A DNA stretch of 64,000 nt. It comes from an uncultured Alphaproteobacteria bacterium. Lineage in GTDB: Bacteria; Pseudomonadota; Alphaproteobacteria; SHVP01. The notes under the pieces are model-generated. The model was not told the origin of the DNA, did no database searches, and worked only from the letters and a program-made list of their open reading frames with translations. The DNA is taken from the NCBI GenBank assembly GCA_964350495.1, contig CAYGKG010000002.1, forward strand, positions 786 to 64,785, written 5' to 3'. This document shows positions 1 through 64,000 of the stretch, piece by piece (the stretch's first letter is position 1; each line of letters opens with the position of its first letter). The position numbers and the translations under genes are program-made.

Positions 1-628
1 TGTAGGCCACGACGGCTGGAATCGCTGCGACGAGACCTAGTGCCGTCGCAAATAGAGCTTCGGCTATACCGGGCGCAACGACTGCGAGGCTGGTGTTCTT
101 GCTCAGCGCAATCGACTGGAAGCTGTTCATGATTCCCCACACGGTGCCGAACAGCCCAATGAACGGTGCGGTCGAGCCGACCGTTGCCAAGAATCCCAAA
201 TAGCGTTCAAGACGATCCAGTTCGCGCGCGATGGTTAACCGCATCACTTGACCGATTCGTTCTTGCACCCCCGTCGATAGTTTGTCGTTGGCAACAAGGC
301 CGTGGGCGCCAGATCTACGCCACTCCCGCATCGCCGAGGCGAACAAAATCGCCATCGGATGGTCGGCTTTGGTCCCAATCCGATCGTAAAGATCTTCGAG
401 CGAGCCACCCGACCAGAACACCTCTTCGAAATCGCTCGCTTTTGCTTTGACCCGACGAATACGACGCACCTTGTCGAAGATGATCGCCCAACACCAAATG
501 GAGGCCCCGACAAGGAGAACAAGGACCAGTTTGACGACGATATCGGCGTGCAAAACGAGACTGAGGATGGAGAGGTCTCCGGAGACCGACCCTGCGATTG
601 CAGCCGCTTCAACTGCTTGTTGTTCCAT
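1..628 (-). CDS. tolQ: Tol-Pal system protein TolQ (partial; C-terminus beyond window start)
   Basis: Minus-strand translation from ATG at 628 gives MEQQAVEAAAIAG...GLFGTVWGIMNSF...VAPGIAEALFATALGLVAAIPAVVAY, the MotA/TolQ/ExbB signature. It sits 12 nt downstream of ybgC as in ybgC-tolQRAB operons. There is no stop in the window, so it is absent from the ORF track. Confidence 0.85.
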   Translation of the reverse strand, partial: MEQQAVEAAAIAGSVSGDLSILSLVLHADIVVKLVLVLLVGASIWCWAIIFDKVRRIRRVKAKASDFEEVFWSGGSLEDLYDRIGTKADHPMAILFASAMREWRRSGAHGLVANDKLSTGVQERIGQVMRLTIARELDRLERYLGFLATVGSTAPFIGLFGTVWGIMNSFQSIALSKNTSLAVVAPGIAEALFATALGLVAAIPAVVAY

Positions 629-640
629 GGTGCTCCCTGG

Positions 641-1108
641 TTAAGACGCGGATTGCGGTTGAGTGATTCGAGCGAAGGCAGCGTTGATCCAGGCCGGTAG
701 GCTCTGAACCCGGCCTTCGCCGTTCATGCAGGCGATCCGCAGGTCGATCGAGACCAAGAGATCGCCGGCGCGGTAGACGTTTTGCAGGACATCCAGCACC
801 GGCCCGCGGACGCGCTCGACACGCGTCCTAACGTCGAGACCGTCGTCAAGCCGCGCTGGCTTGCGGTATTTCACGCTACAGCTCCGAACGACGAAGGAGA
901 GGCCGTCCCGTGATGCCATATGAGAGTGGGTGACCCCCAGCAGACGCATCATGTCGGTCCGCGCACGCTCGACGAACTTCAAATAGTTCGCGTAATACAC
1001 GATGCCCGCGGCATCGGTGTCTTCGTAATAGACGCGCATCGGCAGGTGATGGATCCCCGCGCAATCGATATGTCCCGCACTCGGTTCAGCAGCCAACGAG
1101 TCAACCAT
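641..1108 (-). CDS. ybgC: YbgC-type acyl-CoA thioesterase (4HBT hotdog); true start may be the internal Met near 1039
   Basis: Motif [27 protein letters not shown] matches the YbgC N-terminal region. Position between ruvB and tolQ. Confidence 0.8.
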
Positions 1109-2156
1109 CGTCGTCCTCGGAAACCGGCATCTCGAGTTGGCGCGACGTCACCGAAGGCGCCGCCAAACCAAGATGGGCAAATGCCGCCGCCGTGAGTTGG
1201 CGCCCGCGCGGCGTGCGCTGCAGGAGCCCTTCCTGAATCAAGAACGGTTCGACGATTTCCTCGATGGCGTCGCGCGGTTCGGACAAAGCCGCTGCCATGG
1301 TCTCGATGCCGACGGGACCGCCCCCGAAGGACTCTGCGATGCACGAGAGATAACGGCGATCCATCGCGTCGAGGCCGCGTTCGTCGACCTCGAGCCGGCG
1401 CAACGCCTCCGACGCGATGACGCGATCGATTCGATCGTGCCCTGCGACGGCGGCGAAATCGCGCACCCGGCGCAGAAGCCTGCCGGCTATCCGCGGCGTG
1501 CCCCGCGACCGGCGGGCAATTTCCATGGAGCCCTCGTCGGTTAGGGGTACGCTGAGAATTCTTGCCCCTCGGCTAACGATCAAAACGAGATCGGCCGTGT
1601 CGTAGAAATTCAACCGGAGCGGAATCCCGAACCTTTCCCGCAATGGTGTCGTCAGAAGGCCAGACCGTGTCGTTGCCCCAACCAACGTAAAGGGTGGCAA
1701 GTCGATCCGAACCGAACGGGCGGCCGGTCCCTCGCCAATGATCAGGTCGAGATGGAAGTCCTCCATAGCGGGATAAAGGATCTCTTCGACGGCGGGGCTT
1801 AGCCGATGGATCTCGTCGATAAAGAGAACGTCGTGCGGTTGCAGGTTCGTCAGGAGCGCGGCGAGATCCCCGGACCGGGCGATCACCGGTCCGGCGGTCG
1901 CGCGAAAACTAACGCCCAACTCACGCGCGACAATTTGAGCGAGCGTGGTCTTTCCCAGGCCGGGCGGCCCGACGAGAAGTACGTGGTCCAGTGCCTCGCT
2001 GCGCGACCGCGCCGCTTCGACGAAAACCCTTAGATTGGCGCAGACTTGACCCTGGCCAACGAAATCGTCCAGCGAGACCGGCCGAATTCCCGGACCGAGG
2101 ACGTCGTCCTCTTGGGCGTCAGCGGCAACAAGCCGGTCCTGGGCGAGGTCGCTCAC
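1101..2156 (-). CDS. ruvB: Holliday junction branch migration helicase RuvB
   Basis: Walker [12 protein letters not shown] and Walker [10 protein letters not shown]; full-length RuvB-like sequence; overlaps ruvA stop. Confidence 0.95.
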
Positions 2157-2794
2157 GCGACCTTCCCGGTTTGGGCCAGTTCGCGCAACGCGCTGCGGAT
2201 CAGCACTTCTACCTCTAGGTCGCCCGGTTCGTCCCGTGCAACTGCGGCAACCGCAGTAAACGCTTCGACGCGCCGGTATCCCAGGTTGACCAGAGCGGAG
2301 ACAGCGTCCGCAGCAGCGTCACTGACCAACGCGCGCGCGGTTCTTATACCGTCCGCACCCGCGGGCGCGTCCGCAGAGAGCCCTGCGATCAGCACGGGCA
2401 CTTTGTCTTTGAGTTCTGCAACAATGCGTTGAGCCAACTTTGCGCCAACACCGGGCGCTTGGGTAACCGGCGCCTTATCTTGGGCTGCAATCGCTTCGGC
2501 GAGTTGCGCCGGACCGATCACCGACAGAATCGCGATTGCCACCCGCGCGCCCACACCTTGCACGGTTTGCAACAGGCGGAACCAATCGCGCTCGAGCGAA
2601 TCTGAGAACCCATAGAGGTGGATGTGATCTTCTCGGACGTGGGTGTCGACGAGCAGCGTCGCCGCGCCGCCGGGTGGGGGAAGATCCCGAAGCGTGCCTG
2701 CCGGACAGAAAAGGAGATAGCCGACGCCGTTGACGTCGAGCACAGCCCGGTCGGATCCCACCGAATCGACGACACCCTTCAGCTTGGCGATCAT
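2153..2794 (-). CDS. ruvA: Holliday junction DNA helicase RuvA
   Basis: N-terminus MIAKLKGVV...GVGYLLFCP is typical RuvA; ATGA overlap with ruvB. Confidence 0.9.
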
Positions 2795-3300
2795 CGCCTT
2801 CGCTCCGCGATTTCCTTGCGCAATGTGTTGCGTACCGGCAGGTGGTGGCCATGGCAGATTGCGACAGCCAAAGCATCTGCCGAATCGCTGCTGTCGATGC
2901 TGACCCCGGGCAAGAGGTGCGACACCATCATTTGAATTTGTTTCTTGTCGGCGTGCCCGGTTCCAACGACGGTTTTCTTGACCAGATTGGCGGCATACTC
3001 GCCCACGGGAATGCCCAGCGTGGCCGGTGCAAGCATCGCTGCACCGCGGGCCTGACCGAGTTTGAGGGTGCTGTCGGGGTTTTTGTTGACGAAGGTTTCC
3101 TCGATGGCGGCGGCGTCGGGAGCGATCTGCTCAACGACATCGACAACACCGCGGAAGATCTCGTAGAGACGCTCGGCAAGGGACGCGCTCGCAGTTGTTC
3201 GAATTGTACCGTTCGCAATATGGCGGAGCCGCCCCTCGTCGAGGGAGATCGCCCCCCACCCGGTCGCCCGCAGCCCAGGGTCAAGCCCCAGCAAAATCAT
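2791..3300 (-). CDS. ruvC: Crossover junction endodeoxyribonuclease RuvC
   Basis: MILLGLDPGLRATGWG catalytic N-terminus; ruvCAB order. Confidence 0.9.
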   Translation of the reverse strand: MILLGLDPGLRATGWGAISLDEGRLRHIANGTIRTTASASLAERLYEIFRGVVDVVEQIAPDAAAIEETFVNKNPDSTLKLGQARGAAMLAPATLGIPVGEYAANLVKKTVVGTGHADKKQIQMMVSHLLPGVSIDSSDSADALAVAICHGHHLPVRNTLRKEIAERRR

Positions 3301-3309
3301 CTGCGCGTC

Positions 3310-4074
3310 CTATCCGCCAAGGCTTTCCAACTCGGCGTCGCTGACGTCGTAGTTGGCCGACACGCTCTGAACGTCGTCACTGTCATCCAGCGCTTCGATC
3401 AGCTTGAACAGCCCCCGGGCCTGATCGCCCTCGACCGGCACCGTGTTGCTCGGGCGCCACATCATCTCAGCCGATTGTGGGTCGCCCAATTTGGCTTGGA
3501 GCGCTTCGCGAACTTCGTAGAACGCGTCAGGCGCGCAAAGAAACTCATGCAATTCCGCATCGGATTCGACCTCGTCGGCGCCGACGTCAATCGCGATTTC
3601 AAGAACGTCATCCGCCGTCGCGACGGCTGCTTCGTAGCGAATCGAGCCTACCCGATTGAACTGAAACGAGACCGAGTTTGTTTCGCCCAGCGAACCGCCG
3701 TTCTTCGTAAAAGCGCTGCGCACTTCACTGGCGGTGCGATTGCGGTTGTCGGTCAGGGCTTCGACGATGACCGCGACGCCGCCAGGTCCATAGCCCTCGT
3801 AGCGAATCTCCTCGAAATTCTCCCCGTCAGTTTCCCCCGACCCGCGTTTGATGGCCCGCTCCATCGTGTCTTTGGGCAAGTTCGCCGCCTTCGCCGCCGC
3901 AATAGCGCTACGAAGCCGCGGGTTGGCAGCAGGGTCGGGTTGTCCGGAACGCGCGGCAACCGTTAGCTCGCGAATGAGCTTTCCGAATACTTTAGCGCGC
4001 TTCGCATCCTGCGCGCCTTTTCGAAACATGATGTTCTTGAATTGGGAATGACCGGCCATACTCGGGAATGCCAC
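3310..4074 (-). CDS. YebC/PmpR family transcriptional regulator
   Basis: [28 protein letters not shown]... is the canonical YebC start; upstream of ruvC as in many bacteria. Confidence 0.9.
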
Positions 4075-4190
4075 TCTAATGCTGGTGAGACAATATCCGG
4101 TTTATACCAGATATTGTGCGAGAAGCAGCCAGCGACAGGCGCCCCAACGGCTGACTTATCGGGGGTTTATGGCGATATTGCGGCAGCGAC

Positions 4191-5003
4191 CTAGGAAACA
4201 GGAGACGCCGGAGCGAGCCGACCACCCAGCCGGACCGGCGCAACCGATGTCGCGAGACCGGTCTGGTCGCTAGTTTCGACGTAAACGCCGCACAGAGTTG
4301 CCTCCCCCAACGCAGGGGTCATGCGGGCCCGCACGACCCGCCCCGCAAAGCGATCAAGCGGTACGTTTTTATCCATGCCAATGACCGAATCATAGTCACC
4401 ACACATACCGGCATCCGTCTGATAGGCGGTTCCACCGCTTAGAATCATGGCATCCGCAGTAGGCACCTGCTGATGGGAACCGAATACAGCGCTCACACGG
4501 CCGTCCAGGAAATGCCCCATCGCCATTTTCTCGCTGGTCGCTTCGGCATGGAAATCCACCAGAATGAAATGAACCGTCGCGCCGAGGCGGACATTGGCCA
4601 GCGCCTTGTCGACCGCACGAAAGGGGCTATCGTTGGGCTCCATGAATACCTGCCCCTGAAGGTTGATCACCATCACCTTGCGGCCTGCAAGGTCGTAGAT
4701 TTGACTACCCCGCCCGGGGGCGTCCGGCGCGATGTTGAGCGGACGCAACAGCCGACTATCGCCGTCGATATAGCCAATGACCTGCTGTTGATCCCAGCTG
4801 TGGTTACCACCGGTCACGATGTCGACGCCGGCAGCGTAGAACTGCCGGCAGATTTCCTCGGTAATGCCAAATCCACCGGCGGCGTTCTCACCGTTGACCA
4901 CAACCAGATCGAGACTCAACCGGGCCCTTAGGTCTGCAACGTTGTCGATGACGGCGTCGCGGCCTGCGCGCCCAACGACATCGCCTAAGAACAAGCACTT
5001 CAT
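4191..5003 (-). CDS. YmdB-like metallophosphoesterase (TIGR00282)
   Basis: MKCLFLGDVVGRAGR...VVVNGENAAGGFGIT...GGNHSWD metallophosphatase motifs. Confidence 0.75.
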   Translation of the reverse strand: MKCLFLGDVVGRAGRDAVIDNVADLRARLSLDLVVVNGENAAGGFGITEEICRQFYAAGVDIVTGGNHSWDQQQVIGYIDGDSRLLRPLNIAPDAPGRGSQIYDLAGRKVMVINLQGQVFMEPNDSPFRAVDKALANVRLGATVHFILVDFHAEATSEKMAMGHFLDGRVSAVFGSHQQVPTADAMILSGGTAYQTDAGMCGDYDSVIGMDKNVPLDRFAGRVVRARMTPALGEATLCGVYVETSDQTGLATSVAPVRLGGRLAPASPVS

Positions 5004-5004
5004 A

Positions 5005-5592
5005 TCAAAACCACTCCACTCCAGCTTCGGTCACGACCGCGTCCAGTCGCTGATCGGTCGGCAGCGCCGGCAGCGCCTCGATTCGCTGCGCCGCGTACGC
5101 AACCCCTACTGCCAGTATCGTCGATACGCCGCGCAGTTCTGCCAACGTGCGGTCGTAAAAGCCCTTGCCCGAACCGAGCCGGTGGCCAACGCCATCGAAT
5201 AGCACAAGAGGTACGATGACCAAGGTCGGGCGCAACGGCGCAGCGCTCCGGAGCGGCACCGGAATCCCGTAGGGTCCCGGCTCCAGGTCATCGGCGTCAC
5301 CCCACGCCCGGAAATGCAGGGGGCGACCTTCTGCCACGACACACGGCAACGCTACCGCGAGACGCTCGGCCCTGAGCGCGCGCAGGAGCGGCCGATCATC
5401 GATTTCGCCGCCGACCGGCCAATAGCCCGACACGATCTTATGCTCGCGGTAGGGGATGCTCGACATAAAGCGCTCGGCGAGACGCGAGCCTGAATCGTTT
5501 TCCCCGGCCGAGACCGTGGCACGACGGCGACGGCCTTCCCGACGCAACGTTTCGCGGCTATCCATGGCTGGGATGTTGTGGGGCGAGACCAC
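5005..5592 (-). CDS. 5-formyltetrahydrofolate cyclo-ligase (MTHFS/YgfA); start possibly the internal Met at 5565
   Basis: C-terminal VPLVLFDGVGHRLGSGKGFYDRTL motif of 5-FTHF cyclo-ligase. Confidence 0.8.
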   Translation of the reverse strand: MVSPHNIPAMDSRETLRREGRRRRATVSAGENDSGSRLAERFMSSIPYREHKIVSGYWPVGGEIDDRPLLRALRAERLAVALPCVVAEGRPLHFRAWGDADDLEPGPYGIPVPLRSAAPLRPTLVIVPLVLFDGVGHRLGSGKGFYDRTLAELRGVSTILAVGVAYAAQRIEALPALPTDQRLDAVVTEAGVEWF

Positions 5593-5752
5593 TACGGCCG
5601 TCCGGATCTTTCGTTCCTCTGTGGCCTGCCGAGGCAGGTGGGTGCCGCGATACCGGGACCACAGTCCCGACAGAGGCAGCTCCCGGAGAAAACGGTATTG
5701 GCCCCAGGGATACGTGGCCGATCGAACCGAGCAGAACTCGCCCGCCCCTAAT
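5572..5752 (-). ncRNA. ssrS: Candidate 6S RNA (SsrS) between zapA and ygfA
   Basis: A roughly 160-180 nt non-coding gap lies exactly where 6S RNA is found (zapA-ssrS-ygfA). Minus-strand 5' GGGCGAG (5737-5743) can pair with CTCGCCC (5581-5587) as a terminal closing stem. No covariance model was run. Confidence 0.35.
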
Positions 5753-5754
5753 TT

Positions 5755-6084
5755 CTAGCCGCTCTCCAGCCGAGCGGCAATGTTCTCGATTCTGCTGGCG
5801 AACGCGGCAAAGGTCGATTCGACCTCTCCAGCGCGCTCTTCGTGGCCTTCTTCGAGCGTTTGCTTCAGGGAATCGACCGACTCGAGCGACTCCGACAGCT
5901 CGTCCGCGACCAACAGTGCCGCCATCAAGATAAGGCGGGCATCGCCCACCTGACCCATGGTCTTGGCCAACTCCGCGACGCGCTTGTCGACATATCGGGC
6001 CAGATCGACCAGGTGATCCTCTTGTCCGTCGTCGCACGCGACCTGATAGGTCCGACCGTTGACGACCACGTCTACAACCGCCAT
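5755..6084 (-). CDS. zapA: Cell division protein ZapA
   Basis: MAVVDVVVNGRTYQVACDDGQEDHL... matches the ZapA family. Confidence 0.8.
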   Translation of the reverse strand: MAVVDVVVNGRTYQVACDDGQEDHLVDLARYVDKRVAELAKTMGQVGDARLILMAALLVADELSESLESVDSLKQTLEEGHEERAGEVESTFAAFASRIENIAARLESG

Positions 6085-6088
6085 CGGG

Positions 6089-6370
6089 CTATGCTTCCAA
6101 AACCGCCCGTAGGCGCTCGATGGTGGCGTCGAGCCGGTCGGTCACCTGATCGACCACCTTTTCCAGCGCCTTGTAGTCGTCCTGGAGGCTTTGAAGTTGC
6201 CGCGTGACCGCCGTGTGTTCCGTGCGCAACGCTCCCAGTTCGTCGGACAATTGGGCACGTTCTTTTTCTAGCTCCGATGTCTTCGGACCATCGGCAACAC
6301 CGGCGATAGCGGTCTCGAGACGGGCGACCGCTTCTTCCAACCGGTTTTTTGCAGACTCGCGCTCGGGCAT
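6089..6370 (-). CDS. DUF4164-like coiled-coil protein
   Basis: 93-aa entirely helical, charged coiled-coil sequence; alphaproteobacterial position upstream of zapA. Confidence 0.55.
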   Translation of the reverse strand: MPERESAKNRLEEAVARLETAIAGVADGPKTSELEKERAQLSDELGALRTEHTAVTRQLQSLQDDYKALEKVVDQVTDRLDATIERLRAVLEA

Positions 6371-6658
6371 CTCCGCGTACCAGCTTTCTAAGTTAATGTT
6401 GTTTGCGTTTCTTTTCGGGCGCTTCGAGCGCGCTTTTCATGGATCAGGATAGGCGGCGCTGTGCGCGGGCGTCAACATTACTGCGACGATCGGCGTGCCG
6501 CGTCGATCGAGCACACGAAGTCGGTTGACGCCAATGGTCCCGCCCTTCATCTTGCGCCTCGCCTGCAACGCCAGCCGGGCGGCTCCGTGAACGCAAAAAA
6601 GACCCATTCTTTTCCTACCGAGGACGCCCGCGAGCCCTCTAGCGCTGAGGTGCGTGCG

Positions 6659-8620
6659 ATGGCGAACGCCATCCGAGCGTTGGCGATGGACGCGGTCGAA
6701 CGAGCCAATAGCGGGCATCCGGGTATGCCGATGGGTATGGCCGATGTTGCGACGGTGCTTTTCTCCAAGTTTCTGAAATTCGACCCGGATTGGCCGGATT
6801 GGCCCGACCGAGATCGTTTTGTCCTGTCGGCCGGCCACGGCTCCATGTTGCTGTACGGCCTGCTCTACCTCACCGGCTACCAGGACATGACGCTGGACGA
6901 GTTGAAGCATTTTCGCCAACTCGGGAGCCGCACGCCGGGACATCCCGAGTTTGGCGCGACGCCAGGGATCGAAACGACGACCGGGCCACTGGGCCAGGGG
7001 TTGGCGACAGCGGTCGGCATGGCTTTGGCCGAACGCCTCCAAAACGCGCGGTTCGGAAACGAGATTGTCGATCATCGGACCTGGGTCATCGCCGGCGATG
7101 GCTGTTTGATGGAGGGGATCAGCCATGAAGCCGTTTCAATGGCGGGCCATTTTCGGTTGGGCCGACTGATCGTTCTGTTCGACGACAACAGCATTTCGAT
7201 CGACGGCGCGACGTCCCTCTCGGTCAACGACGATCAACTGGCGCGCTTTGCAGCGTCGGGTTGGCATGTAGAACGGGCCGACGGTCACGACCCTACCGAT
7301 ATCGCCCGCGCGATCGCGGCGGCGACCGAGGATCCGCGACCGTCGCTGGTCGCCTGTCGAACGATTATCGGATTTGGCGCGCCGAACAAACAAGGCACCG
7401 CCGCAACGCATGGCTCACCTTTGGGCGCCGCGGAGATCGCCGACGCTCGCAAGACCTTGAATTGGCCCCATGCCCCGTTCGATATCCCGCCCGACATCCT
7501 GGATCGATGGCGCACCGTTGGTGGCCGCGGGCGTGGACAGTCGCGAGCCTGGCTGCAACGGCTCCGCGCCCTCGACAAGGCAACCCGTGAAACGTGGCAG
7601 GCTGCCCTAGCTGGCGATACCACGCCGGTCGGCGATGCCGTACTCGCCTACAAGAAGCGGTTGGCGAACGACAGGCCGACCTGGGCCACGCGGAAGTCCT
7701 CCCAAGAGGCCCTTGAGATCATCAATGCGGCGCTCGATACGACAATCGGTGGGTCTGCAGACTTGACCGGATCGAACAACACAAAGACCAAGAACCTTGA
7801 CGTCGTGACCCCCGACGATTTCAGCGGTCGCTACTTGCACTACGGCGTTCGGGAACACGGCATGGCGGCCGCCATGAATGGCCTCGCCCTGCATGGCGGC
7901 TTCATTCCATATGGCGGCACGTTCCTGGTGTTCACCGACTACCTGCGGCCGGCCTTGCGACTGTCCGCTCTGATGAAGCAACGGGTCATTTATGTGATGA
8001 CTCACGATTCGATCGGGCTCGGCGAAGACGGGCCGACCCACCAGCCAGTCGAACATCTGGCCAGCGTTCGCGCCATGCCAAACGTCGTCACGATGCGTCC
8101 TGCCGATGCCATCGAGACCGCCGAGTGCTGGCAAGTTGCGATCGAGCGTGCTGACGGGCCCTCCGTAATCGCGCTGTCGCGACAGGCGTTGCGAGCGGTT
8201 CGTGTCGATCACGTTGAGGACAATCTATGCCGCAAAGGCGCGTACGAACTGGCGCCGGCCGAAGGCACTGCAGTCGTAACGTTGTTTGCGACAGGATCCG
8301 AGGTGCCCGTCGCCTTGGATGCACGCGATCTCCTCGCTGCTGCCGGTCATCCGACTCGCGTCGTCTCCGTGCCGTCCTGGGAACTGTTCCAGGAACAACC
8401 TGCAGATTACCGCTGCGCGGTCATTGGGCGCGATACGCTTCGCGTGGCCGTGGAGGCAGGGGTTCGGATGGGCTGGGAAGCGTTCATCGGAGAGAATGGA
8501 ATTTTTGTTGGCATGGCGTCGTTCGGCGATTCAGCACCGGCCGAGGCCCTTTACGAGCACTTCGGAATTTCGGCGCACGCCATCGCCAAGCGTGTGACCG
8601 ACCAACTTGCGAATACCTAG
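6659..8620 (+). CDS. tkt: Transketolase
   Basis: [12 protein letters not shown]... and TPP-binding motifs. The ORF is open from 6461, but Tkt homology begins at [11 protein letters not shown] (ATG at 6659). Confidence 0.9.
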
Positions 8621-8633
8621 GGAGGAAGATGGA

Positions 8634-9641
8634 ATGCCGACTCGCGTGGCAATTAATGGGTTTGGAAGGATCGGGCGCCTAGTCTTGCGCGCCATCCACG
8701 ACTCGAAACGAAAAGACCTGAAGGTCGTCGCGATCAACGACCTCGGTCCGGTCGACGCGAACGCCCATCTCCTGCGCCACGATTCGGTTCACGGCCCCTT
8801 TCAAGGAACGGTGAAGGCCTACAAAGACGGGCTCGATATCGGTGGCGGCAAGATCGCAGTTTTCGCAGAACGCGATCCGGTCGTATTGCCGTGGGGCAAG
8901 TTAAAGGTCGACCTGGTCCTGGAGTGCACAGGCATCTTTACCAAGCGGGAACAGGCCGAAGCGCACATCAAGGCGGGAGCCCGCCGGGTTCTGATCTCAG
9001 CGCCGGCGACCGGTGCCGATCTGACGGTTGTTTATGGGGTCAACCACGACAAGTTGCGCAAGGGCATGACCATCATCTCCAACGCATCGTGCACCACGAA
9101 CTGCCTTGCACCGGTCGCAAAGGTCCTCAATGACACTGTCGGGATCGACCAGGGCTATATGACGACAGTCCACGCCTATACCGGCGATCAGCCGGTCCAC
9201 GACACGCTCCATAAGGATTTTCGTCGGGCGCGCGCGGCCAATCTCTCGATGATTCCGACATCGACGGGGGCGGCCCGCGCTGTGGGATTGGTGCTGCCGG
9301 AACTTGAGGGCAGATTGGATGGGACATCGATCCGCGTGCCGACCGCCAATGTATCGATGATCGATTTCCACTTCACATCCAAGAGAAAGACGAGCATCGA
9401 CGAAATCCACGCGGCAATCGGCAAAGCCGCGCGCGGCAAAATGAAAGGCGTCTTGGCGACCAACGACGAACCGTTGGTGTCGATCGATTTCAATCACAAC
9501 CCGGCGAGCGCGACGTTCGATTTGACCCAGACCCAGGTGATGGGCGGCAAACTTTGTCGCGTATTGTCGTGGTACGACAACGAGTGGGGCTTTTCCAACC
9601 GTATGGCCGACACCGCGACGGCGATCGGCAAGCTGGGATAG
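8634..9641 (+). CDS. gap: Glyceraldehyde-3-phosphate dehydrogenase
   Basis: MPTRVAINGFGRIGR and the SNASCTTNCLAP active site; RBS GGAGG at 8621-8625. Confidence 0.95.
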   Translation: MPTRVAINGFGRIGRLVLRAIHDSKRKDLKVVAINDLGPVDANAHLLRHDSVHGPFQGTVKAYKDGLDIGGGKIAVFAERDPVVLPWGKLKVDLVLECTGIFTKREQAEAHIKAGARRVLISAPATGADLTVVYGVNHDKLRKGMTIISNASCTTNCLAPVAKVLNDTVGIDQGYMTTVHAYTGDQPVHDTLHKDFRRARAANLSMIPTSTGAARAVGLVLPELEGRLDGTSIRVPTANVSMIDFHFTSKRKTSIDEIHAAIGKAARGKMKGVLATNDEPLVSIDFNHNPASATFDLTQTQVMGGKLCRVLSWYDNEWGFSNRMADTATAIGKLG

Positions 9642-9787
9642 CGGAGATATTGTCCGCGGCCTTCACGTTCTACTCACGTCGGCACGTCACTGCCGCCTTG
9701 GAAGCGGCCGCGACGATCGATCGCCGCGTGACACTGGTGACGCCGCCGAACGGCGCAACGTCCGCCGGGCCCGAGGTCTATTTTGAA

Positions 9788-10066
9788 ATGATGCAAGCCG
9801 GACGCGCCGATGTCCCCCAGGCATCGGCCGACGCAATTGTCGATTGCGGCAGCGATGCCGGCACGGTCATGCGCGCCCTGCGGTGCGGTTGGCGGACCCT
9901 ACGGTATTCAGGAGACCGAGCGACGCATGCCAAGCTCGCAGAAATGGCCAACCAACTGGGCGGCGCGATCGAGCGCGCGCTACCCGCCACGATCGACCTA
10001 CACGCGGCACGAGATCCGTCATGGTTCTGCCGGCACACCCTTTCGGCCACCAACCCGACACAATGA
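9788..10066 (+). CDS. Hypothetical small protein in the slot usually occupied by pgk (the frame is open from a TTG at 9650)
   Basis: Open frame between gap and fba with protein-like composition; no family recognised. Confidence 0.3.
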   Translation: MMQAGRADVPQASADAIVDCGSDAGTVMRALRCGWRTLRYSGDRATHAKLAEMANQLGGAIERALPATIDLHAARDPSWFCRHTLSATNPTQ

Positions 10067-10091
10067 ACGATAGCGAAAAACGGAGCGAACG

Positions 10092-11117
10092 ATGACCAGC
10101 GCACATCTCGATGCCATTGCCCGCAAAATGGTTGCCCCGGCAAAGGGCATTCTTGCCGCCGACGAAAGCACCGGTACGATCGGCAAGCGACTGGCAAGCA
10201 TCGGTGTCGATAACAACGAGGAGAATCGCCGAGCCTACCGTGAGCTGTTGTTCACGACTGTAGGTGCCGGCGCATTCATTAGCGGCGTTATCCTGTATGA
10301 CGAAACCATTCGTCAGAGCGCCGCTGACGGGACACCCTTCACCAAGATTCTCGAAGGCCACGGCACGTTGCCGGGCATTAAAGTAGACAACAGCGTCCAC
10401 CCGCTTGGGGGGGCGCCGGATTACCCCATCACCGAGGGACTCGACGGTCTGCGCGGTCGCTGCGAAACCTACGAAAAGCTCGGTGCGCGGTTCACCAAAT
10501 GGCGTGCGGTCATCAAGATTATCGGCGGCCACACGCCTGATGTCGCCATCGAAGCCAACGCGCATGCTCTGGCACGCTATGCCGCCATTGCCCAGGAGTC
10601 CGGCCTCGTCCCGATCGTCGAGCCGGAAATCCTGATGGATGGCGACCATACGATCGACGTGTGCCATGACGTTACAGAGCGCACACTGGTGCAGGTCTAC
10701 GAGCAGCTTCACCGCTTCAATGTTCGACTTGAGGGCACGATCCTGAAACCGAACATGGTCGTTGCCGGAAATGCTTGCGCCCATCAAGCCGACATCGACG
10801 AAGTCACCGATCGAACACTGGAAGCATTGCGACGCTGCGTTCCGGCCGCCGTTCCCGGCATCGCGTTTCTCTCGGGCGGACAGTCTGAGGAAGATGCGAC
10901 CGCCCACCTCAATGCTATGAACTTGAAGGGTCCGCACCCGTGGGAACTCACCTTCAGCTATGGCCGCGCCTTACAGCAGTCGGCCCTACAGGCATGGAAA
11001 GGTTCGACCGCGAACATCGCGGCCGCCCAACGCGCGTTCAAACATCGCGCCCGCATGAATAGCCTGGCCCGCACCGGAGCCTACACAGCCCAACACGAGC
11101 AAGAGATTGCCGCCTAG
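10092..11117 (+). CDS. fba: Fructose-bisphosphate aldolase, class I
   Basis: ILAADESTGTIGKR...KPNMV Schiff-base lysine region typical of class I FBA. Confidence 0.9.
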   Translation: MTSAHLDAIARKMVAPAKGILAADESTGTIGKRLASIGVDNNEENRRAYRELLFTTVGAGAFISGVILYDETIRQSAADGTPFTKILEGHGTLPGIKVDNSVHPLGGAPDYPITEGLDGLRGRCETYEKLGARFTKWRAVIKIIGGHTPDVAIEANAHALARYAAIAQESGLVPIVEPEILMDGDHTIDVCHDVTERTLVQVYEQLHRFNVRLEGTILKPNMVVAGNACAHQADIDEVTDRTLEALRRCVPAAVPGIAFLSGGQSEEDATAHLNAMNLKGPHPWELTFSYGRALQQSALQAWKGSTANIAAAQRAFKHRARMNSLARTGAYTAQHEQEIAA

Positions 11118-11769
11118 CGCAGCGCCTCCGACAGCGGTCGATGCCCGCTGCCGTCTCTATCTGATTAGCCCACCGGATGTCGGTGCGGACTTTCCGGATT
11201 TGGTCAACGGGGCGCTTTCCGGGGGGGACGTCGCGTGCCTGCAACTTCGCCTGAAAGGGCACAGCGACGAGGCGATTATCCGAACAGCTGAACGGTTGTT
11301 GCCAATCACCCGTGCCGCCGATGTCGCCCTGTTGATCAATGATCGGCCCGACCTTGCGGCTCAAGCCGGCGCCGACGGTGTGCATATCGGGCAGTCCGAC
11401 ACATCGTATGAAGAGGCGCGATCCTTGATCGGGTCCGACGGAATCATCGGCATCACCTGTCACAACTCGCGCCACCTAGCGATGGAAGCTGCCGAGCGTG
11501 GGGCCGACTATGTCGCATTCGGCGCATTTTTCGACTCCCCAACGAAGCCGCCAAAGTACCGTGCCGAAATCGACTTGCTGGAGTGGTGGGGAAGCATCTT
11601 CGAGATTCCCTGTGTCGCGATCGGCGGAATCACGACACAAAATTGCCAGCCTTTGGTGCAGGCCGGCGCGGATTTTATCGCGGCGGTCTCCGCTGTTTGG
11701 GACCATCCCGACGGACCGGCAGCCGCCGTGAAGGCCTTCAACGACGCGATCGCAGCCGCGACCGCCTAG
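11107..11769 (+). CDS. thiE: Thiamine-phosphate synthase
   Basis: LQLRLKG...ADGVHIGQSD...IGGI motifs of ThiE. Confidence 0.85.
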   Translation: MPPSAAPPTAVDARCRLYLISPPDVGADFPDLVNGALSGGDVACLQLRLKGHSDEAIIRTAERLLPITRAADVALLINDRPDLAAQAGADGVHIGQSDTSYEEARSLIGSDGIIGITCHNSRHLAMEAAERGADYVAFGAFFDSPTKPPKYRAEIDLLEWWGSIFEIPCVAIGGITTQNCQPLVQAGADFIAAVSAVWDHPDGPAAAVKAFNDAIAAATA

Positions 11770-12836
11770 ACCTCCGCCACGGGTAGCCACAGAACATCAT
11801 CGATTTTTTCGGCGCCGGTCGCGACCATGACTAGCCGGTCAAACCCGATCGCCATGCCTGCCGACGGTGGTACACCGTGACCCAACGCGGCCAGAAAATC
11901 CTCGTCAATCGGGTAGACCGGCGCTTGGAGCCTTCTTTTCGCCGTCAGATCGCGCTCGAACCGCTGTCGTTGGTCTACCGCGTCGGTAAGTTCGCCAAAT
12001 CCGTTTCCCAACTCTAGGCCGGCGACGTAGAGCTCGACGCGCTGAGCGACGCGCGGATCACCTGGATCGATTTGGGCAAGCGCAGCCAACGGTGCCGGCC
12101 ACGATTCGAGCAACGTCGGCCGCCCGACCCCGAGATTGGGCTCGATCCGATCGACAAAGACACGAAAGAACATGTCCTCCCAGGTGTCGGCTTCCTCGAC
12201 ACGAATCCCCGCTTTCGTGCAGGCGTCGGCAAGCGCGGCGGCGTCAGGTGCGCCATCAATACCGAGCGTCGCGAGAAGGTCTATCGCCGCGTCGCGGGCA
12301 TACGCCGATGCGACGCTGATGCGTTCGAACGGGAGGGACGGATCGGCTGCTTTCCCCGACCAACGTAACAGCCCCTGGGAAAGCGGGCGCGGGACGGCTT
12401 CCAGCGCCGCGCGCACCAGGCCCTCGCAGTGAGTTCCCAGGTCGCGCCACGTGGTATCCGCAGCGTACCACTCGATCATGGTAAATTCGGGGTGATGAAT
12501 CGGGGACCGCGCTTCGTTGCGCCAGACATGGCAAATTTGAAACAGCTTCGGGACGCCGGCGGCGAGCAGCTTCTTCATCGCAAATTCGGGCGAGGTGTGC
12601 AGGTAGAGGCGCTGGCTGCCGAGCCCGAAAGGCTCATCGAGGTCTGTCGGAAACGCTCGGAGGTTGGGTTCCAGACCCGGGGAGACCTGAAGCGCAGGCG
12701 TCTCGACCTCGACGAATCCGCGCCCCGTAAACCAAGCACGCACGGCCGCAAGCATCGCTGCGCGTGCTGTCAGATAGGGCGCGCGGCGGGCAAACCGATC
12801 GGGTCGCCAGGCAGGCGATCTGCCATTGCTTTTCAC
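11766..12836 (-). CDS. epmA: EF-P--(R)-beta-lysine ligase EpmA (PoxA/GenX, truncated class II LysRS paralog)
   Basis: Class II aaRS core motifs without an anticodon-binding domain; about 355 aa; divergent from epmB-efp. Confidence 0.85.
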   Translation of the reverse strand: MKSNGRSPAWRPDRFARRAPYLTARAAMLAAVRAWFTGRGFVEVETPALQVSPGLEPNLRAFPTDLDEPFGLGSQRLYLHTSPEFAMKKLLAAGVPKLFQICHVWRNEARSPIHHPEFTMIEWYAADTTWRDLGTHCEGLVRAALEAVPRPLSQGLLRWSGKAADPSLPFERISVASAYARDAAIDLLATLGIDGAPDAAALADACTKAGIRVEEADTWEDMFFRVFVDRIEPNLGVGRPTLLESWPAPLAALAQIDPGDPRVAQRVELYVAGLELGNGFGELTDAVDQRQRFERDLTAKRRLQAPVYPIDEDFLAALGHGVPPSAGMAIGFDRLVMVATGAEKIDDVLWLPVAEV

Positions 12837-12900
12837 TGAATCAAGAAACCCGCTATACCGCTTCGAAATCGGAGCCTAGAGCGACCAAGAGGAAGCCGCG

Positions 12901-13971
12901 ATGAGCCGTTCGCCGACGAAAAGAAAAGTCCACCGCACCGCCCATGATCTCGTCGCAGCCGGCTTGATCCCCGAGGGCGCCCATACGCTAACGGATGCGG
13001 TCGCGCAGCGATACGGCATCGCGATCACCCCGGCGGTTCACGACCTGATCGACCCGACCGACGTTGGTGATCCGATTGCGCGCCAGTTCGTACCCTCCGG
13101 GCTCGAACTCGAGGACCGACCGGGCGAGAACGGAGACCCGATCGGCGACGAAGCATTTAGTCCGGTCAAGGGAATCGTCCATCGCTACCCCGATCGCGTC
13201 CTGCTCAAGCTCCTCCAAACATGCCCAGTCTACTGCCGCTATTGTTTTCGGCGGGAGCACGTCGGCCAAGGGGAAAAGCCATTGGCCGCCGAGGAAATAC
13301 GTGCGGCATTGGACTACGTTCGGACGCGGCCGGAGATATGGGAAGTCATTTTGACCGGGGGCGATCCGCTCTTGCTGTCTCCCCGACGCCTTCGGGAGAC
13401 CGTCAGCGCATTGGACGTTATCGACCACTTGGGTGTTATTCGCGTACATACGCGGGTCCCGATTGTCGACCCGGAACGCATTGATGCGGCATGCGTTGCG
13501 GCGTTGTCCGCCGACAAGGCGGTGTACGTCATCATCCATTGCAACCACGCACGTGAACTTTCAACGGCTGCAGTCGCCGCGGTCCGGCGGATTGTCGATG
13601 CCGGCATCCCGGTTCTCGCCCAGTCTGTGCTCCTGAGGGGCGTCAACGACGACGCAGAGACATTGGAAGCGTTGTTCCGCGCGCTGGTGCGAGCCCGGGT
13701 CAAACCCTACTACCTTCACCATCCCGATCGGGCGCGAGGCACCGGCCATTTCAGGCCGTCGCTCGCATCGGGACGCCAGATCGTGGATAGCCTTCGGGGG
13801 AAACTGTCGGGGCTGTGCCATCCAACCTATGTACTCGACATTCCAGGGGGCCACGGCAAGGTTCCCGTCGCGATCGATCGAACGACGGAGACGGGGGATG
13901 GCAGCTTCTTGATTCGCGACCCCCAAGACCGGATTCACCGTTATCAGGACGAAATCGACAGCGCGCCGTAG
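12901..13971 (+). CDS. epmB: EF-P beta-lysylation protein EpmB (lysine 2,3-aminomutase family radical SAM)
   Basis: CPVYCRYCFRR is the CxxxCxxC radical SAM motif in a KamA-like sequence; immediately upstream of efp. Confidence 0.85.
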   Translation: MSRSPTKRKVHRTAHDLVAAGLIPEGAHTLTDAVAQRYGIAITPAVHDLIDPTDVGDPIARQFVPSGLELEDRPGENGDPIGDEAFSPVKGIVHRYPDRVLLKLLQTCPVYCRYCFRREHVGQGEKPLAAEEIRAALDYVRTRPEIWEVILTGGDPLLLSPRRLRETVSALDVIDHLGVIRVHTRVPIVDPERIDAACVAALSADKAVYVIIHCNHARELSTAAVAAVRRIVDAGIPVLAQSVLLRGVNDDAETLEALFRALVRARVKPYYLHHPDRARGTGHFRPSLASGRQIVDSLRGKLSGLCHPTYVLDIPGGHGKVPVAIDRTTETGDGSFLIRDPQDRIHRYQDEIDSAP

Positions 13972-14032
13972 GTTTGCCAGCGCACGGGCAAGCTGATAGT
14001 TTCCGCGCCCTCAACCCGCCCCAGAGTATGCG

Positions 14033-14596
14033 ATGAAGATCAACGCCAATCAGATTCGACCCGGAATGGTGATCGAGTACGAAGGCCGCCAAATGGCGGT
14101 CATCAAGATTCAATTGATCCAACCGGGCAAGGGTGGTGCCTTTATCGCGGTCGAAATGCGAGACTTGACCAACGGCGTCAAGACCAACCAACGTTGGCGC
14201 ACCGCCGATACAGTCGAGAAGCTCAACACCGAAGAGCACGACTATCAGTATTTGTTCGCGGACGGCGACGCCTTCACTTTTATGGACCCCGAAACATACG
14301 AGCAGATATCGATACCGGGTTCGATCCTTGGTGACGACGCCGCTTACCTTCAGGACGGCATGACGGTTATCGTCAACAGCGTCGAGGGCAAACCGATCGG
14401 TGTCCAACTGCCTGCAACCGTCATCCTGGAAGTCGTCGAGGCCGAGCCCGTGGTCAAGGGACAGACCGCTTCGTCGTCCTACAAACCTGCGCAGATGAGC
14501 AACGGCGTCCGGGTCATGGTGCCGCCGTTTGTCGAAACCGGGACCAGGATCGTCGTCAATACCGCCGACGGTACCTACCTCAAGCGAACGGATTAG
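14033..14596 (+). CDS. efp: Elongation factor P
   Basis: MKINANQIRPGMVIEYEG...QPGKGGAF carries the modifiable Lys in the PGKGGAF loop. Confidence 0.95.
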   Translation: MKINANQIRPGMVIEYEGRQMAVIKIQLIQPGKGGAFIAVEMRDLTNGVKTNQRWRTADTVEKLNTEEHDYQYLFADGDAFTFMDPETYEQISIPGSILGDDAAYLQDGMTVIVNSVEGKPIGVQLPATVILEVVEAEPVVKGQTASSSYKPAQMSNGVRVMVPPFVETGTRIVVNTADGTYLKRTD

Positions 14597-14602
14597 CCCG
14601 GC

Positions 14603-15433
14603 ATGGCCGGACCGCGGTCGCCTATTCTCAATGTTATGTCTGGGGCGGCAAAGCGGGTTGGTCGATCGTTGGTCCGCGACTATGGCGAGGTCGACAAACT
14701 CCAAGTCTCCCTAAAGGGCCCTGCTGATTTTGTCAGTTCGGCAGACAGCAAGGCAGACCAGTATCTGCGCGACCTGCTCGCAAAAGCGCGACCGGATTGG
14801 GGCTTCCTGACCGAAGAAGGGGGCGAAGCCAAGGGGAACGACCCCGAGAACCGTTGGATTATCGATCCGTTGGACGGCACAACGAACTTCCTGCACGGAT
14901 TGCCGCATTTTTGCATTTCCATTGCCCACCAACGCGGGCGGGAAATCGTCGCGGGGCTGGTATACGATCCGTTGCGCGACGAGACCTTCGCCGCAGAGAA
15001 AGGTGCAGGAGCCTATCTCAACGACCAGCGCCTGCGGGTGTCCGCACGCAAGCACCTTGCCGAATCCGTCCTGGCCACCGGCATTCCGACCATTCGCGGC
15101 GCAAACACGGTCACGCCTTTTCTGAAACAACTCGCGACGCTCTCGACACGGGTGTCGGCGATCCGCCGCTTCGGTTCCGCCGCGCTCGACCTCGCCTACG
15201 TCGCCGCCGGGCGGGTCGACGGATACTGGGAAGCCGACCTCCAACCTTGGGATATGGCGGCAGGCCTCGTTCTTGTGCGCGAAGCAGGCGGATTTGTCAC
15301 CGACCTCACCGGCGGGGGGAGCATGTTGGAATCGGGCAACGTCCTCGCAACGAACCCCGACTTGCATCAGCCGGTCATCAAGCTCCTCGCGGCAGCCGCG
15401 AAGCTGCCCGACTGGCCCACTGCCGCCGTTTAG
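14603..15433 (+). CDS. Inositol monophosphatase family protein (SuhB-like)
   Basis: DPLDGTTNFLHGLP and WDMAAG motifs. Confidence 0.85.
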   Translation: MAGPRSPILNVMSGAAKRVGRSLVRDYGEVDKLQVSLKGPADFVSSADSKADQYLRDLLAKARPDWGFLTEEGGEAKGNDPENRWIIDPLDGTTNFLHGLPHFCISIAHQRGREIVAGLVYDPLRDETFAAEKGAGAYLNDQRLRVSARKHLAESVLATGIPTIRGANTVTPFLKQLATLSTRVSAIRRFGSAALDLAYVAAGRVDGYWEADLQPWDMAAGLVLVREAGGFVTDLTGGGSMLESGNVLATNPDLHQPVIKLLAAAAKLPDWPTAAV

Positions 15434-15498
15434 GCCGGTTGTCCTGGCGCGCGGCACTAAGCTAAGGTGACCGGGCGGAATGGCGCTCTGAGAACGCC

Positions 15499-16419
15499 GT
15501 GAGCGGGCAGACAAAGGGAGACTTCTCGATGGGCAAGCAAGGGCAGCGGGTTTTTGTTCGATGCTCGCGGCATTGGTATGTCGCCGTCACCGCTACAATG
15601 CTCAGCCTATTGTTCAGCAGCGCCGCAATCGCCCAGGAGACCGTCATCATCGGTGGCAGCGGGCAATCGGCGGTTGATGTGAACCTCGGCGCGTTACGTG
15701 ACCTAGACGGTCGGCAGCGCGTGCGAACCTTGCGTTTTCCGGGTGAAGCAAGCGATGACGCCATCGTCCTGAAACCGCCCGCGGGGAGCCGGACGGCGCT
15801 ACCCGCCGGACAGCGCCCCATTCTGACCGCTCCGGCGCCGAGCCTCCGTCCGAGTGTGCCGGCGGCACCGACAATCGCAAGACCGATCGCTCCGACGCCG
15901 ATGGCGGCACCGCCCGTACGCGAAGCCGCGGAAGCAGCCCCAATCGTTGTTGCGCCACCGGCTCCCCCCGTCGTTGCCCGGCAGGCCCCGGCACCGGATG
16001 CCGCCGCGCCGGAGCGGATTGCCCCAAGAGATACCGTCAGGCCTGCCCCTACACCCGAAACAGCACCCCAACGGACCGCGGCGCTACCGCCGGCGGCACC
16101 AACCGGTGACGGCCCCGCCCTGCGCTTGTTGTTCGATGGCTCGGCAACCCAACTCGGTGCCGGCGCGCAGGCTCAGCTCCAACAATTCGCGGCGACCCTG
16201 GGCACCAACGAGCGCCGCATTCAACTCAAAGCGTTCGCCACCGGCGCCAGCGACCGGCCGAGTGCCGCCCGTCGCGAATCTTTGTCGCGGGCCCTGGCCG
16301 TGCGGTCCTACCTGATCGAGAACGGCGTGCGCAGTACGCGGATCGATGTTCGCGCCCTAGGAGAACCCACAGACGGCGGGCCGAACGACCGCGTGGATGT
16401 CATATTGCTGACGCAATGA
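15499..16419 (+). CDS. OmpA-like peptidoglycan-binding protein with a long Pro/Ala-rich spacer (probable signal peptide; start may be ATG at 15529)
   Basis: N-terminal hydrophobic leader ...MLSLLFSSAAIAQE; about 150 aa of PAPxxAP repeats; C-terminal OmpA-like motifs ESLSRALAVRSYL...NDRVDVILL. Confidence 0.7.
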   Translation: MSGQTKGDFSMGKQGQRVFVRCSRHWYVAVTATMLSLLFSSAAIAQETVIIGGSGQSAVDVNLGALRDLDGRQRVRTLRFPGEASDDAIVLKPPAGSRTALPAGQRPILTAPAPSLRPSVPAAPTIARPIAPTPMAAPPVREAAEAAPIVVAPPAPPVVARQAPAPDAAAPERIAPRDTVRPAPTPETAPQRTAALPPAAPTGDGPALRLLFDGSATQLGAGAQAQLQQFAATLGTNERRIQLKAFATGASDRPSAARRESLSRALAVRSYLIENGVRSTRIDVRALGEPTDGGPNDRVDVILLTQ

Positions 16420-16469
16420 TCTGAAGAACTTGGCGGGACTACGCACCTTAAGGGGAGCGATCAGAACAC

Positions 16470-17603
16470 ATGACTGGAACCCGCACCTTTCTGACGAGAA
16501 TGACCGTCTTTCTTGTCATCGTCGCGGCCGTGGTCCTGGCAATTATCGGACCTTTGGAACGCGCCTTCATGGCGAACCCGGCGATCAACGGCCTTATCCT
16601 CGGGGTTCTCCTGCTCGGCATCGTCTACGCCTTTAGACAGGTGCTCCTGCTCCATCCGGAAGTACGCTGGATCGATACCTTCCGGCGCAGCGAGCCTGGA
16701 CTGTCCGTCCAGGATCCGCCCACGCTGCTAGGCCCGATGGCGACAATGCTGGGCGACCGTACGAGCCGGCGCATGCAGTTGTCGACCCTGACGATGCGGT
16801 CGCTATTGGACGGCATTTCGTCGCGCCTGGACGAATCCCGCGATATTTCGCGCTACATGATCGGCCTCCTTGTCTTTCTCGGACTGCTGGGAACTTTTTG
16901 GGGCCTGCTCCAAACCATCGGTGCAGTGGGGAGCACTATTGCATCCCTGAGCGTCGATGGCGGCGACTTCAGCGCCCAGTTCGACAGCCTCCGTCAGGGC
17001 TTGGAAGCGCCGTTGAGTGGCATGGGCACGGCCTTTTCCTCCTCGCTCTTCGGGCTGGGCGGTTCGCTCGTCCTTGGGTTTCTCGACCTCCAGGCCGGGC
17101 AAGCGCAAAACCGCTTCTACAACGACCTGGAGGAATGGCTTTCGAGTGTGACGCGCCTGTCAAGCGGTGCCGGGATCGCCGAAGGAGATCAGTCGGTCCC
17201 AGCCTACGTTCAAGCGCTGCTTGAGCAGACCGCGGAGAGCCTCGACAACCTGCAACGCACGATGACGAATGCAGAGGGGGGACGGCATAGCTCCAACCAG
17301 ACGTTCGTGAACCTCGCCGAACGCTTGGCCACGCTCACCGATCAGATGCGCTCAGAGCAAGACCTGATGGTCAAACTGATCGAAAGCCAGATGGAGATGA
17401 AGCCGCTGCTCCAGAAGTTGGCTGAGGATCGGGGCGGGGTCGATAAGACCGCACAAACCCATTTGCGCAATATGGACCTCTATCTCAGCCAACTCCTCGA
17501 TGCGACGACACGCGGACAAGATCAGCTTGTCACGGAGATTCGCAACGAGTTGAAACTGGTCGCCCGGACGATCGCGGCTTCGCTCGATAAGCGGCGCGAC
17601 TAG
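16470..17603 (+). CDS. MotA/TolQ/ExbB-family proton-channel protein with a roughly 160-aa cytoplasmic helical C-terminal extension
   Basis: Four predicted TM helices; GLLGTFWGLLQTIGAVG and MGTAFSSSLFGLGGSLVLGF match the MotA_ExbB signature; coiled-coil-like C-terminal tail. Confidence 0.7.
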   Translation: MTGTRTFLTRMTVFLVIVAAVVLAIIGPLERAFMANPAINGLILGVLLLGIVYAFRQVLLLHPEVRWIDTFRRSEPGLSVQDPPTLLGPMATMLGDRTSRRMQLSTLTMRSLLDGISSRLDESRDISRYMIGLLVFLGLLGTFWGLLQTIGAVGSTIASLSVDGGDFSAQFDSLRQGLEAPLSGMGTAFSSSLFGLGGSLVLGFLDLQAGQAQNRFYNDLEEWLSSVTRLSSGAGIAEGDQSVPAYVQALLEQTAESLDNLQRTMTNAEGGRHSSNQTFVNLAERLATLTDQMRSEQDLMVKLIESQMEMKPLLQKLAEDRGGVDKTAQTHLRNMDLYLSQLLDATTRGQDQLVTEIRNELKLVARTIAASLDKRRD

Positions 17604-17614
17604 ACCGGATCGCC

Positions 17615-19054
17615 ATGGCGTTTCGAACCCGTACGCGCGGTCAAGACTATTGGCCCGGCTTTGTCGATGCGCTAGCCGCGCTGCTAGTCGTTATCATCTT
17701 CCTGCTGGTCGTCTTTGTATTGGCGCAGGTGTTTTTGTCCCAGGCCCTTTCGGGACGGGACGAAGCGTTGCAGCGCCTGACAACGCAAATCAACGAACTG
17801 ACCGAACTTTTGTCCCTTGAACGCCAGGGCAATGCGGACCTCCGACTGAACGTGGCCCAGCTTTCGGCATCGCTTCAGAGCGCCAACGAAGAGCGCGACA
17901 ACCTCGTGGTCGAACTGTCGGAGCTTCGCTCCGAGGCGGCGCGGCTGAATGAAACCGTCGCTCTGTTGACACGTCGGGCCGAAACCGCCGAACGGGGGCT
18001 CTCGGAGGCCCAGAGCGACTTGGCGGTAGCTAACGACACGGTCGAGCGGGACCGCGAAACCATCCGGACGCAACTCGCCGATGTCGAACGGCTGCAACGC
18101 GATATCGATGCCCTACGTACACTTCGCGCCGAACTGGAGAAGCGCGTCGGAGACCTTGCCACCGCCTTGGAGACATCCCAGCGGGACGCCGAGGTTCTGC
18201 GGCAACAGGCCACTAACCTCGAGACGGCGCTATCGGAGACCCGCGAAATCGTTGGAACGTTGAGGGACAGTCAACGCGAATTGCGCGCCCAACTCGCCAA
18301 CGAAGAAGAGCGGACGCGGCTTACACAGGCGGACCTGAAAGACCGAGAGGTTCGCCTCGCCGAGGTCCAGGCGCTCTATCTCGCGCGCGAATCGGCTCTA
18401 GAGGAAGAACAGGAACTGTCATCCGACGCCAAGGCCCGCGTGGCGCTGCTGAACCAGCAGATCGCCTTGCTACGAGAGCAACTACGCTCAATCCAAGCCG
18501 CGCTCGGCCAGGCTGAATCGAAGGACGAAGAACAGCAAGTCGTAATCTCGGATCTTGGACGCCGCCTCAATCAAGCGTTGGCCCAAAAAGTCGAAGAGCT
18601 CTCGCGCTACCGGTCGGAATTTTTTGGCCGCCTCAGGGAAGTGCTGGGCGACCGACGCGACATTCAAATCGTCGGCGACCGCTTCGTGTTTCAATCGGAG
18701 GTCTTGTTCGGTTCGGGATCGGCAGAATTGGGTGACGAAGGGCGCGCCCGTTTGCGTGATCTAGCGAATACGTTGATCGAAATCATTCCCCGCATCCCCG
18801 CCGATATCAGTTGGATTCTGCGGGTCGACGGACACACCGATTCGGTGCCCATCAACTCATCTCAATTTCCGTCAAACTGGGAACTGTCCGGCGCGCGTGC
18901 GACCAACGTCGTGAAATTCCTGATCGAAGCCGGCATCCCCGCACAACGTCTGGCGGCAGCCGGGTTCGGCCAGTATCACCCACTCGATGAGGGAGACGAC
19001 GAGATCGCGTTCCGGCGCAATCGGCGCATCGAGATGAAACTGACCGAGCGCTAG
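17615..19054 (+). CDS. MotB-like protein: N-terminal TM with conserved Asp, about 300-residue coiled coil, C-terminal OmpA-like peptidoglycan-binding domain
   Basis: WPGFVDALAALLVVIIFLL resembles the MotB/TolR plug and TM region with its Asp; residues about 45-340 are heptad-rich E/R/L/Q/A; C-terminus VDGHTDSVPI...NWELSGARATNVVKFL...FRRNRRIEM is the OmpA motif. Confidence 0.75.
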   Translation: MAFRTRTRGQDYWPGFVDALAALLVVIIFLLVVFVLAQVFLSQALSGRDEALQRLTTQINELTELLSLERQGNADLRLNVAQLSASLQSANEERDNLVVELSELRSEAARLNETVALLTRRAETAERGLSEAQSDLAVANDTVERDRETIRTQLADVERLQRDIDALRTLRAELEKRVGDLATALETSQRDAEVLRQQATNLETALSETREIVGTLRDSQRELRAQLANEEERTRLTQADLKDREVRLAEVQALYLARESALEEEQELSSDAKARVALLNQQIALLREQLRSIQAALGQAESKDEEQQVVISDLGRRLNQALAQKVEELSRYRSEFFGRLREVLGDRRDIQIVGDRFVFQSEVLFGSGSAELGDEGRARLRDLANTLIEIIPRIPADISWILRVDGHTDSVPINSSQFPSNWELSGARATNVVKFLIEAGIPAQRLAAAGFGQYHPLDEGDDEIAFRRNRRIEMKLTER

Positions 19055-20871
19055 ACCGCCGAGACCTCGCGAAGCCCCCCCACATTGAACTGAAGCTTCG
19101 CGAGCCGCGCGTACAGTCCGCCCTGAGCCATAAGCGAATCGTGGGTACCCTCGGCGACGATTTTCCCGCCGTCGACCACCACGATTCGATCCGCCTTCTG
19201 AACTGTCGCGAGGCGATGGGCAATGACGATGGTCGTGCGCCCTTCCATGAGGATTTCCAGGGCCGATTGGACCGCGCGTTCGCTCTCGGCATCGAGCGCA
19301 CTTGTCGCTTCATCGAGCAACAACAGCGCAGGATTGCGTAACAGCGCCCGCGCAATCGCGACTCTCTGCTTTTGTCCGCCCGATAGGGTGACACCGCGTT
19401 CGCCAAGTTGCGTCGCAAACCCTTCAGGAAGACGGTCGAGGAACTCGGTCGCCGACGCGGCATCGGCGGCGGCCCGAACTTCGTCATCACTCGCGTCGGG
19501 GCGACCGTAACGAATATTGTCCCAGGCATCCGCCCCGAAAATCACCGGATCTTGGGATACCAACCCAATGTTGGCGCGAAGATCGCGCGGATCGAGACGG
19601 ACATATTCAAGGCCGTCGAACGTCATGTGCCCGTCTGACGGATCGTAGAACCGCAGGAGCAATTGAAACACAGTCGTCTTCCCGGCACCGGACGGCCCAA
19701 CCAGGGCAACGGTTTCGCCCCCCGCCACATCGAGCGAGAAATCCGACAGCGCGGGGACCTCCGGCCGCATGGGATACCGGAACGAGACGCCGCGAAGTTC
19801 CACCGCGCCCCGTGCGGGACTAGGCAAGACAAGTGGGGACACCGGCGCCTTGATGTCGGGTTCGGCATTGAGGAGTTCGGACAACCGCTCCGCAGCACCA
19901 GCGGCCTTTTGCACATCGCCAAACACCTCAGACAGCGCCGCCACGGATCCGGCAGTAACGATCGCGTAAAAAACGAAGGCGCCAAGGTCGCCGCTGGTCA
20001 TGCTGCCATTCATCACTTGAATGGCGCCGATCCAGAGGACGCCAACAATAGAACCAAAGACCAGCAGGATGACCGACAGGGTCAGGAATGCGCGCGCCCT
20101 GATTTGATCCATGGCCGCGCGAAGCGCCGTTTCGACCTTGCCTCCAAACCTTGCGCGATCGACATCCTCATGCACGAACGCCTGAACGGTACGCACCTCA
20201 TTGATGCTTTCATCGGCAGCCGCGCTAACTGCACCAATGCGATCTTGAGTTTGGCGCGACAGGCGGCGCACTCGCCGGCCAAAGACCATCAGCGGCAGAA
20301 CGATGATTGGGACAGCAAGAATGATCAGTCCCGACAGTCGTGGGCTCGTTATGATCAGCATGATCAAGCCGCCGATGAGCAGCAGGATGTTCCGCAACGC
20401 CATCGATGCGCTGGCACCAACAATCGACTGAATGAGTGTTGTATCAGTCGTGATCCGCGACAGGATCTCACCGGTTTTGTTGCGCTCGAAGAACGCCGGG
20501 CTCAGGCCGATGACCCGGTCGTACACGGCGCGGCGCAGGTCGGCGACCACACGCTCGCCAAGCCACATGACAAGGTAGTAACGGCCGAACGTCCCCACCG
20601 CGATCACTGCAACGACGCCGAATAGAAGGAGGAAGGTCCGATTCACATCCGCCATTGAGTCGAAATTGTCGATCAAGAGCTGCAGGACGCGCCCGATACC
20701 GAGCGTTCCAACTGCGGCGGCGACTAAGGCGACTCCCGCGACCGCGGCCACGCGCCAGTAGGGGTAGGCGAATTCGAGCACCGAGCGGAGCTGCGCGAGA
20801 TCTCGGCTCTTAGGACGCTCCTCGGGGTTGTTGCCGATAGAGCCGCCATAGCTACTTGCCTGTCGCGCCAC
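19051..20871 (-). CDS. ABC transporter, fused permease/ATP-binding (MsbA-like exporter)
   Basis: N-terminal six-TM domain; GPSGAGKTT Walker A, LSGGQKQR signature, [11 protein letters not shown] Walker B. Confidence 0.9.
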
Positions 20872-21019
20872 GTTTTTTCCTTATCGATCAATCGGTTCGG
20901 AGGCAAAGCATAGGGGAGCGGGGTCGCCGCAACAACAAGACCGGGACGCCCCCCAGAGTCGCAGTTGCCCTATGCGGCTGCGGTCTGCTATAAGCCCGGC
21001 CTTCGAGCGGAGAGAGATT

Positions 21020-21244
21020 ATGAAGCAGGACATTCATCCGGAATACCACGAGATCACCGTGGTCATGACCGATGGCACCGAATTCACGACACGGTCAACC
21101 TGGGGCGCCGCCGGCGACCGTATGACCCTCGACATCGACCCAAAATCCCATCCGGCGTGGACCGGCGGCAACCAACGCCTAGTTGATTCCGGCGGCCAGG
21201 TGGCGAAATTCAAGAAGCGGTTCGAGGGCTTCGGCATTAAATAG
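21020..21244 (+). CDS. rpmE: 50S ribosomal protein L31 (Cys-less type B)
   Basis: [27 protein letters not shown]...; no CxxC zinc motif. Confidence 0.9.
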
Positions 21245-21261
21245 GCTGGAAGCCCTTCCGT

Positions 21262-21290
21262 GCCACGCCGCCTCCGGGCGGCGTTTTCGT
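21262..21290 (+). terminator. Rho-independent terminator after rpmE
   Basis: GCCGCC-TCCG-GGCGGC hairpin followed by GTTTTCGTTT. Confidence 0.5.
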
Positions 21291-21297
21291 TTCTAGG

Positions 21298-21325
21298 TCT
21301 TGAACCGCTTTTTTTACTCCCCAAA
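21298..21325 (+). promoter_or_regulatory. Sigma32 (RpoH)-type heat-shock promoter for hsp20
   Basis: CTTGAA-N14-CCCCAAAT closely matches the TTGAAA-N13-15-CCCCATnT consensus. Confidence 0.45.
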
Positions 21326-21331
21326 TTTCTT

Positions 21332-21425
21332 CTAAGCCGAGCGCCCGACGGGCTCGGTGACATCGAGACCCGGCCATTTGGCGGGTCTATGAACACATTG
21401 CTTCAATGGAGGATGTGACGCTATG
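21332..21425 (+). promoter_or_regulatory. Candidate ROSE-like RNA thermometer in the hsp20 5' UTR
   Basis: An approximately 90-nt leader with hairpins CCGAGC...GCTCGG and GACCCG...CGGGTC; a UUGCU motif (21398-21402) sits just 5' of the GGAGG SD (21408-21412), which is inside an imperfect hairpin with the AUG. Confidence 0.35.
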
Positions 21426-21887
21426 CGTACGCAATTTCTGACACCCCTTTTGCGCTCTTCGATCGGATTCGACCGTGTCGATCAGATTCTCGATGCTGTC
21501 ACGCGGATGGACCACGCCAATACCGGTTATCCGCCCTACGACATCGAAAAGACCGGCGAGGACGACTATCGGCTGTCGATGGCAGTCGCTGGTTTTGACG
21601 AGAGCGAACTTGACGTCACCCAAGAGGCCGACGTCCTAATTATCCGCGGCAAAGCCCGCGATGAACAGGAGAAGAGTTCGTACCTCCATCGCGGGATTGC
21701 CCGCCGCGCCTTCGAACGCCGCTTTGAGCTTGCCGATTCGGTGCGCGTCACCGGTGCATCTCTCGTCAACGGGTTGCTGCATGTGGAGCTGATTCGTGAA
21801 ATTCCCGAAGCCCAGAAGCCCCGGCAGATCGAGATCGGCACGGGCAACGCCCCGTCAAAAGTGATCGAGCAAGCTCGCGCGGCCTGA
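21423..21887 (+). CDS. Hsp20/alpha-crystallin family small heat-shock protein
   Basis: Alpha-crystallin domain; IbpA-like length. Confidence 0.9.
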   Translation: MRTQFLTPLLRSSIGFDRVDQILDAVTRMDHANTGYPPYDIEKTGEDDYRLSMAVAGFDESELDVTQEADVLIIRGKARDEQEKSSYLHRGIARRAFERRFELADSVRVTGASLVNGLLHVELIREIPEAQKPRQIEIGTGNAPSKVIEQARAA

Positions 21888-21952
21888 CGATCCATTGCAC
21901 AACGCCGGCGCCGGCACACGCCGACGTCGGCGACTGCGCCGCCTACCCCGCC

Positions 21953-22390
21953 CTAGACGGCGATACGCTCTAAGGCCTCGCGCAACGCGTCGGATAGGGG
22001 CGTCGGTCGCAGTTCGGGCCGCCGCACGTAGACGTGGACAAAGTGCCCGGTCGCGGCAACGCTTTCGTCACCCACGCGAAACAACCCCACTTCGTATCGC
22101 ACACTTGACGTGCCGATCTTGGCGACCCTGAGGCCGGCGTCGATCACATCGGGAAAGCGCAACGGCCGATGGTATCGGCAGCAGGTTTCAACAACGAAAC
22201 CAACCACATCGCCGGACTCGTAATCCAAAACGCCTGCACTCATCAGATACTCGTTCACGACTGTGTCGAAGAACGAGTAGTAGTTGACGTTGTTCACGTG
22301 TTGGTAGACATCGTTATCCATCCAGCGCGTGGGGATCTCCAGGAACCGTCGGTAATTCCCTCGAACCTCTTCCTTAGGCGCAACGTTCAC
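21953..22390 (-). CDS. Acyl-CoA thioesterase (hotdog fold); the ORF is open to 22450 but probably starts at the GTG near 22390
   Basis: EIPTRWMDNDVYQHVNNVNYYSFFD is the thioesterase N-terminal motif. The longer start would overlap the DUF1192 gene. Confidence 0.7.
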   Translation of the reverse strand: MNVAPKEEVRGNYRRFLEIPTRWMDNDVYQHVNNVNYYSFFDTVVNEYLMSAGVLDYESGDVVGFVVETCCRYHRPLRFPDVIDAGLRVAKIGTSSVRYEVGLFRVGDESVAATGHFVHVYVRRPELRPTPLSDALREALERIAV

Positions 22391-22397
22391 TCCAGCC

Positions 22398-22592
22398 TCA
22401 TGTCTTGAAAACAGATGCCGCGGTGCCGCGGGCTTTCTCTTTGCTGCCAATCACCGCTCGGGCCCGCGCAATCGCGGCTTCGAGTTCTTCGATATACTCG
22501 CCGAGCTCTTCGATCGACATTTCCTCGAGCACCGGGGGGGGCAATTTGTTCTTCTTCGGCGGTTCGAGATCGTCCGTGTCCATCGCTACCAA
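22398..22592 (-). CDS. DUF1192 family small protein
   Basis: DLEPPKK...LEEMSIEELGEYIEELEAAIARARAVI is the typical DUF1192 sequence. Confidence 0.6.
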   Translation of the reverse strand: MVAMDTDDLEPPKKNKLPPPVLEEMSIEELGEYIEELEAAIARARAVIGSKEKARGTAASVFKT

Positions 22593-22696
22593 CTCTCTAC
22601 TGGCCTTGTCAGATCGAGGCCGATCATACTAGACCACGATCAGGCTTCTAGGCCGCTCAACCGCGAGTCGGTAACGCCATAGTAAGGACGACACTA

Positions 22697-23692
22697 ATGA
22701 CCCTTCCCGACAATATGACTGTGATCGAAATCAGCGCGCCAGGCCCTTCCGACGTCCTCAAACCCGTCACCCGTTCCATCGACCGACCGGGGGCGGGAGA
22801 AATCTTGATCAAAGTCGCCGCCGCGGGCATCAACCGTCCGGATGTTTTCCAACGCAAGGGTGCATACCCGCCGCCGCCCGGCGCGTCCGACATTCCCGGT
22901 CTCGAGGTGTCGGGAACCGTGGCGGCCGTCGGCACCGGGGTCGAAAGCTGGAAGATTGGCGACGCCGTGTGCGCCCTCGTTACCGGCGGCGGTTACGCCG
23001 AGTATTGCCTAGCGCCGGCCGCCCAAACCCTCCCCGTTCCACGCGGAATGGACCTGGCGGACGCCGCGGCCCTGCCCGAGACCTTTTTTACGGTGTGGAC
23101 CAACGTGTTCGACCGGGCGGCGCTGCAGCCGGGAGAAAGCCTTTTGGTGCACGGCGGGTCGTCGGGCATCGGGACGACGGCCATACAACTCGCCAAGAAT
23201 CTCGGCGCAACGGTCTATGCGACGGCTGGCTCGGCGGAGAAGTGTGCGTTGTGCGTCTCCCTCGGGGCGAGTGAGGCAATCAACTACAAAGACGTCGACT
23301 TTGAGGAGGCGATGCGGTCGTCAACCGGAGGCCGCGGCGTCGATGTTGTCCTGGATATGGTCGGCGGCGACTACATTCCCAAGAATCTTCGATTGCTCGC
23401 ACCCGAAGGCCGTCTCGTATTCATCGCGTTTCTGAAGGGATCGAAGGCTGAAGTCGATTTCAGCCGGGTCATGCGCAATCGCCTACAGATCCTTGGATCG
23501 ACCTTGCGCCCACAGTCGATCGAGGCGAAGGGAAAAATCGCCAAGGAACTCCGCACCAGGGTCTGGCCGCTGCTGGAATCGGGTGCGATTCGACCTATTA
23601 TCGACACTCGGTTCCCCCTGGCGCAAGCGGCCGACGCCCACGCCCTCATGGAAACCAGCACCCATATGGGTAAGATTCTGTTGACCGTTTAG
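22697..23692 (+). CDS. NAD(P)H:quinone oxidoreductase (zinc-type ADH superfamily, Qor)
   Basis: MDR family; LVHGGSSGIGTTAIQLAK Rossmann motif. Confidence 0.9.
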   Translation: MTLPDNMTVIEISAPGPSDVLKPVTRSIDRPGAGEILIKVAAAGINRPDVFQRKGAYPPPPGASDIPGLEVSGTVAAVGTGVESWKIGDAVCALVTGGGYAEYCLAPAAQTLPVPRGMDLADAAALPETFFTVWTNVFDRAALQPGESLLVHGGSSGIGTTAIQLAKNLGATVYATAGSAEKCALCVSLGASEAINYKDVDFEEAMRSSTGGRGVDVVLDMVGGDYIPKNLRLLAPEGRLVFIAFLKGSKAEVDFSRVMRNRLQILGSTLRPQSIEAKGKIAKELRTRVWPLLESGAIRPIIDTRFPLAQAADAHALMETSTHMGKILLTV

Positions 23693-23831
23693 AGACGGTT
23701 TTCCGCAAGAAATCGGGTGGTTTGCCTCAACCGCAATCCACCCTATATTAGGGTCAGGCTGCGTCCTACCTACCGTAAAACAACCGAGTAATCGAGCGGG
23801 CGCCTGAACGGCGATCGCGAAGGGTTTTGAA

Positions 23832-24608
23832 ATGCCTCATCCGCTTATGCCTAAGGCCACGGCGGTCTGGCTGGTCGACAACACGTCGCTAAGCTTTGAC
23901 CAAATTGCTGATTTCTGCGGTTTACATGCCCTGGAGGTCCAGGGGATTGCCGACGGTGAAGTCGCGATAGGCATCGTTGGCCGCGATCCGATAGCGAACG
24001 GCGAACTAACCCGCGACGAGTTGGATCGCTGTCAGGCCGACCGTACCGCCCGTCTGGTCATGCTCGAACCTGAGATTGAAATGCAACAGCGTCGGCCAGG
24101 GCCGAAGTACACGCCGCTGTCGAAACGGCAGAACCGCCCGGACGCGATCGCTTGGTTAATAAAATTCCACCCTGAACTGACCGATGCCCAGGTCTGTCAG
24201 TTGGTGGGGACAACCAAACCTACCGTCGTTTCGGTGCGCGACCGCAGCCACTGGAACACCCCGAACCTCAAGCCCCAAGATCCAGTCAGCCTGGGTATGT
24301 GTTCGCAGACGGAACTGGATTCCGCAGTCCAGGCGGCAGCGCAACGCCTCCAGCGTAAGGAGGACCGCGAGCGCCGCGCGGCGGCGAAGGTTGCCAAGGA
24401 AAAGCAGGCGGCGCTTGATGCGGCCCAAGAAGCTCGTGCGGCGGTTGCAGCAGCGGGCGCAAACAAGGAACCTGATTCGACCGAAAGCGTTGACGAGGCC
24501 GCGATCGAAGACGTTCCGGACACAGCCCTTGGCGCAGCTTTAGCGCGGGCCGGAGTCGCACCCACGGAATCCGGTTCGGGTAGCGAGAACTCCGGCAACG
24601 ACTCCTAG
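23832..24608 (+). CDS. DUF1013 domain protein
   Basis: MPHPLMPKATAVWLVDNTSLSFDQIADFCGLHALEVQGIADGEVA is the hallmark DUF1013 N-terminus; low-complexity acidic C-terminus. Confidence 0.8.
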   Translation: MPHPLMPKATAVWLVDNTSLSFDQIADFCGLHALEVQGIADGEVAIGIVGRDPIANGELTRDELDRCQADRTARLVMLEPEIEMQQRRPGPKYTPLSKRQNRPDAIAWLIKFHPELTDAQVCQLVGTTKPTVVSVRDRSHWNTPNLKPQDPVSLGMCSQTELDSAVQAAAQRLQRKEDRERRAAAKVAKEKQAALDAAQEARAAVAAAGANKEPDSTESVDEAAIEDVPDTALGAALARAGVAPTESGSGSENSGNDS

Positions 24609-26506
24609 TCGGCGGCACCGAGACCCGCGCGACGCAAGGCATCGGCCACAATATCGAGGGTCGCGGGGTCCTCGATCGTCGCGGGCATCGCCCACGGCTC
24701 GGCGTCGGCGATCCGTCGCATGGTTGCCCGGAGGATCTTGCCACTCCGCGTCTTCGGCAATTGAGACACGACGATTGCGGTCTTGAACGCCGCGACAGGC
24801 CCGATCTTGTTGCGCACTTCTTGCACAAGCTCCGCCGAGAGCTGTTCTACGGGTCTTTCGGTGCCGGTGTTGAGGACGACCAACCCAACGGGCACTTGCC
24901 CCTTTAGCGAATCCTTGATGCCAATGACGGCGCATTCTGCGACATCGGGATGTGCCGCGAGAACCTCCTCGATCGCGCCTGTCGACAGGCGGTGCCCGGC
25001 GATGTTAATCACATCGTCGGTTCGACTCATGATGTAGAGGTAGCCCTCCTCGTCCAGGTAGCCAGCATCGCCTGTCTTATAGAACCCGGGAAAATCGCGG
25101 ATGTAAGCGTCAAGGAAACCTTCATCGTTGTTCCACAGGGTCAGAAGGCTTGCCGGCGGTAGCGGCAGTTTGACCGCGATCGAGCCATCTACACCGGCCG
25201 CAACCGGGACGCCGTCCGACCCGAGAATGGCAATCTCGTTACCGGGCGTCGCTTTCGTGGGCGATCCGTACTTCACCGGCAGCATCCCAAGGCCGACACA
25301 GTTCGCCGCCATTGCCCAGGCCGTCTCGGTTTGCCACCAATGGTCGACGACAGGTTTCTTGAGCTTTTCCTCGGCCCATTGAACGGTATCCGGGTCGGCG
25401 CGCTCGCCCGCCAGAAAAAGGGTTCTGAAGCCTGACAGGTCGTAGCGACCAATCAACGCACCATCGGGATCTTCACGGCGGATCGCCCTGAACGACGTCG
25501 GCGCGGTGAACAAAGCCGCGACGTTATGCTCGGCGATGATCCGCCAATAGACGCCGGCGTCAGGTGTACCGATCGGCTTACCCTCAAAGAGCACCGAGGT
25601 GCAGCCGTGCAAAAGCGGGGCGTAGACGATGTAGGAGTGCCCAACCACCCAACCGACGTCCGATGCCGCCCAGAAACACTCGCCAGGATCGACGCCGTAA
25701 ACGCCCGACATGCTCCACTTGAGCGCCACCATGTGTCCGGCATTGTCGCGCACGACGCCCTTGGGCCGACCGGTAGAGCCCGAGGTATAGAGGATGTACA
25801 AGGGATCATTGGCGCCGACTGGAACACACTCCACCGCAGGGGCACGGTCTTCGAGGTCATGCCAGTCCAGGTCGCGTCCTTTTTCAAGCGTCGCGATCTT
25901 CTGCTCGCGCTGGAGGACAATGACGTTATTGGGCTTGTGCTTCGCCAATCGAATCGCCTCGTCGAGGAGCGGTTTGTAAGCGACGACGCGGCTGGGTTCG
26001 ATCCCACAGCTCGCCGATACGACGACCTTTGGTGTGCAATCGTCGATACGTGTAGCGAGCTCCGCAGCAGCAAACCCTCCAAACACCACCGAGTGCACCG
26101 CGCCAATCCGGGCGCAGGCGAGCATCGCGATGACTGCCTCGGGTACCGCAGGCATATAGACAATGACCCGATCCCCTTTTTCCACGCCAAGGCCACTGAG
26201 GGCCCCGGCAAAACGCGCAACCCGATCGCGCAATTCGCGGTAGGTCAGCCGCGCGATCGATCCGGTGACCGGCGAATCGTGGATCAGGGCAAATTGCGCG
26301 CCGCGGCCGGCGGCAACATGCCGGTCGAGGGCGTTGTAGCAGGTATTGACCTGGCCGCCGGGGAACCATCGATAGAACGGAGGCCGCTCGGCATCGAGGA
26401 CCCGGTCCCACTTCTTGAACCATTCGATGCCTTGGGCTTGTTCCGCCCAAAACTCTTCCGGCGCGGCTTGCCACGCGGTGTACACGTCGGAATATGAACT
26501 GGTCAT
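24605..26506 (-). CDS. Propionate--CoA / acetate--CoA ligase family (AMP-forming)
   Basis: MTSSYSDVYTAWQAAPEEFW...; YTSGSTGRPKG AMP-binding motif. The ORF is open to 26569. Confidence 0.85.
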   Translation of the reverse strand: MTSSYSDVYTAWQAAPEEFWAEQAQGIEWFKKWDRVLDAERPPFYRWFPGGQVNTCYNALDRHVAAGRGAQFALIHDSPVTGSIARLTYRELRDRVARFAGALSGLGVEKGDRVIVYMPAVPEAVIAMLACARIGAVHSVVFGGFAAAELATRIDDCTPKVVVSASCGIEPSRVVAYKPLLDEAIRLAKHKPNNVIVLQREQKIATLEKGRDLDWHDLEDRAPAVECVPVGANDPLYILYTSGSTGRPKGVVRDNAGHMVALKWSMSGVYGVDPGECFWAASDVGWVVGHSYIVYAPLLHGCTSVLFEGKPIGTPDAGVYWRIIAEHNVAALFTAPTSFRAIRREDPDGALIGRYDLSGFRTLFLAGERADPDTVQWAEEKLKKPVVDHWWQTETAWAMAANCVGLGMLPVKYGSPTKATPGNEIAILGSDGVPVAAGVDGSIAVKLPLPPASLLTLWNNDEGFLDAYIRDFPGFYKTGDAGYLDEEGYLYIMSRTDDVINIAGHRLSTGAIEEVLAAHPDVAECAVIGIKDSLKGQVPVGLVVLNTGTERPVEQLSAELVQEVRNKIGPVAAFKTAIVVSQLPKTRSGKILRATMRRIADAEPWAMPATIEDPATLDIVADALRRAGLGAAD

Positions 26507-26626
26507 GTCGCCCCCACTCTTGGGCGCGCATGATCTTCGCTTGCCGGCGTTTTGGCAACGGTCCGGCATTGATCGGCTAGCGACACATCGACTAGTGTTC
26601 GCGGCCTGGGAGCGAAATCATTCGAT

Positions 26627-28249
26627 ATGGCTGCAAACAAATACGACGAAGGGCTCGCGCGAAATTCAGCAAACTACGCGCCGCTGAGCCCGCTGACGTT
26701 TCTGCGCCGCGCGGCCGCAGTATTTCCGGATCGTATCGCCATCATTCACGGCGACCGCCGCACGACATACCGAGATTTCTATCGTCGGTGCCGACAACTC
26801 GCGAGCGCCCTTAAGCAAGCCGGCGTTAGCAAAGGCGATACCGTTGCCATCATGGCACCGAACATTCCGGCAATGTTGGAAGCGCACTACGGCGTTCCGA
26901 TGCTCGGCGCCGTCCTCAACACCTTGAACACCCGGCTTGACGCCAAGGCGATCGCCTTCACCCTGGATCACGGCGAAGCAAAGTTTCTCTTAACCGACCG
27001 CGAATATAGCACGACGATCGAGGCCGCCATTGCCGACCTACCGGCGCCGCCGCGCGTGATCGATATCGACGACCACCTCGCCGTTGATGGACGTTTGATC
27101 GGCGAGACCGATTACGAATCGTTCATCGCCGCAGGGGATCCGGATTTCGAATGGGGCCTGCCAGCGGACGAATGGGACGCTATTTCGCTCAACTACACGT
27201 CCGGAACAACCGGAAACCCAAAAGGGGTCGTCTATCATCATCGCGGCGCTTACCTCCTTGCCACCGGCAATATCCTCGCGTGGCACATGCCCGCGCATCC
27301 TGTGTACCTCTGGACGTTGCCGATGTTCCACTGCAACGGCTGGTGTTTTACTTGGTCGCTGAGCATTAACGCCGGCACCCATGTCTGTCTGAGACGGGTC
27401 GAGGCAAAAGCCATTTTCGAGGCCATCGGGCAGCACGGCGTTACGCACCTTTGCGGCGCACCGATCGTGATGAACATGATCGCCTCAGCGGCGGCAGATC
27501 ATCCGGGATTTGGCCGAACGATCGAGATTGCGACCGCCGCTGCACCGCCCCCGGCGGCCGTAATCGGAAAGATGGAACAGTCCGGCTTTCACGTGACGCA
27601 TCTATACGGCCTCACAGAGACTTACGGCCCTGCGGTTGTCAGCGAATGGAATGAATCTTGGGACACGCTTTCCTTGGAAGAGCGCGCCGCTATGAAATCG
27701 CGCCAGGGCGTGACCTACCAAGTCCTGGAAGACATCATGGTCGCCGATCCCGATACGCTCGTTGCGGTCCCGGCGGACGGCGAAACGATGGGCGAAGTCT
27801 TCTTTCGCGGCAATGTCGTGATGAAAGGATATCTCAAGAATATCAAGGCGACCGGCGAGGCATTTCGCGGCGGTTGGTTCCACTCCGGCGATCTCGGCGT
27901 TATGCATGAAGACGGCTACCTGGAACTCAAGGACCGGTCCAAAGACATCATCATTTCAGGCGGCGAGAACATCTCGACCATCGAAGTCGAAAACGCAATC
28001 TATGGTCATCCGTCCGTGCTCGAAGCGGCGGTTGTGGCCCGACCGGACGATACGTGGGGCGAAACACCTTGTGCATTTGTTGCGCTGCGCCCGGGCAAAA
28101 CCGCAACGGCGCAGGAAATCATCGATTTCTGCCGCGAGCGGATGGCCCACTTCAAGGCGCCGCGGACCGTCGTCTTTACTGAACTACCGAAAACGTCGAC
28201 CGGGAAAGTTCAAAAATTCAAACTACGCGAGATGGCCCGCAATCTTTAG
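26627..28249 (+). CDS. Acyl-CoA synthetase (AMP-dependent synthetase/ligase; medium/long-chain type)
   Basis: YTSGTTGNPKGV, GWFHSGDLG and PKTSTGKVQKF motifs. Confidence 0.85.
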   Translation: MAANKYDEGLARNSANYAPLSPLTFLRRAAAVFPDRIAIIHGDRRTTYRDFYRRCRQLASALKQAGVSKGDTVAIMAPNIPAMLEAHYGVPMLGAVLNTLNTRLDAKAIAFTLDHGEAKFLLTDREYSTTIEAAIADLPAPPRVIDIDDHLAVDGRLIGETDYESFIAAGDPDFEWGLPADEWDAISLNYTSGTTGNPKGVVYHHRGAYLLATGNILAWHMPAHPVYLWTLPMFHCNGWCFTWSLSINAGTHVCLRRVEAKAIFEAIGQHGVTHLCGAPIVMNMIASAAADHPGFGRTIEIATAAAPPPAAVIGKMEQSGFHVTHLYGLTETYGPAVVSEWNESWDTLSLEERAAMKSRQGVTYQVLEDIMVADPDTLVAVPADGETMGEVFFRGNVVMKGYLKNIKATGEAFRGGWFHSGDLGVMHEDGYLELKDRSKDIIISGGENISTIEVENAIYGHPSVLEAAVVARPDDTWGETPCAFVALRPGKTATAQEIIDFCRERMAHFKAPRTVVFTELPKTSTGKVQKFKLREMARNL

Positions 28250-28425
28250 TGCGGGCGGTTCTCAAGCAGAGCAATTTGGTCCTTTAGCTGGAGCTTCTCT
28301 TTTTTGAGCGTCGCAATCCGCTCTTCGTCCGGAAGATTCCGCTTTTCTTCCTTCCAAATGATTTTGTCCAAGTCGTGGTGTTTGGCCTTTAACGCCTCGA
28401 TATCCACCGTTGCCAAATCGTTCAT
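28246..28425 (-). CDS. DUF465 (YdcH-like) small protein, 59 aa
   Basis: MNDLATVDIEALKAKHHDLDKIIWKEEKRNLPDEERIATLKKEKLQLKDQIALLENRPH. Below the ORF-track size cutoff. Confidence 0.55.
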   Translation of the reverse strand: MNDLATVDIEALKAKHHDLDKIIWKEEKRNLPDEERIATLKKEKLQLKDQIALLENRPH

Positions 28426-28495
28426 CTAGCACCTCCGTTAGATCGCCAAATCATAGTGCAACGGCGGGCAAAACTGAACCCTTTCCGAGGAACTG

Positions 28496-28990
28496 CTAGC
28501 CCGGCACGGCGGTCAACAACGATCGTTTTTGTTGGCTAAACCGATGGGGGGGAACACCAAGAATCTCCAAGTAGGCCGCGAGGTTAGCCTCCACCGGAGG
28601 AACGCCCCCTTTTTTTTGAGCGCCAGATCCCAGCGTTTCGAGAAATTCCAATTCGCTCCTTTCCGCGTCCAATTCGAGAGCTTTCACCTGCGATCCGATC
28701 CTGCCTGTAGCCGCCTCAACGCCGGGAGGGAAGTCGGCCAACCTCTTGAGCGCGCGCCGCACGGCACGAAGGGGGGCAACAACGCGCTGCTGCCATGGGG
28801 CGACTGCCAACACGGCGGCCTCGTAGTCCGCTCGCGATAGACGCCATCCACGGGCGCCAGCCCACAGTCCGAATATTAGGACCGGGACGTCGGCACCAAA
28901 CGAGTCCTGAAGCTCCAAACACGCCGCTTCAACGCCAGGGCGATCGTAGACGCGAACCGCAAAATTCCACAGCGACTCTTCGGCCGTCAA
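28496..28990 (-). CDS. TIGR02444/DUF2390 family protein
   Basis: SLWNFAVRVYDRPGVEAACLELQDSFGADVPVLIFGLW is the typical family N-terminus. Confidence 0.6.
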   Translation of the reverse strand: MTAEESLWNFAVRVYDRPGVEAACLELQDSFGADVPVLIFGLWAGARGWRLSRADYEAAVLAVAPWQQRVVAPLRAVRRALKRLADFPPGVEAATGRIGSQVKALELDAERSELEFLETLGSGAQKKGGVPPVEANLAAYLEILGVPPHRFSQQKRSLLTAVPG

Positions 28991-29011
28991 ATTGAGACCT
29001 GCACGACCCGC

Positions 29012-29224
29012 ATGCTACGTTCGCTCATGGGATTGGAGCTCCTTCGCCAGCAACTCGTCGCTTTGAAAACGGAACATCGCGATCTCGATGCAGCCGTCGA
29101 CGTGCTCCTCGAGCATACGCCCTTCGACAGTTTGAAATTGCAGCGGCTCAAGAAACGAAAACTGGCATTGAAGGATCAGATCGCACGGCTGGAAGACCAG
29201 CTGTACCCGGACATCATTGCCTAG
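29012..29224 (+). CDS. DUF465 (YdcH-like) small protein
   Basis: ...LKTEHRDLDAAVDVLLEHTPFDSLKLQRLKKRKLALKDQIARLEDQLYPDIIA. Confidence 0.6.
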   Translation: MLRSLMGLELLRQQLVALKTEHRDLDAAVDVLLEHTPFDSLKLQRLKKRKLALKDQIARLEDQLYPDIIA

Positions 29225-29985
29225 CCGGGGCCGCCATTCGACTTCATGCGCTTCTTGTGGGCGTACATGTCCCGGTCGGCCGCTGCCAGCGCGTGACCGA
29301 CGTCTTCGGCACCGGTAAACGTGTAGACGCCTACCGCCACATGGATCGGCACCGCACGGCCCTGATGATCCATCGGGACCTTCATGATTTGTCGGGCCAG
29401 ATGCTCGGCTTTTTCCCGCGCGGTCGATTGATCGGTCCGGTCCAGAATGACCCCGAACTCATCGCCGCCCAAGCGTCCCACGACGTCGGACTCACGCACG
29501 CTGGAAAGCAAAAGCTCGGCGACGTGTTTGAGCGCTTCGTCGCCGGCGGAATGACCGTAGGTATCGTTGATCTCTTTGAAGTCGTTAACGTCGATATATA
29601 CGACCGAAGACGGCGTGCCATAACGTTCGGCCAGCGCCATATTTCTAGTCAGCTCGCGGACGAACGCACGCCGATTGGCAATGGGGATGAGCGGATCGCG
29701 ATCGGCCAGCCTTTCCAGATTGGCCAGCCGCTCCCGCGCGACCTGAAGCTCGCGGCGCATCTGGTCGACTTCGGCCATCAGGTTCATCAGCGCGTCGCGG
29801 ACCTTTGGCGTGATCTCAGCCTGCGGAATCCCCATGACCGAGACGTTGTCATCGACCTGGCGTGGAGGCGCGGCGGCGCCGTAGGCGTCCGTTGCCTGAA
29901 CGGACGAGGCCCGTGTCGCGCCGGACGCGCGTGCCACGCGACGAACCGACGTCGTTCCTACAGGGCCGGTTGAGGATACTTTCAT
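29221..29985 (-). CDS. Diguanylate cyclase (GGDEF domain only; likely start the internal Met near 29835)
   Basis: RLGGDEFGVIL GGDEF motif; no recognisable sensor domain. Confidence 0.85.
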   Translation of the reverse strand: MKVSSTGPVGTTSVRRVARASGATRASSVQATDAYGAAAPPRQVDDNVSVMGIPQAEITPKVRDALMNLMAEVDQMRRELQVARERLANLERLADRDPLIPIANRRAFVRELTRNMALAERYGTPSSVVYIDVNDFKEINDTYGHSAGDEALKHVAELLLSSVRESDVVGRLGGDEFGVILDRTDQSTAREKAEHLARQIMKVPMDHQGRAVPIHVAVGVYTFTGAEDVGHALAAADRDMYAHKKRMKSNGGPG

Positions 29986-30181
29986 TGGTCAAACACTAGG
30001 TAATGTCAGCCTTCCGCTCGGACACCCTAGCACAAGCTACCCGGGGGTAGAATCGGCCAGTTCGCCCGTTCCGCAGAAAATTTGACGCTAGGATGGTTAA
30101 TAAAGCGTTATCCGACCGGTAGGCATTTGATCGGCCCGATCCCCCCCCTATAATCCGGCGCTTTTCCAGGAGGTGCGCCCT

Positions 30182-30673
30182 ATGGAAGCCGCCGTCAAAA
30201 TTGGCGTCATCATGGGCAGTCAGTCCGATTGGGAGACGATGCGCCACGCTGCGGAGACGCTGGAAAAGATGGGCATTTCGCACGAGGTACGCATCGTATC
30301 GGCCCATCGGACCCCCGATCGCCTGGTGGAGTACGCCAGGAGCGCCGAAGAAAGGGGCCTCGCGGCCATTATCGCGGGCGCAGGCGGTGCGGCGCACCTC
30401 CCTGGCATGACAGCATCCATGACCATTCTACCAGTGTTTGGCGTGCCGATCGAAAGCAAGGCCTTGGGAGGCATGGACAGCCTCTTGTCAATCGTTCAGA
30501 TGCCGGCTGGGATACCCGTCGGCACCTTGGCGATCGGGCGCGCGGGTGCGGTCAATGCAGCGCTCCTGGCAGCCTCTGTCGTTGCGCTTAGCGATGCGGC
30601 GGTGCGCGAAGCCCTGCGTGCCTGGCGGCAGGCACAGACCGCCGCCATTGACGACGCGCCCAAGACGGTCTGA
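30182..30673 (+). CDS. purE: N5-carboxyaminoimidazole ribonucleotide mutase
   Basis: [15 protein letters not shown]...[10 protein letters not shown]. Confidence 0.9.
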
Positions 30674-30682
30674 GCCCCTCAG

Positions 30683-31762
30683 ATGGTGGAAGAAGTCACT
30701 CCAGGCGCAACCATTGGGATATTGGGTGGCGGCCAGCTCGGCCGCATGCTGTGCTTGGCGGCGGCAAGGCTAGGCTACCGCACACACGTTTATTGCCCTG
30801 AGGCCAACGCGCCGGCCTCTTTCGTGACCGACAGGACGACTATCGCTCCTTTTGACGATGTGGCGGCCTTGACCCGCTTCGCCCAGGCAATCGATGTCGC
30901 GACGTTCGAGTTTGAGAACATACCCCGTCAAACAATTGAGGTCCTCCAGCGCGATGTCCCTGTCCATCCCTCAGCGCATGCGCTGGGCGTCAGTCAGGAC
31001 CGGCTGGCCGAAAAATCGTTGTGCCGGGATTTGGGCCTTCCGACGACCGCATTCGCCCCGATCGATGGGCCGGAGGACTTCAAAACGGCGATCGCCACAA
31101 CGGGTTTGCCTGCCATCTTGAAAACCCGACGGATGGGGTACGACGGCAAGGGCCAGCGCTTCGTTCGATCGACGAGCGACCTCGATTCCGCTTGGATGGA
31201 CCTCGGCGCTGGGGCGTGCCTCCTGGAGGGTGTCGTCGACTTCGCCGTCGAGATATCGGTGATCATTGCCCGGCAATCGTCGGGAACCGTGGCGACGTTC
31301 GACGTTCCGGAAAACACGCACCGCGACGGCATCCTTCGGGAAAGCAGGGTGCCCCCGCGCCTGGGTGGCGCCGCTCTCGAAACCGCCCGCGACATCGCCC
31401 ATCGTTTGGCGGCGGCGCTCAACTATGTCGGCGTCGGGGCTGTGGAGATGTTCGCAACAAAGGACGGATCGGTTCTAGTGAACGAGATCGCCCCGCGCGT
31501 CCACAATTCCGGCCACTGGACAATTGACGCTTGTGCCACCGATCAATTCGAGCAACACATCCGCGCAATCTGTGGCTTACCCCTCGGCAGTACCGCGCGC
31601 TCATTCGATGTCGTCATGACGAACCTTATCGGCCACGACATCGATGCGTGGCGGACCTATCTTGGCGATCCGCTCGCCAAACTGCATCTCTACGGCAAAA
31701 CCGAGATTCGGGCAGGTCGCAAGATGGGCCATGTAACAAAACTGAGCGTTACCGCGACCTAG
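30683..31762 (+). CDS. purK: N5-carboxyaminoimidazole ribonucleotide synthase
   Basis: ATP-grasp; IGILGGGQLGRML. Confidence 0.9.
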   Translation: MVEEVTPGATIGILGGGQLGRMLCLAAARLGYRTHVYCPEANAPASFVTDRTTIAPFDDVAALTRFAQAIDVATFEFENIPRQTIEVLQRDVPVHPSAHALGVSQDRLAEKSLCRDLGLPTTAFAPIDGPEDFKTAIATTGLPAILKTRRMGYDGKGQRFVRSTSDLDSAWMDLGAGACLLEGVVDFAVEISVIIARQSSGTVATFDVPENTHRDGILRESRVPPRLGGAALETARDIAHRLAAALNYVGVGAVEMFATKDGSVLVNEIAPRVHNSGHWTIDACATDQFEQHIRAICGLPLGSTARSFDVVMTNLIGHDIDAWRTYLGDPLAKLHLYGKTEIRAGRKMGHVTKLSVTAT

Positions 31763-32450
31763 GCACACCGAACCCTTTGCCGAACGGAGATTTTCGCAAT
31801 GCCTTCAGCGGCGCGCCGAGGCGATCACCGATTTTCTCGGCCCGGCCGCGGAGCTTTTGGATCCGAAGAACATCGGCGATACGCCGGTCGAGGAACGCCC
31901 AGGTGTCGGCAAACCCTTCGGACTCGTCGTCAAGCCAGTACCAGTAGGTCGTCGTCACGACACCGGCAAGCAGGCCCCTTTTGGTGTAGAAGCTGAAGTC
32001 AACTGACCGGTCTCCCGCGGCGCGCCAAATAACGTCGGTAATCCGATAGAGAACGCCCAGACCGCCCAATGTGCCGCGCGATCGCGCGAGCGGCGACAGA
32101 CGCCGAACCTGCTCCCGATGGTCGGCGATCAGACCGACAAAAGTGCGCACCCCAATAGCAATACGCTTGCGGATCGACGGTTCACTGTCGGCAAGTCCTT
32201 CGAGTGCCACTTCCAACTTGCGTGCCACCGACATGCCAAAATAGGCGGCCACGCCGTCGATCCCATCCGGGAACGCCAGAGCCGCTCGGTCTGGCGGGAG
32301 CCCTGAATCCTGCTCGCCCGCGGCGTACGCCTTTGCAGACCAACCATCGAACGGCACATGGCCGAGGACGGCCCGTAAAATCGCATCTCGATCGCCGGGA
32401 ATGGTCACAGATCCTCTTCCTCGTTTTCGACAGACAGGTGAAACCGCCAT
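31749..32450 (-). CDS. COQ9-like rpsU-divergently-transcribed protein (TIGR02396); start probably the GTG near 32408
   Basis: AILRAVLGHVPFDGWS motif; divergent from rpsU. Confidence 0.7.
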   Translation of the reverse strand: MAVSPVCRKRGRGSVTIPGDRDAILRAVLGHVPFDGWSAKAYAAGEQDSGLPPDRAALAFPDGIDGVAAYFGMSVARKLEVALEGLADSEPSIRKRIAIGVRTFVGLIADHREQVRRLSPLARSRGTLGGLGVLYRITDVIWRAAGDRSVDFSFYTKRGLLAGVVTTTYWYWLDDESEGFADTWAFLDRRIADVLRIQKLRGRAEKIGDRLGAPLKALRKSPFGKGFGVPRSR

Positions 32451-32938
32451 TCCGATTCGAACACAAGATCTGCCAAATCGACCATGCGTGTCGGGTAAAG
32501 GCGTCCGTCAAGGTGGTCGCACTCATGCTGCACCACGCGGGCATGCATGCCCGCGGCCGTTACGTCGACGGCGGCGCCGTTCTCATCCAGGCCGGTGTAG
32601 CGAATCCGGTCGAACCGCGGGACTTTGCCGCGCAGACCGGGCACGGACAGGCAACCCTCCCACCCGAGTCGCGTTTCCTCGGTCAGCGGTATGATGATCG
32701 GGTTGACCAAGACCTGGGCGCGCATTTCATCTTCGTCCTCCCCCGGCACGTGAAACACGACGATCCGCACGGGGACATGGACCTGGGGGGCGGCAAGGCC
32801 GAGCCCTTGGGCATCCTCCATTGTCTCGAACATGTCGTCGATCAGAGCTTGGATCTCCGGATCCGTCGGATCCTCGACCTCGGCTGCCCGCTGGAGGAGA
32901 ACGGGATGGCCCATTTTTGCGATCTTCAGAATTGCCAT
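32405..32938 (-). CDS. def: Peptide deformylase
   Basis: GLAAPQV, EGCLSVPG and HECDHLDG motifs. Confidence 0.9.
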   Translation of the reverse strand: MAILKIAKMGHPVLLQRAAEVEDPTDPEIQALIDDMFETMEDAQGLGLAAPQVHVPVRIVVFHVPGEDEDEMRAQVLVNPIIIPLTEETRLGWEGCLSVPGLRGKVPRFDRIRYTGLDENGAAVDVTAAGMHARVVQHECDHLDGRLYPTRMVDLADLVFESEWRFHLSVENEEEDL

Positions 32939-33128
32939 AGGTCATCATGGTCTAGAGTGCGGCATTGGGTAAAGAGGCTGCATTTCGGCCAATTTCGTCA
33001 CCGGGGCCTACGGGCGGCGTCGCCGGTCGGGCTGTACATCGCCGAAACCATATGGTAATCACCGCGCCTCGTGTGTTCCGTCGTCCGGGGCACCCCGAAA
33101 TTACAGCGAGCTTTCCGGGAGAAACCGT

Positions 33129-33329
33129 TTGCAAGTCCACGTCCGTGACAACAATGTCGATCAGGCCCTCCGCGCACTGAAAAAGAAAATGCAGCGGGAA
33201 GGTATCTTCCGTGAGATGAAGCTCCGGAACTTCTACGAAAAGCCATCCGAAAAGCGGGCCCGGGAAAAGGCCGAAGCCGTTCGTCGTGCGCGCAAGCTTG
33301 CACGCAAGAGGGCGCAGCGAGAGGTCTAG
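33129..33329 (+). CDS. rpsU: 30S ribosomal protein S21
   Basis: [27 protein letters not shown]... Confidence 0.9.
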
Positions 33330-33334
33330 CCGAG

Positions 33335-33370
33335 TATCTGTGAACCGCTTAAAAGCTGCCTTCGGGCGGC
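33335..33370. terminator. Bidirectional rho-independent terminator between rpsU and pntB
   Basis: GCTGCC-TTCG-GGCGGC hairpin flanked by AAAA on one side and TTTTTT on the other. Confidence 0.5.
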
Positions 33371-33382
33371 TTTTTTGTTGCG

Positions 33383-34774
33383 CTAGAGCGCGCGGATAAC
33401 GCCTTCGACCATTTTCTTGGCATCGCCGAACAGCATCATCGTGTTATCGCGGTAGAAGACTTCGTTGTCGACACCGGCATAGCCCGGCGAGAGAGAGCGT
33501 TTAACGAACAGCACCGTCCGCGCGTTCTCGACATCGAGAATTGGCATCCCGTAGATCGGGCTTTGCGGGTCGGTCTTAGCTGCGGGATTAGTGACATCGT
33601 TGGCGCCGATCACGAATGCAACGTCGACGTTAGAAAAATCGCTGTTGATTTCGTCGAGCTCGAACACTTCGTCATAGGGAACATTGGCCTCGGCCAACAA
33701 TACATTCATGTGGCCCGGCATCCGGCCAGCAACCGGATGGACGGCATAGCGAACGCTAACGCCCTCTTCCTTGAGTCGGTCCGCCATTTCGCGAACGGCG
33801 TGCTGCGCCTGCGCCACCGCAAGTCCGTATCCCGGCACGATGATGACGGATCCGGCGTTCTTCATGATAAACGCCGCGTCATCCGCGCTTCCGGCCTTAA
33901 CCGCTCGATCGCTACGGCTCGCCCCGGACGACCCTGCCACGGCGTCGCCGCCGAAACCGCCCAGGATCACACTGATGAACGACCGATTCATCGCGTGACA
34001 CATGATGTAGCTGAGGATCGCACCGGAGGATCCAACCAGTGCACCGGTGATGATCAGCGCGGTGTTCTCGAGCGTGAAACCAACGCCGGCCGCTGCCCAA
34101 CCCGAGTAGGAGTTGAGCATCGACACCACGACCGGCATATCGGCGCCGCCAATCGGGAGAATGATGAGAAAACCAATCAGGAACGCGAGCCCGACAACCA
34201 CCCAAAAAAGCGGAACGGATTCTTGTAAAACAAACAACGTGCCCAGGCCGAGGATGACAAGGCCTATCAAAAGATTGAGCCAGTGCTGTCCGGGAAAAAC
34301 GAGGGGATTGCCCGAGACCAACCCCTGGAGCTTGGCGAAGGCGACGATCGAACCGGAAAAGGTGATGGCGCCGATTGCAGCGCCCAGCGCCATTTCAATC
34401 AGACTCGCGGTTCTAATTTGCCCCGCGACCCCGATTCCGTAGGACTCCGGCGCATAGAAAGCAGCGGCGGCAACGAGAACCGCGGCTAGACCTACAAGGC
34501 TGTGGAACGCCGCCACCAGTTGCGGCATCGCCGTCATCTGAATCCGCAGGGCAATCACGGTGCCGATCACCGCACCGACCCCCAACCCTAGAACGATGAG
34601 ATCGAAGCCCAAGATGTGGGGATTGAGCATTGTGGTGACGATGGCAATAAGCATCCCGGCGATGCCGAAATAATTGCCGCGTCGCGCGGATTCCGGCGAC
34701 GAAAGGCCGCGCAAGGCCATAATGAAGAGGACGCCGGCGATCAGGTAGGCGATGGCAGAGAGGTTCGCTGCCAC
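33383..34774 (-). CDS. pntB: NAD(P) transhydrogenase subunit beta
   Basis: Multi-TM N-terminus plus NADP(H)-binding dIII domain. Confidence 0.9.
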   Translation of the reverse strand: MAANLSAIAYLIAGVLFIMALRGLSSPESARRGNYFGIAGMLIAIVTTMLNPHILGFDLIVLGLGVGAVIGTVIALRIQMTAMPQLVAAFHSLVGLAAVLVAAAAFYAPESYGIGVAGQIRTASLIEMALGAAIGAITFSGSIVAFAKLQGLVSGNPLVFPGQHWLNLLIGLVILGLGTLFVLQESVPLFWVVVGLAFLIGFLIILPIGGADMPVVVSMLNSYSGWAAAGVGFTLENTALIITGALVGSSGAILSYIMCHAMNRSFISVILGGFGGDAVAGSSGASRSDRAVKAGSADDAAFIMKNAGSVIIVPGYGLAVAQAQHAVREMADRLKEEGVSVRYAVHPVAGRMPGHMNVLLAEANVPYDEVFELDEINSDFSNVDVAFVIGANDVTNPAAKTDPQSPIYGMPILDVENARTVLFVKRSLSPGYAGVDNEVFYRDNTMMLFGDAKKMVEGVIRAL

Positions 34775-34776
34775 GA

Positions 34777-35073
34777 CTATTTTTTCCTCTTGAACATCTG
34801 GAGCATGCGCTGGGTCACGACGAAACCGCCGAAGATATTGACCGCCGCCAGGACGATCGCGACAAAGCCGAATATCTTCGCAATGTTCATCTCTTCGGGC
34901 CCCGCCGCGATCAACGCGCCGACAATAATGACGCTAGAAATTGCATTGGTAACGGCCATAAGTGGGGTGTGAAGCGCGGGTGTAACGCTCCACACGACGT
35001 AGTAGCCAACGAAAATCGCCAAAACGAATATCGCGAGGCGAAAGACGAATGGGTCGATAACGACCGCTTCCAT
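34777..35073 (-). CDS. pntAB: NAD(P) transhydrogenase subunit alpha part 2 (PntAB membrane part)
   Basis: [30 protein letters not shown]...; ATGA overlap with pntAA. Confidence 0.8.
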
Positions 35074-36215
35074 TACGATGCCTTTCGCTCGGACAGAGGA
35101 TGGACGACCCGACCGTCGCGGGTCAGCACGGTCGCCTTCAGTATCTCGTCTTCCCAATCGATCTTGAGCGACTTCGACTCGGCATCGATCAGCGGTGAAA
35201 GAAAGTTGAAGAGGTTCTTTGCATAGAGCGCCGACGCGTCCGCGGCCAAACGGCTTGGCACGTTGAAATGCCCAACGATCATGACGCCGTTGACATCGAC
35301 GACCTCGCCGGGGACGGACAGCTCGCAGTTGCCGCCCTGCTCGACCGCAAGATCGACGATCACGCTGCCCGGCTTCATGCTGTGAACGGTATCGGCATTG
35401 ATCAACATCGGCGCTCGGCGACCAGGTATGAGCGCCGTACAGATAGCGATATCGGCCTTTTCCAAGGTAGCCCGCACCAGCGCCTGCTGGCGTTCCTGGT
35501 AATCGGCGCTCATCTCGCGGGCGTAACCGCCCGCAGTTTCGGCGTTCTCGACTTCCGGCGACTCCACCATGACAAACTTTGCCCCCAGGGATTCAACCTG
35601 TTCCTTAGCCACCGGGCGCACATCGGTCGCGGAAACGACGGCGCCGAGGCGGCGAGCGGTTGCGATGGCTTGCAGCCCGGCAACACCCGCGCCGAGGACA
35701 AATACCTTGGCTGGAGCGACGGTCCCCGCCGCGGTCATCATCATCGGCATCGCCCGACCATAAACGCCGGCAGCATCGAGAACCGCTTTGTAACCCGCCA
35801 GATTGGACTGGGACGACAGGACGTCCATGCTCTGCGCCCGCGTGATGCGGGGAAGGAGTTCAAGCGAGATCGCGACGATCCCGCGATCCGCGTAGCCCTC
35901 GATCTGATCCAGGTCGGTAGACGGCGCTAGCATGCCGATCAGCAAGCCGCCGCGTTTCAAACAAGCACTGTCGTCCCGACCGTCCCCCGACCGCTGGACC
36001 TTGAGCAGAACATCGGCGTCCACCACCGCCGCAATGTCGCCCACCACGTCGGCCCCGGCCTGTCGATAGGACTCGTCCGTGATGTTGGCGCCCGCACCCG
36101 AGCCCGCTTCGATCGCAACCGAGCAGCCGAGGGCAATCAATTTCTTTACCGTTTCGGGCGTCGCCGCAACGCGACGTTCGTGAGCACGCGTCTCGCGGAC
36201 GACCAAAACCTTCAT
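35073..36215 (-). CDS. pntAA: NAD(P) transhydrogenase subunit alpha part 1 (dI domain)
   Basis: Alanine-dehydrogenase/PNT N- and C-terminal domains. Confidence 0.9.
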
Positions 36216-36283
36216 GCCTACTGCCTGGCTTGAACGCCGAGCGCAAAGCCCGGCTGGGATCTATGGGGCGATAAAGTCGCCAC

Positions 36284-36412
36284 CTAAAGGAGAAAGATCG
36301 CCATGAGACCGAGGGTAACGATGGTCAACCCACTAACCCATTGAACAAGCCGGGTAAACCCAGCCCAAGTTTGTTGTTTTTGAGGCAGATCGATTTGTTC
36401 GTTCTCAGCCAT
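36284..36412 (-). CDS. Small (42 aa) membrane protein resembling prokaryotic aa3-type cytochrome oxidase subunit IV (COX4_pro_2-like)
   Basis: MAENEQIDLPQKQQTWAGFTRLVQWVSGLTIVTLGLMAIFLL has a single TM and a WxGFxxxxxW motif. Below the ORF-track cutoff. Confidence 0.45.
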   Translation of the reverse strand: MAENEQIDLPQKQQTWAGFTRLVQWVSGLTIVTLGLMAIFLL

Positions 36413-36479
36413 AGCCCGCTCCTTCGCAATTCGGCAGGGGTCTTATAGCAGACCCTGCCGAGCATCAACATTGCCTTCG

Positions 36480-36734
36480 TTACTTGCCTGCCGCGCCCGA
36501 GCCGGCAACCAGCGCCTCACCCTTCTTGGTTGGAACCCACACCCCGCCGGGCCCGTCATTCCAGCCGCGGCACTGAATCAGTCCGTCGGCGGCGAGTGTA
36601 TGGATCGCACGGGTAGACTTGAACGCACGCAAAAGCATCGCTTCCGACATCCCGCGCACCGGTCGCGGCATCTCGCAAAGCGCTTCTAGAATTTCGAATT
36701 CCGTCGATCCTCTCTCAACCATGAGCGCCTGCAT
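36480..36734 (-). CDS. Hypothetical small protein (possible winged-helix)
   Basis: ORF 36480..36758 with the likely start trimmed to avoid overlap with pepF; no family recognised. Confidence 0.3.
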   Translation of the reverse strand: MQALMVERGSTEFEILEALCEMPRPVRGMSEAMLLRAFKSTRAIHTLAADGLIQCRGWNDGPGGVWVPTKKGEALVAGSGAAGK

Positions 36735-38508
36735 CGCCGATCCCCTCCAGTTCATCAATAAAGCCCGAAATGAGGTCGAGCCCCTGCTGCCAAAATGCCG
36801 GCTCGGAGGCGTCCAGCCCGAACGGCGCCAGCAACTCCTTGTGCCGCTTGGTCCCGCCAGCCTTCAACATCGCGATGTAGCGCTCTTGGAAACCGGTCTC
36901 GGAATTCTGGAAAACGGCGTACAGCGCATTCACTAAGCAGTCGCCAAATGCATACGCGTACACGTAGAACGGCGAGTGGATGAAGTGCGGGATGTAGCAC
37001 CAATAGTTGCGATAGTCCGCGCCAAGGCGGAAGGCAGGCCCGAGGCTCTCTGCTTGAACCGCGAGCCAGATTTCGCCGAGCCGCTCGACGGTAAGTTCGC
37101 CCTGTCGCCGCTCCTCATGGACCGCCTTTTCGAACCGGTAGAACGCAATCTGCCGGACCACGGTATTGATCATGTCCTCAACCTTGCCGGCCAACATATG
37201 CGTGCGCCGAACGGGATCGGATTCGGCGTCCAGCAATGCCCTGAACACCAGCTGTTCGCCGAAAACGGAGGCAGTTTCCGCCAGGGTAAGCGGCGTATCG
37301 GCCATCAAGGCACCCTGCGGGCCAGCCAACACCTGATGAACCCCGTGACCGAGTTCATGCGCCAATGTCATGACGTCCCTGACTTTGCCCTGATAATTGA
37401 GCAGCAAGTAGGGATGGGCGGACGGCACTGTCGGGTGGGCAAAGGCACCGGGCGACTTGCCCGGCCGAGGTGGCGCGTCAATCCACGCATGATCGAAAAA
37501 TGTGCGCCCGATCTTACCGAGATCGCCGGAAAAACGTTCGTAGGCACCGAGGACCGTATCGCGCGCGTCGGCCCACGTGAATTTGCGCTCATCGGCCAGC
37601 GGTAAGGGCGCGTTGCGATCGAAATGTTCGAGTTTTTCGACGCCGAGCCAGCGCGCTTTCAAACTGTAGTACCGGTGCGACGTGCGCGAGAAGGAGGCGA
37701 CCACCGCGTTTTCAAGCGCATCGACGACCTCGGTTTCGACCAGATTCGCGAGATGGCGCGAAGCGGGCGGCGACTGAAACCCCCGCCATCGGTCTTCGAT
37801 TTCTTTATCCTTTGCCAGAACATTTGTGACCAGCGCGAACAAGGGCGCTTTTTCTTCGAACGTCGCGGCGAGAGCAGCTGCCGCGCGGCGGCGTCGATCG
37901 CGGTCGGTATCGGTCAAAAGATTGAGCGTATGTTCGAGCGTTACGGTTTTCCCGGCAATGTCGTATCGCGAGGCCGCAAGCGTCTCGTCAAACAGCCTCC
38001 CCCATCCAACCGACCCCGTGACAGCCTTTTCGTGAAACAATTTTTCCACATCATCAGCTAGTTCGTGCGGGCGAAAGACTCGGACATTCTCAATCCACGG
38101 TCGGTACTTTTGGCAGTCGTCGTGCGCCATCAGGTCAGCGAGCGCCGCGTCCTCAATTCTGTTTATCTCGAGGGCAAAGAAGATCAGGTTCGAAGAGGTC
38201 GCGTTCAACTGCTCGCCGATATCTTGCGCAAATTTCGCGACGGAAGAATTGTTGAGGTCTCCTGCGCGTAACAGTTGGGCATAGCTTCCAAGCTTCCCTA
38301 AGCTTTCTTGGATCGTCTCGTAGCGTTCGATGGCTTGCGTGAATGCAGCGGGCTTCAGGCCGGCAATGGCCCCTTTGTAGTCCGTGCAAAAAAGCTCTAC
38401 CGCGCTTTGCGCCTTTGCAAGGTCGCCGCGAACATCCGGCGAATCCGGTGCGCTGTAGAGGTCGGAAAGATCCCAAACCGGCAGGTCCGTTGCGGCCTCA
38501 GCGCTCAT
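36715..38508 (-). CDS. pepF: Oligoendopeptidase F (M3B family)
   Basis: HELGHGVH zinc motif; about 600 aa. Confidence 0.85.
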   Translation of the reverse strand: MSAEAATDLPVWDLSDLYSAPDSPDVRGDLAKAQSAVELFCTDYKGAIAGLKPAAFTQAIERYETIQESLGKLGSYAQLLRAGDLNNSSVAKFAQDIGEQLNATSSNLIFFALEINRIEDAALADLMAHDDCQKYRPWIENVRVFRPHELADDVEKLFHEKAVTGSVGWGRLFDETLAASRYDIAGKTVTLEHTLNLLTDTDRDRRRRAAAALAATFEEKAPLFALVTNVLAKDKEIEDRWRGFQSPPASRHLANLVETEVVDALENAVVASFSRTSHRYYSLKARWLGVEKLEHFDRNAPLPLADERKFTWADARDTVLGAYERFSGDLGKIGRTFFDHAWIDAPPRPGKSPGAFAHPTVPSAHPYLLLNYQGKVRDVMTLAHELGHGVHQVLAGPQGALMADTPLTLAETASVFGEQLVFRALLDAESDPVRRTHMLAGKVEDMINTVVRQIAFYRFEKAVHEERRQGELTVERLGEIWLAVQAESLGPAFRLGADYRNYWCYIPHFIHSPFYVYAYAFGDCLVNALYAVFQNSETGFQERYIAMLKAGGTKRHKELLAPFGLDASEPAFWQQGLDLISGFIDELEGIGDAGAHG

Positions 38509-38965
38509 TATCGACACCCCTTGTTGTTCCGCTACCGAGAAGAAAGTGACCATGCGCTGCGGCGATCAGACGTGACGGATCGTCCTGCCAAGCCTCTGCG
38601 CGGACGTTTGCAACGCGCCTTCCCTGCTTGGTGATTCGCCCGCGCGCGTAGGTACCCTTCGCCTGTCCGCTGCGCAAGAAGTCCAGTGAGGTATTGATGG
38701 TTCGCGGTAACTCAGCGCTGTCCAAGGCCCAGATCAACTGGAGAAGCGCTACGCTTTCCAACAAGCTCCCGATCACACCGCCATGGAGTGCGGGCAAGGT
38801 CGGGTTGCCAACGAGCTTCTCTTGGAAGGGGAGGAAACACACAAGATCGCCCCCTTCTTCCTGAACGGTTACGCCAAGGAACTCGAGATACGGTATCGCG
38901 CGAACGATCTCCTGTGGCGACCTTCTGGCCTTTGCATCGCGCAGTTTTTCGACCCGATCGTTCAT
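38498..38965 (-). CDS. PaaI-family hotdog thioesterase
   Basis: HGGVIGSLLESVALL motif; start taken at MNDRVEKL. Confidence 0.65.
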   Translation of the reverse strand: MNDRVEKLRDAKARRSPQEIVRAIPYLEFLGVTVQEEGGDLVCFLPFQEKLVGNPTLPALHGGVIGSLLESVALLQLIWALDSAELPRTINTSLDFLRSGQAKGTYARGRITKQGRRVANVRAEAWQDDPSRLIAAAHGHFLLGSGTTRGVDNER

Positions 38966-38966
38966 T

Positions 38967-39416
38967 TCAAAGCGCACTGGAATCCAGCATGAAGGTAGCG
39001 AGGCCGCTGGCGATCTCCCTGTCGGCCTTTTGGTAAGCACGCCCCCGAACGAACGCGATGTTGTTGCTCAGCCTGTAGCAGTCCGCCTCTGCTTTGATGG
39101 CAACGTGCGGCAACGCGGCACGCAGGTAATCGATTCGCAGATCGAGCGTAGCAATCTGCATGACCCGTGGAATGATCGAGAAAACAGCCATTCCAGAAGC
39201 GCTATCCAGGAGCGCCGTAATCACGCCGCCATGGACGACACCGGTCGACGCGTCGCCAACGAGCTCTTCGCTCCAATCCACCGACAGACCGCATCGGCCC
39301 CGATCGAGAAAGTCGACGCGCGTCGATAGCGCCTTGAGAAACGGTATCTCCGCGCCGAAACGCTTGATGACGTCGAGCGCTAGAGCCGGCACTTCGGAGC
39401 GGCGCATGTCAGACAT
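38967..39416 (-). CDS. PaaI-family hotdog thioesterase (tandem paralog)
   Basis: VHGGVITALLDSASGMAVF motif; start taken at MSDMRR. Confidence 0.65.
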   Translation of the reverse strand: MSDMRRSEVPALALDVIKRFGAEIPFLKALSTRVDFLDRGRCGLSVDWSEELVGDASTGVVHGGVITALLDSASGMAVFSIIPRVMQIATLDLRIDYLRAALPHVAIKAEADCYRLSNNIAFVRGRAYQKADREIASGLATFMLDSSAL

Positions 39417-40380
39417 GATACTTCCGGTACCACTCGACAAAGCGCTGGATTCCCACCGCGATCGGTGTTTGCGGTTCGAACCCAAGATCGCGCCGACTCT
39501 CGGTAATGTCGGCGTAGGTTGCTTTGACGTCCCCCGGCTGCATTGGCTCGAAGAGCTTGTCCGCCTTTCTTCCAAGAGCGTCCTCCAACAAACCGATCAC
39601 GCCAAGCAACGGCTCGGGCGTATTGTTGCCAAGGTTGTAGACCCGGTGCGGCGCCCCCTCTTCGTCACCGGGCGGCCGTTCCAACGCAGCCAGGATCCCG
39701 GCGACGATGTCGTCGATATAGGTGAAGTCGCGCACCATATCGCCATGGTTGAAAACGCGAATGGGTTCGCCTCTCAGGATTGCCTTGGCAAACGAGAACA
39801 GCGCCATATCTGGGCGGCCCCAGGGACCGTACACCGTGAAAAAGCGCAATCCGGTCTGCGGAATCCTGAAGAGGTGACTGTAGCTATGGCTGAGCAGTTC
39901 ATCGGCCCGTTTAGTCGCCGCATAAAGGGATACGGGCTGATCGACGCGATCTTCGATAGAGAATGGAAGTTTCGTGTTTCCCCCATATACCGAACTGGAG
40001 CTCGCATAGACGAGGTGTTTGAGACCCGGGAGTGCGCGGCAATACTCCAGTACCCGCATATGGCCAACTAGGTTGGCCTCGACGTACGCAAAGGGGTTCT
40101 CGATCGAGTAGCGCACGCCGGCCTGGGCGGCCAAATGTACGACGCCGGTCACATCACCAAAGGTGGCAAGTTTCTCAAAACATGCGGGCTCGGCAATGGA
40201 CGAACGAACGAAGGAAAACGCTTCGGATGGCGCAAGCTGGGCGAGGCGCGCCTCTTTGAGGCTCGGGTCATAATAATCGTTGACCGAATCGACCCCGATC
40301 ACCCTCTCCCCTCGGTCCAGCAGGGCTCGGCTAACGTGGAATCCTATGAATCCGGCTGCGCCGGTAACGACAACTGCCAT
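39409..40380 (-). CDS. NAD-dependent epimerase/dehydratase (UDP-glucuronate 4-epimerase-like)
   Basis: VTGAAGFIGFHV Rossmann motif and YAATK catalytic motif. Confidence 0.85.
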   Translation of the reverse strand: MAVVVTGAAGFIGFHVSRALLDRGERVIGVDSVNDYYDPSLKEARLAQLAPSEAFSFVRSSIAEPACFEKLATFGDVTGVVHLAAQAGVRYSIENPFAYVEANLVGHMRVLEYCRALPGLKHLVYASSSSVYGGNTKLPFSIEDRVDQPVSLYAATKRADELLSHSYSHLFRIPQTGLRFFTVYGPWGRPDMALFSFAKAILRGEPIRVFNHGDMVRDFTYIDDIVAGILAALERPPGDEEGAPHRVYNLGNNTPEPLLGVIGLLEDALGRKADKLFEPMQPGDVKATYADITESRRDLGFEPQTPIAVGIQRFVEWYRKYHV

Positions 40381-40548
40381 TCCAGACTGCTCACTTTTCC
40401 TTGGGCGCGCGCACCTTAGCGCCTGGGACCATCAAAATCACGTCACGGTGGGCGCGCGCGGGAGACCGCTCGGTTACAATCTCAACCCCGGCGGCGCATT
40501 GCAATAACAGTCACCAGTCCTTACCTAAATGCGGTGGGAGCAGATCCG

Positions 40549-43500
40549 ATGACGGTCGCAGCCAGCCTCGACGACAAATACACGCTCGAGTCCGGGCGCG
40601 TTTACCTCACGGGAACACAAGCGCTCATTCGGCTGCCGATGATGCAGCGCCAGCGCGATCTTCGCGACGGGCTGAATACCGCAGGCTTCATTTCGGGGTA
40701 CCGCGGCTCTCCGCTTGGCGTGTACGACCTGCACCTTTGGCGCGCTAAACCGTTCCTGGACGCCAACCACATCCGCTTCCAACCGGGCATCAATGAGGAA
40801 CTGGCGGCAACCGCGGTTTGGGGGTCGCAACAAACCAATCTGTTTGAGGGCGCGCGCTACGACGGCGTCTTTTCCATCTGGTACGGGAAGGGCCCCGGCC
40901 TCGACCGAGCAATGGACGCAATCAAGCACGGTAACGCCGCCGGCACATCGACTCATGGCGGCGTTCTAGTGCTCGCCGGCGACGATCACGGCGCGGTCTC
41001 CTCTACGCTTGCGCATCAAAGCGACCATGCCATGGTCGGCGCGATGGTCCCCGTTATCAATCCCGCCGGCGTCCAGGACTACATCGACTACGGATTGCTT
41101 GGGTGGGCAATGTCGCGCTACGCCGGGATTTGGGTGGGCTTCACTGCCGTCGCCGACACCGTCGAAAGCTCCGCGAGCGTGCTGGTCGATCCGCATCGGC
41201 TCGAAATCGTACAGCCCGAAGATTTTGAAATGCCCCCTGGGGGCCTCAATATTCGCTGGCCCGATACAGCGTTGGAGCAGGAAGCCCGGCTCCACGACTA
41301 CAAACGCTATGCCGTAAAGGCTTTTGCGCGTGCAAATAGCTTCGATCGAATCGTGATCGATTCGCCGACCCCGCGGCTTGGCATTATTACCACCGGCAAA
41401 GCCTATCTCGATGTGCGGCAAGCTCTAAGTACCCTCGGCATCGACGACCGGCGGGCAGCAGCGCTCGGCATTCGCGTCTTCAAAATCGGCATGAGTTGGC
41501 CGCTGGACCGCGCCGGTCTGCTTGCGTTCGCCAGAGACCTCGAGGAAATCCTTGTCGTCGAAGAGAAACGCCCCCTGTTGGAAGACCAAGTCAAAGCACA
41601 GCTTTACGAGCTTGCCGGTTCGCGCCGCCCGCGCGTGATCGGCAAGTTCGACGAGCAAGGCAATCGGGTGTTGTGCACCGCCGGAATTATGTCGCCGGGC
41701 GAGGTCGCGCAGTTGGTCGGGACGAGGTTGTTGCGATTTGCCGACGATTCGGCGATCCGAGGGCGTCTTGAATACCTTTCTGCGCGCAGCGATCAACGGC
41801 GGAACCGGGCACCGGTCGATGCCCGAAGCCCATTCTTTTGTTCCGGCTGCCCGCACAACCGCTCGACCAAGGTTCCCGACGGCAGTCGCGCACTGGCGGG
41901 GATCGGCTGCCATTACATGGCGTTATCGATGAATCGGAACACGGCAACATTCAGCCAAATGGGTGGGGAAGGCGCGGCGTGGGTTGGTCAGGCACCGTTC
42001 ACGCGCACTGAGCACGTCTTCGCCAATCTTGGCGATGGCACGTTCGTCCATTCCGGCAGTCTCGCCATTCGCCAGGCGTTGGCCGCCGGCGTCAACATCA
42101 CCTACAAAATTCTCTTCAACGATGCGGTCGCGATGACTGGTGGCCAGACGCCGGACGGCAGCCCCGGCGTCGACCGGTTTGCCCAAATCGTGCGGGCCGA
42201 GGGCGTCGACCGCATTGCGATCGTCTCGGATGAACCGGAAAAATATGCCAACCCGGCGATCTTTCCCGCCGGCACGTCCATTCATCATCGCGACTCGCTG
42301 GACTCCCTTCAGCGCGAGCTCCGGGCGACGCCTGGGGTGACCGTTATGATCTACGACCAAACGTGCGCTGCGGAAAAGCGCCGCCGCCGCAAACGGGGCA
42401 CCTATCCAGACCCGGCGAAGCGCGTCTTCATCAATGACCTCGTATGCGAGGGATGCGGCGATTGCTCCGTCCAATCGAATTGCCTGTCGGTCATCCCGAT
42501 CAATACCGAATTCGGTCGAAAACGCGCAATCGACCAGTCCTCTTGCAACAAGGACTACTCCTGTATAGAGGGCTTCTGCCCCAGCTTCGTGACGGTCGAA
42601 GGCGGCACCATCCGCAAAGAGGAACGGCCATTACCGACCCTTGGCCCAGACACCCCACTCGGCGAGCCGAGTACCCTGCCATTGACGAGGCCCGTCGGCA
42701 TCGTCGTCACCGGGATTGGCGGCACTGGCGTCATCACCATCGGCGCGTTGATCGGGATGGCCGCACACCTTGACGGCAAGGGCGTCACGGTCCTCGATCA
42801 GACCGGTTTGGCGCAAAAGGGCGGTGCCGTCACCAGCCACATACGGATTGCTCCAACACCGGACGACCTCAGCGCGGTGCGCATCGACACCGGGGGCGCC
42901 GATCTGATCCTGGGTGCGGATCTCGTCGTTGCCGCAAGCCCCGACGTGATCAACACCGTCGAGAACGGGCGAACCTGGGCGATCGTCAACAGTCACGAAA
43001 CGCCAACCGCCGATGCGACGCTCGACCGCAACTTCGAACTCGATGCCGATCGACTGAGAGCCGAGGTCTCGCTTGCCGCAGGCGAGGCAAACACTCACTT
43101 CATCGACGCAACTGCGATCGCGACGCGCATGTTTGGCGACTCGATCGCGACGAACATGTTTCTTCTCGGCGTTGCCTTCCAACACGGACGTATACCGGTC
43201 TCTTTGGCGTCGTTGGTCCGCGCGATCGAGTTAAACGGCGTCTCGGTGGATCTAAACAAGCGCGCTTTCGACGTCGGCCGCCGCGCAGCCGCCAACCCCG
43301 ACACCCTGCATTCCATCCAGTCGGACGATGCCGGGAAACACCCATTCACACTTCAGGAGCTTATCGATCGTCGTGCTATGTTCCTGACCGACTACCAGAA
43401 CAAAGCCTACGCTGATCGGTACCGCCGGCTGGTCGCGACGGCGGCCGCAACCGAGGCGAGCCGGGCGCCTCGCACAAAGGGCTTTGCCGAAGCCGTCGTG

Positions 43501-44007
43501 CATGGCGCGTTCAAACTCATGGCCTATAAGGACGAGTACGAAGTCGCGCGCCTGTTCACTGCAAGTAATTTCCGGCAGAAACTAAACGACCAGTTCGCGG
43601 GACCGTACCGGATAAAATTTCACTTAGCGCCACCGCTACTCGCGCGAACCGACCCTGCGGGTGGACGACCCGAGAAAACAACTTTCGGCCCGTGGATGCT
43701 TTCTGCGCTTCGCGTACTTGCCAAATTTCGCTGGCTGCGCGGCACTCCCTTCGATCCGTTTGGGCGTCTCGCGGACCGCCGCACCGAACGGCAGCTCATC
43801 AAGGACTACGAGGCGATGGTGGCGATCGTCGGCGACAAGCTCTCGACAGAAAATCACGATGTTGCGGTTGAGCTTGCGCAGCTGCCCGAAACCATTCGGG
43901 GCTACGGACCGATCAAGAGCAGCAGCATCGACGCCGCCAACAAAATCCGGGCTGACCTGCTAAACCAGTTGGATTACCCCGTTCCCCAACGCAATGCCGC
44001 GGCATGA
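40549..44007 (+). CDS. Indolepyruvate:ferredoxin oxidoreductase family protein (fused alpha/beta, about 1150 aa)
   Basis: TPP-binding N-terminal domain; 4Fe-4S CxxCxxCxxxC (CEGCGDCSVQSNC); PFOR-type gamma-like C-terminus. Confidence 0.9.
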   Translation: MTVAASLDDKYTLESGRVYLTGTQALIRLPMMQRQRDLRDGLNTAGFISGYRGSPLGVYDLHLWRAKPFLDANHIRFQPGINEELAATAVWGSQQTNLFEGARYDGVFSIWYGKGPGLDRAMDAIKHGNAAGTSTHGGVLVLAGDDHGAVSSTLAHQSDHAMVGAMVPVINPAGVQDYIDYGLLGWAMSRYAGIWVGFTAVADTVESSASVLVDPHRLEIVQPEDFEMPPGGLNIRWPDTALEQEARLHDYKRYAVKAFARANSFDRIVIDSPTPRLGIITTGKAYLDVRQALSTLGIDDRRAAALGIRVFKIGMSWPLDRAGLLAFARDLEEILVVEEKRPLLEDQVKAQLYELAGSRRPRVIGKFDEQGNRVLCTAGIMSPGEVAQLVGTRLLRFADDSAIRGRLEYLSARSDQRRNRAPVDARSPFFCSGCPHNRSTKVPDGSRALAGIGCHYMALSMNRNTATFSQMGGEGAAWVGQAPFTRTEHVFANLGDGTFVHSGSLAIRQALAAGVNITYKILFNDAVAMTGGQTPDGSPGVDRFAQIVRAEGVDRIAIVSDEPEKYANPAIFPAGTSIHHRDSLDSLQRELRATPGVTVMIYDQTCAAEKRRRRKRGTYPDPAKRVFINDLVCEGCGDCSVQSNCLSVIPINTEFGRKRAIDQSSCNKDYSCIEGFCPSFVTVEGGTIRKEERPLPTLGPDTPLGEPSTLPLTRPVGIVVTGIGGTGVITIGALIGMAAHLDGKGVTVLDQTGLAQKGGAVTSHIRIAPTPDDLSAVRIDTGGADLILGADLVVAASPDVINTVENGRTWAIVNSHETPTADATLDRNFELDADRLRAEVSLAAGEANTHFIDATAIATRMFGDSIATNMFLLGVAFQHGRIPVSLASLVRAIELNGVSVDLNKRAFDVGRRAAANPDTLHSIQSDDAGKHPFTLQELIDRRAMFLTDYQNKAYADRYRRLVATAAATEASRAPRTKGFAEAVVHGAFKLMAYKDEYEVARLFTASNFRQKLNDQFAGPYRIKFHLAPPLLARTDPAGGRPEKTTFGPWMLSALRVLAKFRWLRGTPFDPFGRLADRRTERQLIKDYEAMVAIVGDKLSTENHDVAVELAQLPETIRGYGPIKSSSIDAANKIRADLLNQLDYPVPQRNAAA

Positions 44008-44029
44008 CCCCCATCACCATGAGGCACCA

Positions 44030-44743
44030 ATGACCGACAAGAGCTGTATCGTCCTAGGGCTTGGCCCAAGTACGGGGGCATCCGTCGCGCGCCGATTTGC
44101 CCGTGAAGGCTACGCCGTCGCGGTTGCCGCGCGGCGCTTGGAAGTGCTGGAGCCGGTTGTCGCCGATATCGAGGCGGCGGGCGGCCGCGCGTTAGCGGTC
44201 CCGACCGACGCGACCGACGAGCAAGCAGTGGTCGACCTCGTGCGCCGAACCGAGAAGGATCTTGGGCCCCTCGGCGTCGCCGTCTACAACGCGAGCGGGC
44301 GAGTCAAAGGGAGTATTTTGGATCTGAAGGCCGACGATGTCGTCAATGCCTGGAAGGTATCTTGCCTCGGCGGATTGCTGCTGGGGCGCGAGGCCGCGAA
44401 ATGCATGGTTCCGCGAAACGAAGGCACAATCCTCTTTACTGGCGCCACCTCGGGGATGCGCGGCAGCGCCGAATTCGCAGGCTTCGCCATCGGTAAGTTT
44501 GGCCTCCGGGCCTTAGCGCAAAGCATGGCCCGCGAGCTCGGTCCCAAGGGCATTCACGTTTCCTACGTCAATATCGACGGCCAGATCCACACGCCGCGCC
44601 AAGCCCACCTTGCTGCCGATCGGCCACCCGACGCGATGCTGGACCCCGAGGCAATCGCCGAGACATATTTCCAACTACACAAACAGCATCGCAGCGCTTG
44701 GACGCAAGAACTCGACATCCGTCCGTGGGTCGAAAAGTTCTAA
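44030..44743 (+). CDS. SDR family oxidoreductase
   Basis: VLGLGPSTGASVARRFAREG Rossmann region and YxxxK-containing region. Confidence 0.8.
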   Translation: MTDKSCIVLGLGPSTGASVARRFAREGYAVAVAARRLEVLEPVVADIEAAGGRALAVPTDATDEQAVVDLVRRTEKDLGPLGVAVYNASGRVKGSILDLKADDVVNAWKVSCLGGLLLGREAAKCMVPRNEGTILFTGATSGMRGSAEFAGFAIGKFGLRALAQSMARELGPKGIHVSYVNIDGQIHTPRQAHLAADRPPDAMLDPEAIAETYFQLHKQHRSAWTQELDIRPWVEKF

Positions 44744-44802
44744 CCCGAAACGCGGCCGTTCGAGCAAAACCGCTTGGTCAGTTTTGAAGCAGCCCCTCCG
44801 AG

Positions 44803-45045
44803 CTACGCCATCCCGAGCGCCGACTTGTAGGTGTCGAGGAGGTGTTCCTGTTCCTGCAGCTCATTTGTATCCATCTTTCTCAGACGAATAATTTGGCGGA
44901 CGATCTTGGGGTCGAACCCAGTGCCCTTGAGTTCGGCGTAAACTTCGCGAACATCGGCAGATAAGACTGCCTTCTCTTCTTCCAAGCGTTCGATTCGTTC
45001 GATGAAGGATCGAAGTTGATCGGCTGCAATCGTCGTATCTGCCAT
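44803..45045 (-). CDS. gapR: GapR (DUF2312) nucleoid-associated protein
   Basis: [59 protein letters not shown] closely matches GapR. The ORF is open to 45171. Confidence 0.8.
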
Positions 45046-45080
45046 GAACTCGTTCTTTCCAATCTCGCTACTCTCTACCA

Positions 45081-45398
45081 TCAGGACTTCCCTGCTTCTT
45101 CGGCAGCTTGGTGTGCAGCAAAGGCTGCTAGCTGTTCCGGGGTCGCTTCGGTTTGGTGCTTTGCCTTCCACTCAGCGTAAGGCATGCCATAGACGACTTC
45201 GCGCGCGCCATCGTAACTGATGTCGTGCCCACGCTCCTCACTTGCGGCCACGTACCACTTGGCCAAACAGTTGCGGCAAAAGTCGGCAAGCCCCATGAGC
45301 TCGATGTTTTGCACTTCCGGATGGTCCCGAAGGTGCTGGAGGAGGCGCCGAAAGGCGGCCGCCTCGATTTCCGTCGTCACGTCGTTCGTCTTACTCAT
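45081..45398 (-). CDS. DUF1244 domain protein
   Basis: [17 protein letters not shown] motif. Confidence 0.7.
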
Positions 45399-45424
45399 GA
45401 TTTAGCCTCAGATTCTGTCGGTTC

Positions 45425-46555
45425 TTATACATTGGCAGTTCGTTCGATCAGCATATCGACCACGGACTTCAAGGCCTGTTCCGCATTGGCACCGGCGCGC
45501 ATCGCCGACCGGAAGGTCTCGATCTGCCAGGTTGCGCTCGTTCCGCGTTCGACAATGGTTCTGGCATGCGAGATTTCGTTGGCGCACCCCAATTTGTCGG
45601 CGTCTTCCGCGATAAGATCAAGTATCTCCACGAGCAATTCCGTATAGGGAACGACTCGGCCTTTCCCGAGGTCGACCAGCCCGGCGGTGGTGCCGTGGCG
45701 TTGTGCCAACCACCGATTCTCGTTAACGAGGCTTACGGGATACACCCGCCATCGCTGGTTGTTCTTGCGCAAACGCACCAACATGCTCATGAGGCATTGA
45801 AATAGGGCGGCAATAGCAATCGCGTCGTCCAGCGCCGTGCAAACATCGGTCGAGCGCATCTCAAGGGTCGGATAACGGGCGCTGGGTCGCAGGTCCCACC
45901 ATATTCGTGTGGCATCTTCGATGACACCTGCGCCGACCATCGCCGATACGAGCAGGTTGTATTCGCTGTAACTTGAAAACTGTTCCGGCAAGCCGGTCCG
46001 CGGCAAACCGTCGAACACGCTGGTGCGGTAGGACATTAGGCCGGTTTCGCACCCCTGCCAGAACGGCGACGACGTGCTCAAGGCAAGCAAATGCGGCAGA
46101 AAATAGGTCGCCTGGTTCATCAGGTCGATCCGTAGATCGTCGTCGTCGATACCGATATGGACGTGCATTCCGCAAATCAGCAATCGCCTTGCCGCCGCTT
46201 GCAGGTCACGCGCGAGGGCGTTGTAGCGATCCTTGTCGACGTGCTGCTGTTCGCCCCAGCGCGCAAAGGGGTGTGTCGCCGCGGCAATCGGAGCCATGCC
46301 GAAATTGGCAGCAACCTCGCACACCGTTTGCCGAAGGTAAGCAAGGTCGCTACGCGCCTCGGAGATCGTTTTGTGGACGCGGGTCTCAACTTCGACCTGG
46401 GCCTTGAGGAATTCAGGCGCGACCCGCCCCGAGATCCGCTTCTCCAGAGATTCCATCAGCGCGCCGGGCGGGGCCGATGCTAGGTTCCGGGTTTCAATAT
46501 CGACCAGGAGATACTCCTCCTCGATACCGATCGTTAATGGCGGATCCTTGATCAC
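45425..46555 (-). CDS. ybdK: Carboxylate-amine ligase YbdK (GCS2 family)
   Basis: LTIGIEEEYLLVD... and GMHVHIG motifs. Confidence 0.85.
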   Translation of the reverse strand: MIKDPPLTIGIEEEYLLVDIETRNLASAPPGALMESLEKRISGRVAPEFLKAQVEVETRVHKTISEARSDLAYLRQTVCEVAANFGMAPIAAATHPFARWGEQQHVDKDRYNALARDLQAAARRLLICGMHVHIGIDDDDLRIDLMNQATYFLPHLLALSTSSPFWQGCETGLMSYRTSVFDGLPRTGLPEQFSSYSEYNLLVSAMVGAGVIEDATRIWWDLRPSARYPTLEMRSTDVCTALDDAIAIAALFQCLMSMLVRLRKNNQRWRVYPVSLVNENRWLAQRHGTTAGLVDLGKGRVVPYTELLVEILDLIAEDADKLGCANEISHARTIVERGTSATWQIETFRSAMRAGANAEQALKSVVDMLIERTANV

Positions 46556-47340
46556 CTGAAGAATCGCTTCGCAAAGAGGCCTGAGTCGCCTTCGAAAGGA
46601 GCCAAGGCCGCCGCTAGAATCCCAGCCCAGCGATCGACGCCCGCTGCGTCCGAAATCAGATCCTGGCGAACCTCGACCATCACATGCGGGCGACCGGCCG
46701 ACGTTCCGTAGGCTTCAAGACCATAGCCCGGCGGATGCGCCGCAGAATAAGGTTGATTGTCGCCGACACAGATACCGTCCACCGACTGGAGCGCCGCGAG
46801 GAGTGGGCGCGCCATTCGCGCATCGCGTCCGTAGAGCACCCCGACGTCCCACGGCCGCTGCGCGCCCGCCATACGCGGTGTGAATGAATGAACCGCCACG
46901 TAGGCCGCGACCGATTTATCGCGTTCGGTAAGATGTAGCGCCTTTTCGACTTCATGATGGTAAGGCCAAAAGGAAAGTTCGGCCCGGCGCACCGCTTCCT
47001 CGGGCGTTACGTTCTGGTTGCCCGGCACAACGACCCCATCGCTCACCCTGACAATGGAATCCGGGCTCCCGAGTTTTCGATTTGGATCGATGAAGAGGCG
47101 GGAATGCGTGGCGAGAATCGCCTGCGCATTCAGTTCGGCTGCCAACGCCTGGGTGAGCGGCGCGGCTCCGATATCCCATGCAATGTGTTCCGCGAGCCGG
47201 GACTCCGGAAGGCCAAGCGCGTTGAACGGTTCGGGGATATGGTTCCCGGCATGGTCGCAGGTCAATATGAGACGGGACGACCCCGAGGGGTTGATCACCC
47301 TAAAGGCTTCCATTGCACCTTCCGCGGAATCGTGATTCAT
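46552..47340 (-). CDS. N-formylglutamate amidohydrolase family protein
   Basis: LTCDHAGNHIP and VAVHSFTP motifs of the FGase family. Confidence 0.75.
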   Translation of the reverse strand: MNHDSAEGAMEAFRVINPSGSSRLILTCDHAGNHIPEPFNALGLPESRLAEHIAWDIGAAPLTQALAAELNAQAILATHSRLFIDPNRKLGSPDSIVRVSDGVVVPGNQNVTPEEAVRRAELSFWPYHHEVEKALHLTERDKSVAAYVAVHSFTPRMAGAQRPWDVGVLYGRDARMARPLLAALQSVDGICVGDNQPYSAAHPPGYGLEAYGTSAGRPHVMVEVRQDLISDAAGVDRWAGILAAALAPFEGDSGLFAKRFFR

Positions 47341-47399
47341 CGGTTTGTTATACTGGGGCCACCCGCGTTGATCGACCCATCCTTGACTGGCGAGCGTTC

Positions 47400-48311
47400 A
47401 TGCCGACCCGATTTTTTCTGAGCGGCCCGGCATTGGGGCTCGCCGCGCTGGTGATCGGCGCGCTTGCCATCTCGTTTGCGCCGATATTCGTGAAGATTAG
47501 CGAACTGGGGCCTGCCGCCACAGCGTTCCACCGCATGGTGCTTTCGCTGCCGTTGCTTGTCGGCCTTCTTTTCATCCAGCTCAGACCGCATTCGGCGTCG
47601 CTGAGAACGGGAAAGTCGGGCCGGGACTACGGACTTCTCTTGCTGGCCGGCGCCTTCTTTGCAGGCGACCTAGCGGTTTGGCACTGGTCGATCCAGCTCA
47701 CGACCGTCGCCAACGCGACCCTGTTTGCAAATGCCGCGCCGATATTCGTCGCAGCCGGTGCATGGTTGCTGCTCGGCGAGACATTTGGCATGCGTTTTTG
47801 GGTAGGCCTGCTCGTTGCAGGGGCAGGAACCGTTACGGTGGTGGGCGCCAGCCTAGGCGGCCACGGGAATGTCCTTGGTGACGCCCTCGGCCTCCTGACT
47901 GCAGTGTTCTATGCGGGATATTTCATCTGCGTGAAATTGCTTCGCCGCTCAACCGGCACGCTTGAGGTCATGGTGTGGTCCGGCCTAACCGCGGCACCGA
48001 TTCTTCTTCTCGTGGCGCTCGCATCGGGCGAGCCTCTACTGGCGGTAACGTGGCGGGGCTGGCTCATCCTCGTCGGCTTGGCGGTGATCTCCCATACCTT
48101 TGGGCAGAGCCTGATTGCGTTTGCGTTGGCCCATTTGGCAGCATCCTATTCGTCACTCACCCTGCTCATTCAGCCCGTCGCTGCGACGATCTTGGCCTGG
48201 CTATTGTTGGGAGAGGCTATGCAGATACAACAGGCGCTTGGCGGCGTTGCCGTGCTTGCCGGCATCTTTTTGGCCCGCGAACGGCCTCGTATACAGAGCC
48301 CGCTGCCATGA
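47400..48311 (+). CDS. DMT/EamA family transporter
   Basis: Ten hydrophobic helices; two EamA-like halves. Confidence 0.75.
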   Translation: MPTRFFLSGPALGLAALVIGALAISFAPIFVKISELGPAATAFHRMVLSLPLLVGLLFIQLRPHSASLRTGKSGRDYGLLLLAGAFFAGDLAVWHWSIQLTTVANATLFANAAPIFVAAGAWLLLGETFGMRFWVGLLVAGAGTVTVVGASLGGHGNVLGDALGLLTAVFYAGYFICVKLLRRSTGTLEVMVWSGLTAAPILLLVALASGEPLLAVTWRGWLILVGLAVISHTFGQSLIAFALAHLAASYSSLTLLIQPVAATILAWLLLGEAMQIQQALGGVAVLAGIFLARERPRIQSPLP

Positions 48312-49588
48312 ACCGCCAGCTTCCTAGGTGGATGACCCCGTGGCTGATCTGGGGACTCGCCGCCGCATTCTATGGTTACGCCTATTTCCAGCGCGTTGCC
48401 CCAAGCGTTCTGACCAGCGAACTGATGCGCGATTTTCAGACCAACGCTGCAGGACTTGGCAATCTCTCCGCTTACTATTTCTACCCCTATGCGTTGGCGC
48501 AAATTCCGATCGGAATCATGATCGATCGGTTTGGCGTTCGCCGCGTACTCCTGGCATCGGGCGTAGTCTGCGCCATCGGCAGCATCCTATTCGCGGTGGC
48601 GCCGACGTTAGGACTTGCTGCGACTGGGCGGTTGCTTGTTGGTGCGGGGTGCGCCGTCGCCTGGGTCGGAACCTTGGCCCTTGCCGTCATGTGGCTTCCG
48701 GCGAACCGATTTGCGGCCGTTACCGGTCTGTCGCTCCTGATCGGACTGATCGGCGCCGTGTTAGGCCAGGCGCCGCTTGCAGCGCTGGTCGACAGCGTCG
48801 GGTGGCGATCGGCGATGCTGTGGTCGGGCATCCTGATGGCGGCGATCGCCGTCCTGATGTTTCCCTTTATCCGGGACAAAGCGATGCACGGCGAGCCTCG
48901 GATGGTCGGATCCGTTTTTGGCGGCCTCAAACGGGTCATGCGGAGCTTACAGACTTGGAAAGTAGCGATCTTTACCGGGTCGCTGGTTACACCCATGGCA
49001 GCCTTCGCAGGCTTGTTCGGCGTGCCCTTCGTCCAAGAAGTTTATGGGGTCGGGAAGACAACGGCAGGCGCTACGGTATCGCTGATCTTAATCGGGTGGG
49101 GCGTGGGCGGTCCGCTCGCCGGCTGGGCGTCCGACCGCCTCCAGCGGCGCAAACCGGTGATGGCGTCGGGTGCGGCCATCTTGATCTTCGCCTGGCTCGT
49201 GATTTTATATGTGCCCCTTCCCCTTCTCGCCTTTCAAGCGCTCCTGTTGCTGCAAGGCTTGGCGAGTGGCGCGGTGATCATCAACTTCGCCGTCACCAAG
49301 GAAAGCAACGCGCTGACGGCGACTGGAGTCGCGATGGGGTTCGTCAATATGGCGGGGATGAGCGCATCGGCGCTGTCGCTACCGTTTGTGGGCTGGCTCC
49401 TCGACCTCGGCTGGGATGGCACGCTTGCGGATGGCGCGCCTGTCTACGGAGAGACCGCCTACCGACACGCGTTCACGGTTTTCCCGATCTTGATGACATG
49501 CGGATTTATCGCCGCACTGACCTTGCGCGAGACGTTCTGCCGACCGTTTGAGGAAGTGCCTAGTCTGCCAACATTTCGCGAGCAATGA
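48308..49588 (+). CDS. MFS transporter
   Basis: Twelve TM helices; ATGA overlap with the upstream EamA gene. Confidence 0.75.
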   Translation: MNRQLPRWMTPWLIWGLAAAFYGYAYFQRVAPSVLTSELMRDFQTNAAGLGNLSAYYFYPYALAQIPIGIMIDRFGVRRVLLASGVVCAIGSILFAVAPTLGLAATGRLLVGAGCAVAWVGTLALAVMWLPANRFAAVTGLSLLIGLIGAVLGQAPLAALVDSVGWRSAMLWSGILMAAIAVLMFPFIRDKAMHGEPRMVGSVFGGLKRVMRSLQTWKVAIFTGSLVTPMAAFAGLFGVPFVQEVYGVGKTTAGATVSLILIGWGVGGPLAGWASDRLQRRKPVMASGAAILIFAWLVILYVPLPLLAFQALLLLQGLASGAVIINFAVTKESNALTATGVAMGFVNMAGMSASALSLPFVGWLLDLGWDGTLADGAPVYGETAYRHAFTVFPILMTCGFIAALTLRETFCRPFEEVPSLPTFREQ

Positions 49589-50744
49589 TGAGCCGACGGA
49601 TTTCTTTAGTGCCACCGCCAATCTCTTGGATCTTCGCCGAGCGGTAGAGCCTATTGACCTCGGTCTCCCGCATAAAGCCGCTACCGCCGTGGATTTGAAC
49701 GGCTTCGTCGCAAATTCTCATACAAGCTTCGCCCGCATACAAGAAAGCGGCAGCCGACAATTTGTGAATCTCGCCACGGCCGCCCTCGCCCGCGCCAAGG
49801 GCATTTGCCATCGCGAGCGCCCGGTAGACAATCCCGCGCATCGTTTCCAAAGCGACGTACATTTCGGCAAGCTTAGCTTGGATCAACTGGAAATTGCCGA
49901 TCCGCTGACCGAACTGCCGCCGATCCTTGGCATACTCGACCGACAACGCAACGGCGCGCTCGGCCATCCCTAGGACCATCATCGAACAAAAGGCGCGCTC
50001 GATATCGAGCCCGGACATCATGACGGCAATTCCGTTGTTCTCTTCGCCGATCAAATTCTCGACCGGGACGCGGCAGTCGTCGAAGTAGAGAGCGCCGGTC
50101 GGGCTCGCTCGGATACCCATCTTGTCGAACGGCGGGCTAGCCGAAAACCCTGCGAACTTCTTCTCGACAACGAATGCCGAGATGCCCTTCTTGCCGCGCT
50201 CCGGCGCGGTCTTGGCGTAGACAAGGACGATGTCGGCGATTGGCCCGTTGGTGATGTAGGTCTTGCCGCCGTTCAGAACATAGCTGTCGCCGTCGCGAAT
50301 CGCGGTCGTTGCCATCCCCCCCAGCGCGTCAGACCCGGCATTGGGTTCGGTCATCCCGATCGCGCCGACAAGCGTGCCGTCGGAGAGACCCGGCAAGTAC
50401 CGCCGCCGTTGGGATTCGCTCCCGTTCTGAAAGAGATTGTTGACGCACAGATTGTCGTGACTTTGCCAGGACGTCGACACGGCAGGATCCACCCGACCGA
50501 TGGCCTGACCAACGAGGCCGGCGGAAAACAAATCCAAACCGGCGCCACCATAGGTCTCGGGCACACTCGCCCCGAGGACACCCATTTTGGCCAGCCGACC
50601 AAAGCCGTCGTCGGGCCACTGACCTGAAAGATCACGCTCCATCGCGTCGGCCTCAAAGTGAGCGCGGGCGCTGCGCGTCATATCATCGAGCAACGCTCGG
50701 TGCTCGTCGTTGAGATCAAAGTTCGGCGCGGCGATATCGGTCAT
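49560..50744 (-). CDS. Acyl-CoA dehydrogenase
   Basis: GMTEPNAGSD, YITNG and IHGGSGF motifs. Confidence 0.9.
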   Translation of the reverse strand: MTDIAAPNFDLNDEHRALLDDMTRSARAHFEADAMERDLSGQWPDDGFGRLAKMGVLGASVPETYGGAGLDLFSAGLVGQAIGRVDPAVSTSWQSHDNLCVNNLFQNGSESQRRRYLPGLSDGTLVGAIGMTEPNAGSDALGGMATTAIRDGDSYVLNGGKTYITNGPIADIVLVYAKTAPERGKKGISAFVVEKKFAGFSASPPFDKMGIRASPTGALYFDDCRVPVENLIGEENNGIAVMMSGLDIERAFCSMMVLGMAERAVALSVEYAKDRRQFGQRIGNFQLIQAKLAEMYVALETMRGIVYRALAMANALGAGEGGRGEIHKLSAAAFLYAGEACMRICDEAVQIHGGSGFMRETEVNRLYRSAKIQEIGGGTKEIRRLIIAREMLAD

Positions 50745-50783
50745 TTGAAGCGGTACTCGCGAATAAATGGACCCGTGAACAGG

Positions 50784-51341
50784 TCAAATGTCCTGTTCGA
50801 TCTTCTTCTTGATGTCTTCAATGTTCTGCCTCGCACCCGGCAGGTGGGGGTTCACGCGCAGGGCCTCTTCGTAGGCTTTCACCGCACTATCCCAACGCTC
50901 CAAGGCCGAATTGATCAGACCCAACCCCGATAGCGCGCCGAAATGACGCGGTTCGCGAGCTAGAGTTTCCTGTATGTCGCGGACTGACGCTTCGAAATTC
51001 CCCATGAGATAGTAGAGCGTCGCGCGGCGATTCCAGCCCTCGGCGAACGTCGGGTCGGTCTCGATGACCCGCGAAAACCTGTTCAACGCCTCATCGAATC
51101 GGCCGGCGCCCATAGCATCGTTTCCGGCCGCAATCATGCGATCGATGGCGTGGTCCCCAGATTCGAACCAGAGCGACCAGATCAATCCCTCAATCAGGCG
51201 GGCTTCCTGAAGGTCAGCGGTCTGTTGCAGTCGCGAGAAGAGTTCGGGGAGCCGGACGTCGTCTTGACGGGCCAGCGCCGATCCCACCGGCTGGATAAGC
51301 AAGGCCAAGCCCATGAAAAGCGCAAGAACGGTGTTTTTCAT
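50784..51341 (-). CDS. Secreted TPR-repeat protein
   Basis: Signal peptide MKNTVLALFMGLALLIQPVGSALA followed by TPR repeats. Confidence 0.7.
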   Translation of the reverse strand: MKNTVLALFMGLALLIQPVGSALARQDDVRLPELFSRLQQTADLQEARLIEGLIWSLWFESGDHAIDRMIAAGNDAMGAGRFDEALNRFSRVIETDPTFAEGWNRRATLYYLMGNFEASVRDIQETLAREPRHFGALSGLGLINSALERWDSAVKAYEEALRVNPHLPGARQNIEDIKKKIEQDI

Positions 51342-51427
51342 CGTAATAGGATAGCCGTTACCCTACCGGGGAAAAACCCGATTCCGTGACGCTGTCGCAA
51401 TAGCGGCCGCCCGGCTAGGATCGGTCC

Positions 51428-52855
51428 ATGTTTCGTCGGCGAAATACCAAGATTCTCGCGACGCTCGGACCCGCGAGTTCCACGCGATCCGTGATCGAAA
51501 CCCTTGTCGATCATGGTGCCGACGCCTTCCGCCTCAACATGAGCCACGGAACCAAGGAGGATCACGCGCAGCGGATTGCGCTGATCCGAGAAATTGAAGC
51601 CGCCCACGGAAGACCGATCGGTATCCTGGCCGATCTACAAGGACCCAAGATCCGGATCGGCACGTTTGCAGAAGGGTCGGTTTCGCTCTTGGCCGGCAAT
51701 GCATTTGTGCTCGACGCCGATCCGGCGCCGGGTGACGTGCACAGAGTTGCGCTTCCCCACCCCACTTTGTTTGGCGCGATTCGATCCGGCGCCGAAATCC
51801 TTTTGAATGATGGCCGTGTGCGGCTCACCGTTGCGGACGCCAGTCCAGATCGGATCGTCTGCACCGTTGTCGTTGGCGGGCCGCTCAGTGCTGCAAAGGG
51901 CGTGAACGTCCCGGGCACTGTCTTGCCTATTCGCGCGATGACGGACAAAGACCGGCGCGATCTCGACTTTGCGCTTTCCGCCGCCGTCGACTGGATCGGC
52001 CTGTCGTTCGTTCAAACGCCCGACGATGTCGCGGAAGCCCGCAAGATCATCGCTGGACGGGCGGGGCTCATGGCTAAAATAGAAAAGCCGTCAGCAATAA
52101 ATTGGTTGGGAGAGATTACGAGCCTGGCGGATGGAATAATGGTAGCGCGGGGCGATTTGGGCGTGGAGATGCCTCTCGAACTCGTACCAGGCCTGCAGAA
52201 AAGGATCGTTGGCGAAGCGCGCGACCAAGGAAAGCCAGTTGTCGTGGCCACCCAAATGCTCGAATCGATGATCGATGCGCCCACGCCGACGCGCGCCGAA
52301 GTCTCCGACGTTGCCACTGCGGTCTACGACGGAGCCGACGCGGTCATGCTCTCGGCAGAATCGGCTGCCGGCAAATACCCGTCCGAGGCAGTGGCCATGA
52401 TGGACCGGATCATTCGTCAAACCGAAACCGAACCGACATACGTTGCGCTGCGATCGGCATGGCGGCCCGACGTCAAAGACACCACCGCCGATGCGATCAG
52501 CGCAGCGGCAAAGCAGGTCGCCGCATCAATCGGCGCTGCCGCCATTGTGACCTATACGACGACCGGCTCAACCGCCCTGCGAGCGGCGCGGCAACGGCCA
52601 TCCGTCCCCTTGATCGCGGTTACAAGCCGGCGCGGCACCGGGCGGCGGCTAGCGCTACTCTGGGGTGCCCATAGCGTTCACACCAGCGACACCCACGATT
52701 TTGCGGAAATGGTGGAAAAGGCGTGTCGCATCGCCGTCCGGGAGGGGATCGCCGAACCGAACGAGCAACTTGTCATCACCGCCGGCGTGCCCTTCGGAAC
52801 CCCCGGGGCGACCAACGTCCTACGCGTCGCGCGCGTGCCGCCGGTTAAGGGATAG
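51428..52855 (+). CDS. pyk: Pyruvate kinase
   Basis: TKILATLGPAS and MVARGDLGVE motifs. Confidence 0.9.
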   Translation: MFRRRNTKILATLGPASSTRSVIETLVDHGADAFRLNMSHGTKEDHAQRIALIREIEAAHGRPIGILADLQGPKIRIGTFAEGSVSLLAGNAFVLDADPAPGDVHRVALPHPTLFGAIRSGAEILLNDGRVRLTVADASPDRIVCTVVVGGPLSAAKGVNVPGTVLPIRAMTDKDRRDLDFALSAAVDWIGLSFVQTPDDVAEARKIIAGRAGLMAKIEKPSAINWLGEITSLADGIMVARGDLGVEMPLELVPGLQKRIVGEARDQGKPVVVATQMLESMIDAPTPTRAEVSDVATAVYDGADAVMLSAESAAGKYPSEAVAMMDRIIRQTETEPTYVALRSAWRPDVKDTTADAISAAAKQVAASIGAAAIVTYTTTGSTALRAARQRPSVPLIAVTSRRGTGRRLALLWGAHSVHTSDTHDFAEMVEKACRIAVREGIAEPNEQLVITAGVPFGTPGATNVLRVARVPPVKG

Positions 52856-54121
52856 GGGTGCAGGCCCCCCAGTCGCCCAGTCCAGTAGTTCGACGGTATG
52901 GACCACGGGAACGTCGACGAAATTGCGCAATTGAAGCATGCATCCGACATTCCCGGTCGCCACGACATTTGGGCTGGTGAGCCCGATATGGTGGGCTTTG
53001 CGTTCGCCGAGACCTGCCGCGATGTCGCGTTGGACGATGTTGTACGTTCCCGCAGATCCGCAGCACAGATGATCTTCCTTGATGCCGCGGACTCGAAACC
53101 CGGCCTCGCGCAATAGCGTCGACGGTAGATCGCGAATCCGTTGTCCGTGTTGCAGGGTGCAAGCCGACTGGTAGGTCACCTCCAGATTGCGACCCGGCAC
53201 AACCTCCGGCAGGCCCAATGTGCCGACAACCTCGGCGATGTCACGCATCAACGGGCTAAGTTCGGCAGCGTGGTCCGCTCCTGGGGCAGCGAGCCCCTGC
53301 AACTGGAAGGCGATATCTTTCAGATGTGCACCGCACCCCGAGGTATTGGAGACGATGAAGTCGAGGCCGCGTTTTTCACGCTCTCCATACCAGGCGGCAA
53401 GGGTCCGTGCGCCAAAAGCGTGGGCGCGGGCGGTATGGCCGAGATGGTGATCAAGGGAGCCGCAACAGCGCGCATCGGACAGGACGACAACCTCGCAGCC
53501 CAAACGACAAAGGAGTCGAACCGTGGCATCGTTGATTTCGGGCGCTACCACCCGCTGGACGCAGCCTGTGAGGAGCGCGACCCGGGCCCGCCGCGGACCA
53601 ATCGCGCGGAACACCCTTGATCCGTCAACCGCCCCCCGCGTCGCATTGGCTCCGCGCGCGACCCGCGCCGCGGCCCCTGCTTGTCCGGAAATTGGCACCC
53701 ACGACACCGCTTTTCCGGCAATGACGGCGAGGCGTAGCAACGCTGGTTGCGTCATCACCGCTGCCAGGACACGCCGGGCCAGCCCTTGCAGCGTCCAGCG
53801 GCGCGCTTCCGCAACCCGTGCTCGTCCAAGGTCGATGAGCCGCGCATAGTCGACGCCGGATGGGCAGGTCGTGCGGCACGCTAAGCATGAGAGGCATCGG
53901 TCGAGGTGGGGTACGAGAGACGGCTCCAGGGCATCCATGCCCTCAAGCATGTCCTTCATCGCGTAGATCCGGCCGCGCGGGCCATCCCGCTCATCCCCGA
54001 GCAATACGTATGTCGGGCAGGTCGCATTGCAAAATCCGCAATGAACACATGCCTGAAAAGCCGTTTCGGCGGCGGCAAAAAAAGGATCCAGACGCCGTGT
54101 CGGGGGCAACGAAACCTGCAT
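52820..54121 (-). CDS. glcF: Glycolate oxidase iron-sulfur subunit
   Basis: ACVHCGFCNATCPTY and CLSCLACRTTCPSGV ferredoxin-like motifs. Confidence 0.85.
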   Translation of the reverse strand: MQVSLPPTRRLDPFFAAAETAFQACVHCGFCNATCPTYVLLGDERDGPRGRIYAMKDMLEGMDALEPSLVPHLDRCLSCLACRTTCPSGVDYARLIDLGRARVAEARRWTLQGLARRVLAAVMTQPALLRLAVIAGKAVSWVPISGQAGAAARVARGANATRGAVDGSRVFRAIGPRRARVALLTGCVQRVVAPEINDATVRLLCRLGCEVVVLSDARCCGSLDHHLGHTARAHAFGARTLAAWYGEREKRGLDFIVSNTSGCGAHLKDIAFQLQGLAAPGADHAAELSPLMRDIAEVVGTLGLPEVVPGRNLEVTYQSACTLQHGQRIRDLPSTLLREAGFRVRGIKEDHLCCGSAGTYNIVQRDIAAGLGERKAHHIGLTSPNVVATGNVGCMLQLRNFVDVPVVHTVELLDWATGGPAPLSLNRRHARDA

Positions 54122-54122
54122 G

Positions 54123-55310
54123 TCAGTATTCGGGGTACAGCCGACCCGGGTTCAGGATGCCCTTTGGGTCGAAGTGCTGTTTGATGCGCTGGGACAGCGC
54201 GGCGATCGCTGACGACTGCGGTTGGAACACCGAGTCCACCGTGGGCATGCGCTCGTCTGCACGGATCAGCGTGGCGTGGCCATCCTGCCCCGCCGCCGCA
54301 CGGAGCCGCGCACGGACATCGACTCCCCGTGATTCGCCGAACCAAATCTGACCGCCAGCCCAGTCGGCGATCATTGGCGCGGCGTCAGGAAGCTCGATCC
54401 CGTCGATAAACGGAGAAAGCGCGGTTCGACGCAACGATACCCGCCAAAGGTTGCCGCTAATGCCTACGAGCGGCACCAAGTCTCGGATCGCCGCCCAAAG
54501 TTCCAAACTGGTATCGGTTTCAAGAATAAGCGGATCGGCCGCGCCGATACGCTCATGGGCGACCTGGGCCGCGGCGAGCGCCGTGTCACCCTCAAACCGC
54601 AGGGCGACGGCGGTTCGGACGTTCCCCACCAAATGCCGAAGGCCTGTTAGGGCCCCTGAGGCCAAATAGGTGCCACCGGTCAATGGGCCCACCTGTGACG
54701 CAGCTTCGAACATCGCGGCAACCCCGTCGATCTCGACGTCGGGCACAATCAACGTGCCGGTTTCAGCCGGGCGGGGTGTCACCCGCAGGGTTACCTCGCT
54801 CAGAATGGCGAGCGTTCCGAACGAGCCGACGACCAATTTTGACAGGTCGTACCCCGTGACGTTTTTCACCACCCGCCCACCGGATTTGAAAATTTCGCCG
54901 CGCCCCGACACCGCGCGGAAGCCGAGGAGGTGGTCCCGGACCGCGCCAGCAACGAACCGCCGTGGCCCCGAAAGGTTGGCGCAGATCAATCCGCCCAAGG
55001 TCTCCACGCCGGTGGCACCCAGGAGCGCCCTGAGATCGCGGGGCTCAAACGCGAACTGTTGCGATTGTGCGGCGAGCAAGGCCTGCACCTCGTGAAGCGG
55101 CGTCCCGGCTAATGCCGTAATCACCAGCTCGGTTGGATCATACTCAACGATCCCCGCTAGGCCGCTGGTTGCAATGACCCGCGCTGCGTCGACCCGCCGA
55201 CCGATCGCGCGCTTCGTTCCGTTGCCGCGCACCTCTAGCGGCGTATCCTTCGCCACGGCCCCATTGACGAGGTCGCAAAGTTCAGCCTCGGTCTCAGGTT
55301 CCTGCACCGC
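54123..55310 (-). CDS. glcE: Glycolate oxidase FAD-binding subunit
   Basis: FAD-binding PCMH-type domain; start taken at MAVQEPETE. Confidence 0.8.
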   Translation of the reverse strand, partial: AVQEPETEAELCDLVNGAVAKDTPLEVRGNGTKRAIGRRVDAARVIATSGLAGIVEYDPTELVITALAGTPLHEVQALLAAQSQQFAFEPRDLRALLGATGVETLGGLICANLSGPRRFVAGAVRDHLLGFRAVSGRGEIFKSGGRVVKNVTGYDLSKLVVGSFGTLAILSEVTLRVTPRPAETGTLIVPDVEIDGVAAMFEAASQVGPLTGGTYLASGALTGLRHLVGNVRTAVALRFEGDTALAAAQVAHERIGAADPLILETDTSLELWAAIRDLVPLVGISGNLWRVSLRRTALSPFIDGIELPDAAPMIADWAGGQIWFGESRGVDVRARLRAAAGQDGHATLIRADERMPTVDSVFQPQSSAIAALSQRIKQHFDPKGILNPGRLYPEY

Positions 55311-55315
55311 CATGA

Positions 55316-56803
55316 TCAAAACCGCGGTAGGTCGGGAAACGGTAGCTTTCCGCCGTGGACATGGAGGCGGCCTAACTCGGCGCATCGGTGAAGCGTCGGG
55401 AATACTTTGCCAGGATTGAGGAGACCTTCGGCGTCGAACGCGCACTTCAGCCGTTGCTGATGGGCGAGGTCGGCGGGATTGAACATCTCGCCCATTAGGT
55501 CGCGTTTTTCGATCCCGACACCGTGCTCGCCCGTAAGGACGCCGCCCATGCGGACGCAGGCTTTGAGAATTTCGGCGCCCAGCGCTTCCGTACGTTCGAG
55601 CTCGCCCGGTACAGCGCTGTCGTACATAATCATCGGGTGAAGATTGCCGTCGCCCGCGTGGAAGACGTTCGCAACCCGCAGACCGGCGCGCGCTGAGAGC
55701 TCACCGATCAGCTTCAGCATTTCCGGCAGACGCCGGCGGGGGATGGTTCCATCCATAACGTAATAGTCGGGCGAGATTCGCCCAATTGCCGGAAAGGCAT
55801 TCTTTCGGCCGGACCAGAAAACCAGGCGCTCTTCCTCGGAACGGCTTTCGCGCGCGTCCGTCGCGCCGCAATCGATCGCAATTTTCTTTATCCGCTCGAT
55901 TCCGACACGGACATCGTCGGCACTGCCGTCGACTTCGACAATTAGAAGCGCGCCAGCGTCCAAAGGATACCCGGCATGACTAAACGCTTCGGCCGCAGCG
56001 ATCGCCGGGCCGTCCATCATCTCCATGCCCGCTGGGATTAACCCCGCGCCAATAACGCGCGCGACGCACTCGCCAGCGTGCGTGTTGTCCGCAAAGGCTG
56101 CAAGGATAGCTTGAACCGCCTGCGGTTTGCGCAGCAGGCGCACCGTAACTTCGGTAACCACACAAAGCAGCCCTTCGGAACCTGTGATGATTCCAAGAAG
56201 ATCGTAGGCCTCGCTATCGAGGTGTTTGCCCCCAACCCTGATGACTTCGCCGGTTATTAGAACGGCTTCCAGACCCAACAGATTATTGGTCGTCAGCCCG
56301 TACTTAAGGCAGTGCACCCCTCCGGCGTTCTCAGCGACATTACCGCCAATCGTGCACGCGATCTGGCTCGATGGATCCGGTGCGTAGTAGTAGCCGGCAT
56401 CGGCGACGGCCTCGCTGATCGCAAGGTTGGTCACTCCTGGCTGGACGACTGCGCATTGATTGGCGAGATCGACATCGAGGATCCGGTTGAGCTTAGCCGC
56501 GGACAGAACAATGCTGTCCGCTAGCGGCAGAGCCCCGCCGGACAACGATGTTCCGCCGCCACGCGGCACCACCTTGATGCTTTGTTGGTGACAATAGGCC
56601 AAGACTTGGGACACTTCGGCCGAGTCGGCCGGTAGGACCACCGCGATCGGGGTCTGTCGGTAGGCGGTGAGGCCATCTGTTTCGTATACCCGGAGGCCCG
56701 ACGGATCTGAAATCACGCTGCCCGGTGCAACGAGCAGTCCCAGCGCCGCGACGATCTCGGCTTTGCGGGCGACTACGGTGTGATCGGGCTCCGGCATGCG
56801 CAT
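55316..56803 (-). CDS. glcD: Glycolate oxidase subunit GlcD (FAD-linked oxidase)
   Basis: RGGGTSLSGG FAD motif; start taken at MRMPEPDHT. Confidence 0.85.
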   Translation of the reverse strand: MRMPEPDHTVVARKAEIVAALGLLVAPGSVISDPSGLRVYETDGLTAYRQTPIAVVLPADSAEVSQVLAYCHQQSIKVVPRGGGTSLSGGALPLADSIVLSAAKLNRILDVDLANQCAVVQPGVTNLAISEAVADAGYYYAPDPSSQIACTIGGNVAENAGGVHCLKYGLTTNNLLGLEAVLITGEVIRVGGKHLDSEAYDLLGIITGSEGLLCVVTEVTVRLLRKPQAVQAILAAFADNTHAGECVARVIGAGLIPAGMEMMDGPAIAAAEAFSHAGYPLDAGALLIVEVDGSADDVRVGIERIKKIAIDCGATDARESRSEEERLVFWSGRKNAFPAIGRISPDYYVMDGTIPRRRLPEMLKLIGELSARAGLRVANVFHAGDGNLHPMIMYDSAVPGELERTEALGAEILKACVRMGGVLTGEHGVGIEKRDLMGEMFNPADLAHQQRLKCAFDAEGLLNPGKVFPTLHRCAELGRLHVHGGKLPFPDLPRF

Positions 56804-56882
56804 GGGCAAATCATACAGGCCTAGACCGTGGACAAACAAAAAGGGCGCCAGACGGCGCCCCATTCCGCATCCATCGAGAGAC

Positions 56883-57008
56883 TCAGCCCTGCCGAGCCTT
56901 GAACCGCGGCTTGCGCTTGTTGATGACGTAGACGCGGCCTTTACGGCGGACGACGCGATTATCGCGGTCGCGCGTTTTCGCAGACTTCAAAGATCTTAGA
57001 ACCTTCAT
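56883..57008 (-). CDS. rpmJ: 50S ribosomal protein L36 (Cys-less type)
   Basis: [41 protein letters not shown]; 41 aa, missed by the ORF track. Confidence 0.8.
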
Positions 57009-57143
57009 GGCACCCGTCCGCCCAGTTTGGGAGGGCGCAAAATATGGTTAGGTCAGGGCCGAGTCAACCGCTCCTTGCCAGGATCGGCAGGATCGAGCCC
57101 AGGTTGCGGTGCGCGGCCAGCCGCTCGGCATACCCCTAGCGTG

Positions 57144-57860
57144 TCATTTGCCCCCTGCTTTGGTCGCCGCCGCCATCAATTGAACGGCCCACTGCGGGCC
57201 CAGGCCGTCCTCGTCACCCTCAAAGAAACCGTAGGCCTCCCCCCAATTCTGGGCCGAAATTCGCTTTGCCCATTGAGTCAGGGAGGCGCTGGTGTACGCG
57301 CCCTTTCTGAGACGGAGGTAGCCCCAATCCGTCGTGGCTTCGAACGGAACCAGCTCCTTCTCGTCGTCGGCGATGCACAGCGCGGCCCCATGGTCGCGCA
57401 GGGCATCGAGGGCGTCTGGTTCGAACCAGCTCGGGTGGCGAAACTCGAAGGTAACGCGGCGGTCGGATGGCAGCGTTCCCAAGAACGCCTTCAATCGCTC
57501 GGTGTTCTTTCTGGCGTTTGGCGGCAACTGGAAAAGGACAGGGCCTAGTTTGTGTTTTAGGTGCGCCGTCGACGCCATCAGGTAAGCCGTCGGTTCATCG
57601 ACATCGTTCAGTCTTTTGATGTGGGTAATGCGACGCGAAGCTTTGATCGCAAACCGAAATGTATCCGGCGTCTGCGCGTACCAACCTTCGAGGACTTCGG
57701 GTTTGGGCAGGCGGTAGAAAGTGCTGTTGATTTCGACCGCCGGGAGGCGAGCCGCATAGAAGGGGAGAAGTTCCGCCTTCTTAATGTCTTCGGGGTAGAA
57801 GGTGCCTTTCCACGGTTTGTCGAAACCGCTCGTCCCCGCAATGATTTTGGCATGCACCAT
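57144..57860 (-). CDS. DUF72 domain protein
   Basis: IAGTSGFDKPWKGTFYP...EINSTFYRLP matches DUF72. Confidence 0.8.
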   Translation of the reverse strand: MVHAKIIAGTSGFDKPWKGTFYPEDIKKAELLPFYAARLPAVEINSTFYRLPKPEVLEGWYAQTPDTFRFAIKASRRITHIKRLNDVDEPTAYLMASTAHLKHKLGPVLFQLPPNARKNTERLKAFLGTLPSDRRVTFEFRHPSWFEPDALDALRDHGAALCIADDEKELVPFEATTDWGYLRLRKGAYTSASLTQWAKRISAQNWGEAYGFFEGDEDGLGPQWAVQLMAAATKAGGK

Positions 57861-57890
57861 CTAGAGCACCAGCGAACGAGAGATACAGAG

Positions 57891-58229
57891 TTAGGCGACT
57901 AGCGGGCCGTCAAGTTGGTAGCGCTTATCATAGTCCTCGATCTCCAAGACCCAAAGGTCGCGGTCCCACTTGAGTTCGCGCTCGATATAGCTGGCCGCCT
58001 TTTCTTCGGCGATTTCGCCACTTCCGGCAACGACCATCCAGGCCTGATCGCCGTTGTCCGCAAACATCCGCCGCAGGAGCAGACACTGACGCTGATTCCT
58101 AAGCAACTTTAAGAGTACGCCGCCGGCGTCGGGATCGCCGCGCCGCGATACGGCCACGCCCTGAAAACGGATATCGCATAGGCGCACCTGCGCTTGAACC
58201 CACAGCGAGGTCTTGAGTCGTGGCGTCAT
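57891..58229 (-). CDS. DUF1491 family protein
   Basis: LKTSLWVQAQVRLCD pattern typical of DUF1491. Confidence 0.6.
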   Translation of the reverse strand: MTPRLKTSLWVQAQVRLCDIRFQGVAVSRRGDPDAGGVLLKLLRNQRQCLLLRRMFADNGDQAWMVVAGSGEIAEEKAASYIERELKWDRDLWVLEIEDYDKRYQLDGPLVA

Positions 58230-58276
58230 GTCAAGAATCCGTTGACAGCGGGGTGCTGCCTACGTACCCGTCCGCT

Positions 58277-59236
58277 ATGAGCGCAAATCCTATCGTCTTC
58301 CCACCGATCGATCCCTACCGTACCGGGCGCCTGCAAGTCTCCGACCTTCACCGAATCTACTTTGAAGAGTGCGGGAATCCGAATGGCAAGCCTGCCTTGT
58401 TTATTCACGGTGGCCCGGGCGGTGGGATCGAACCCGCGCACCGGCAACTCTTCGATCCAGCAAGGTATCGGATCATCCTCTTCGATCAAAGGGGATGCGG
58501 ACAAAGCACGCCCCATGCTGAGTTGCGCGACAACACGACGTGGGATCTCGTCGCAGATATGGAGCGCCTTCGTTGTCATCTCGATATCGAGAGATGGATG
58601 CTGTTTGGCGGGTCCTGGGGCAGCACCTTGGCCTTGGCCTACGCCACCCGGCATGCCGATCGCATTTCGCAACTGGTGCTGCGCGGTATATTCCTACTGC
58701 GCCAGGAAGAGATCGATTGGTTTTATCAAGATGGTGCGGGCCGCTTTTTCCCAAAGGAGTGGGCCGCCTATTGCGCGCCGATCCCGCAAGACGAACAAAG
58801 CGACATGGTGCGCGCCTACCACCGTCGGTTGACAAGCGACGATGCCACGGCCCGACAACAGGCGGCGAAAGCTTGGAGCGTCTGGGAGGCGTCGACGTCG
58901 ACGTTGCGTCCTAGCGCGGCGAAGGTCGCTCAGGCGTCGGAGGACGACTTTGCCGACGCCTTTGCGCGAATCGAGTGCCACTATTTCTTGAACCGCGGGT
59001 TCTTTCCACAGGACGGATTTCTTCTTCACGAAGCGGCGCGCTATCGGCACCTACCTGCCGCGATTATTCAAGGACGATACGACATGGTTTGCCCTATCAA
59101 ATCGGCATGGGACCTATCGCAGGCATGGCCGCATGCGGACATGTCGGTCATCGAAGATGCCGGCCACGCCTATTCCGAACAGGGTACGTTGGCCGCCCTA
59201 ATCGCCGCTACGAATCGATTTGCGCGAGAGGGCTAG
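58277..59236 (+). CDS. pip: Prolyl aminopeptidase (proline iminopeptidase)
   Basis: Alpha/beta hydrolase; GGSWGSTLALAY nucleophile elbow; start taken at MSANPIV. Confidence 0.85.
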   Translation: MSANPIVFPPIDPYRTGRLQVSDLHRIYFEECGNPNGKPALFIHGGPGGGIEPAHRQLFDPARYRIILFDQRGCGQSTPHAELRDNTTWDLVADMERLRCHLDIERWMLFGGSWGSTLALAYATRHADRISQLVLRGIFLLRQEEIDWFYQDGAGRFFPKEWAAYCAPIPQDEQSDMVRAYHRRLTSDDATARQQAAKAWSVWEASTSTLRPSAAKVAQASEDDFADAFARIECHYFLNRGFFPQDGFLLHEAARYRHLPAAIIQGRYDMVCPIKSAWDLSQAWPHADMSVIEDAGHAYSEQGTLAALIAATNRFAREG

Positions 59237-60940
59237 CGGCGACCTGTCTTCGGTCCGGCCAATCTGGGGCAATGAAATGACAAATCGTGTCCCGCCGTCA
59301 TGCGGCGATTCAAACCGAATGGCGCCACCCATATTCTCGACAAACTGTTTCGCAATAGAAAGGCCCAACCCCGACCCGATGCGAGCGCCCGCCCCTAAGT
59401 CGGCCTGAGAAAATTTCTCGAACACCTTCGTCCGAAAAGACTGCGGAATCCCTGCGCCCCGATCACGCACAGCCACAGTGGCCATGCCGTTGATCGTTTC
59501 CATTGAAACTTCTACGCGGCTTGAAGGCGGCGAGAACTTGGCCGCGTTCGATAGCAGATTCGCCATTATCTGATGCAAACGATCTGGGTCCGCCATGACG
59601 AACGTGCCTGACTGGAGTCGCAGATCCACAACCAAATCTGCCTGCTCGAAGAGCGGCGCTGCCTCTGTGACCGCCTCTTGGACCGCCATCGAAAGATCGA
59701 TGCGTTCGGTGCGAAAAGACATCCGCCCTGCCTGTAGCCGATCCAGGTCGAGCATGTCATTGACCAAACGAATAAGCCGCGCGCTGTTCTTCTCGGCGAT
59801 CTGCACCATCCGCGCACTCTCGGGTGGGATACGCCCTTCAAGACTGGCCGCCAAGAGCTTGAGGGAGGCGTCGATCGCGGTCACCGGGGTTCGGAGTTCG
59901 TGACTTGCGGTTGAAATGAACTGTTCCTTAACGCGTTCGATTTCCTGTTGGTCGGTGACATCCACAGCCGATATGTACACGAGCGGCCCGACCGGATCGT
60001 TTACCGCATTCCACTGCAACCATCGATAGCTGCCGTCTTTACAGCGATAGCGGTTGATAAGGCTCTGAGTCCGATGTCCAGGCTGGCGCAGTCTCTCAAG
60101 TTCGATTTGCGTGCGTGAGAAATCCGACGGATGCACCAACTCGATGAAAGGGCGCGCGAGAAGTTCCGCAGCGGGATAGCCAAAGACTTTTTCCCAAAGC
60201 GGATTCGCTTTCCGGAAAATGCCGTTCGCGTCCGCAACGGCCAGCAGAACGTTCGACTGTGCGAAGAATCGCTCCAGCTCGGCCTCGGCTCGAACCCTGC
60301 CCTCCGCTTCGCTGGCAGCGGTCAACCGGTCGCGAACGCTCTGCTTGAAAGCTCGAAACGCGTTCCGGGCAAACGCGAGCAAGACCACCGCATAGGTCGC
60401 GAGCATCGCCGCCATGACCAACGGCGCTTGGCCGCCTTCGATGACGAAACGCCCTGCCGTTGGGACCACGGTTGCTGTCGTCCAACCGACCCAAACCAAC
60501 GGCATGCTCGCCAGTCCGCCGGAGACGCCTGCAGCCATCCCCCCGATGACGAAGGTGAAGACGACCTGGAGGACGAGATTATCTTCGGGGAAGAATACCC
60601 ATGCAGCGGCGCCCCAAAGCCCCGCGGCAGCGATCGTGGTCCAAACAATTCGGACCTGGGCCCTTTTCAGGTCGCTTGGCGGGCGCGGCGCGCCTCGGTG
60701 TCGGAACCAGCTCAGGAAACTCCGCGCCGATCCGAACCAGATCAGCATGAGCCATCCTAGAAGCAGACCGTGGTTGGTCTCCCGGAAAATGGCGATCGCG
60801 ACCAATGCGGAGAGCACCACATTGGCGACGGCGTTCCACAGAAGCTGGCTTCGGAAAATCTGAACTTGGCGAAGGCCGACTTCGCGGACGAAGTCCGGAC
60901 TGCCTTCTAGTCCCCAGTTTAGCCAACGCTCCAACTGCAT
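59198..60940 (-). CDS. Sensor histidine kinase (six-TM sensor, PAS, HisKA, HATPase)
   Basis: H-box STASHELRTPV; N, G1 and G2 boxes; PAS region between the membrane domain and HisKA. Confidence 0.85.
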   Translation of the reverse strand: MQLERWLNWGLEGSPDFVREVGLRQVQIFRSQLLWNAVANVVLSALVAIAIFRETNHGLLLGWLMLIWFGSARSFLSWFRHRGAPRPPSDLKRAQVRIVWTTIAAAGLWGAAAWVFFPEDNLVLQVVFTFVIGGMAAGVSGGLASMPLVWVGWTTATVVPTAGRFVIEGGQAPLVMAAMLATYAVVLLAFARNAFRAFKQSVRDRLTAASEAEGRVRAEAELERFFAQSNVLLAVADANGIFRKANPLWEKVFGYPAAELLARPFIELVHPSDFSRTQIELERLRQPGHRTQSLINRYRCKDGSYRWLQWNAVNDPVGPLVYISAVDVTDQQEIERVKEQFISTASHELRTPVTAIDASLKLLAASLEGRIPPESARMVQIAEKNSARLIRLVNDMLDLDRLQAGRMSFRTERIDLSMAVQEAVTEAAPLFEQADLVVDLRLQSGTFVMADPDRLHQIMANLLSNAAKFSPPSSRVEVSMETINGMATVAVRDRGAGIPQSFRTKVFEKFSQADLGAGARIGSGLGLSIAKQFVENMGGAIRFESPHDGGTRFVISLPQIGRTEDRSPLALSRKSIRSGD

Positions 60941-61076
60941 CCCAAAAGCCTACCATGGCCGCTCGGCGGGGCGTGATCGGAGACAACTGCCATCCGGTTG
61001 CCATCCGGTGCGCCCCCGCTCGGCGCGGCGCCCAATCGACTGTCCGCCATCAATGAAGCGAGGTGGCAATGGTGCG

Positions 61077-61151
61077 TGGTGGGCGCGGCTGGGATTGAAC
61101 CAGCGACCCCTACGATGTCAACGTAGTGCTCTCCCACTGAGCTACGCGCCC
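61077..61151 (-). tRNA. tRNA-Val (anticodon GAC)
   Basis: Minus strand GGGCGCGUAGCUCAGUGGGAGAGCACUACGUUGACAUCGUAGGGGUCGCUGGUUCAAUCCCAGCCGCGCCCACCA folds into a cloverleaf with a 7-bp acceptor stem, anticodon loop UUGACAU and an encoded CCA. Confidence 0.85.
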
Positions 61152-61258
61152 GCGCGGCGCCACTCTTAGCGGCATTTATCCTGTGGTTTCAAGTCCCGTC
61201 ATCGCATTGGCCGCTATTGGCCTGCCCCCGAGCCGACAAAGGGGCTAGTCTCAGGGCT

Positions 61259-62170
61259 ATGAAACGCCCATCCGACGTCACTCGAAACGAGGCCTATGAA
61301 CTGATACGGCCGCGCGAGCAGGCCTTACCGTTCGTGTTCGCATCGCCGCACTCGGGCAACGACTATCCCGATGAATTTCTCGCCCAATCCCGCCTTGACG
61401 CGACGGCGATCCGTCGTTCGGAGGATTGTTTCGTGCATGAGCTTTTTGCTAGCGCCCCGAGCTTGGGCGGACCGCTTATCCGCGCTCTTTTCCCCCGCGC
61501 TTATCTCGACCCCAACCGCGAGCCCTACGAACTTGACCCCAAAATGTTTTCCGATCCACTGCCTAGCTTCGCCAATGTGCGCTCGGCGCGGGTGTCCGTC
61601 GGCTTGGGGACGATCGCTAAAGTGGTCAGTAACGGTGCGGAAATCTACCGAAAGAAACTCCGTTTCAGGGAAGTCGAACAACGCATCGACCGTCTATATT
61701 TTCCCTACCACGCGATGATCAAACAGCTGCTCGTTGCGACCCGCGCGAAGTTCGGCGCTGCGGTACTCGTCGACTGTCACTCAATGCCGTCGACGGGGAC
61801 CGCGATCGAAGGCGATTCGGGACGCCGGCGCTGCGACATCGTTCTGGGAGACCGTTACGGAACCAGTTGTGACCCTGCCGTCGTCGATCTTTTCGAAAAA
61901 CGCTTCGTCGACATGGGCTATAGCGTGGCCCGCAACGACCCTTATGCCGGCGGGTTCGTCACTCAGAACTACGGTCGGCCGTCGAGCGGGATCCACGCGC
62001 TGCAAATCGAGGTCAATCGGGGTCTCTATATGGACGAGAGCACCATTGCGCGAACGCCGGGGATCGAATCTTTGACGACAGATCTGGGGAAATTGATCGC
62101 CGGTTTAACGGAAATTGACGCCCGAGCGCTACGTCCCCCGCCGCCGGCCTTCGCGGACGCAGCCCAGTAA
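61259..62170 (+). CDS. N-formylglutamate amidohydrolase family protein (second copy)
   Basis: FASPHSGNDYP and VLVDCHSMP motifs; start taken at MKRPSD. Confidence 0.7.
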   Translation: MKRPSDVTRNEAYELIRPREQALPFVFASPHSGNDYPDEFLAQSRLDATAIRRSEDCFVHELFASAPSLGGPLIRALFPRAYLDPNREPYELDPKMFSDPLPSFANVRSARVSVGLGTIAKVVSNGAEIYRKKLRFREVEQRIDRLYFPYHAMIKQLLVATRAKFGAAVLVDCHSMPSTGTAIEGDSGRRRCDIVLGDRYGTSCDPAVVDLFEKRFVDMGYSVARNDPYAGGFVTQNYGRPSSGIHALQIEVNRGLYMDESTIARTPGIESLTTDLGKLIAGLTEIDARALRPPPPAFADAAQ

Positions 62171-62381
62171 GGCCCACCGGACGAAAAAGGGGCCCACCTA
62201 CAGTGCAGGAGGGCCCGAGTTTAGGGAGGAAATACCCAGAAAGGGTATTCGGCACCGAGGCATGAGACTGCGATGCCGCACACTACATATAGTGGCTGTT
62301 GATAAATCCGACCAAACGAATAATCTGGGACTGCCGTACATTTGCGACACCAGTGACTAAATTATCACACACTGTCTTGGC

Positions 62382-63080
62382 ATGGTCTTCGCATCGTTGG
62401 TGAGACGTCTAGCGGAGAAACCGATGATGCCGAAGCGCAATACCGCCACAATCCTCCTCGGTGCGGCTTTTCTGATGCTCGTGCTGAACCTCCAAGCGCA
62501 CGCGGGCGAAACAAACTTCTCACCGATGGTAGGCCAAAGCTGCCGGGCCCATGCGCGCGATGCCGAGCAACGGCATCAGCTGCCGAAGTTGGTCCTCTCG
62601 GCCATTTCGCTCGCCGAGAGCGGTCGCTGGCATCCAGCTAAGCGCAAAAGCTATCCGTGGCCCTGGACCGTCACTTCGGGGGCCGACTCAGCCTATTTCT
62701 CCGACAAAGCGGCCGCCATTGCCGCGGTACAACGCCTCCAGGCCCAAGGGGTGCGCAACATCGACGTGGGCTGCATGCAGGTCAACCTGCACTATCATCC
62801 AGATGCGTTTGACGATTTGGATTCGGCATTCGATCCCGCAGCAAATACCGAATATGCCGCCACCTTCCTCAAGGCACTATTTCAGTCGACCAAGTCTTGG
62901 GACCGCGCGATCGGTCGCTACCACTCTGCGACACCCGCGCGAGCCGAGGGTTACATCCACCGGGTCAAGGCGTTGTGGCTGACCGAGCGGGTCCAGGTCG
63001 CCGAAAGTAGACGAGAGGCGGTCAAAGCCGCCTATCGGCAGCGCCAGGACGCGTTGCGCGCAGCCCGAACCGACAGCTAG
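62382..63080 (+). CDS. Lytic transglycosylase (SLT domain) with signal peptide
   Basis: ISLAESGRW...YPWPWTV...GCMQVNLHYH motifs of a family-1 lytic transglycosylase. Confidence 0.7.
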   Translation: MVFASLVRRLAEKPMMPKRNTATILLGAAFLMLVLNLQAHAGETNFSPMVGQSCRAHARDAEQRHQLPKLVLSAISLAESGRWHPAKRKSYPWPWTVTSGADSAYFSDKAAAIAAVQRLQAQGVRNIDVGCMQVNLHYHPDAFDDLDSAFDPAANTEYAATFLKALFQSTKSWDRAIGRYHSATPARAEGYIHRVKALWLTERVQVAESRREAVKAAYRQRQDALRAARTDS

Positions 63081-64000
63081 GCGTCGCGCCGGACCGGGCG
63101 TCGCCTAACGGCGGCGGCAGGGGTTACCGGTTGATTGTGCTTTCGGCCGCCCGGTTCATAGTCCTGCAACCGCACCGGCAACCGCCTTCTACCCCATTGG
63201 CCCGGCGGGCCATCGACCACTCCGGCCATCTGCGCCCCGCAATGCTGGCAATGCCCGTCGTTATCCAACGCCCAGGTACCCAGTTGATACCAATCGCGCT
63301 CGATAAGGCAGGCCCCGCAGCCAGGGCAATAGGTGCTGGATCCCTCGGCGTCGTGGACATTGCCGACGTAGACGTACCTGAGGCCGTGTTGCTGGGCGAC
63401 CGCGCGCGCCCGCAAAAGCGTTGCGTGGGGTGTGCGCGGATGATTCCGCATTTTCCAGTCCGGGTGAAACGCCGAAAAATGCAGCGGTACGTCAACGCCA
63501 AGGTTCTCGGCAATCCAAGCGCATAATCGGTTCAGTTCTAAGTCCGAATCGTTCTGTTCTGGGATCAAGAGCGTCGTGATTTCGGTCCAAACATCGGTTT
63601 CGTGGACGAGGTATTTGAGTGTATCGAGCACCGGTTGTAGGTGGCCACCACAGATCGTCCGGTAGAAATCCTCGCTAAACGATTTGAGGTCGATGTTGAC
63701 CGCGTCGATCTCGGCGAAGAATGCCGCCCGCGGTTGCGGCGCCACATAACCCGCGGAGACCGCCACCCGCTTTATTCCTGATTCGCGGCAAGCCGCGGCG
63801 ACGTCGAGAGCGTACTCGAGAAAGATAACTGGATCGTTGTAGGTGAAGGCGATAGACCGGCAGCCTAAATCGGCAGCCGCCCTCACAAGCGTGTCCGGCG
63901 AAGCTGCGTCCGCCAAGGTATCCATCTCGCGCGACTTGCTCATGTCCCAGTTCTGACAGAACTTGCAGGTGAGATTGCATCCGGCCGTCCCGAAGGAAAG
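63077..64000 (-). CDS. AmmeMemoRadiSam-system radical SAM enzyme (N-terminus beyond window end)
   Basis: The frame continues upstream of the annotated Met: ...GCNLTCKFCQNWDMSKSRE contains the CxxxCxxC motif. A C-terminal CPGCGACLIERDWYQL region is also present. Confidence 0.7.
   Translation of the reverse strand, partial: LSFGTAGCNLTCKFCQNWDMSKSREMDTLADAASPDTLVRAAADLGCRSIAFTYNDPVIFLEYALDVAAACRESGIKRVAVSAGYVAPQPRAAFFAEIDAVNIDLKSFSEDFYRTICGGHLQPVLDTLKYLVHETDVWTEITTLLIPEQNDSDLELNRLCAWIAENLGVDVPLHFSAFHPDWKMRNHPRTPHATLLRARAVAQQHGLRYVYVGNVHDAEGSSTYCPGCGACLIERDWYQLGTWALDNDGHCQHCGAQMAGVVDGPPGQWGRRRLPVRLQDYEPGGRKHNQPVTPAAAVRRRPVRRDA

Follow-up and report, generated by a model that had tools for sequence, protein, structure and literature searches.

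A conserved alphaproteobacterial MotA/MotB-superfamily membrane module with a long predicted periplasmic coiled coil on its B subunit

The locus and the upstream protein P1

The window analysed here is a 64,000-nucleotide stretch of DNA from an uncultured alphaproteobacterium, in which three co-directional open reading frames, termed P1, A and B, were found at the positions given in the original prediction (Table 1); 11 nt separate the A stop from the B start.

Table 1. Features of the P1-A-B locus (positions are those of the window)
Feature	Position (nt)	Strand	Evidence
P1: secreted OmpA-like protein, 296 aa	15529..16419	+	Pfam OmpA, hydropathy, composition, RBS, gene callers
P1 Pro/Ala-rich linker	15754-16128	+	composition
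P1 degenerate OmpA-like domain	16129-16368	+	Pfam OmpA
A: divergent MotA/TolQ/ExbB/ZorA-superfamily membrane protein, 377 aa	16470..17603	+	
A N-terminal transmembrane hairpin, aa 9-62	16494..16655	+	hydropathy, alignment invariants, AF2
A channel-forming helices: TM3, periplasmic loop and TM4	16854..17087	+	invariant columns, BLASTP to TolQ, Pfam
A cytoplasmic tail, aa 207-377	17088..17600	+	AF2, periodicity, conservation, tail duplications, PADLOC alignments
B: MotB/ZorB-like protein, 479 aa, NCBIfam PRK09039 member	17615..19054	+	NF006543, adjacency to A
B transmembrane helix, aa 13-41, WPGFVDALAALLVVIIFLL...	17651..17737	+	invariant columns
B periplasmic coiled-coil rod (predicted), aa 42-345	17738..18649	+	periodicity, AF2, conservation, heptad-quantised length
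B C-terminal OmpA/MotB-type peptidoglycan-binding domain, aa 350-479	18662..19051	+	Pfam, PDB matches, invariant columns

The true start of P1 is most likely the ATG at 15529, since GGGAGA lies just before it and independent gene callers return the same 296-aa form; the alternative start, a GTG at 15499, would yield 306 aa. A single N-terminal hydrophobic segment, ending in AIA directly before QE, is a predicted signal peptide, and a short conserved motif (TVIIGG..VDVNL) lies near the N-terminus. The OmpA domain (Pfam E 3e-10, aa 211-290 of the 306-aa ORF) is preceded by a 125-aa stretch that is 50% Pro+Ala (aa 86-210, same numbering). Hydropathy and Pfam thus support the secreted OmpA-like protein that had been predicted, with a Pro/Ala spacer that is real but shorter than the ~150 aa claimed. 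In most loci an orthologous ORF with a shared C-terminal LSRALAVRSYLI..GVRSTRIDVRALG motif lies immediately upstream of A, and ~1,100 P1 homologs are each named only "OmpA family protein". P1 often accompanies the pair but is dispensable, as A-B is kept without it in Sinorhizobium, Defluviicoccus and several other loci. The length of the P1 linker shows no correlation with that of the B coil (rho 0.2-0.36, p 0.05-0.29).

The A subunit

The four transmembrane helices of A, including both predicted signature helices, are supported by hydropathy (segments ~9-29, 41-62 and 129-153, with the fourth helix covering the GMGTAFSSSLFGL motif) and by AF2, which places N-terminal helices at 4-24, 26-35 and 37-72; F33 and N40, in the short loop joining the first two transmembrane helices, are invariant. 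TM3 (aa 129-153) contains LGLLGTFWGL with the invariant T142, and TM4 (aa 184-206) is marked by P181 and GMGTAFSSSLFGL. Conservation within the family is highest in the MotA/TolQ/ExbB motifs: an alignment of 48 diverse members, with identity down to 34%, has invariant channel motifs (LGLLGT, P181 and GMGTAFSSS), and its invariant columns are L137, G138, G141, T142, G145, L146, P181, M185, F189, G195 and L196. A is better conserved than B or P1, at ~65% identity between orders.

The Pfam MotA_ExbB match to A (aa 101-155) scores 19.5 bits against a cut-off of 22.9, unlike the host's own canonical TolQ, which scores 115.8 bits and to which only the TM3 motif of A aligns by BLASTP. Significant sequence matches of A are only to ZorA models and reach into the tail (PADLOC ZorA1, E 4e-16; ZorA1 and ZorA3 alignments extend to aa 322 and 374), and when PDB sequences are compared with the A family profile, the sole motor protein matched is the type I ZorA 8vvn_C, over 131-374. 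A is very divergent, since it scores under the Pfam cut-off and far under those of NCBIfam (ZorA_2, 15.7 bits against 100; ZorA_4, 16.7 against 500).

The cytoplasmic tail is helical over 170 aa (AF2 pLDDT ~80), close to the 160 aa first proposed, and consists of a TM4 extension and two long helices (245-320 and 326-376) with a heptad periodicity of z = 6.8 versus shuffles. HLRNxD is conserved, as is a C-terminal ELRxEIRLLARTIA that runs to the last residues, and tail-module duplications in variants of 574-614 aa indicate that the tail is expandable. The description of the system as an inverted Zorya is accordingly not supported: A itself has a Zorya-like heptad-periodic cytoplasmic tail that is matched by ZorA models.

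The B subunit and its periplasmic rod

An Arg-rich cytoplasmic N-terminus precedes the transmembrane helix of B, where W13, P14, G15, F16, V17 and D18 are invariant; WPGFVDAL is kept in all complete N-termini that were examined, and in a set of ~195 sequences none with a complete N-terminus lacks the Asp. Asp18 (nt 17666-17668) is the putative proton-binding residue. The C-terminal domain matches Pfam OmpA (E 1e-13) and the MotB, PomB and MotS structures of the PDB (E 1e-15 to 1e-11), with conserved DGHTD, NWELSxxRA and RRNRRIE motifs, in agreement with the predicted architecture of a transmembrane Asp and an OmpA/MotB domain. Among the Pfam domains originally named, OmpA was thus found in P1 and B, MotA_ExbB matched A under its cut-off, and a Pfam search gave no MotB_plug match in B.

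Between these ends, residues 42-95 next to the membrane and 261-345 next to the OmpA domain, the latter with RYRSEFFGRL, are conserved, and the middle (~100-260) is rich in indels. Residues 45-345 contain no Pro and 17% Leu and have a 3.5-residue hydrophobic periodicity (z = 8.4 versus shuffles), and AF2 predicts helices at 16-227 and 230-344 with a break at 228-229. The periodicity, the lack of Pro and the AF2 helices uphold a periplasmic coiled coil of ~300 residues and rule out low-complexity disorder.

A new result is that the length of this coil is heptad-quantised. In 180 sequences the transmembrane motif and the OmpA domain lie 194-481 residues apart. Divided by 7, this distance leaves a remainder of 5 in 152 of the sequences and for 31 of the 48 distinct lengths (binomial 2e-15); the largest of the remaining classes differ from this by +3 or +4 residues, the classic stammer and stutter. 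Heptad counts are odd as often as they are even, and the coil itself varies from ~154 to 441 residues by single heptads. Since the lengths fall in one class mod 7, the coil would form one continuous rigid rod of ~23-65 nm, although it may bend or fold at the AF2 break. Neither a fixed-distance ruler nor a symmetric hairpin fits such variation by single heptads, so that the proposal of a coil that must fold back or reach the outer membrane finds no support in these lengths. Mechanically, a wall anchor borne on a rod of 23-65 nm is odd for a torque-resisting stator, a point against reading the pair as a motor.

Genomic context and conservation

Wherever a fetched locus is long enough to show the pair, A and B lie side by side, and their surroundings in these loci are always housekeeping, with efp-suhB upstream and an MsbA-related exporter and rpmE downstream; this context is kept from Rhodospirillales to Sinorhizobium. 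Here and in S. meliloti the lipid-type exporter gene is convergent with B and overlaps its stop codon. The intergenic gaps from suhB to B contain no terminator-like sites, and two + strand terminator-like matches in this interval both lie inside the A coding region. The module is a single-copy housekeeping locus, and homologues and synteny across orders bear out a conserved alphaproteobacterial module rather than a one-off. Neither a characterised member of the family nor an experiment on any member was found in the literature.

A scan of ~50 larger ORFs across the window detected no flagellar or TonB genes, in line with the first remark that none lie nearby; the accompanying statement that Tol-Pal genes are absent holds for the immediate neighbourhood only, since positions 1-630 (- strand) contain a truncated canonical tolQ, which follows ruvC-ruvA-ruvB and a ybgC-like gene and is ~15 kb from the module. 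Neighbouring genes gave no specific defence-system matches, only weak or generic domain matches (radical-SAM to pVip, E 8e-4; ABC-ATPase to mad3/mad8). Five matches in the plasmid collection are all to non-mobilizable replicons of 3.5-4.6 Mb, apparently chromosomes filed as plasmids, and no true plasmid copies were found there.

A candidate wall-anchored motor and its alternatives

Starting from the fold class, invariant residues, coiled-coil continuity, conservation and genomic context established above, A and B probably constitute a housekeeping, vertically inherited, wall-anchored, inner-membrane ion-driven A5B2 motor of the MotAB/ExbBD/TolQR/ZorAB class. Two B chains would be centred in an A pentamer, with protons passing via Asp18 of B and the polar A residues T142 and S190/S192. 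The B dimer would extend as a continuous, in-register, two-stranded coiled coil, fixed to peptidoglycan by the OmpA-type domain at its far end, and because B would be so fixed, the A pentamer would turn relative to B and the wall. The moving output would be the cytoplasmic coiled-coil tail of A, as in Zorya or MotA, acting on a partner encoded outside the cluster; no cytoplasmic partner is encoded nearby. The rod, ~45 nm here, would be far longer than the membrane-to-wall gap and so must lie oblique or roughly parallel to the membrane, anchoring the motor to the wall at a lateral distance. P1 may act as an accessory periplasmic wall-binding partner in many lineages. As to physiological role, envelope mechanics or sensing is our guess.

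An unlikely alternative is an energiser directed to the periplasm by the logic of Tol, Ton or GldLM, in which a fixed A pentamer would let the B dimer with its long rod deliver proton-motive-force-derived work to the wall or outer membrane, possibly with the Pro-rich P1 as a TolA/TonB/Pal-like partner; envelope tethering or remodelling in bacteria without Braun's lipoprotein is an example. The A fold is at least as close to ExbB/TolQ as to MotA, P1 with its signal peptide, spacer and OmpA-like domain is directly upstream in most loci, the conserved exporter converges on B, and a long periplasmic extension on a B-type subunit has a precedent in GldM/PorM. However, the canonical wall-binding domain that ends B suggests an anchored element rather than a free transducer, P1 is dispensable and its linker does not follow the coil in length, the host already has a canonical Tol system, and the conserved A tail is left without a role.

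Quite improbable is a passive element, i.e. a static inner-membrane-to-wall tether or coiled-coil "skeleton" formed by B, with A as its membrane chaperone or anchor and neither ion flow nor movement. The long, variable coil weakly matches filament-type coiled-coil families, some B homologs carry precomputed Pfam crescentin and intermediate-filament matches, and A is too divergent for the MotA_ExbB threshold; however, without ion translocation it is difficult to account for the family-wide invariance of the transmembrane Asp of B and of the polar and Gly/Pro channel motifs of A, and A is the best conserved of the three proteins.

That the pair is a Zorya-type anti-phage system of a type without recognisable effectors is highly unlikely. 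The best A matches and several B matches are to PADLOC/NCBIfam ZorA/ZorB models and the A tail resembles that of ZorA, but the NCBIfam scores of A are far too low, no ZorC/D/E/F/G-like gene is present near A-B, and one copy in fixed housekeeping synteny across orders is the opposite of a defence island; together with the lack of specific defence matches and true plasmid copies, this also speaks against the suggestion of a defence-type stator. An extra flagellar stator (MotAB paralogue), as many database records name the pair ("flagellar motor protein MotA" and "chemotaxis protein MotB" in source annotations) and as matches of the C-terminal 170 residues of B to MotD, MotS and PomB models might suggest, is scarcely credible, since A matches no NCBIfam MotA/PomA model, its TM2-TM3 loop is only ~66 aa, B has no plug match, the 64 kb contain no detected flagellar gene and the synteny of the family is non-flagellar everywhere; the original assignment to a non-flagellar MotA/MotB-superfamily pair is upheld.

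Comparison with known systems

With MotA, and also PomA, MotC and MotP, A shares four transmembrane helices with both termini inside, and with MotB, PomB, MotD and MotS, B shares an N-terminal transmembrane helix with Asp in a "W..F.D" context and, after a conserved linker, a wall-binding domain that matches the MotD/MotS/PomB models and structures. Unlike these stators, A lacks a rotor-facing cytoplasmic domain of MotA size, and a 300-residue coil replaces the short linker of MotB. Unlike TolQ/ExbB, A has an extra N-terminal transmembrane helix and a long C-terminal tail; B, with its OmpA domain, resembles MotB rather than TolR/ExbD, and the module has no TolA/TonB-type partner with an N-terminal transmembrane helix.

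The B family is already named as NCBIfam PRK09039 (NF006542-NF006546, "peptidoglycan-binding protein"), a name without assigned function. The window B passes NF006543 (457.5 bits, cut-off 305) and the S. meliloti ortholog aligns with NF006544 from end to end (692 bits). With 342-350 positions, four of the five models represent short-coil forms, so that the window B aligns in two pieces with ~135 extra coil residues.

Among the closest known systems is the Zorya ZorA/ZorB core (type I ZorAB, PDB 8QYD, 8VVN). In ZorA, too, a heptad-periodic cytoplasmic tail of evolvable length follows a MotA/ExbB-type channel, and ZorB likewise has one transmembrane helix with an essential Asp and a C-terminal peptidoglycan-binding domain. 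Unlike Zorya, the module has no ZorC/D/E effectors and no defence-island context; A has four transmembrane helices where ZorA has three, and a tail of ~170 aa where that of ZorA projects ~70 nm, and the periplasmic coiled coil of B, at ~154-441 residues, cannot be accommodated in the ZorB profiles (215-293 positions). A ZorAB-like core with an extra periplasmic rod is the better description of the system.

Gene organization and distribution

The genes for A, a membrane protein of the MotA/TolQ/ExbB/ZorA type, and for B, a MotB/ZorB-like protein with a coiled coil, form the core pair of a large, vertically inherited family that is chromosomally fixed in the sampled orders, from the Rhodospirillales to Sinorhizobium. 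A word-indexed search returned more than 8000 homologs of A; the protein is strongly conserved, many homologs being ~65% identical in other orders, e.g. in Minwuia. Among 1.84 billion cluster representatives (50% identity) there were 3036 matches to A at E<=0.001 and 610 at E<1e-30, the top ones mostly spanning near-full A length. With each species represented by a single genome, a scan gave at least 600 matches; the best 80 loci, which were inspected, belong to Rhodospirillales, Azospirillum, Nitrospirillum, Niveispirillum, Thalassospira, Kiloniellales, Defluviicoccus, Acetobacteraceae and some MAGs labelled Hyphomicrobiales. Wherever a fetched locus extends far enough, B follows A; most loci have efp-suhB upstream, and many have a convergent ABC exporter and rpmE downstream. 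The same housekeeping synteny is found in Rhodospirillales, Kiloniellales, Minwuia, Acetobacteraceae and Rhizobiaceae, so the expectation that the A-B pair would prove a conserved alphaproteobacterial module is borne out. A protein search of a plasmid collection yielded five records from Sinorhizobium and Shinella. Each is a non-mobilizable replicon of 3.5-4.6 Mb, apparently a chromosome filed as a plasmid.

In the window the pair is preceded by P1, a secreted OmpA-like protein, with gaps of 50 nt (P1-A) and 11 nt (A-B). The P1 ATG at 15529 lies ~95 nt beyond suhB and is preceded by a GGGAGA ribosome-binding site; this start (296 aa) was also picked by independent gene callers on three metagenomic contigs encoding an identical A. 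The intergenic gaps from suhB to B hold no terminator-like site, two + strand matches falling inside the A coding region, and a promoter scan found no promoter-like sites and terminator-like sites only at chance level, within coding sequence. Upstream of the module are tkt, gap, fba, thiE, epmA-like and epmB-like genes, efp and suhB; downstream are the ABC exporter, rpmE, hsp20, a thioesterase, a quinone oxidoreductase and trcR. The MsbA-related exporter converges on B, the two genes sharing 4 nt at the B stop codon; in Sinorhizobium meliloti the corresponding overlap is 14 nt, and the exporter follows B in many further loci. This convergence may reflect functional linkage or mere ancient synteny.

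The EF-P modification set beside efp is complete (EpmA-like, EpmB/KamA-like, efp) and accompanies the module in several further loci. The 6S RNA of the window lies directly upstream of, and on the same strand as, the 5-formyltetrahydrofolate cyclo-ligase gene, which is the usual ssrS-ygfA arrangement.

Coordinates of features in the window and, where L083 is given, in the S. meliloti locus
Feature	Coordinates	Strand	Remarks
tolQ, truncated, canonical	1-630	-	MotA_ExbB 115.8 bits; carries APFIGLFGTVWGIM and GIAEALFATALGLVAAIPAVVAY
ruvC-ruvA-ruvB and ybgC-like 4HBT thioesterase	641-3300	-	
5-formyltetrahydrofolate cyclo-ligase	5005-5592	-	
6S RNA	5585-5740	-	RF00013, 49.1 bits
EpmA-like truncated lysyl-tRNA-synthetase paralogue	11766-12836	-	
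EpmB/KamA-like radical-SAM enzyme	12901-13971	+	
efp	14033-14596	+	
P1	15499/15529-16419	+	ORF
A	16470-17603	+	ORF
B	17615-19054	+	ORF
MsbA-related ABC exporter	19051-20871	-	TIGR02204, 848 vs 780 bits
TrcR-family transcriptional cell-cycle regulator	23832-24608	+	PF06242, 207 bits; few kb downstream of module
Small GGDEF diguanylate cyclase	29221-29985	-	few kb downstream of module
ORF, 407 aa	48328-49551	+	no Pfam match at E<1e-5; overlaps long ORF 47975-49588
'suhB'/mmgR sRNA	62176-62253	-	Rfam RF00519, 53 bits; ~45 kb from suhB
ORF, 232 aa	62382-63080	+	no Pfam match at E<1e-5
Sel1-repeat protein, S. meliloti	L083 4337-5482		between thiE and suhB
suhB-to-A gap, S. meliloti	L083 6525-6838		
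Convergent ABC exporter, S. meliloti	L083 8963-10777		
TPR protein, S. meliloti	L083 14460-14873		~5.5 kb downstream of B

The A subunit

A has hydrophobic segments at ~9-29, 41-62 and 129-153 and a fourth helix bearing GMGTAFSSSLFGL. Its AlphaFold2 model, built on 48 diverse homologs, is all-helical (mean pLDDT 85.5), with two long helices, 245-320 and 326-376, beyond the final membrane helix. The membrane core fits the fold of the superfamily of 5:2 motors, i.e. ion-driven A5B2 complexes, which combines two long channel helices with a peripheral helix and a helical domain in the cytoplasm. Columns invariant in the 48 members (identity down to 34%) are F33, N40, W67, L137, G138, G141, T142, G145, L146, P181, M185, F189, G195 and L196, the majority of them on the two channel helices; S190/S192 are conserved at 90% or more. 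In the published Zorya structure ZorA has three TM helices, and its Thr147 and Ser184 face Asp26 of ZorB; judged by motif position, T142 and S190/S192 of A are the putative equivalents of T147/S184.

Significant sequence matches of A are confined to ZorA models. PF01618 (MotA_ExbB) aligns only aa 101-155, at 19.5 bits and under its gathering cut-off of 22.9; among NCBIfam models only two ZorA models match (E ~0.003-0.006); and the PADLOC ZorA1 (E 4e-16) and ZorA3 (E 2e-10) alignments extend from the channel helices into the tail. A search of the PDB with the family profile matched a sole motor protein, the Shewanella type I ZorA 8vvn_C (E 0.006, aligned over 131-374); the same search with the single A sequence gave coiled-coil noise only.

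The A tail shows heptad periodicity (z = 6.8) and is conserved as far as the C-terminal ELRxEIRLLARTIA, with HLRNxD as a further conserved motif; in most members it is of near-constant length. Variants of 574-614 aa (P0242, P0272, P0300, P0316) have lengthened it by tandem duplications of the HLRNxD-containing module and retain the extreme C-terminus. Another homolog, P0241, has instead a 180-aa Pro-rich C-terminal extension.

The B subunit and its coiled-coil rod

B has a single N-terminal TM helix. No aligned sequence departs from the segment WPG(F/Y/W)VDAL..LL.VIIFLL with its Asp, and among ~195 sequences none with a complete N-terminus lacks the Asp; in the few cases where it is missing the ORF is truncated or mis-called. 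A membrane helix with a universal Asp fits the MotB/ZorB type of B subunit in 5:2 motors. At the other end the last 120-170 residues align with solved structures of MotB, PomB and MotS (E 1e-15 to 1e-11), and the wall-domain motifs GHTD, NxxLSxxRA and NRR are conserved. The original prediction named three Pfam families: OmpA is confirmed on P1 (E 3e-10) and on B (E 1e-13, 52 bits vs a cut-off of 27.2), MotA_ExbB on A stays below its cut-off, and MotB_plug (PF13677) has no match to B at E<0.1. B also scores above the curated thresholds of three PRK09039 equivalogs (NCBIfam "peptidoglycan-binding protein"): NF006543 (457.5 vs 305 bits), NF006544 (408.8 vs 362) and NF006545 (388.3 vs 372).

The insert of ~300 residues between these two ends is, as had been proposed, a genuine coiled coil rather than disorder. 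Residues 45-345 contain no proline and show a 3.5-residue hydrophobic periodicity (z = 8.4 vs shuffles), and AlphaFold2 predicts a helix at 16-227, a two-residue break, a helix at 230-344 and then an alpha/beta domain. Across the fetched loci B varies from 334 to 620 aa. In 180 unique sequences the rod was measured as the residue distance between the TM motif (WPGFVD) and the strand that opens the OmpA domain (GDRFxF). Values span 194-481 residues and are congruent to 5 modulo 7 in 152 of the 180 sequences and in 31 of the 48 distinct lengths, the chance of at least 31/48 in a single class being 2e-15. The dominant series is nearly gap-free (292, 299, 306, 313 ... 362), with odd and even heptad numbers balanced (16 vs 15), and three quarters of the off-class sequences (21/28) are offset by +3 or +4 residues, as in the classical discontinuities called stammer and stutter. 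Conservation is universal near the membrane (aa 42-95) and near the OmpA domain (aa 261-345, including RYRSEFFGRL, conserved 97%), and indel hot spots lie at ~111-130 and 191-210. From the heptad-quantised lengths the coil is inferred to be a single continuous rod, free to drift in length yet constant in phase.

With a rise of 0.1485 nm per residue the rod would measure ~23-65 nm in the family and ~45 nm in the B of the window. The Zorya paper places the wall ~9 nm from the inner membrane in E. coli, so the rod is too long to stand upright on the membrane, and its length does not act as a ruler. A symmetric hairpin is disfavoured by the single-heptad steps and by the occurrence of both parities, because fold-back would favour 14-residue steps; the AF2 break at 228-229 leaves room, and given that predicted break the rod may be bent. 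Free length combined with fixed heptad phase makes the family a natural experiment on motor anchoring and offers a directly testable prediction.

P1

P1 has one N-terminal hydrophobic segment, ending AIA-QE, a 125-residue stretch that is half Pro and Ala, and its C-terminal OmpA domain. Most loci have a P1-like ORF immediately before A; it encodes a signal peptide, a short conserved N-terminal motif (..VDLSVL-like) and a Pro/Ala-rich linker, and the orthologs share the C-terminal motif LSRALAVRSYLI..GVRSTRIDVRALG. Its identity of 37-55% is below the conservation of A and B, its ~1,100 matches are all named "OmpA family protein", and Sinorhizobium, Defluviicoccus and several other loci lack it. 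As a partner co-spanning with the B rod P1 was rejected: its length, Pro-rich span and Pro count show no significant correlation with coil length (rho 0.20-0.36, 30 loci). P1 is treated here as an accessory periplasmic partner.

The Sinorhizobium meliloti locus and annotation of the family

In S. meliloti, A (368 aa) and B (342 aa) come after thiE, a sel1-repeat gene and suhB, in that order, and before the convergent ABC exporter and rpmE; this B matches NF006544 end to end (692 bits). From coordinates in PMC2573895 and PMC3687685 the orthologs putatively map to SMc03989/SMc03990. One preprint mentions SMc03990, using solely its RpoD promoter. The sRNA sm84 was detected in the SMc03988-SMc03989 intergenic region (PMC2573895); under the putative coordinate mapping its site would be the suhB-to-A gap, the slot held by P1 in the window. 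The TPR protein downstream of B may be RgsF (SMc03995), a factor in polar growth that is conserved outside Rhizobiales as well (PMC7327166). Identity of the A-B pair itself with Rgs proteins was rejected, the Rgs paper and its supplements containing no MotA or OmpA terms.

Records of A carry the labels "flagellar motor protein MotA", "MotA/TolQ/ExbB proton channel family protein" or "hypothetical protein", and databases usually mislabel A-B as flagellar MotA/MotB. As the B family is named by NCBIfam (PRK09039) and A stands in source records, the genes are already known as sequences. A full-text search of a literature library found no functional or structural study of any family member, and the main text of a recent survey of MotAB relatives mentions neither coiled coils nor Alphaproteobacteria.

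Proposed mechanism

The module represents a putative 5:2-motor family of housekeeping distribution and distinctive architecture: a four-TM tailed A, a heptad-quantised rod on B and often a P1. Invariant residues in both subunits (the B Asp and the channel motifs of A), the fold class of A, the wall-binding domain, the strict A-B adjacency and the continuous coil together suggest that A and B would form a proton-driven A5B2 motor anchored to the wall through B, in which A turns relative to B; the stoichiometry and the ion-driven rotation are drawn by analogy from fold class and gene adjacency. Since B would be the anchored element and the A tail is conserved, the output is most likely cytoplasmic, following Zorya/MotA logic, with the tail acting on a partner encoded elsewhere. 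The rod would set the wall anchor tens of nanometres sideways from the motor, and a tether gated by tension or displacement is an attractive, speculative purpose for it.

The most far-reaching form of this proposal is tentative and is judged rather unlikely to be correct: that much of the Alphaproteobacteria possesses a housekeeping Zorya-like rotary motor, ancestral or sister to the defence systems, tethered to the wall by a 23-65 nm coiled-coil shaft that is torsionally continuous, register-locked and laid out in the periplasmic plane, such that tension or displacement between inner membrane and wall gates proton flow and rotation of the A tail reports or corrects envelope mechanics. If true, it would constitute a new physiological class of 5:2 motor.

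Among the rivals to a cytoplasm-directed motor, an energiser directed to the periplasm and using P1 would suit the P1-like ORF found upstream of A in most loci; the loci without P1 and the conserved A tail speak against it. A passive tether would employ the rod and the wall domain, and leaves aside the invariant channel helices of A and the universal Asp of B on which the motor reading draws.

Comparison with Tol/Ton, Zorya and flagellar systems

The host owns a separate Tol system, since a canonical tolQ, preceded by ruvC-ruvA-ruvB and a ybgC-like thioesterase gene, occupies the left edge of the window ~15 kb from A-B; evidently the Tol-Pal cluster begins there and continues beyond the edge. 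The original prediction of no flagellar, TonB or Tol-Pal genes nearby stands for the first two, none of which occur among ~50 larger ORFs scanned across the 64-kb window, and for Tol-Pal holds in the immediate surroundings only. In BLASTP of A against the host TolQ only the TM3 motif aligns, and no TolA/TonB-like gene is present beside A-B. Whereas Tol-Pal and Ton systems are expected to have a B subunit of the ExbD/TolR type, the B of the module matches MotB-type and OmpA models only; A-B is a separate, far more divergent system paralogous to the host Tol.

A defence system of the Zorya kind has in its favour the ZorA-directed matches of A. However, these and the ZorB match are partial in PADLOC (ZorA1 56.9 bits, ZorB3 82 bits) and A is far under the NCBIfam cut-offs (ZorA_4 16.7 vs 500 bits, ZorA_2 15.7 vs 100), so that the profile comparison that had been proposed places the pair outside Zorya. 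No ZorC/ZorD, ZorE or ZorF/ZorG gene is adjacent, the neighbours being efp, suhB, the MsbA-related exporter, rpmE and hsp20, and PADLOC assigns these neighbours to no specific defence system, matching only the radical-SAM protein to pVip (E 8e-4) and the ABC-ATPase to mad3/mad8. A Zorya system would be expected to have a patchy, island-like or mobile distribution, whereas the module sits in uniform housekeeping synteny across orders; a mobile or defence origin was rejected on the 3.5-4.6-Mb records of the plasmid collection and the weak or generic PADLOC matches of the neighbours. The idea of an "inverted Zorya", with the long tail on A in Zorya and on B here, fails because A has a heptad-periodic tail as well.

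A flagellar stator, the usual database label, is the weakest alternative: as originally proposed the pair is non-flagellar, with no NCBIfam MotA/PomA match to A at E<0.1, no PF13677 match and no flagellar genes in the 64 kb or in the conserved synteny of related loci, and whereas flagellar MotA has a large rotor-facing cytoplasmic domain and flagellar MotB a plug and a short linker, A has a TM2-TM3 loop of ~66 aa and B a coil of ~300 residues between TM helix and OmpA domain.

In the Zorya paper and the survey of MotAB relatives, ion-driven 5:2 motors serve flagella, AglRS gliding, Ton uptake, Tol-Pal division and Zorya defence; type 9 secretion is also cited as related. A-B would add a further class to these, and suggests that the tailed-motor design of Zorya has a housekeeping relative.
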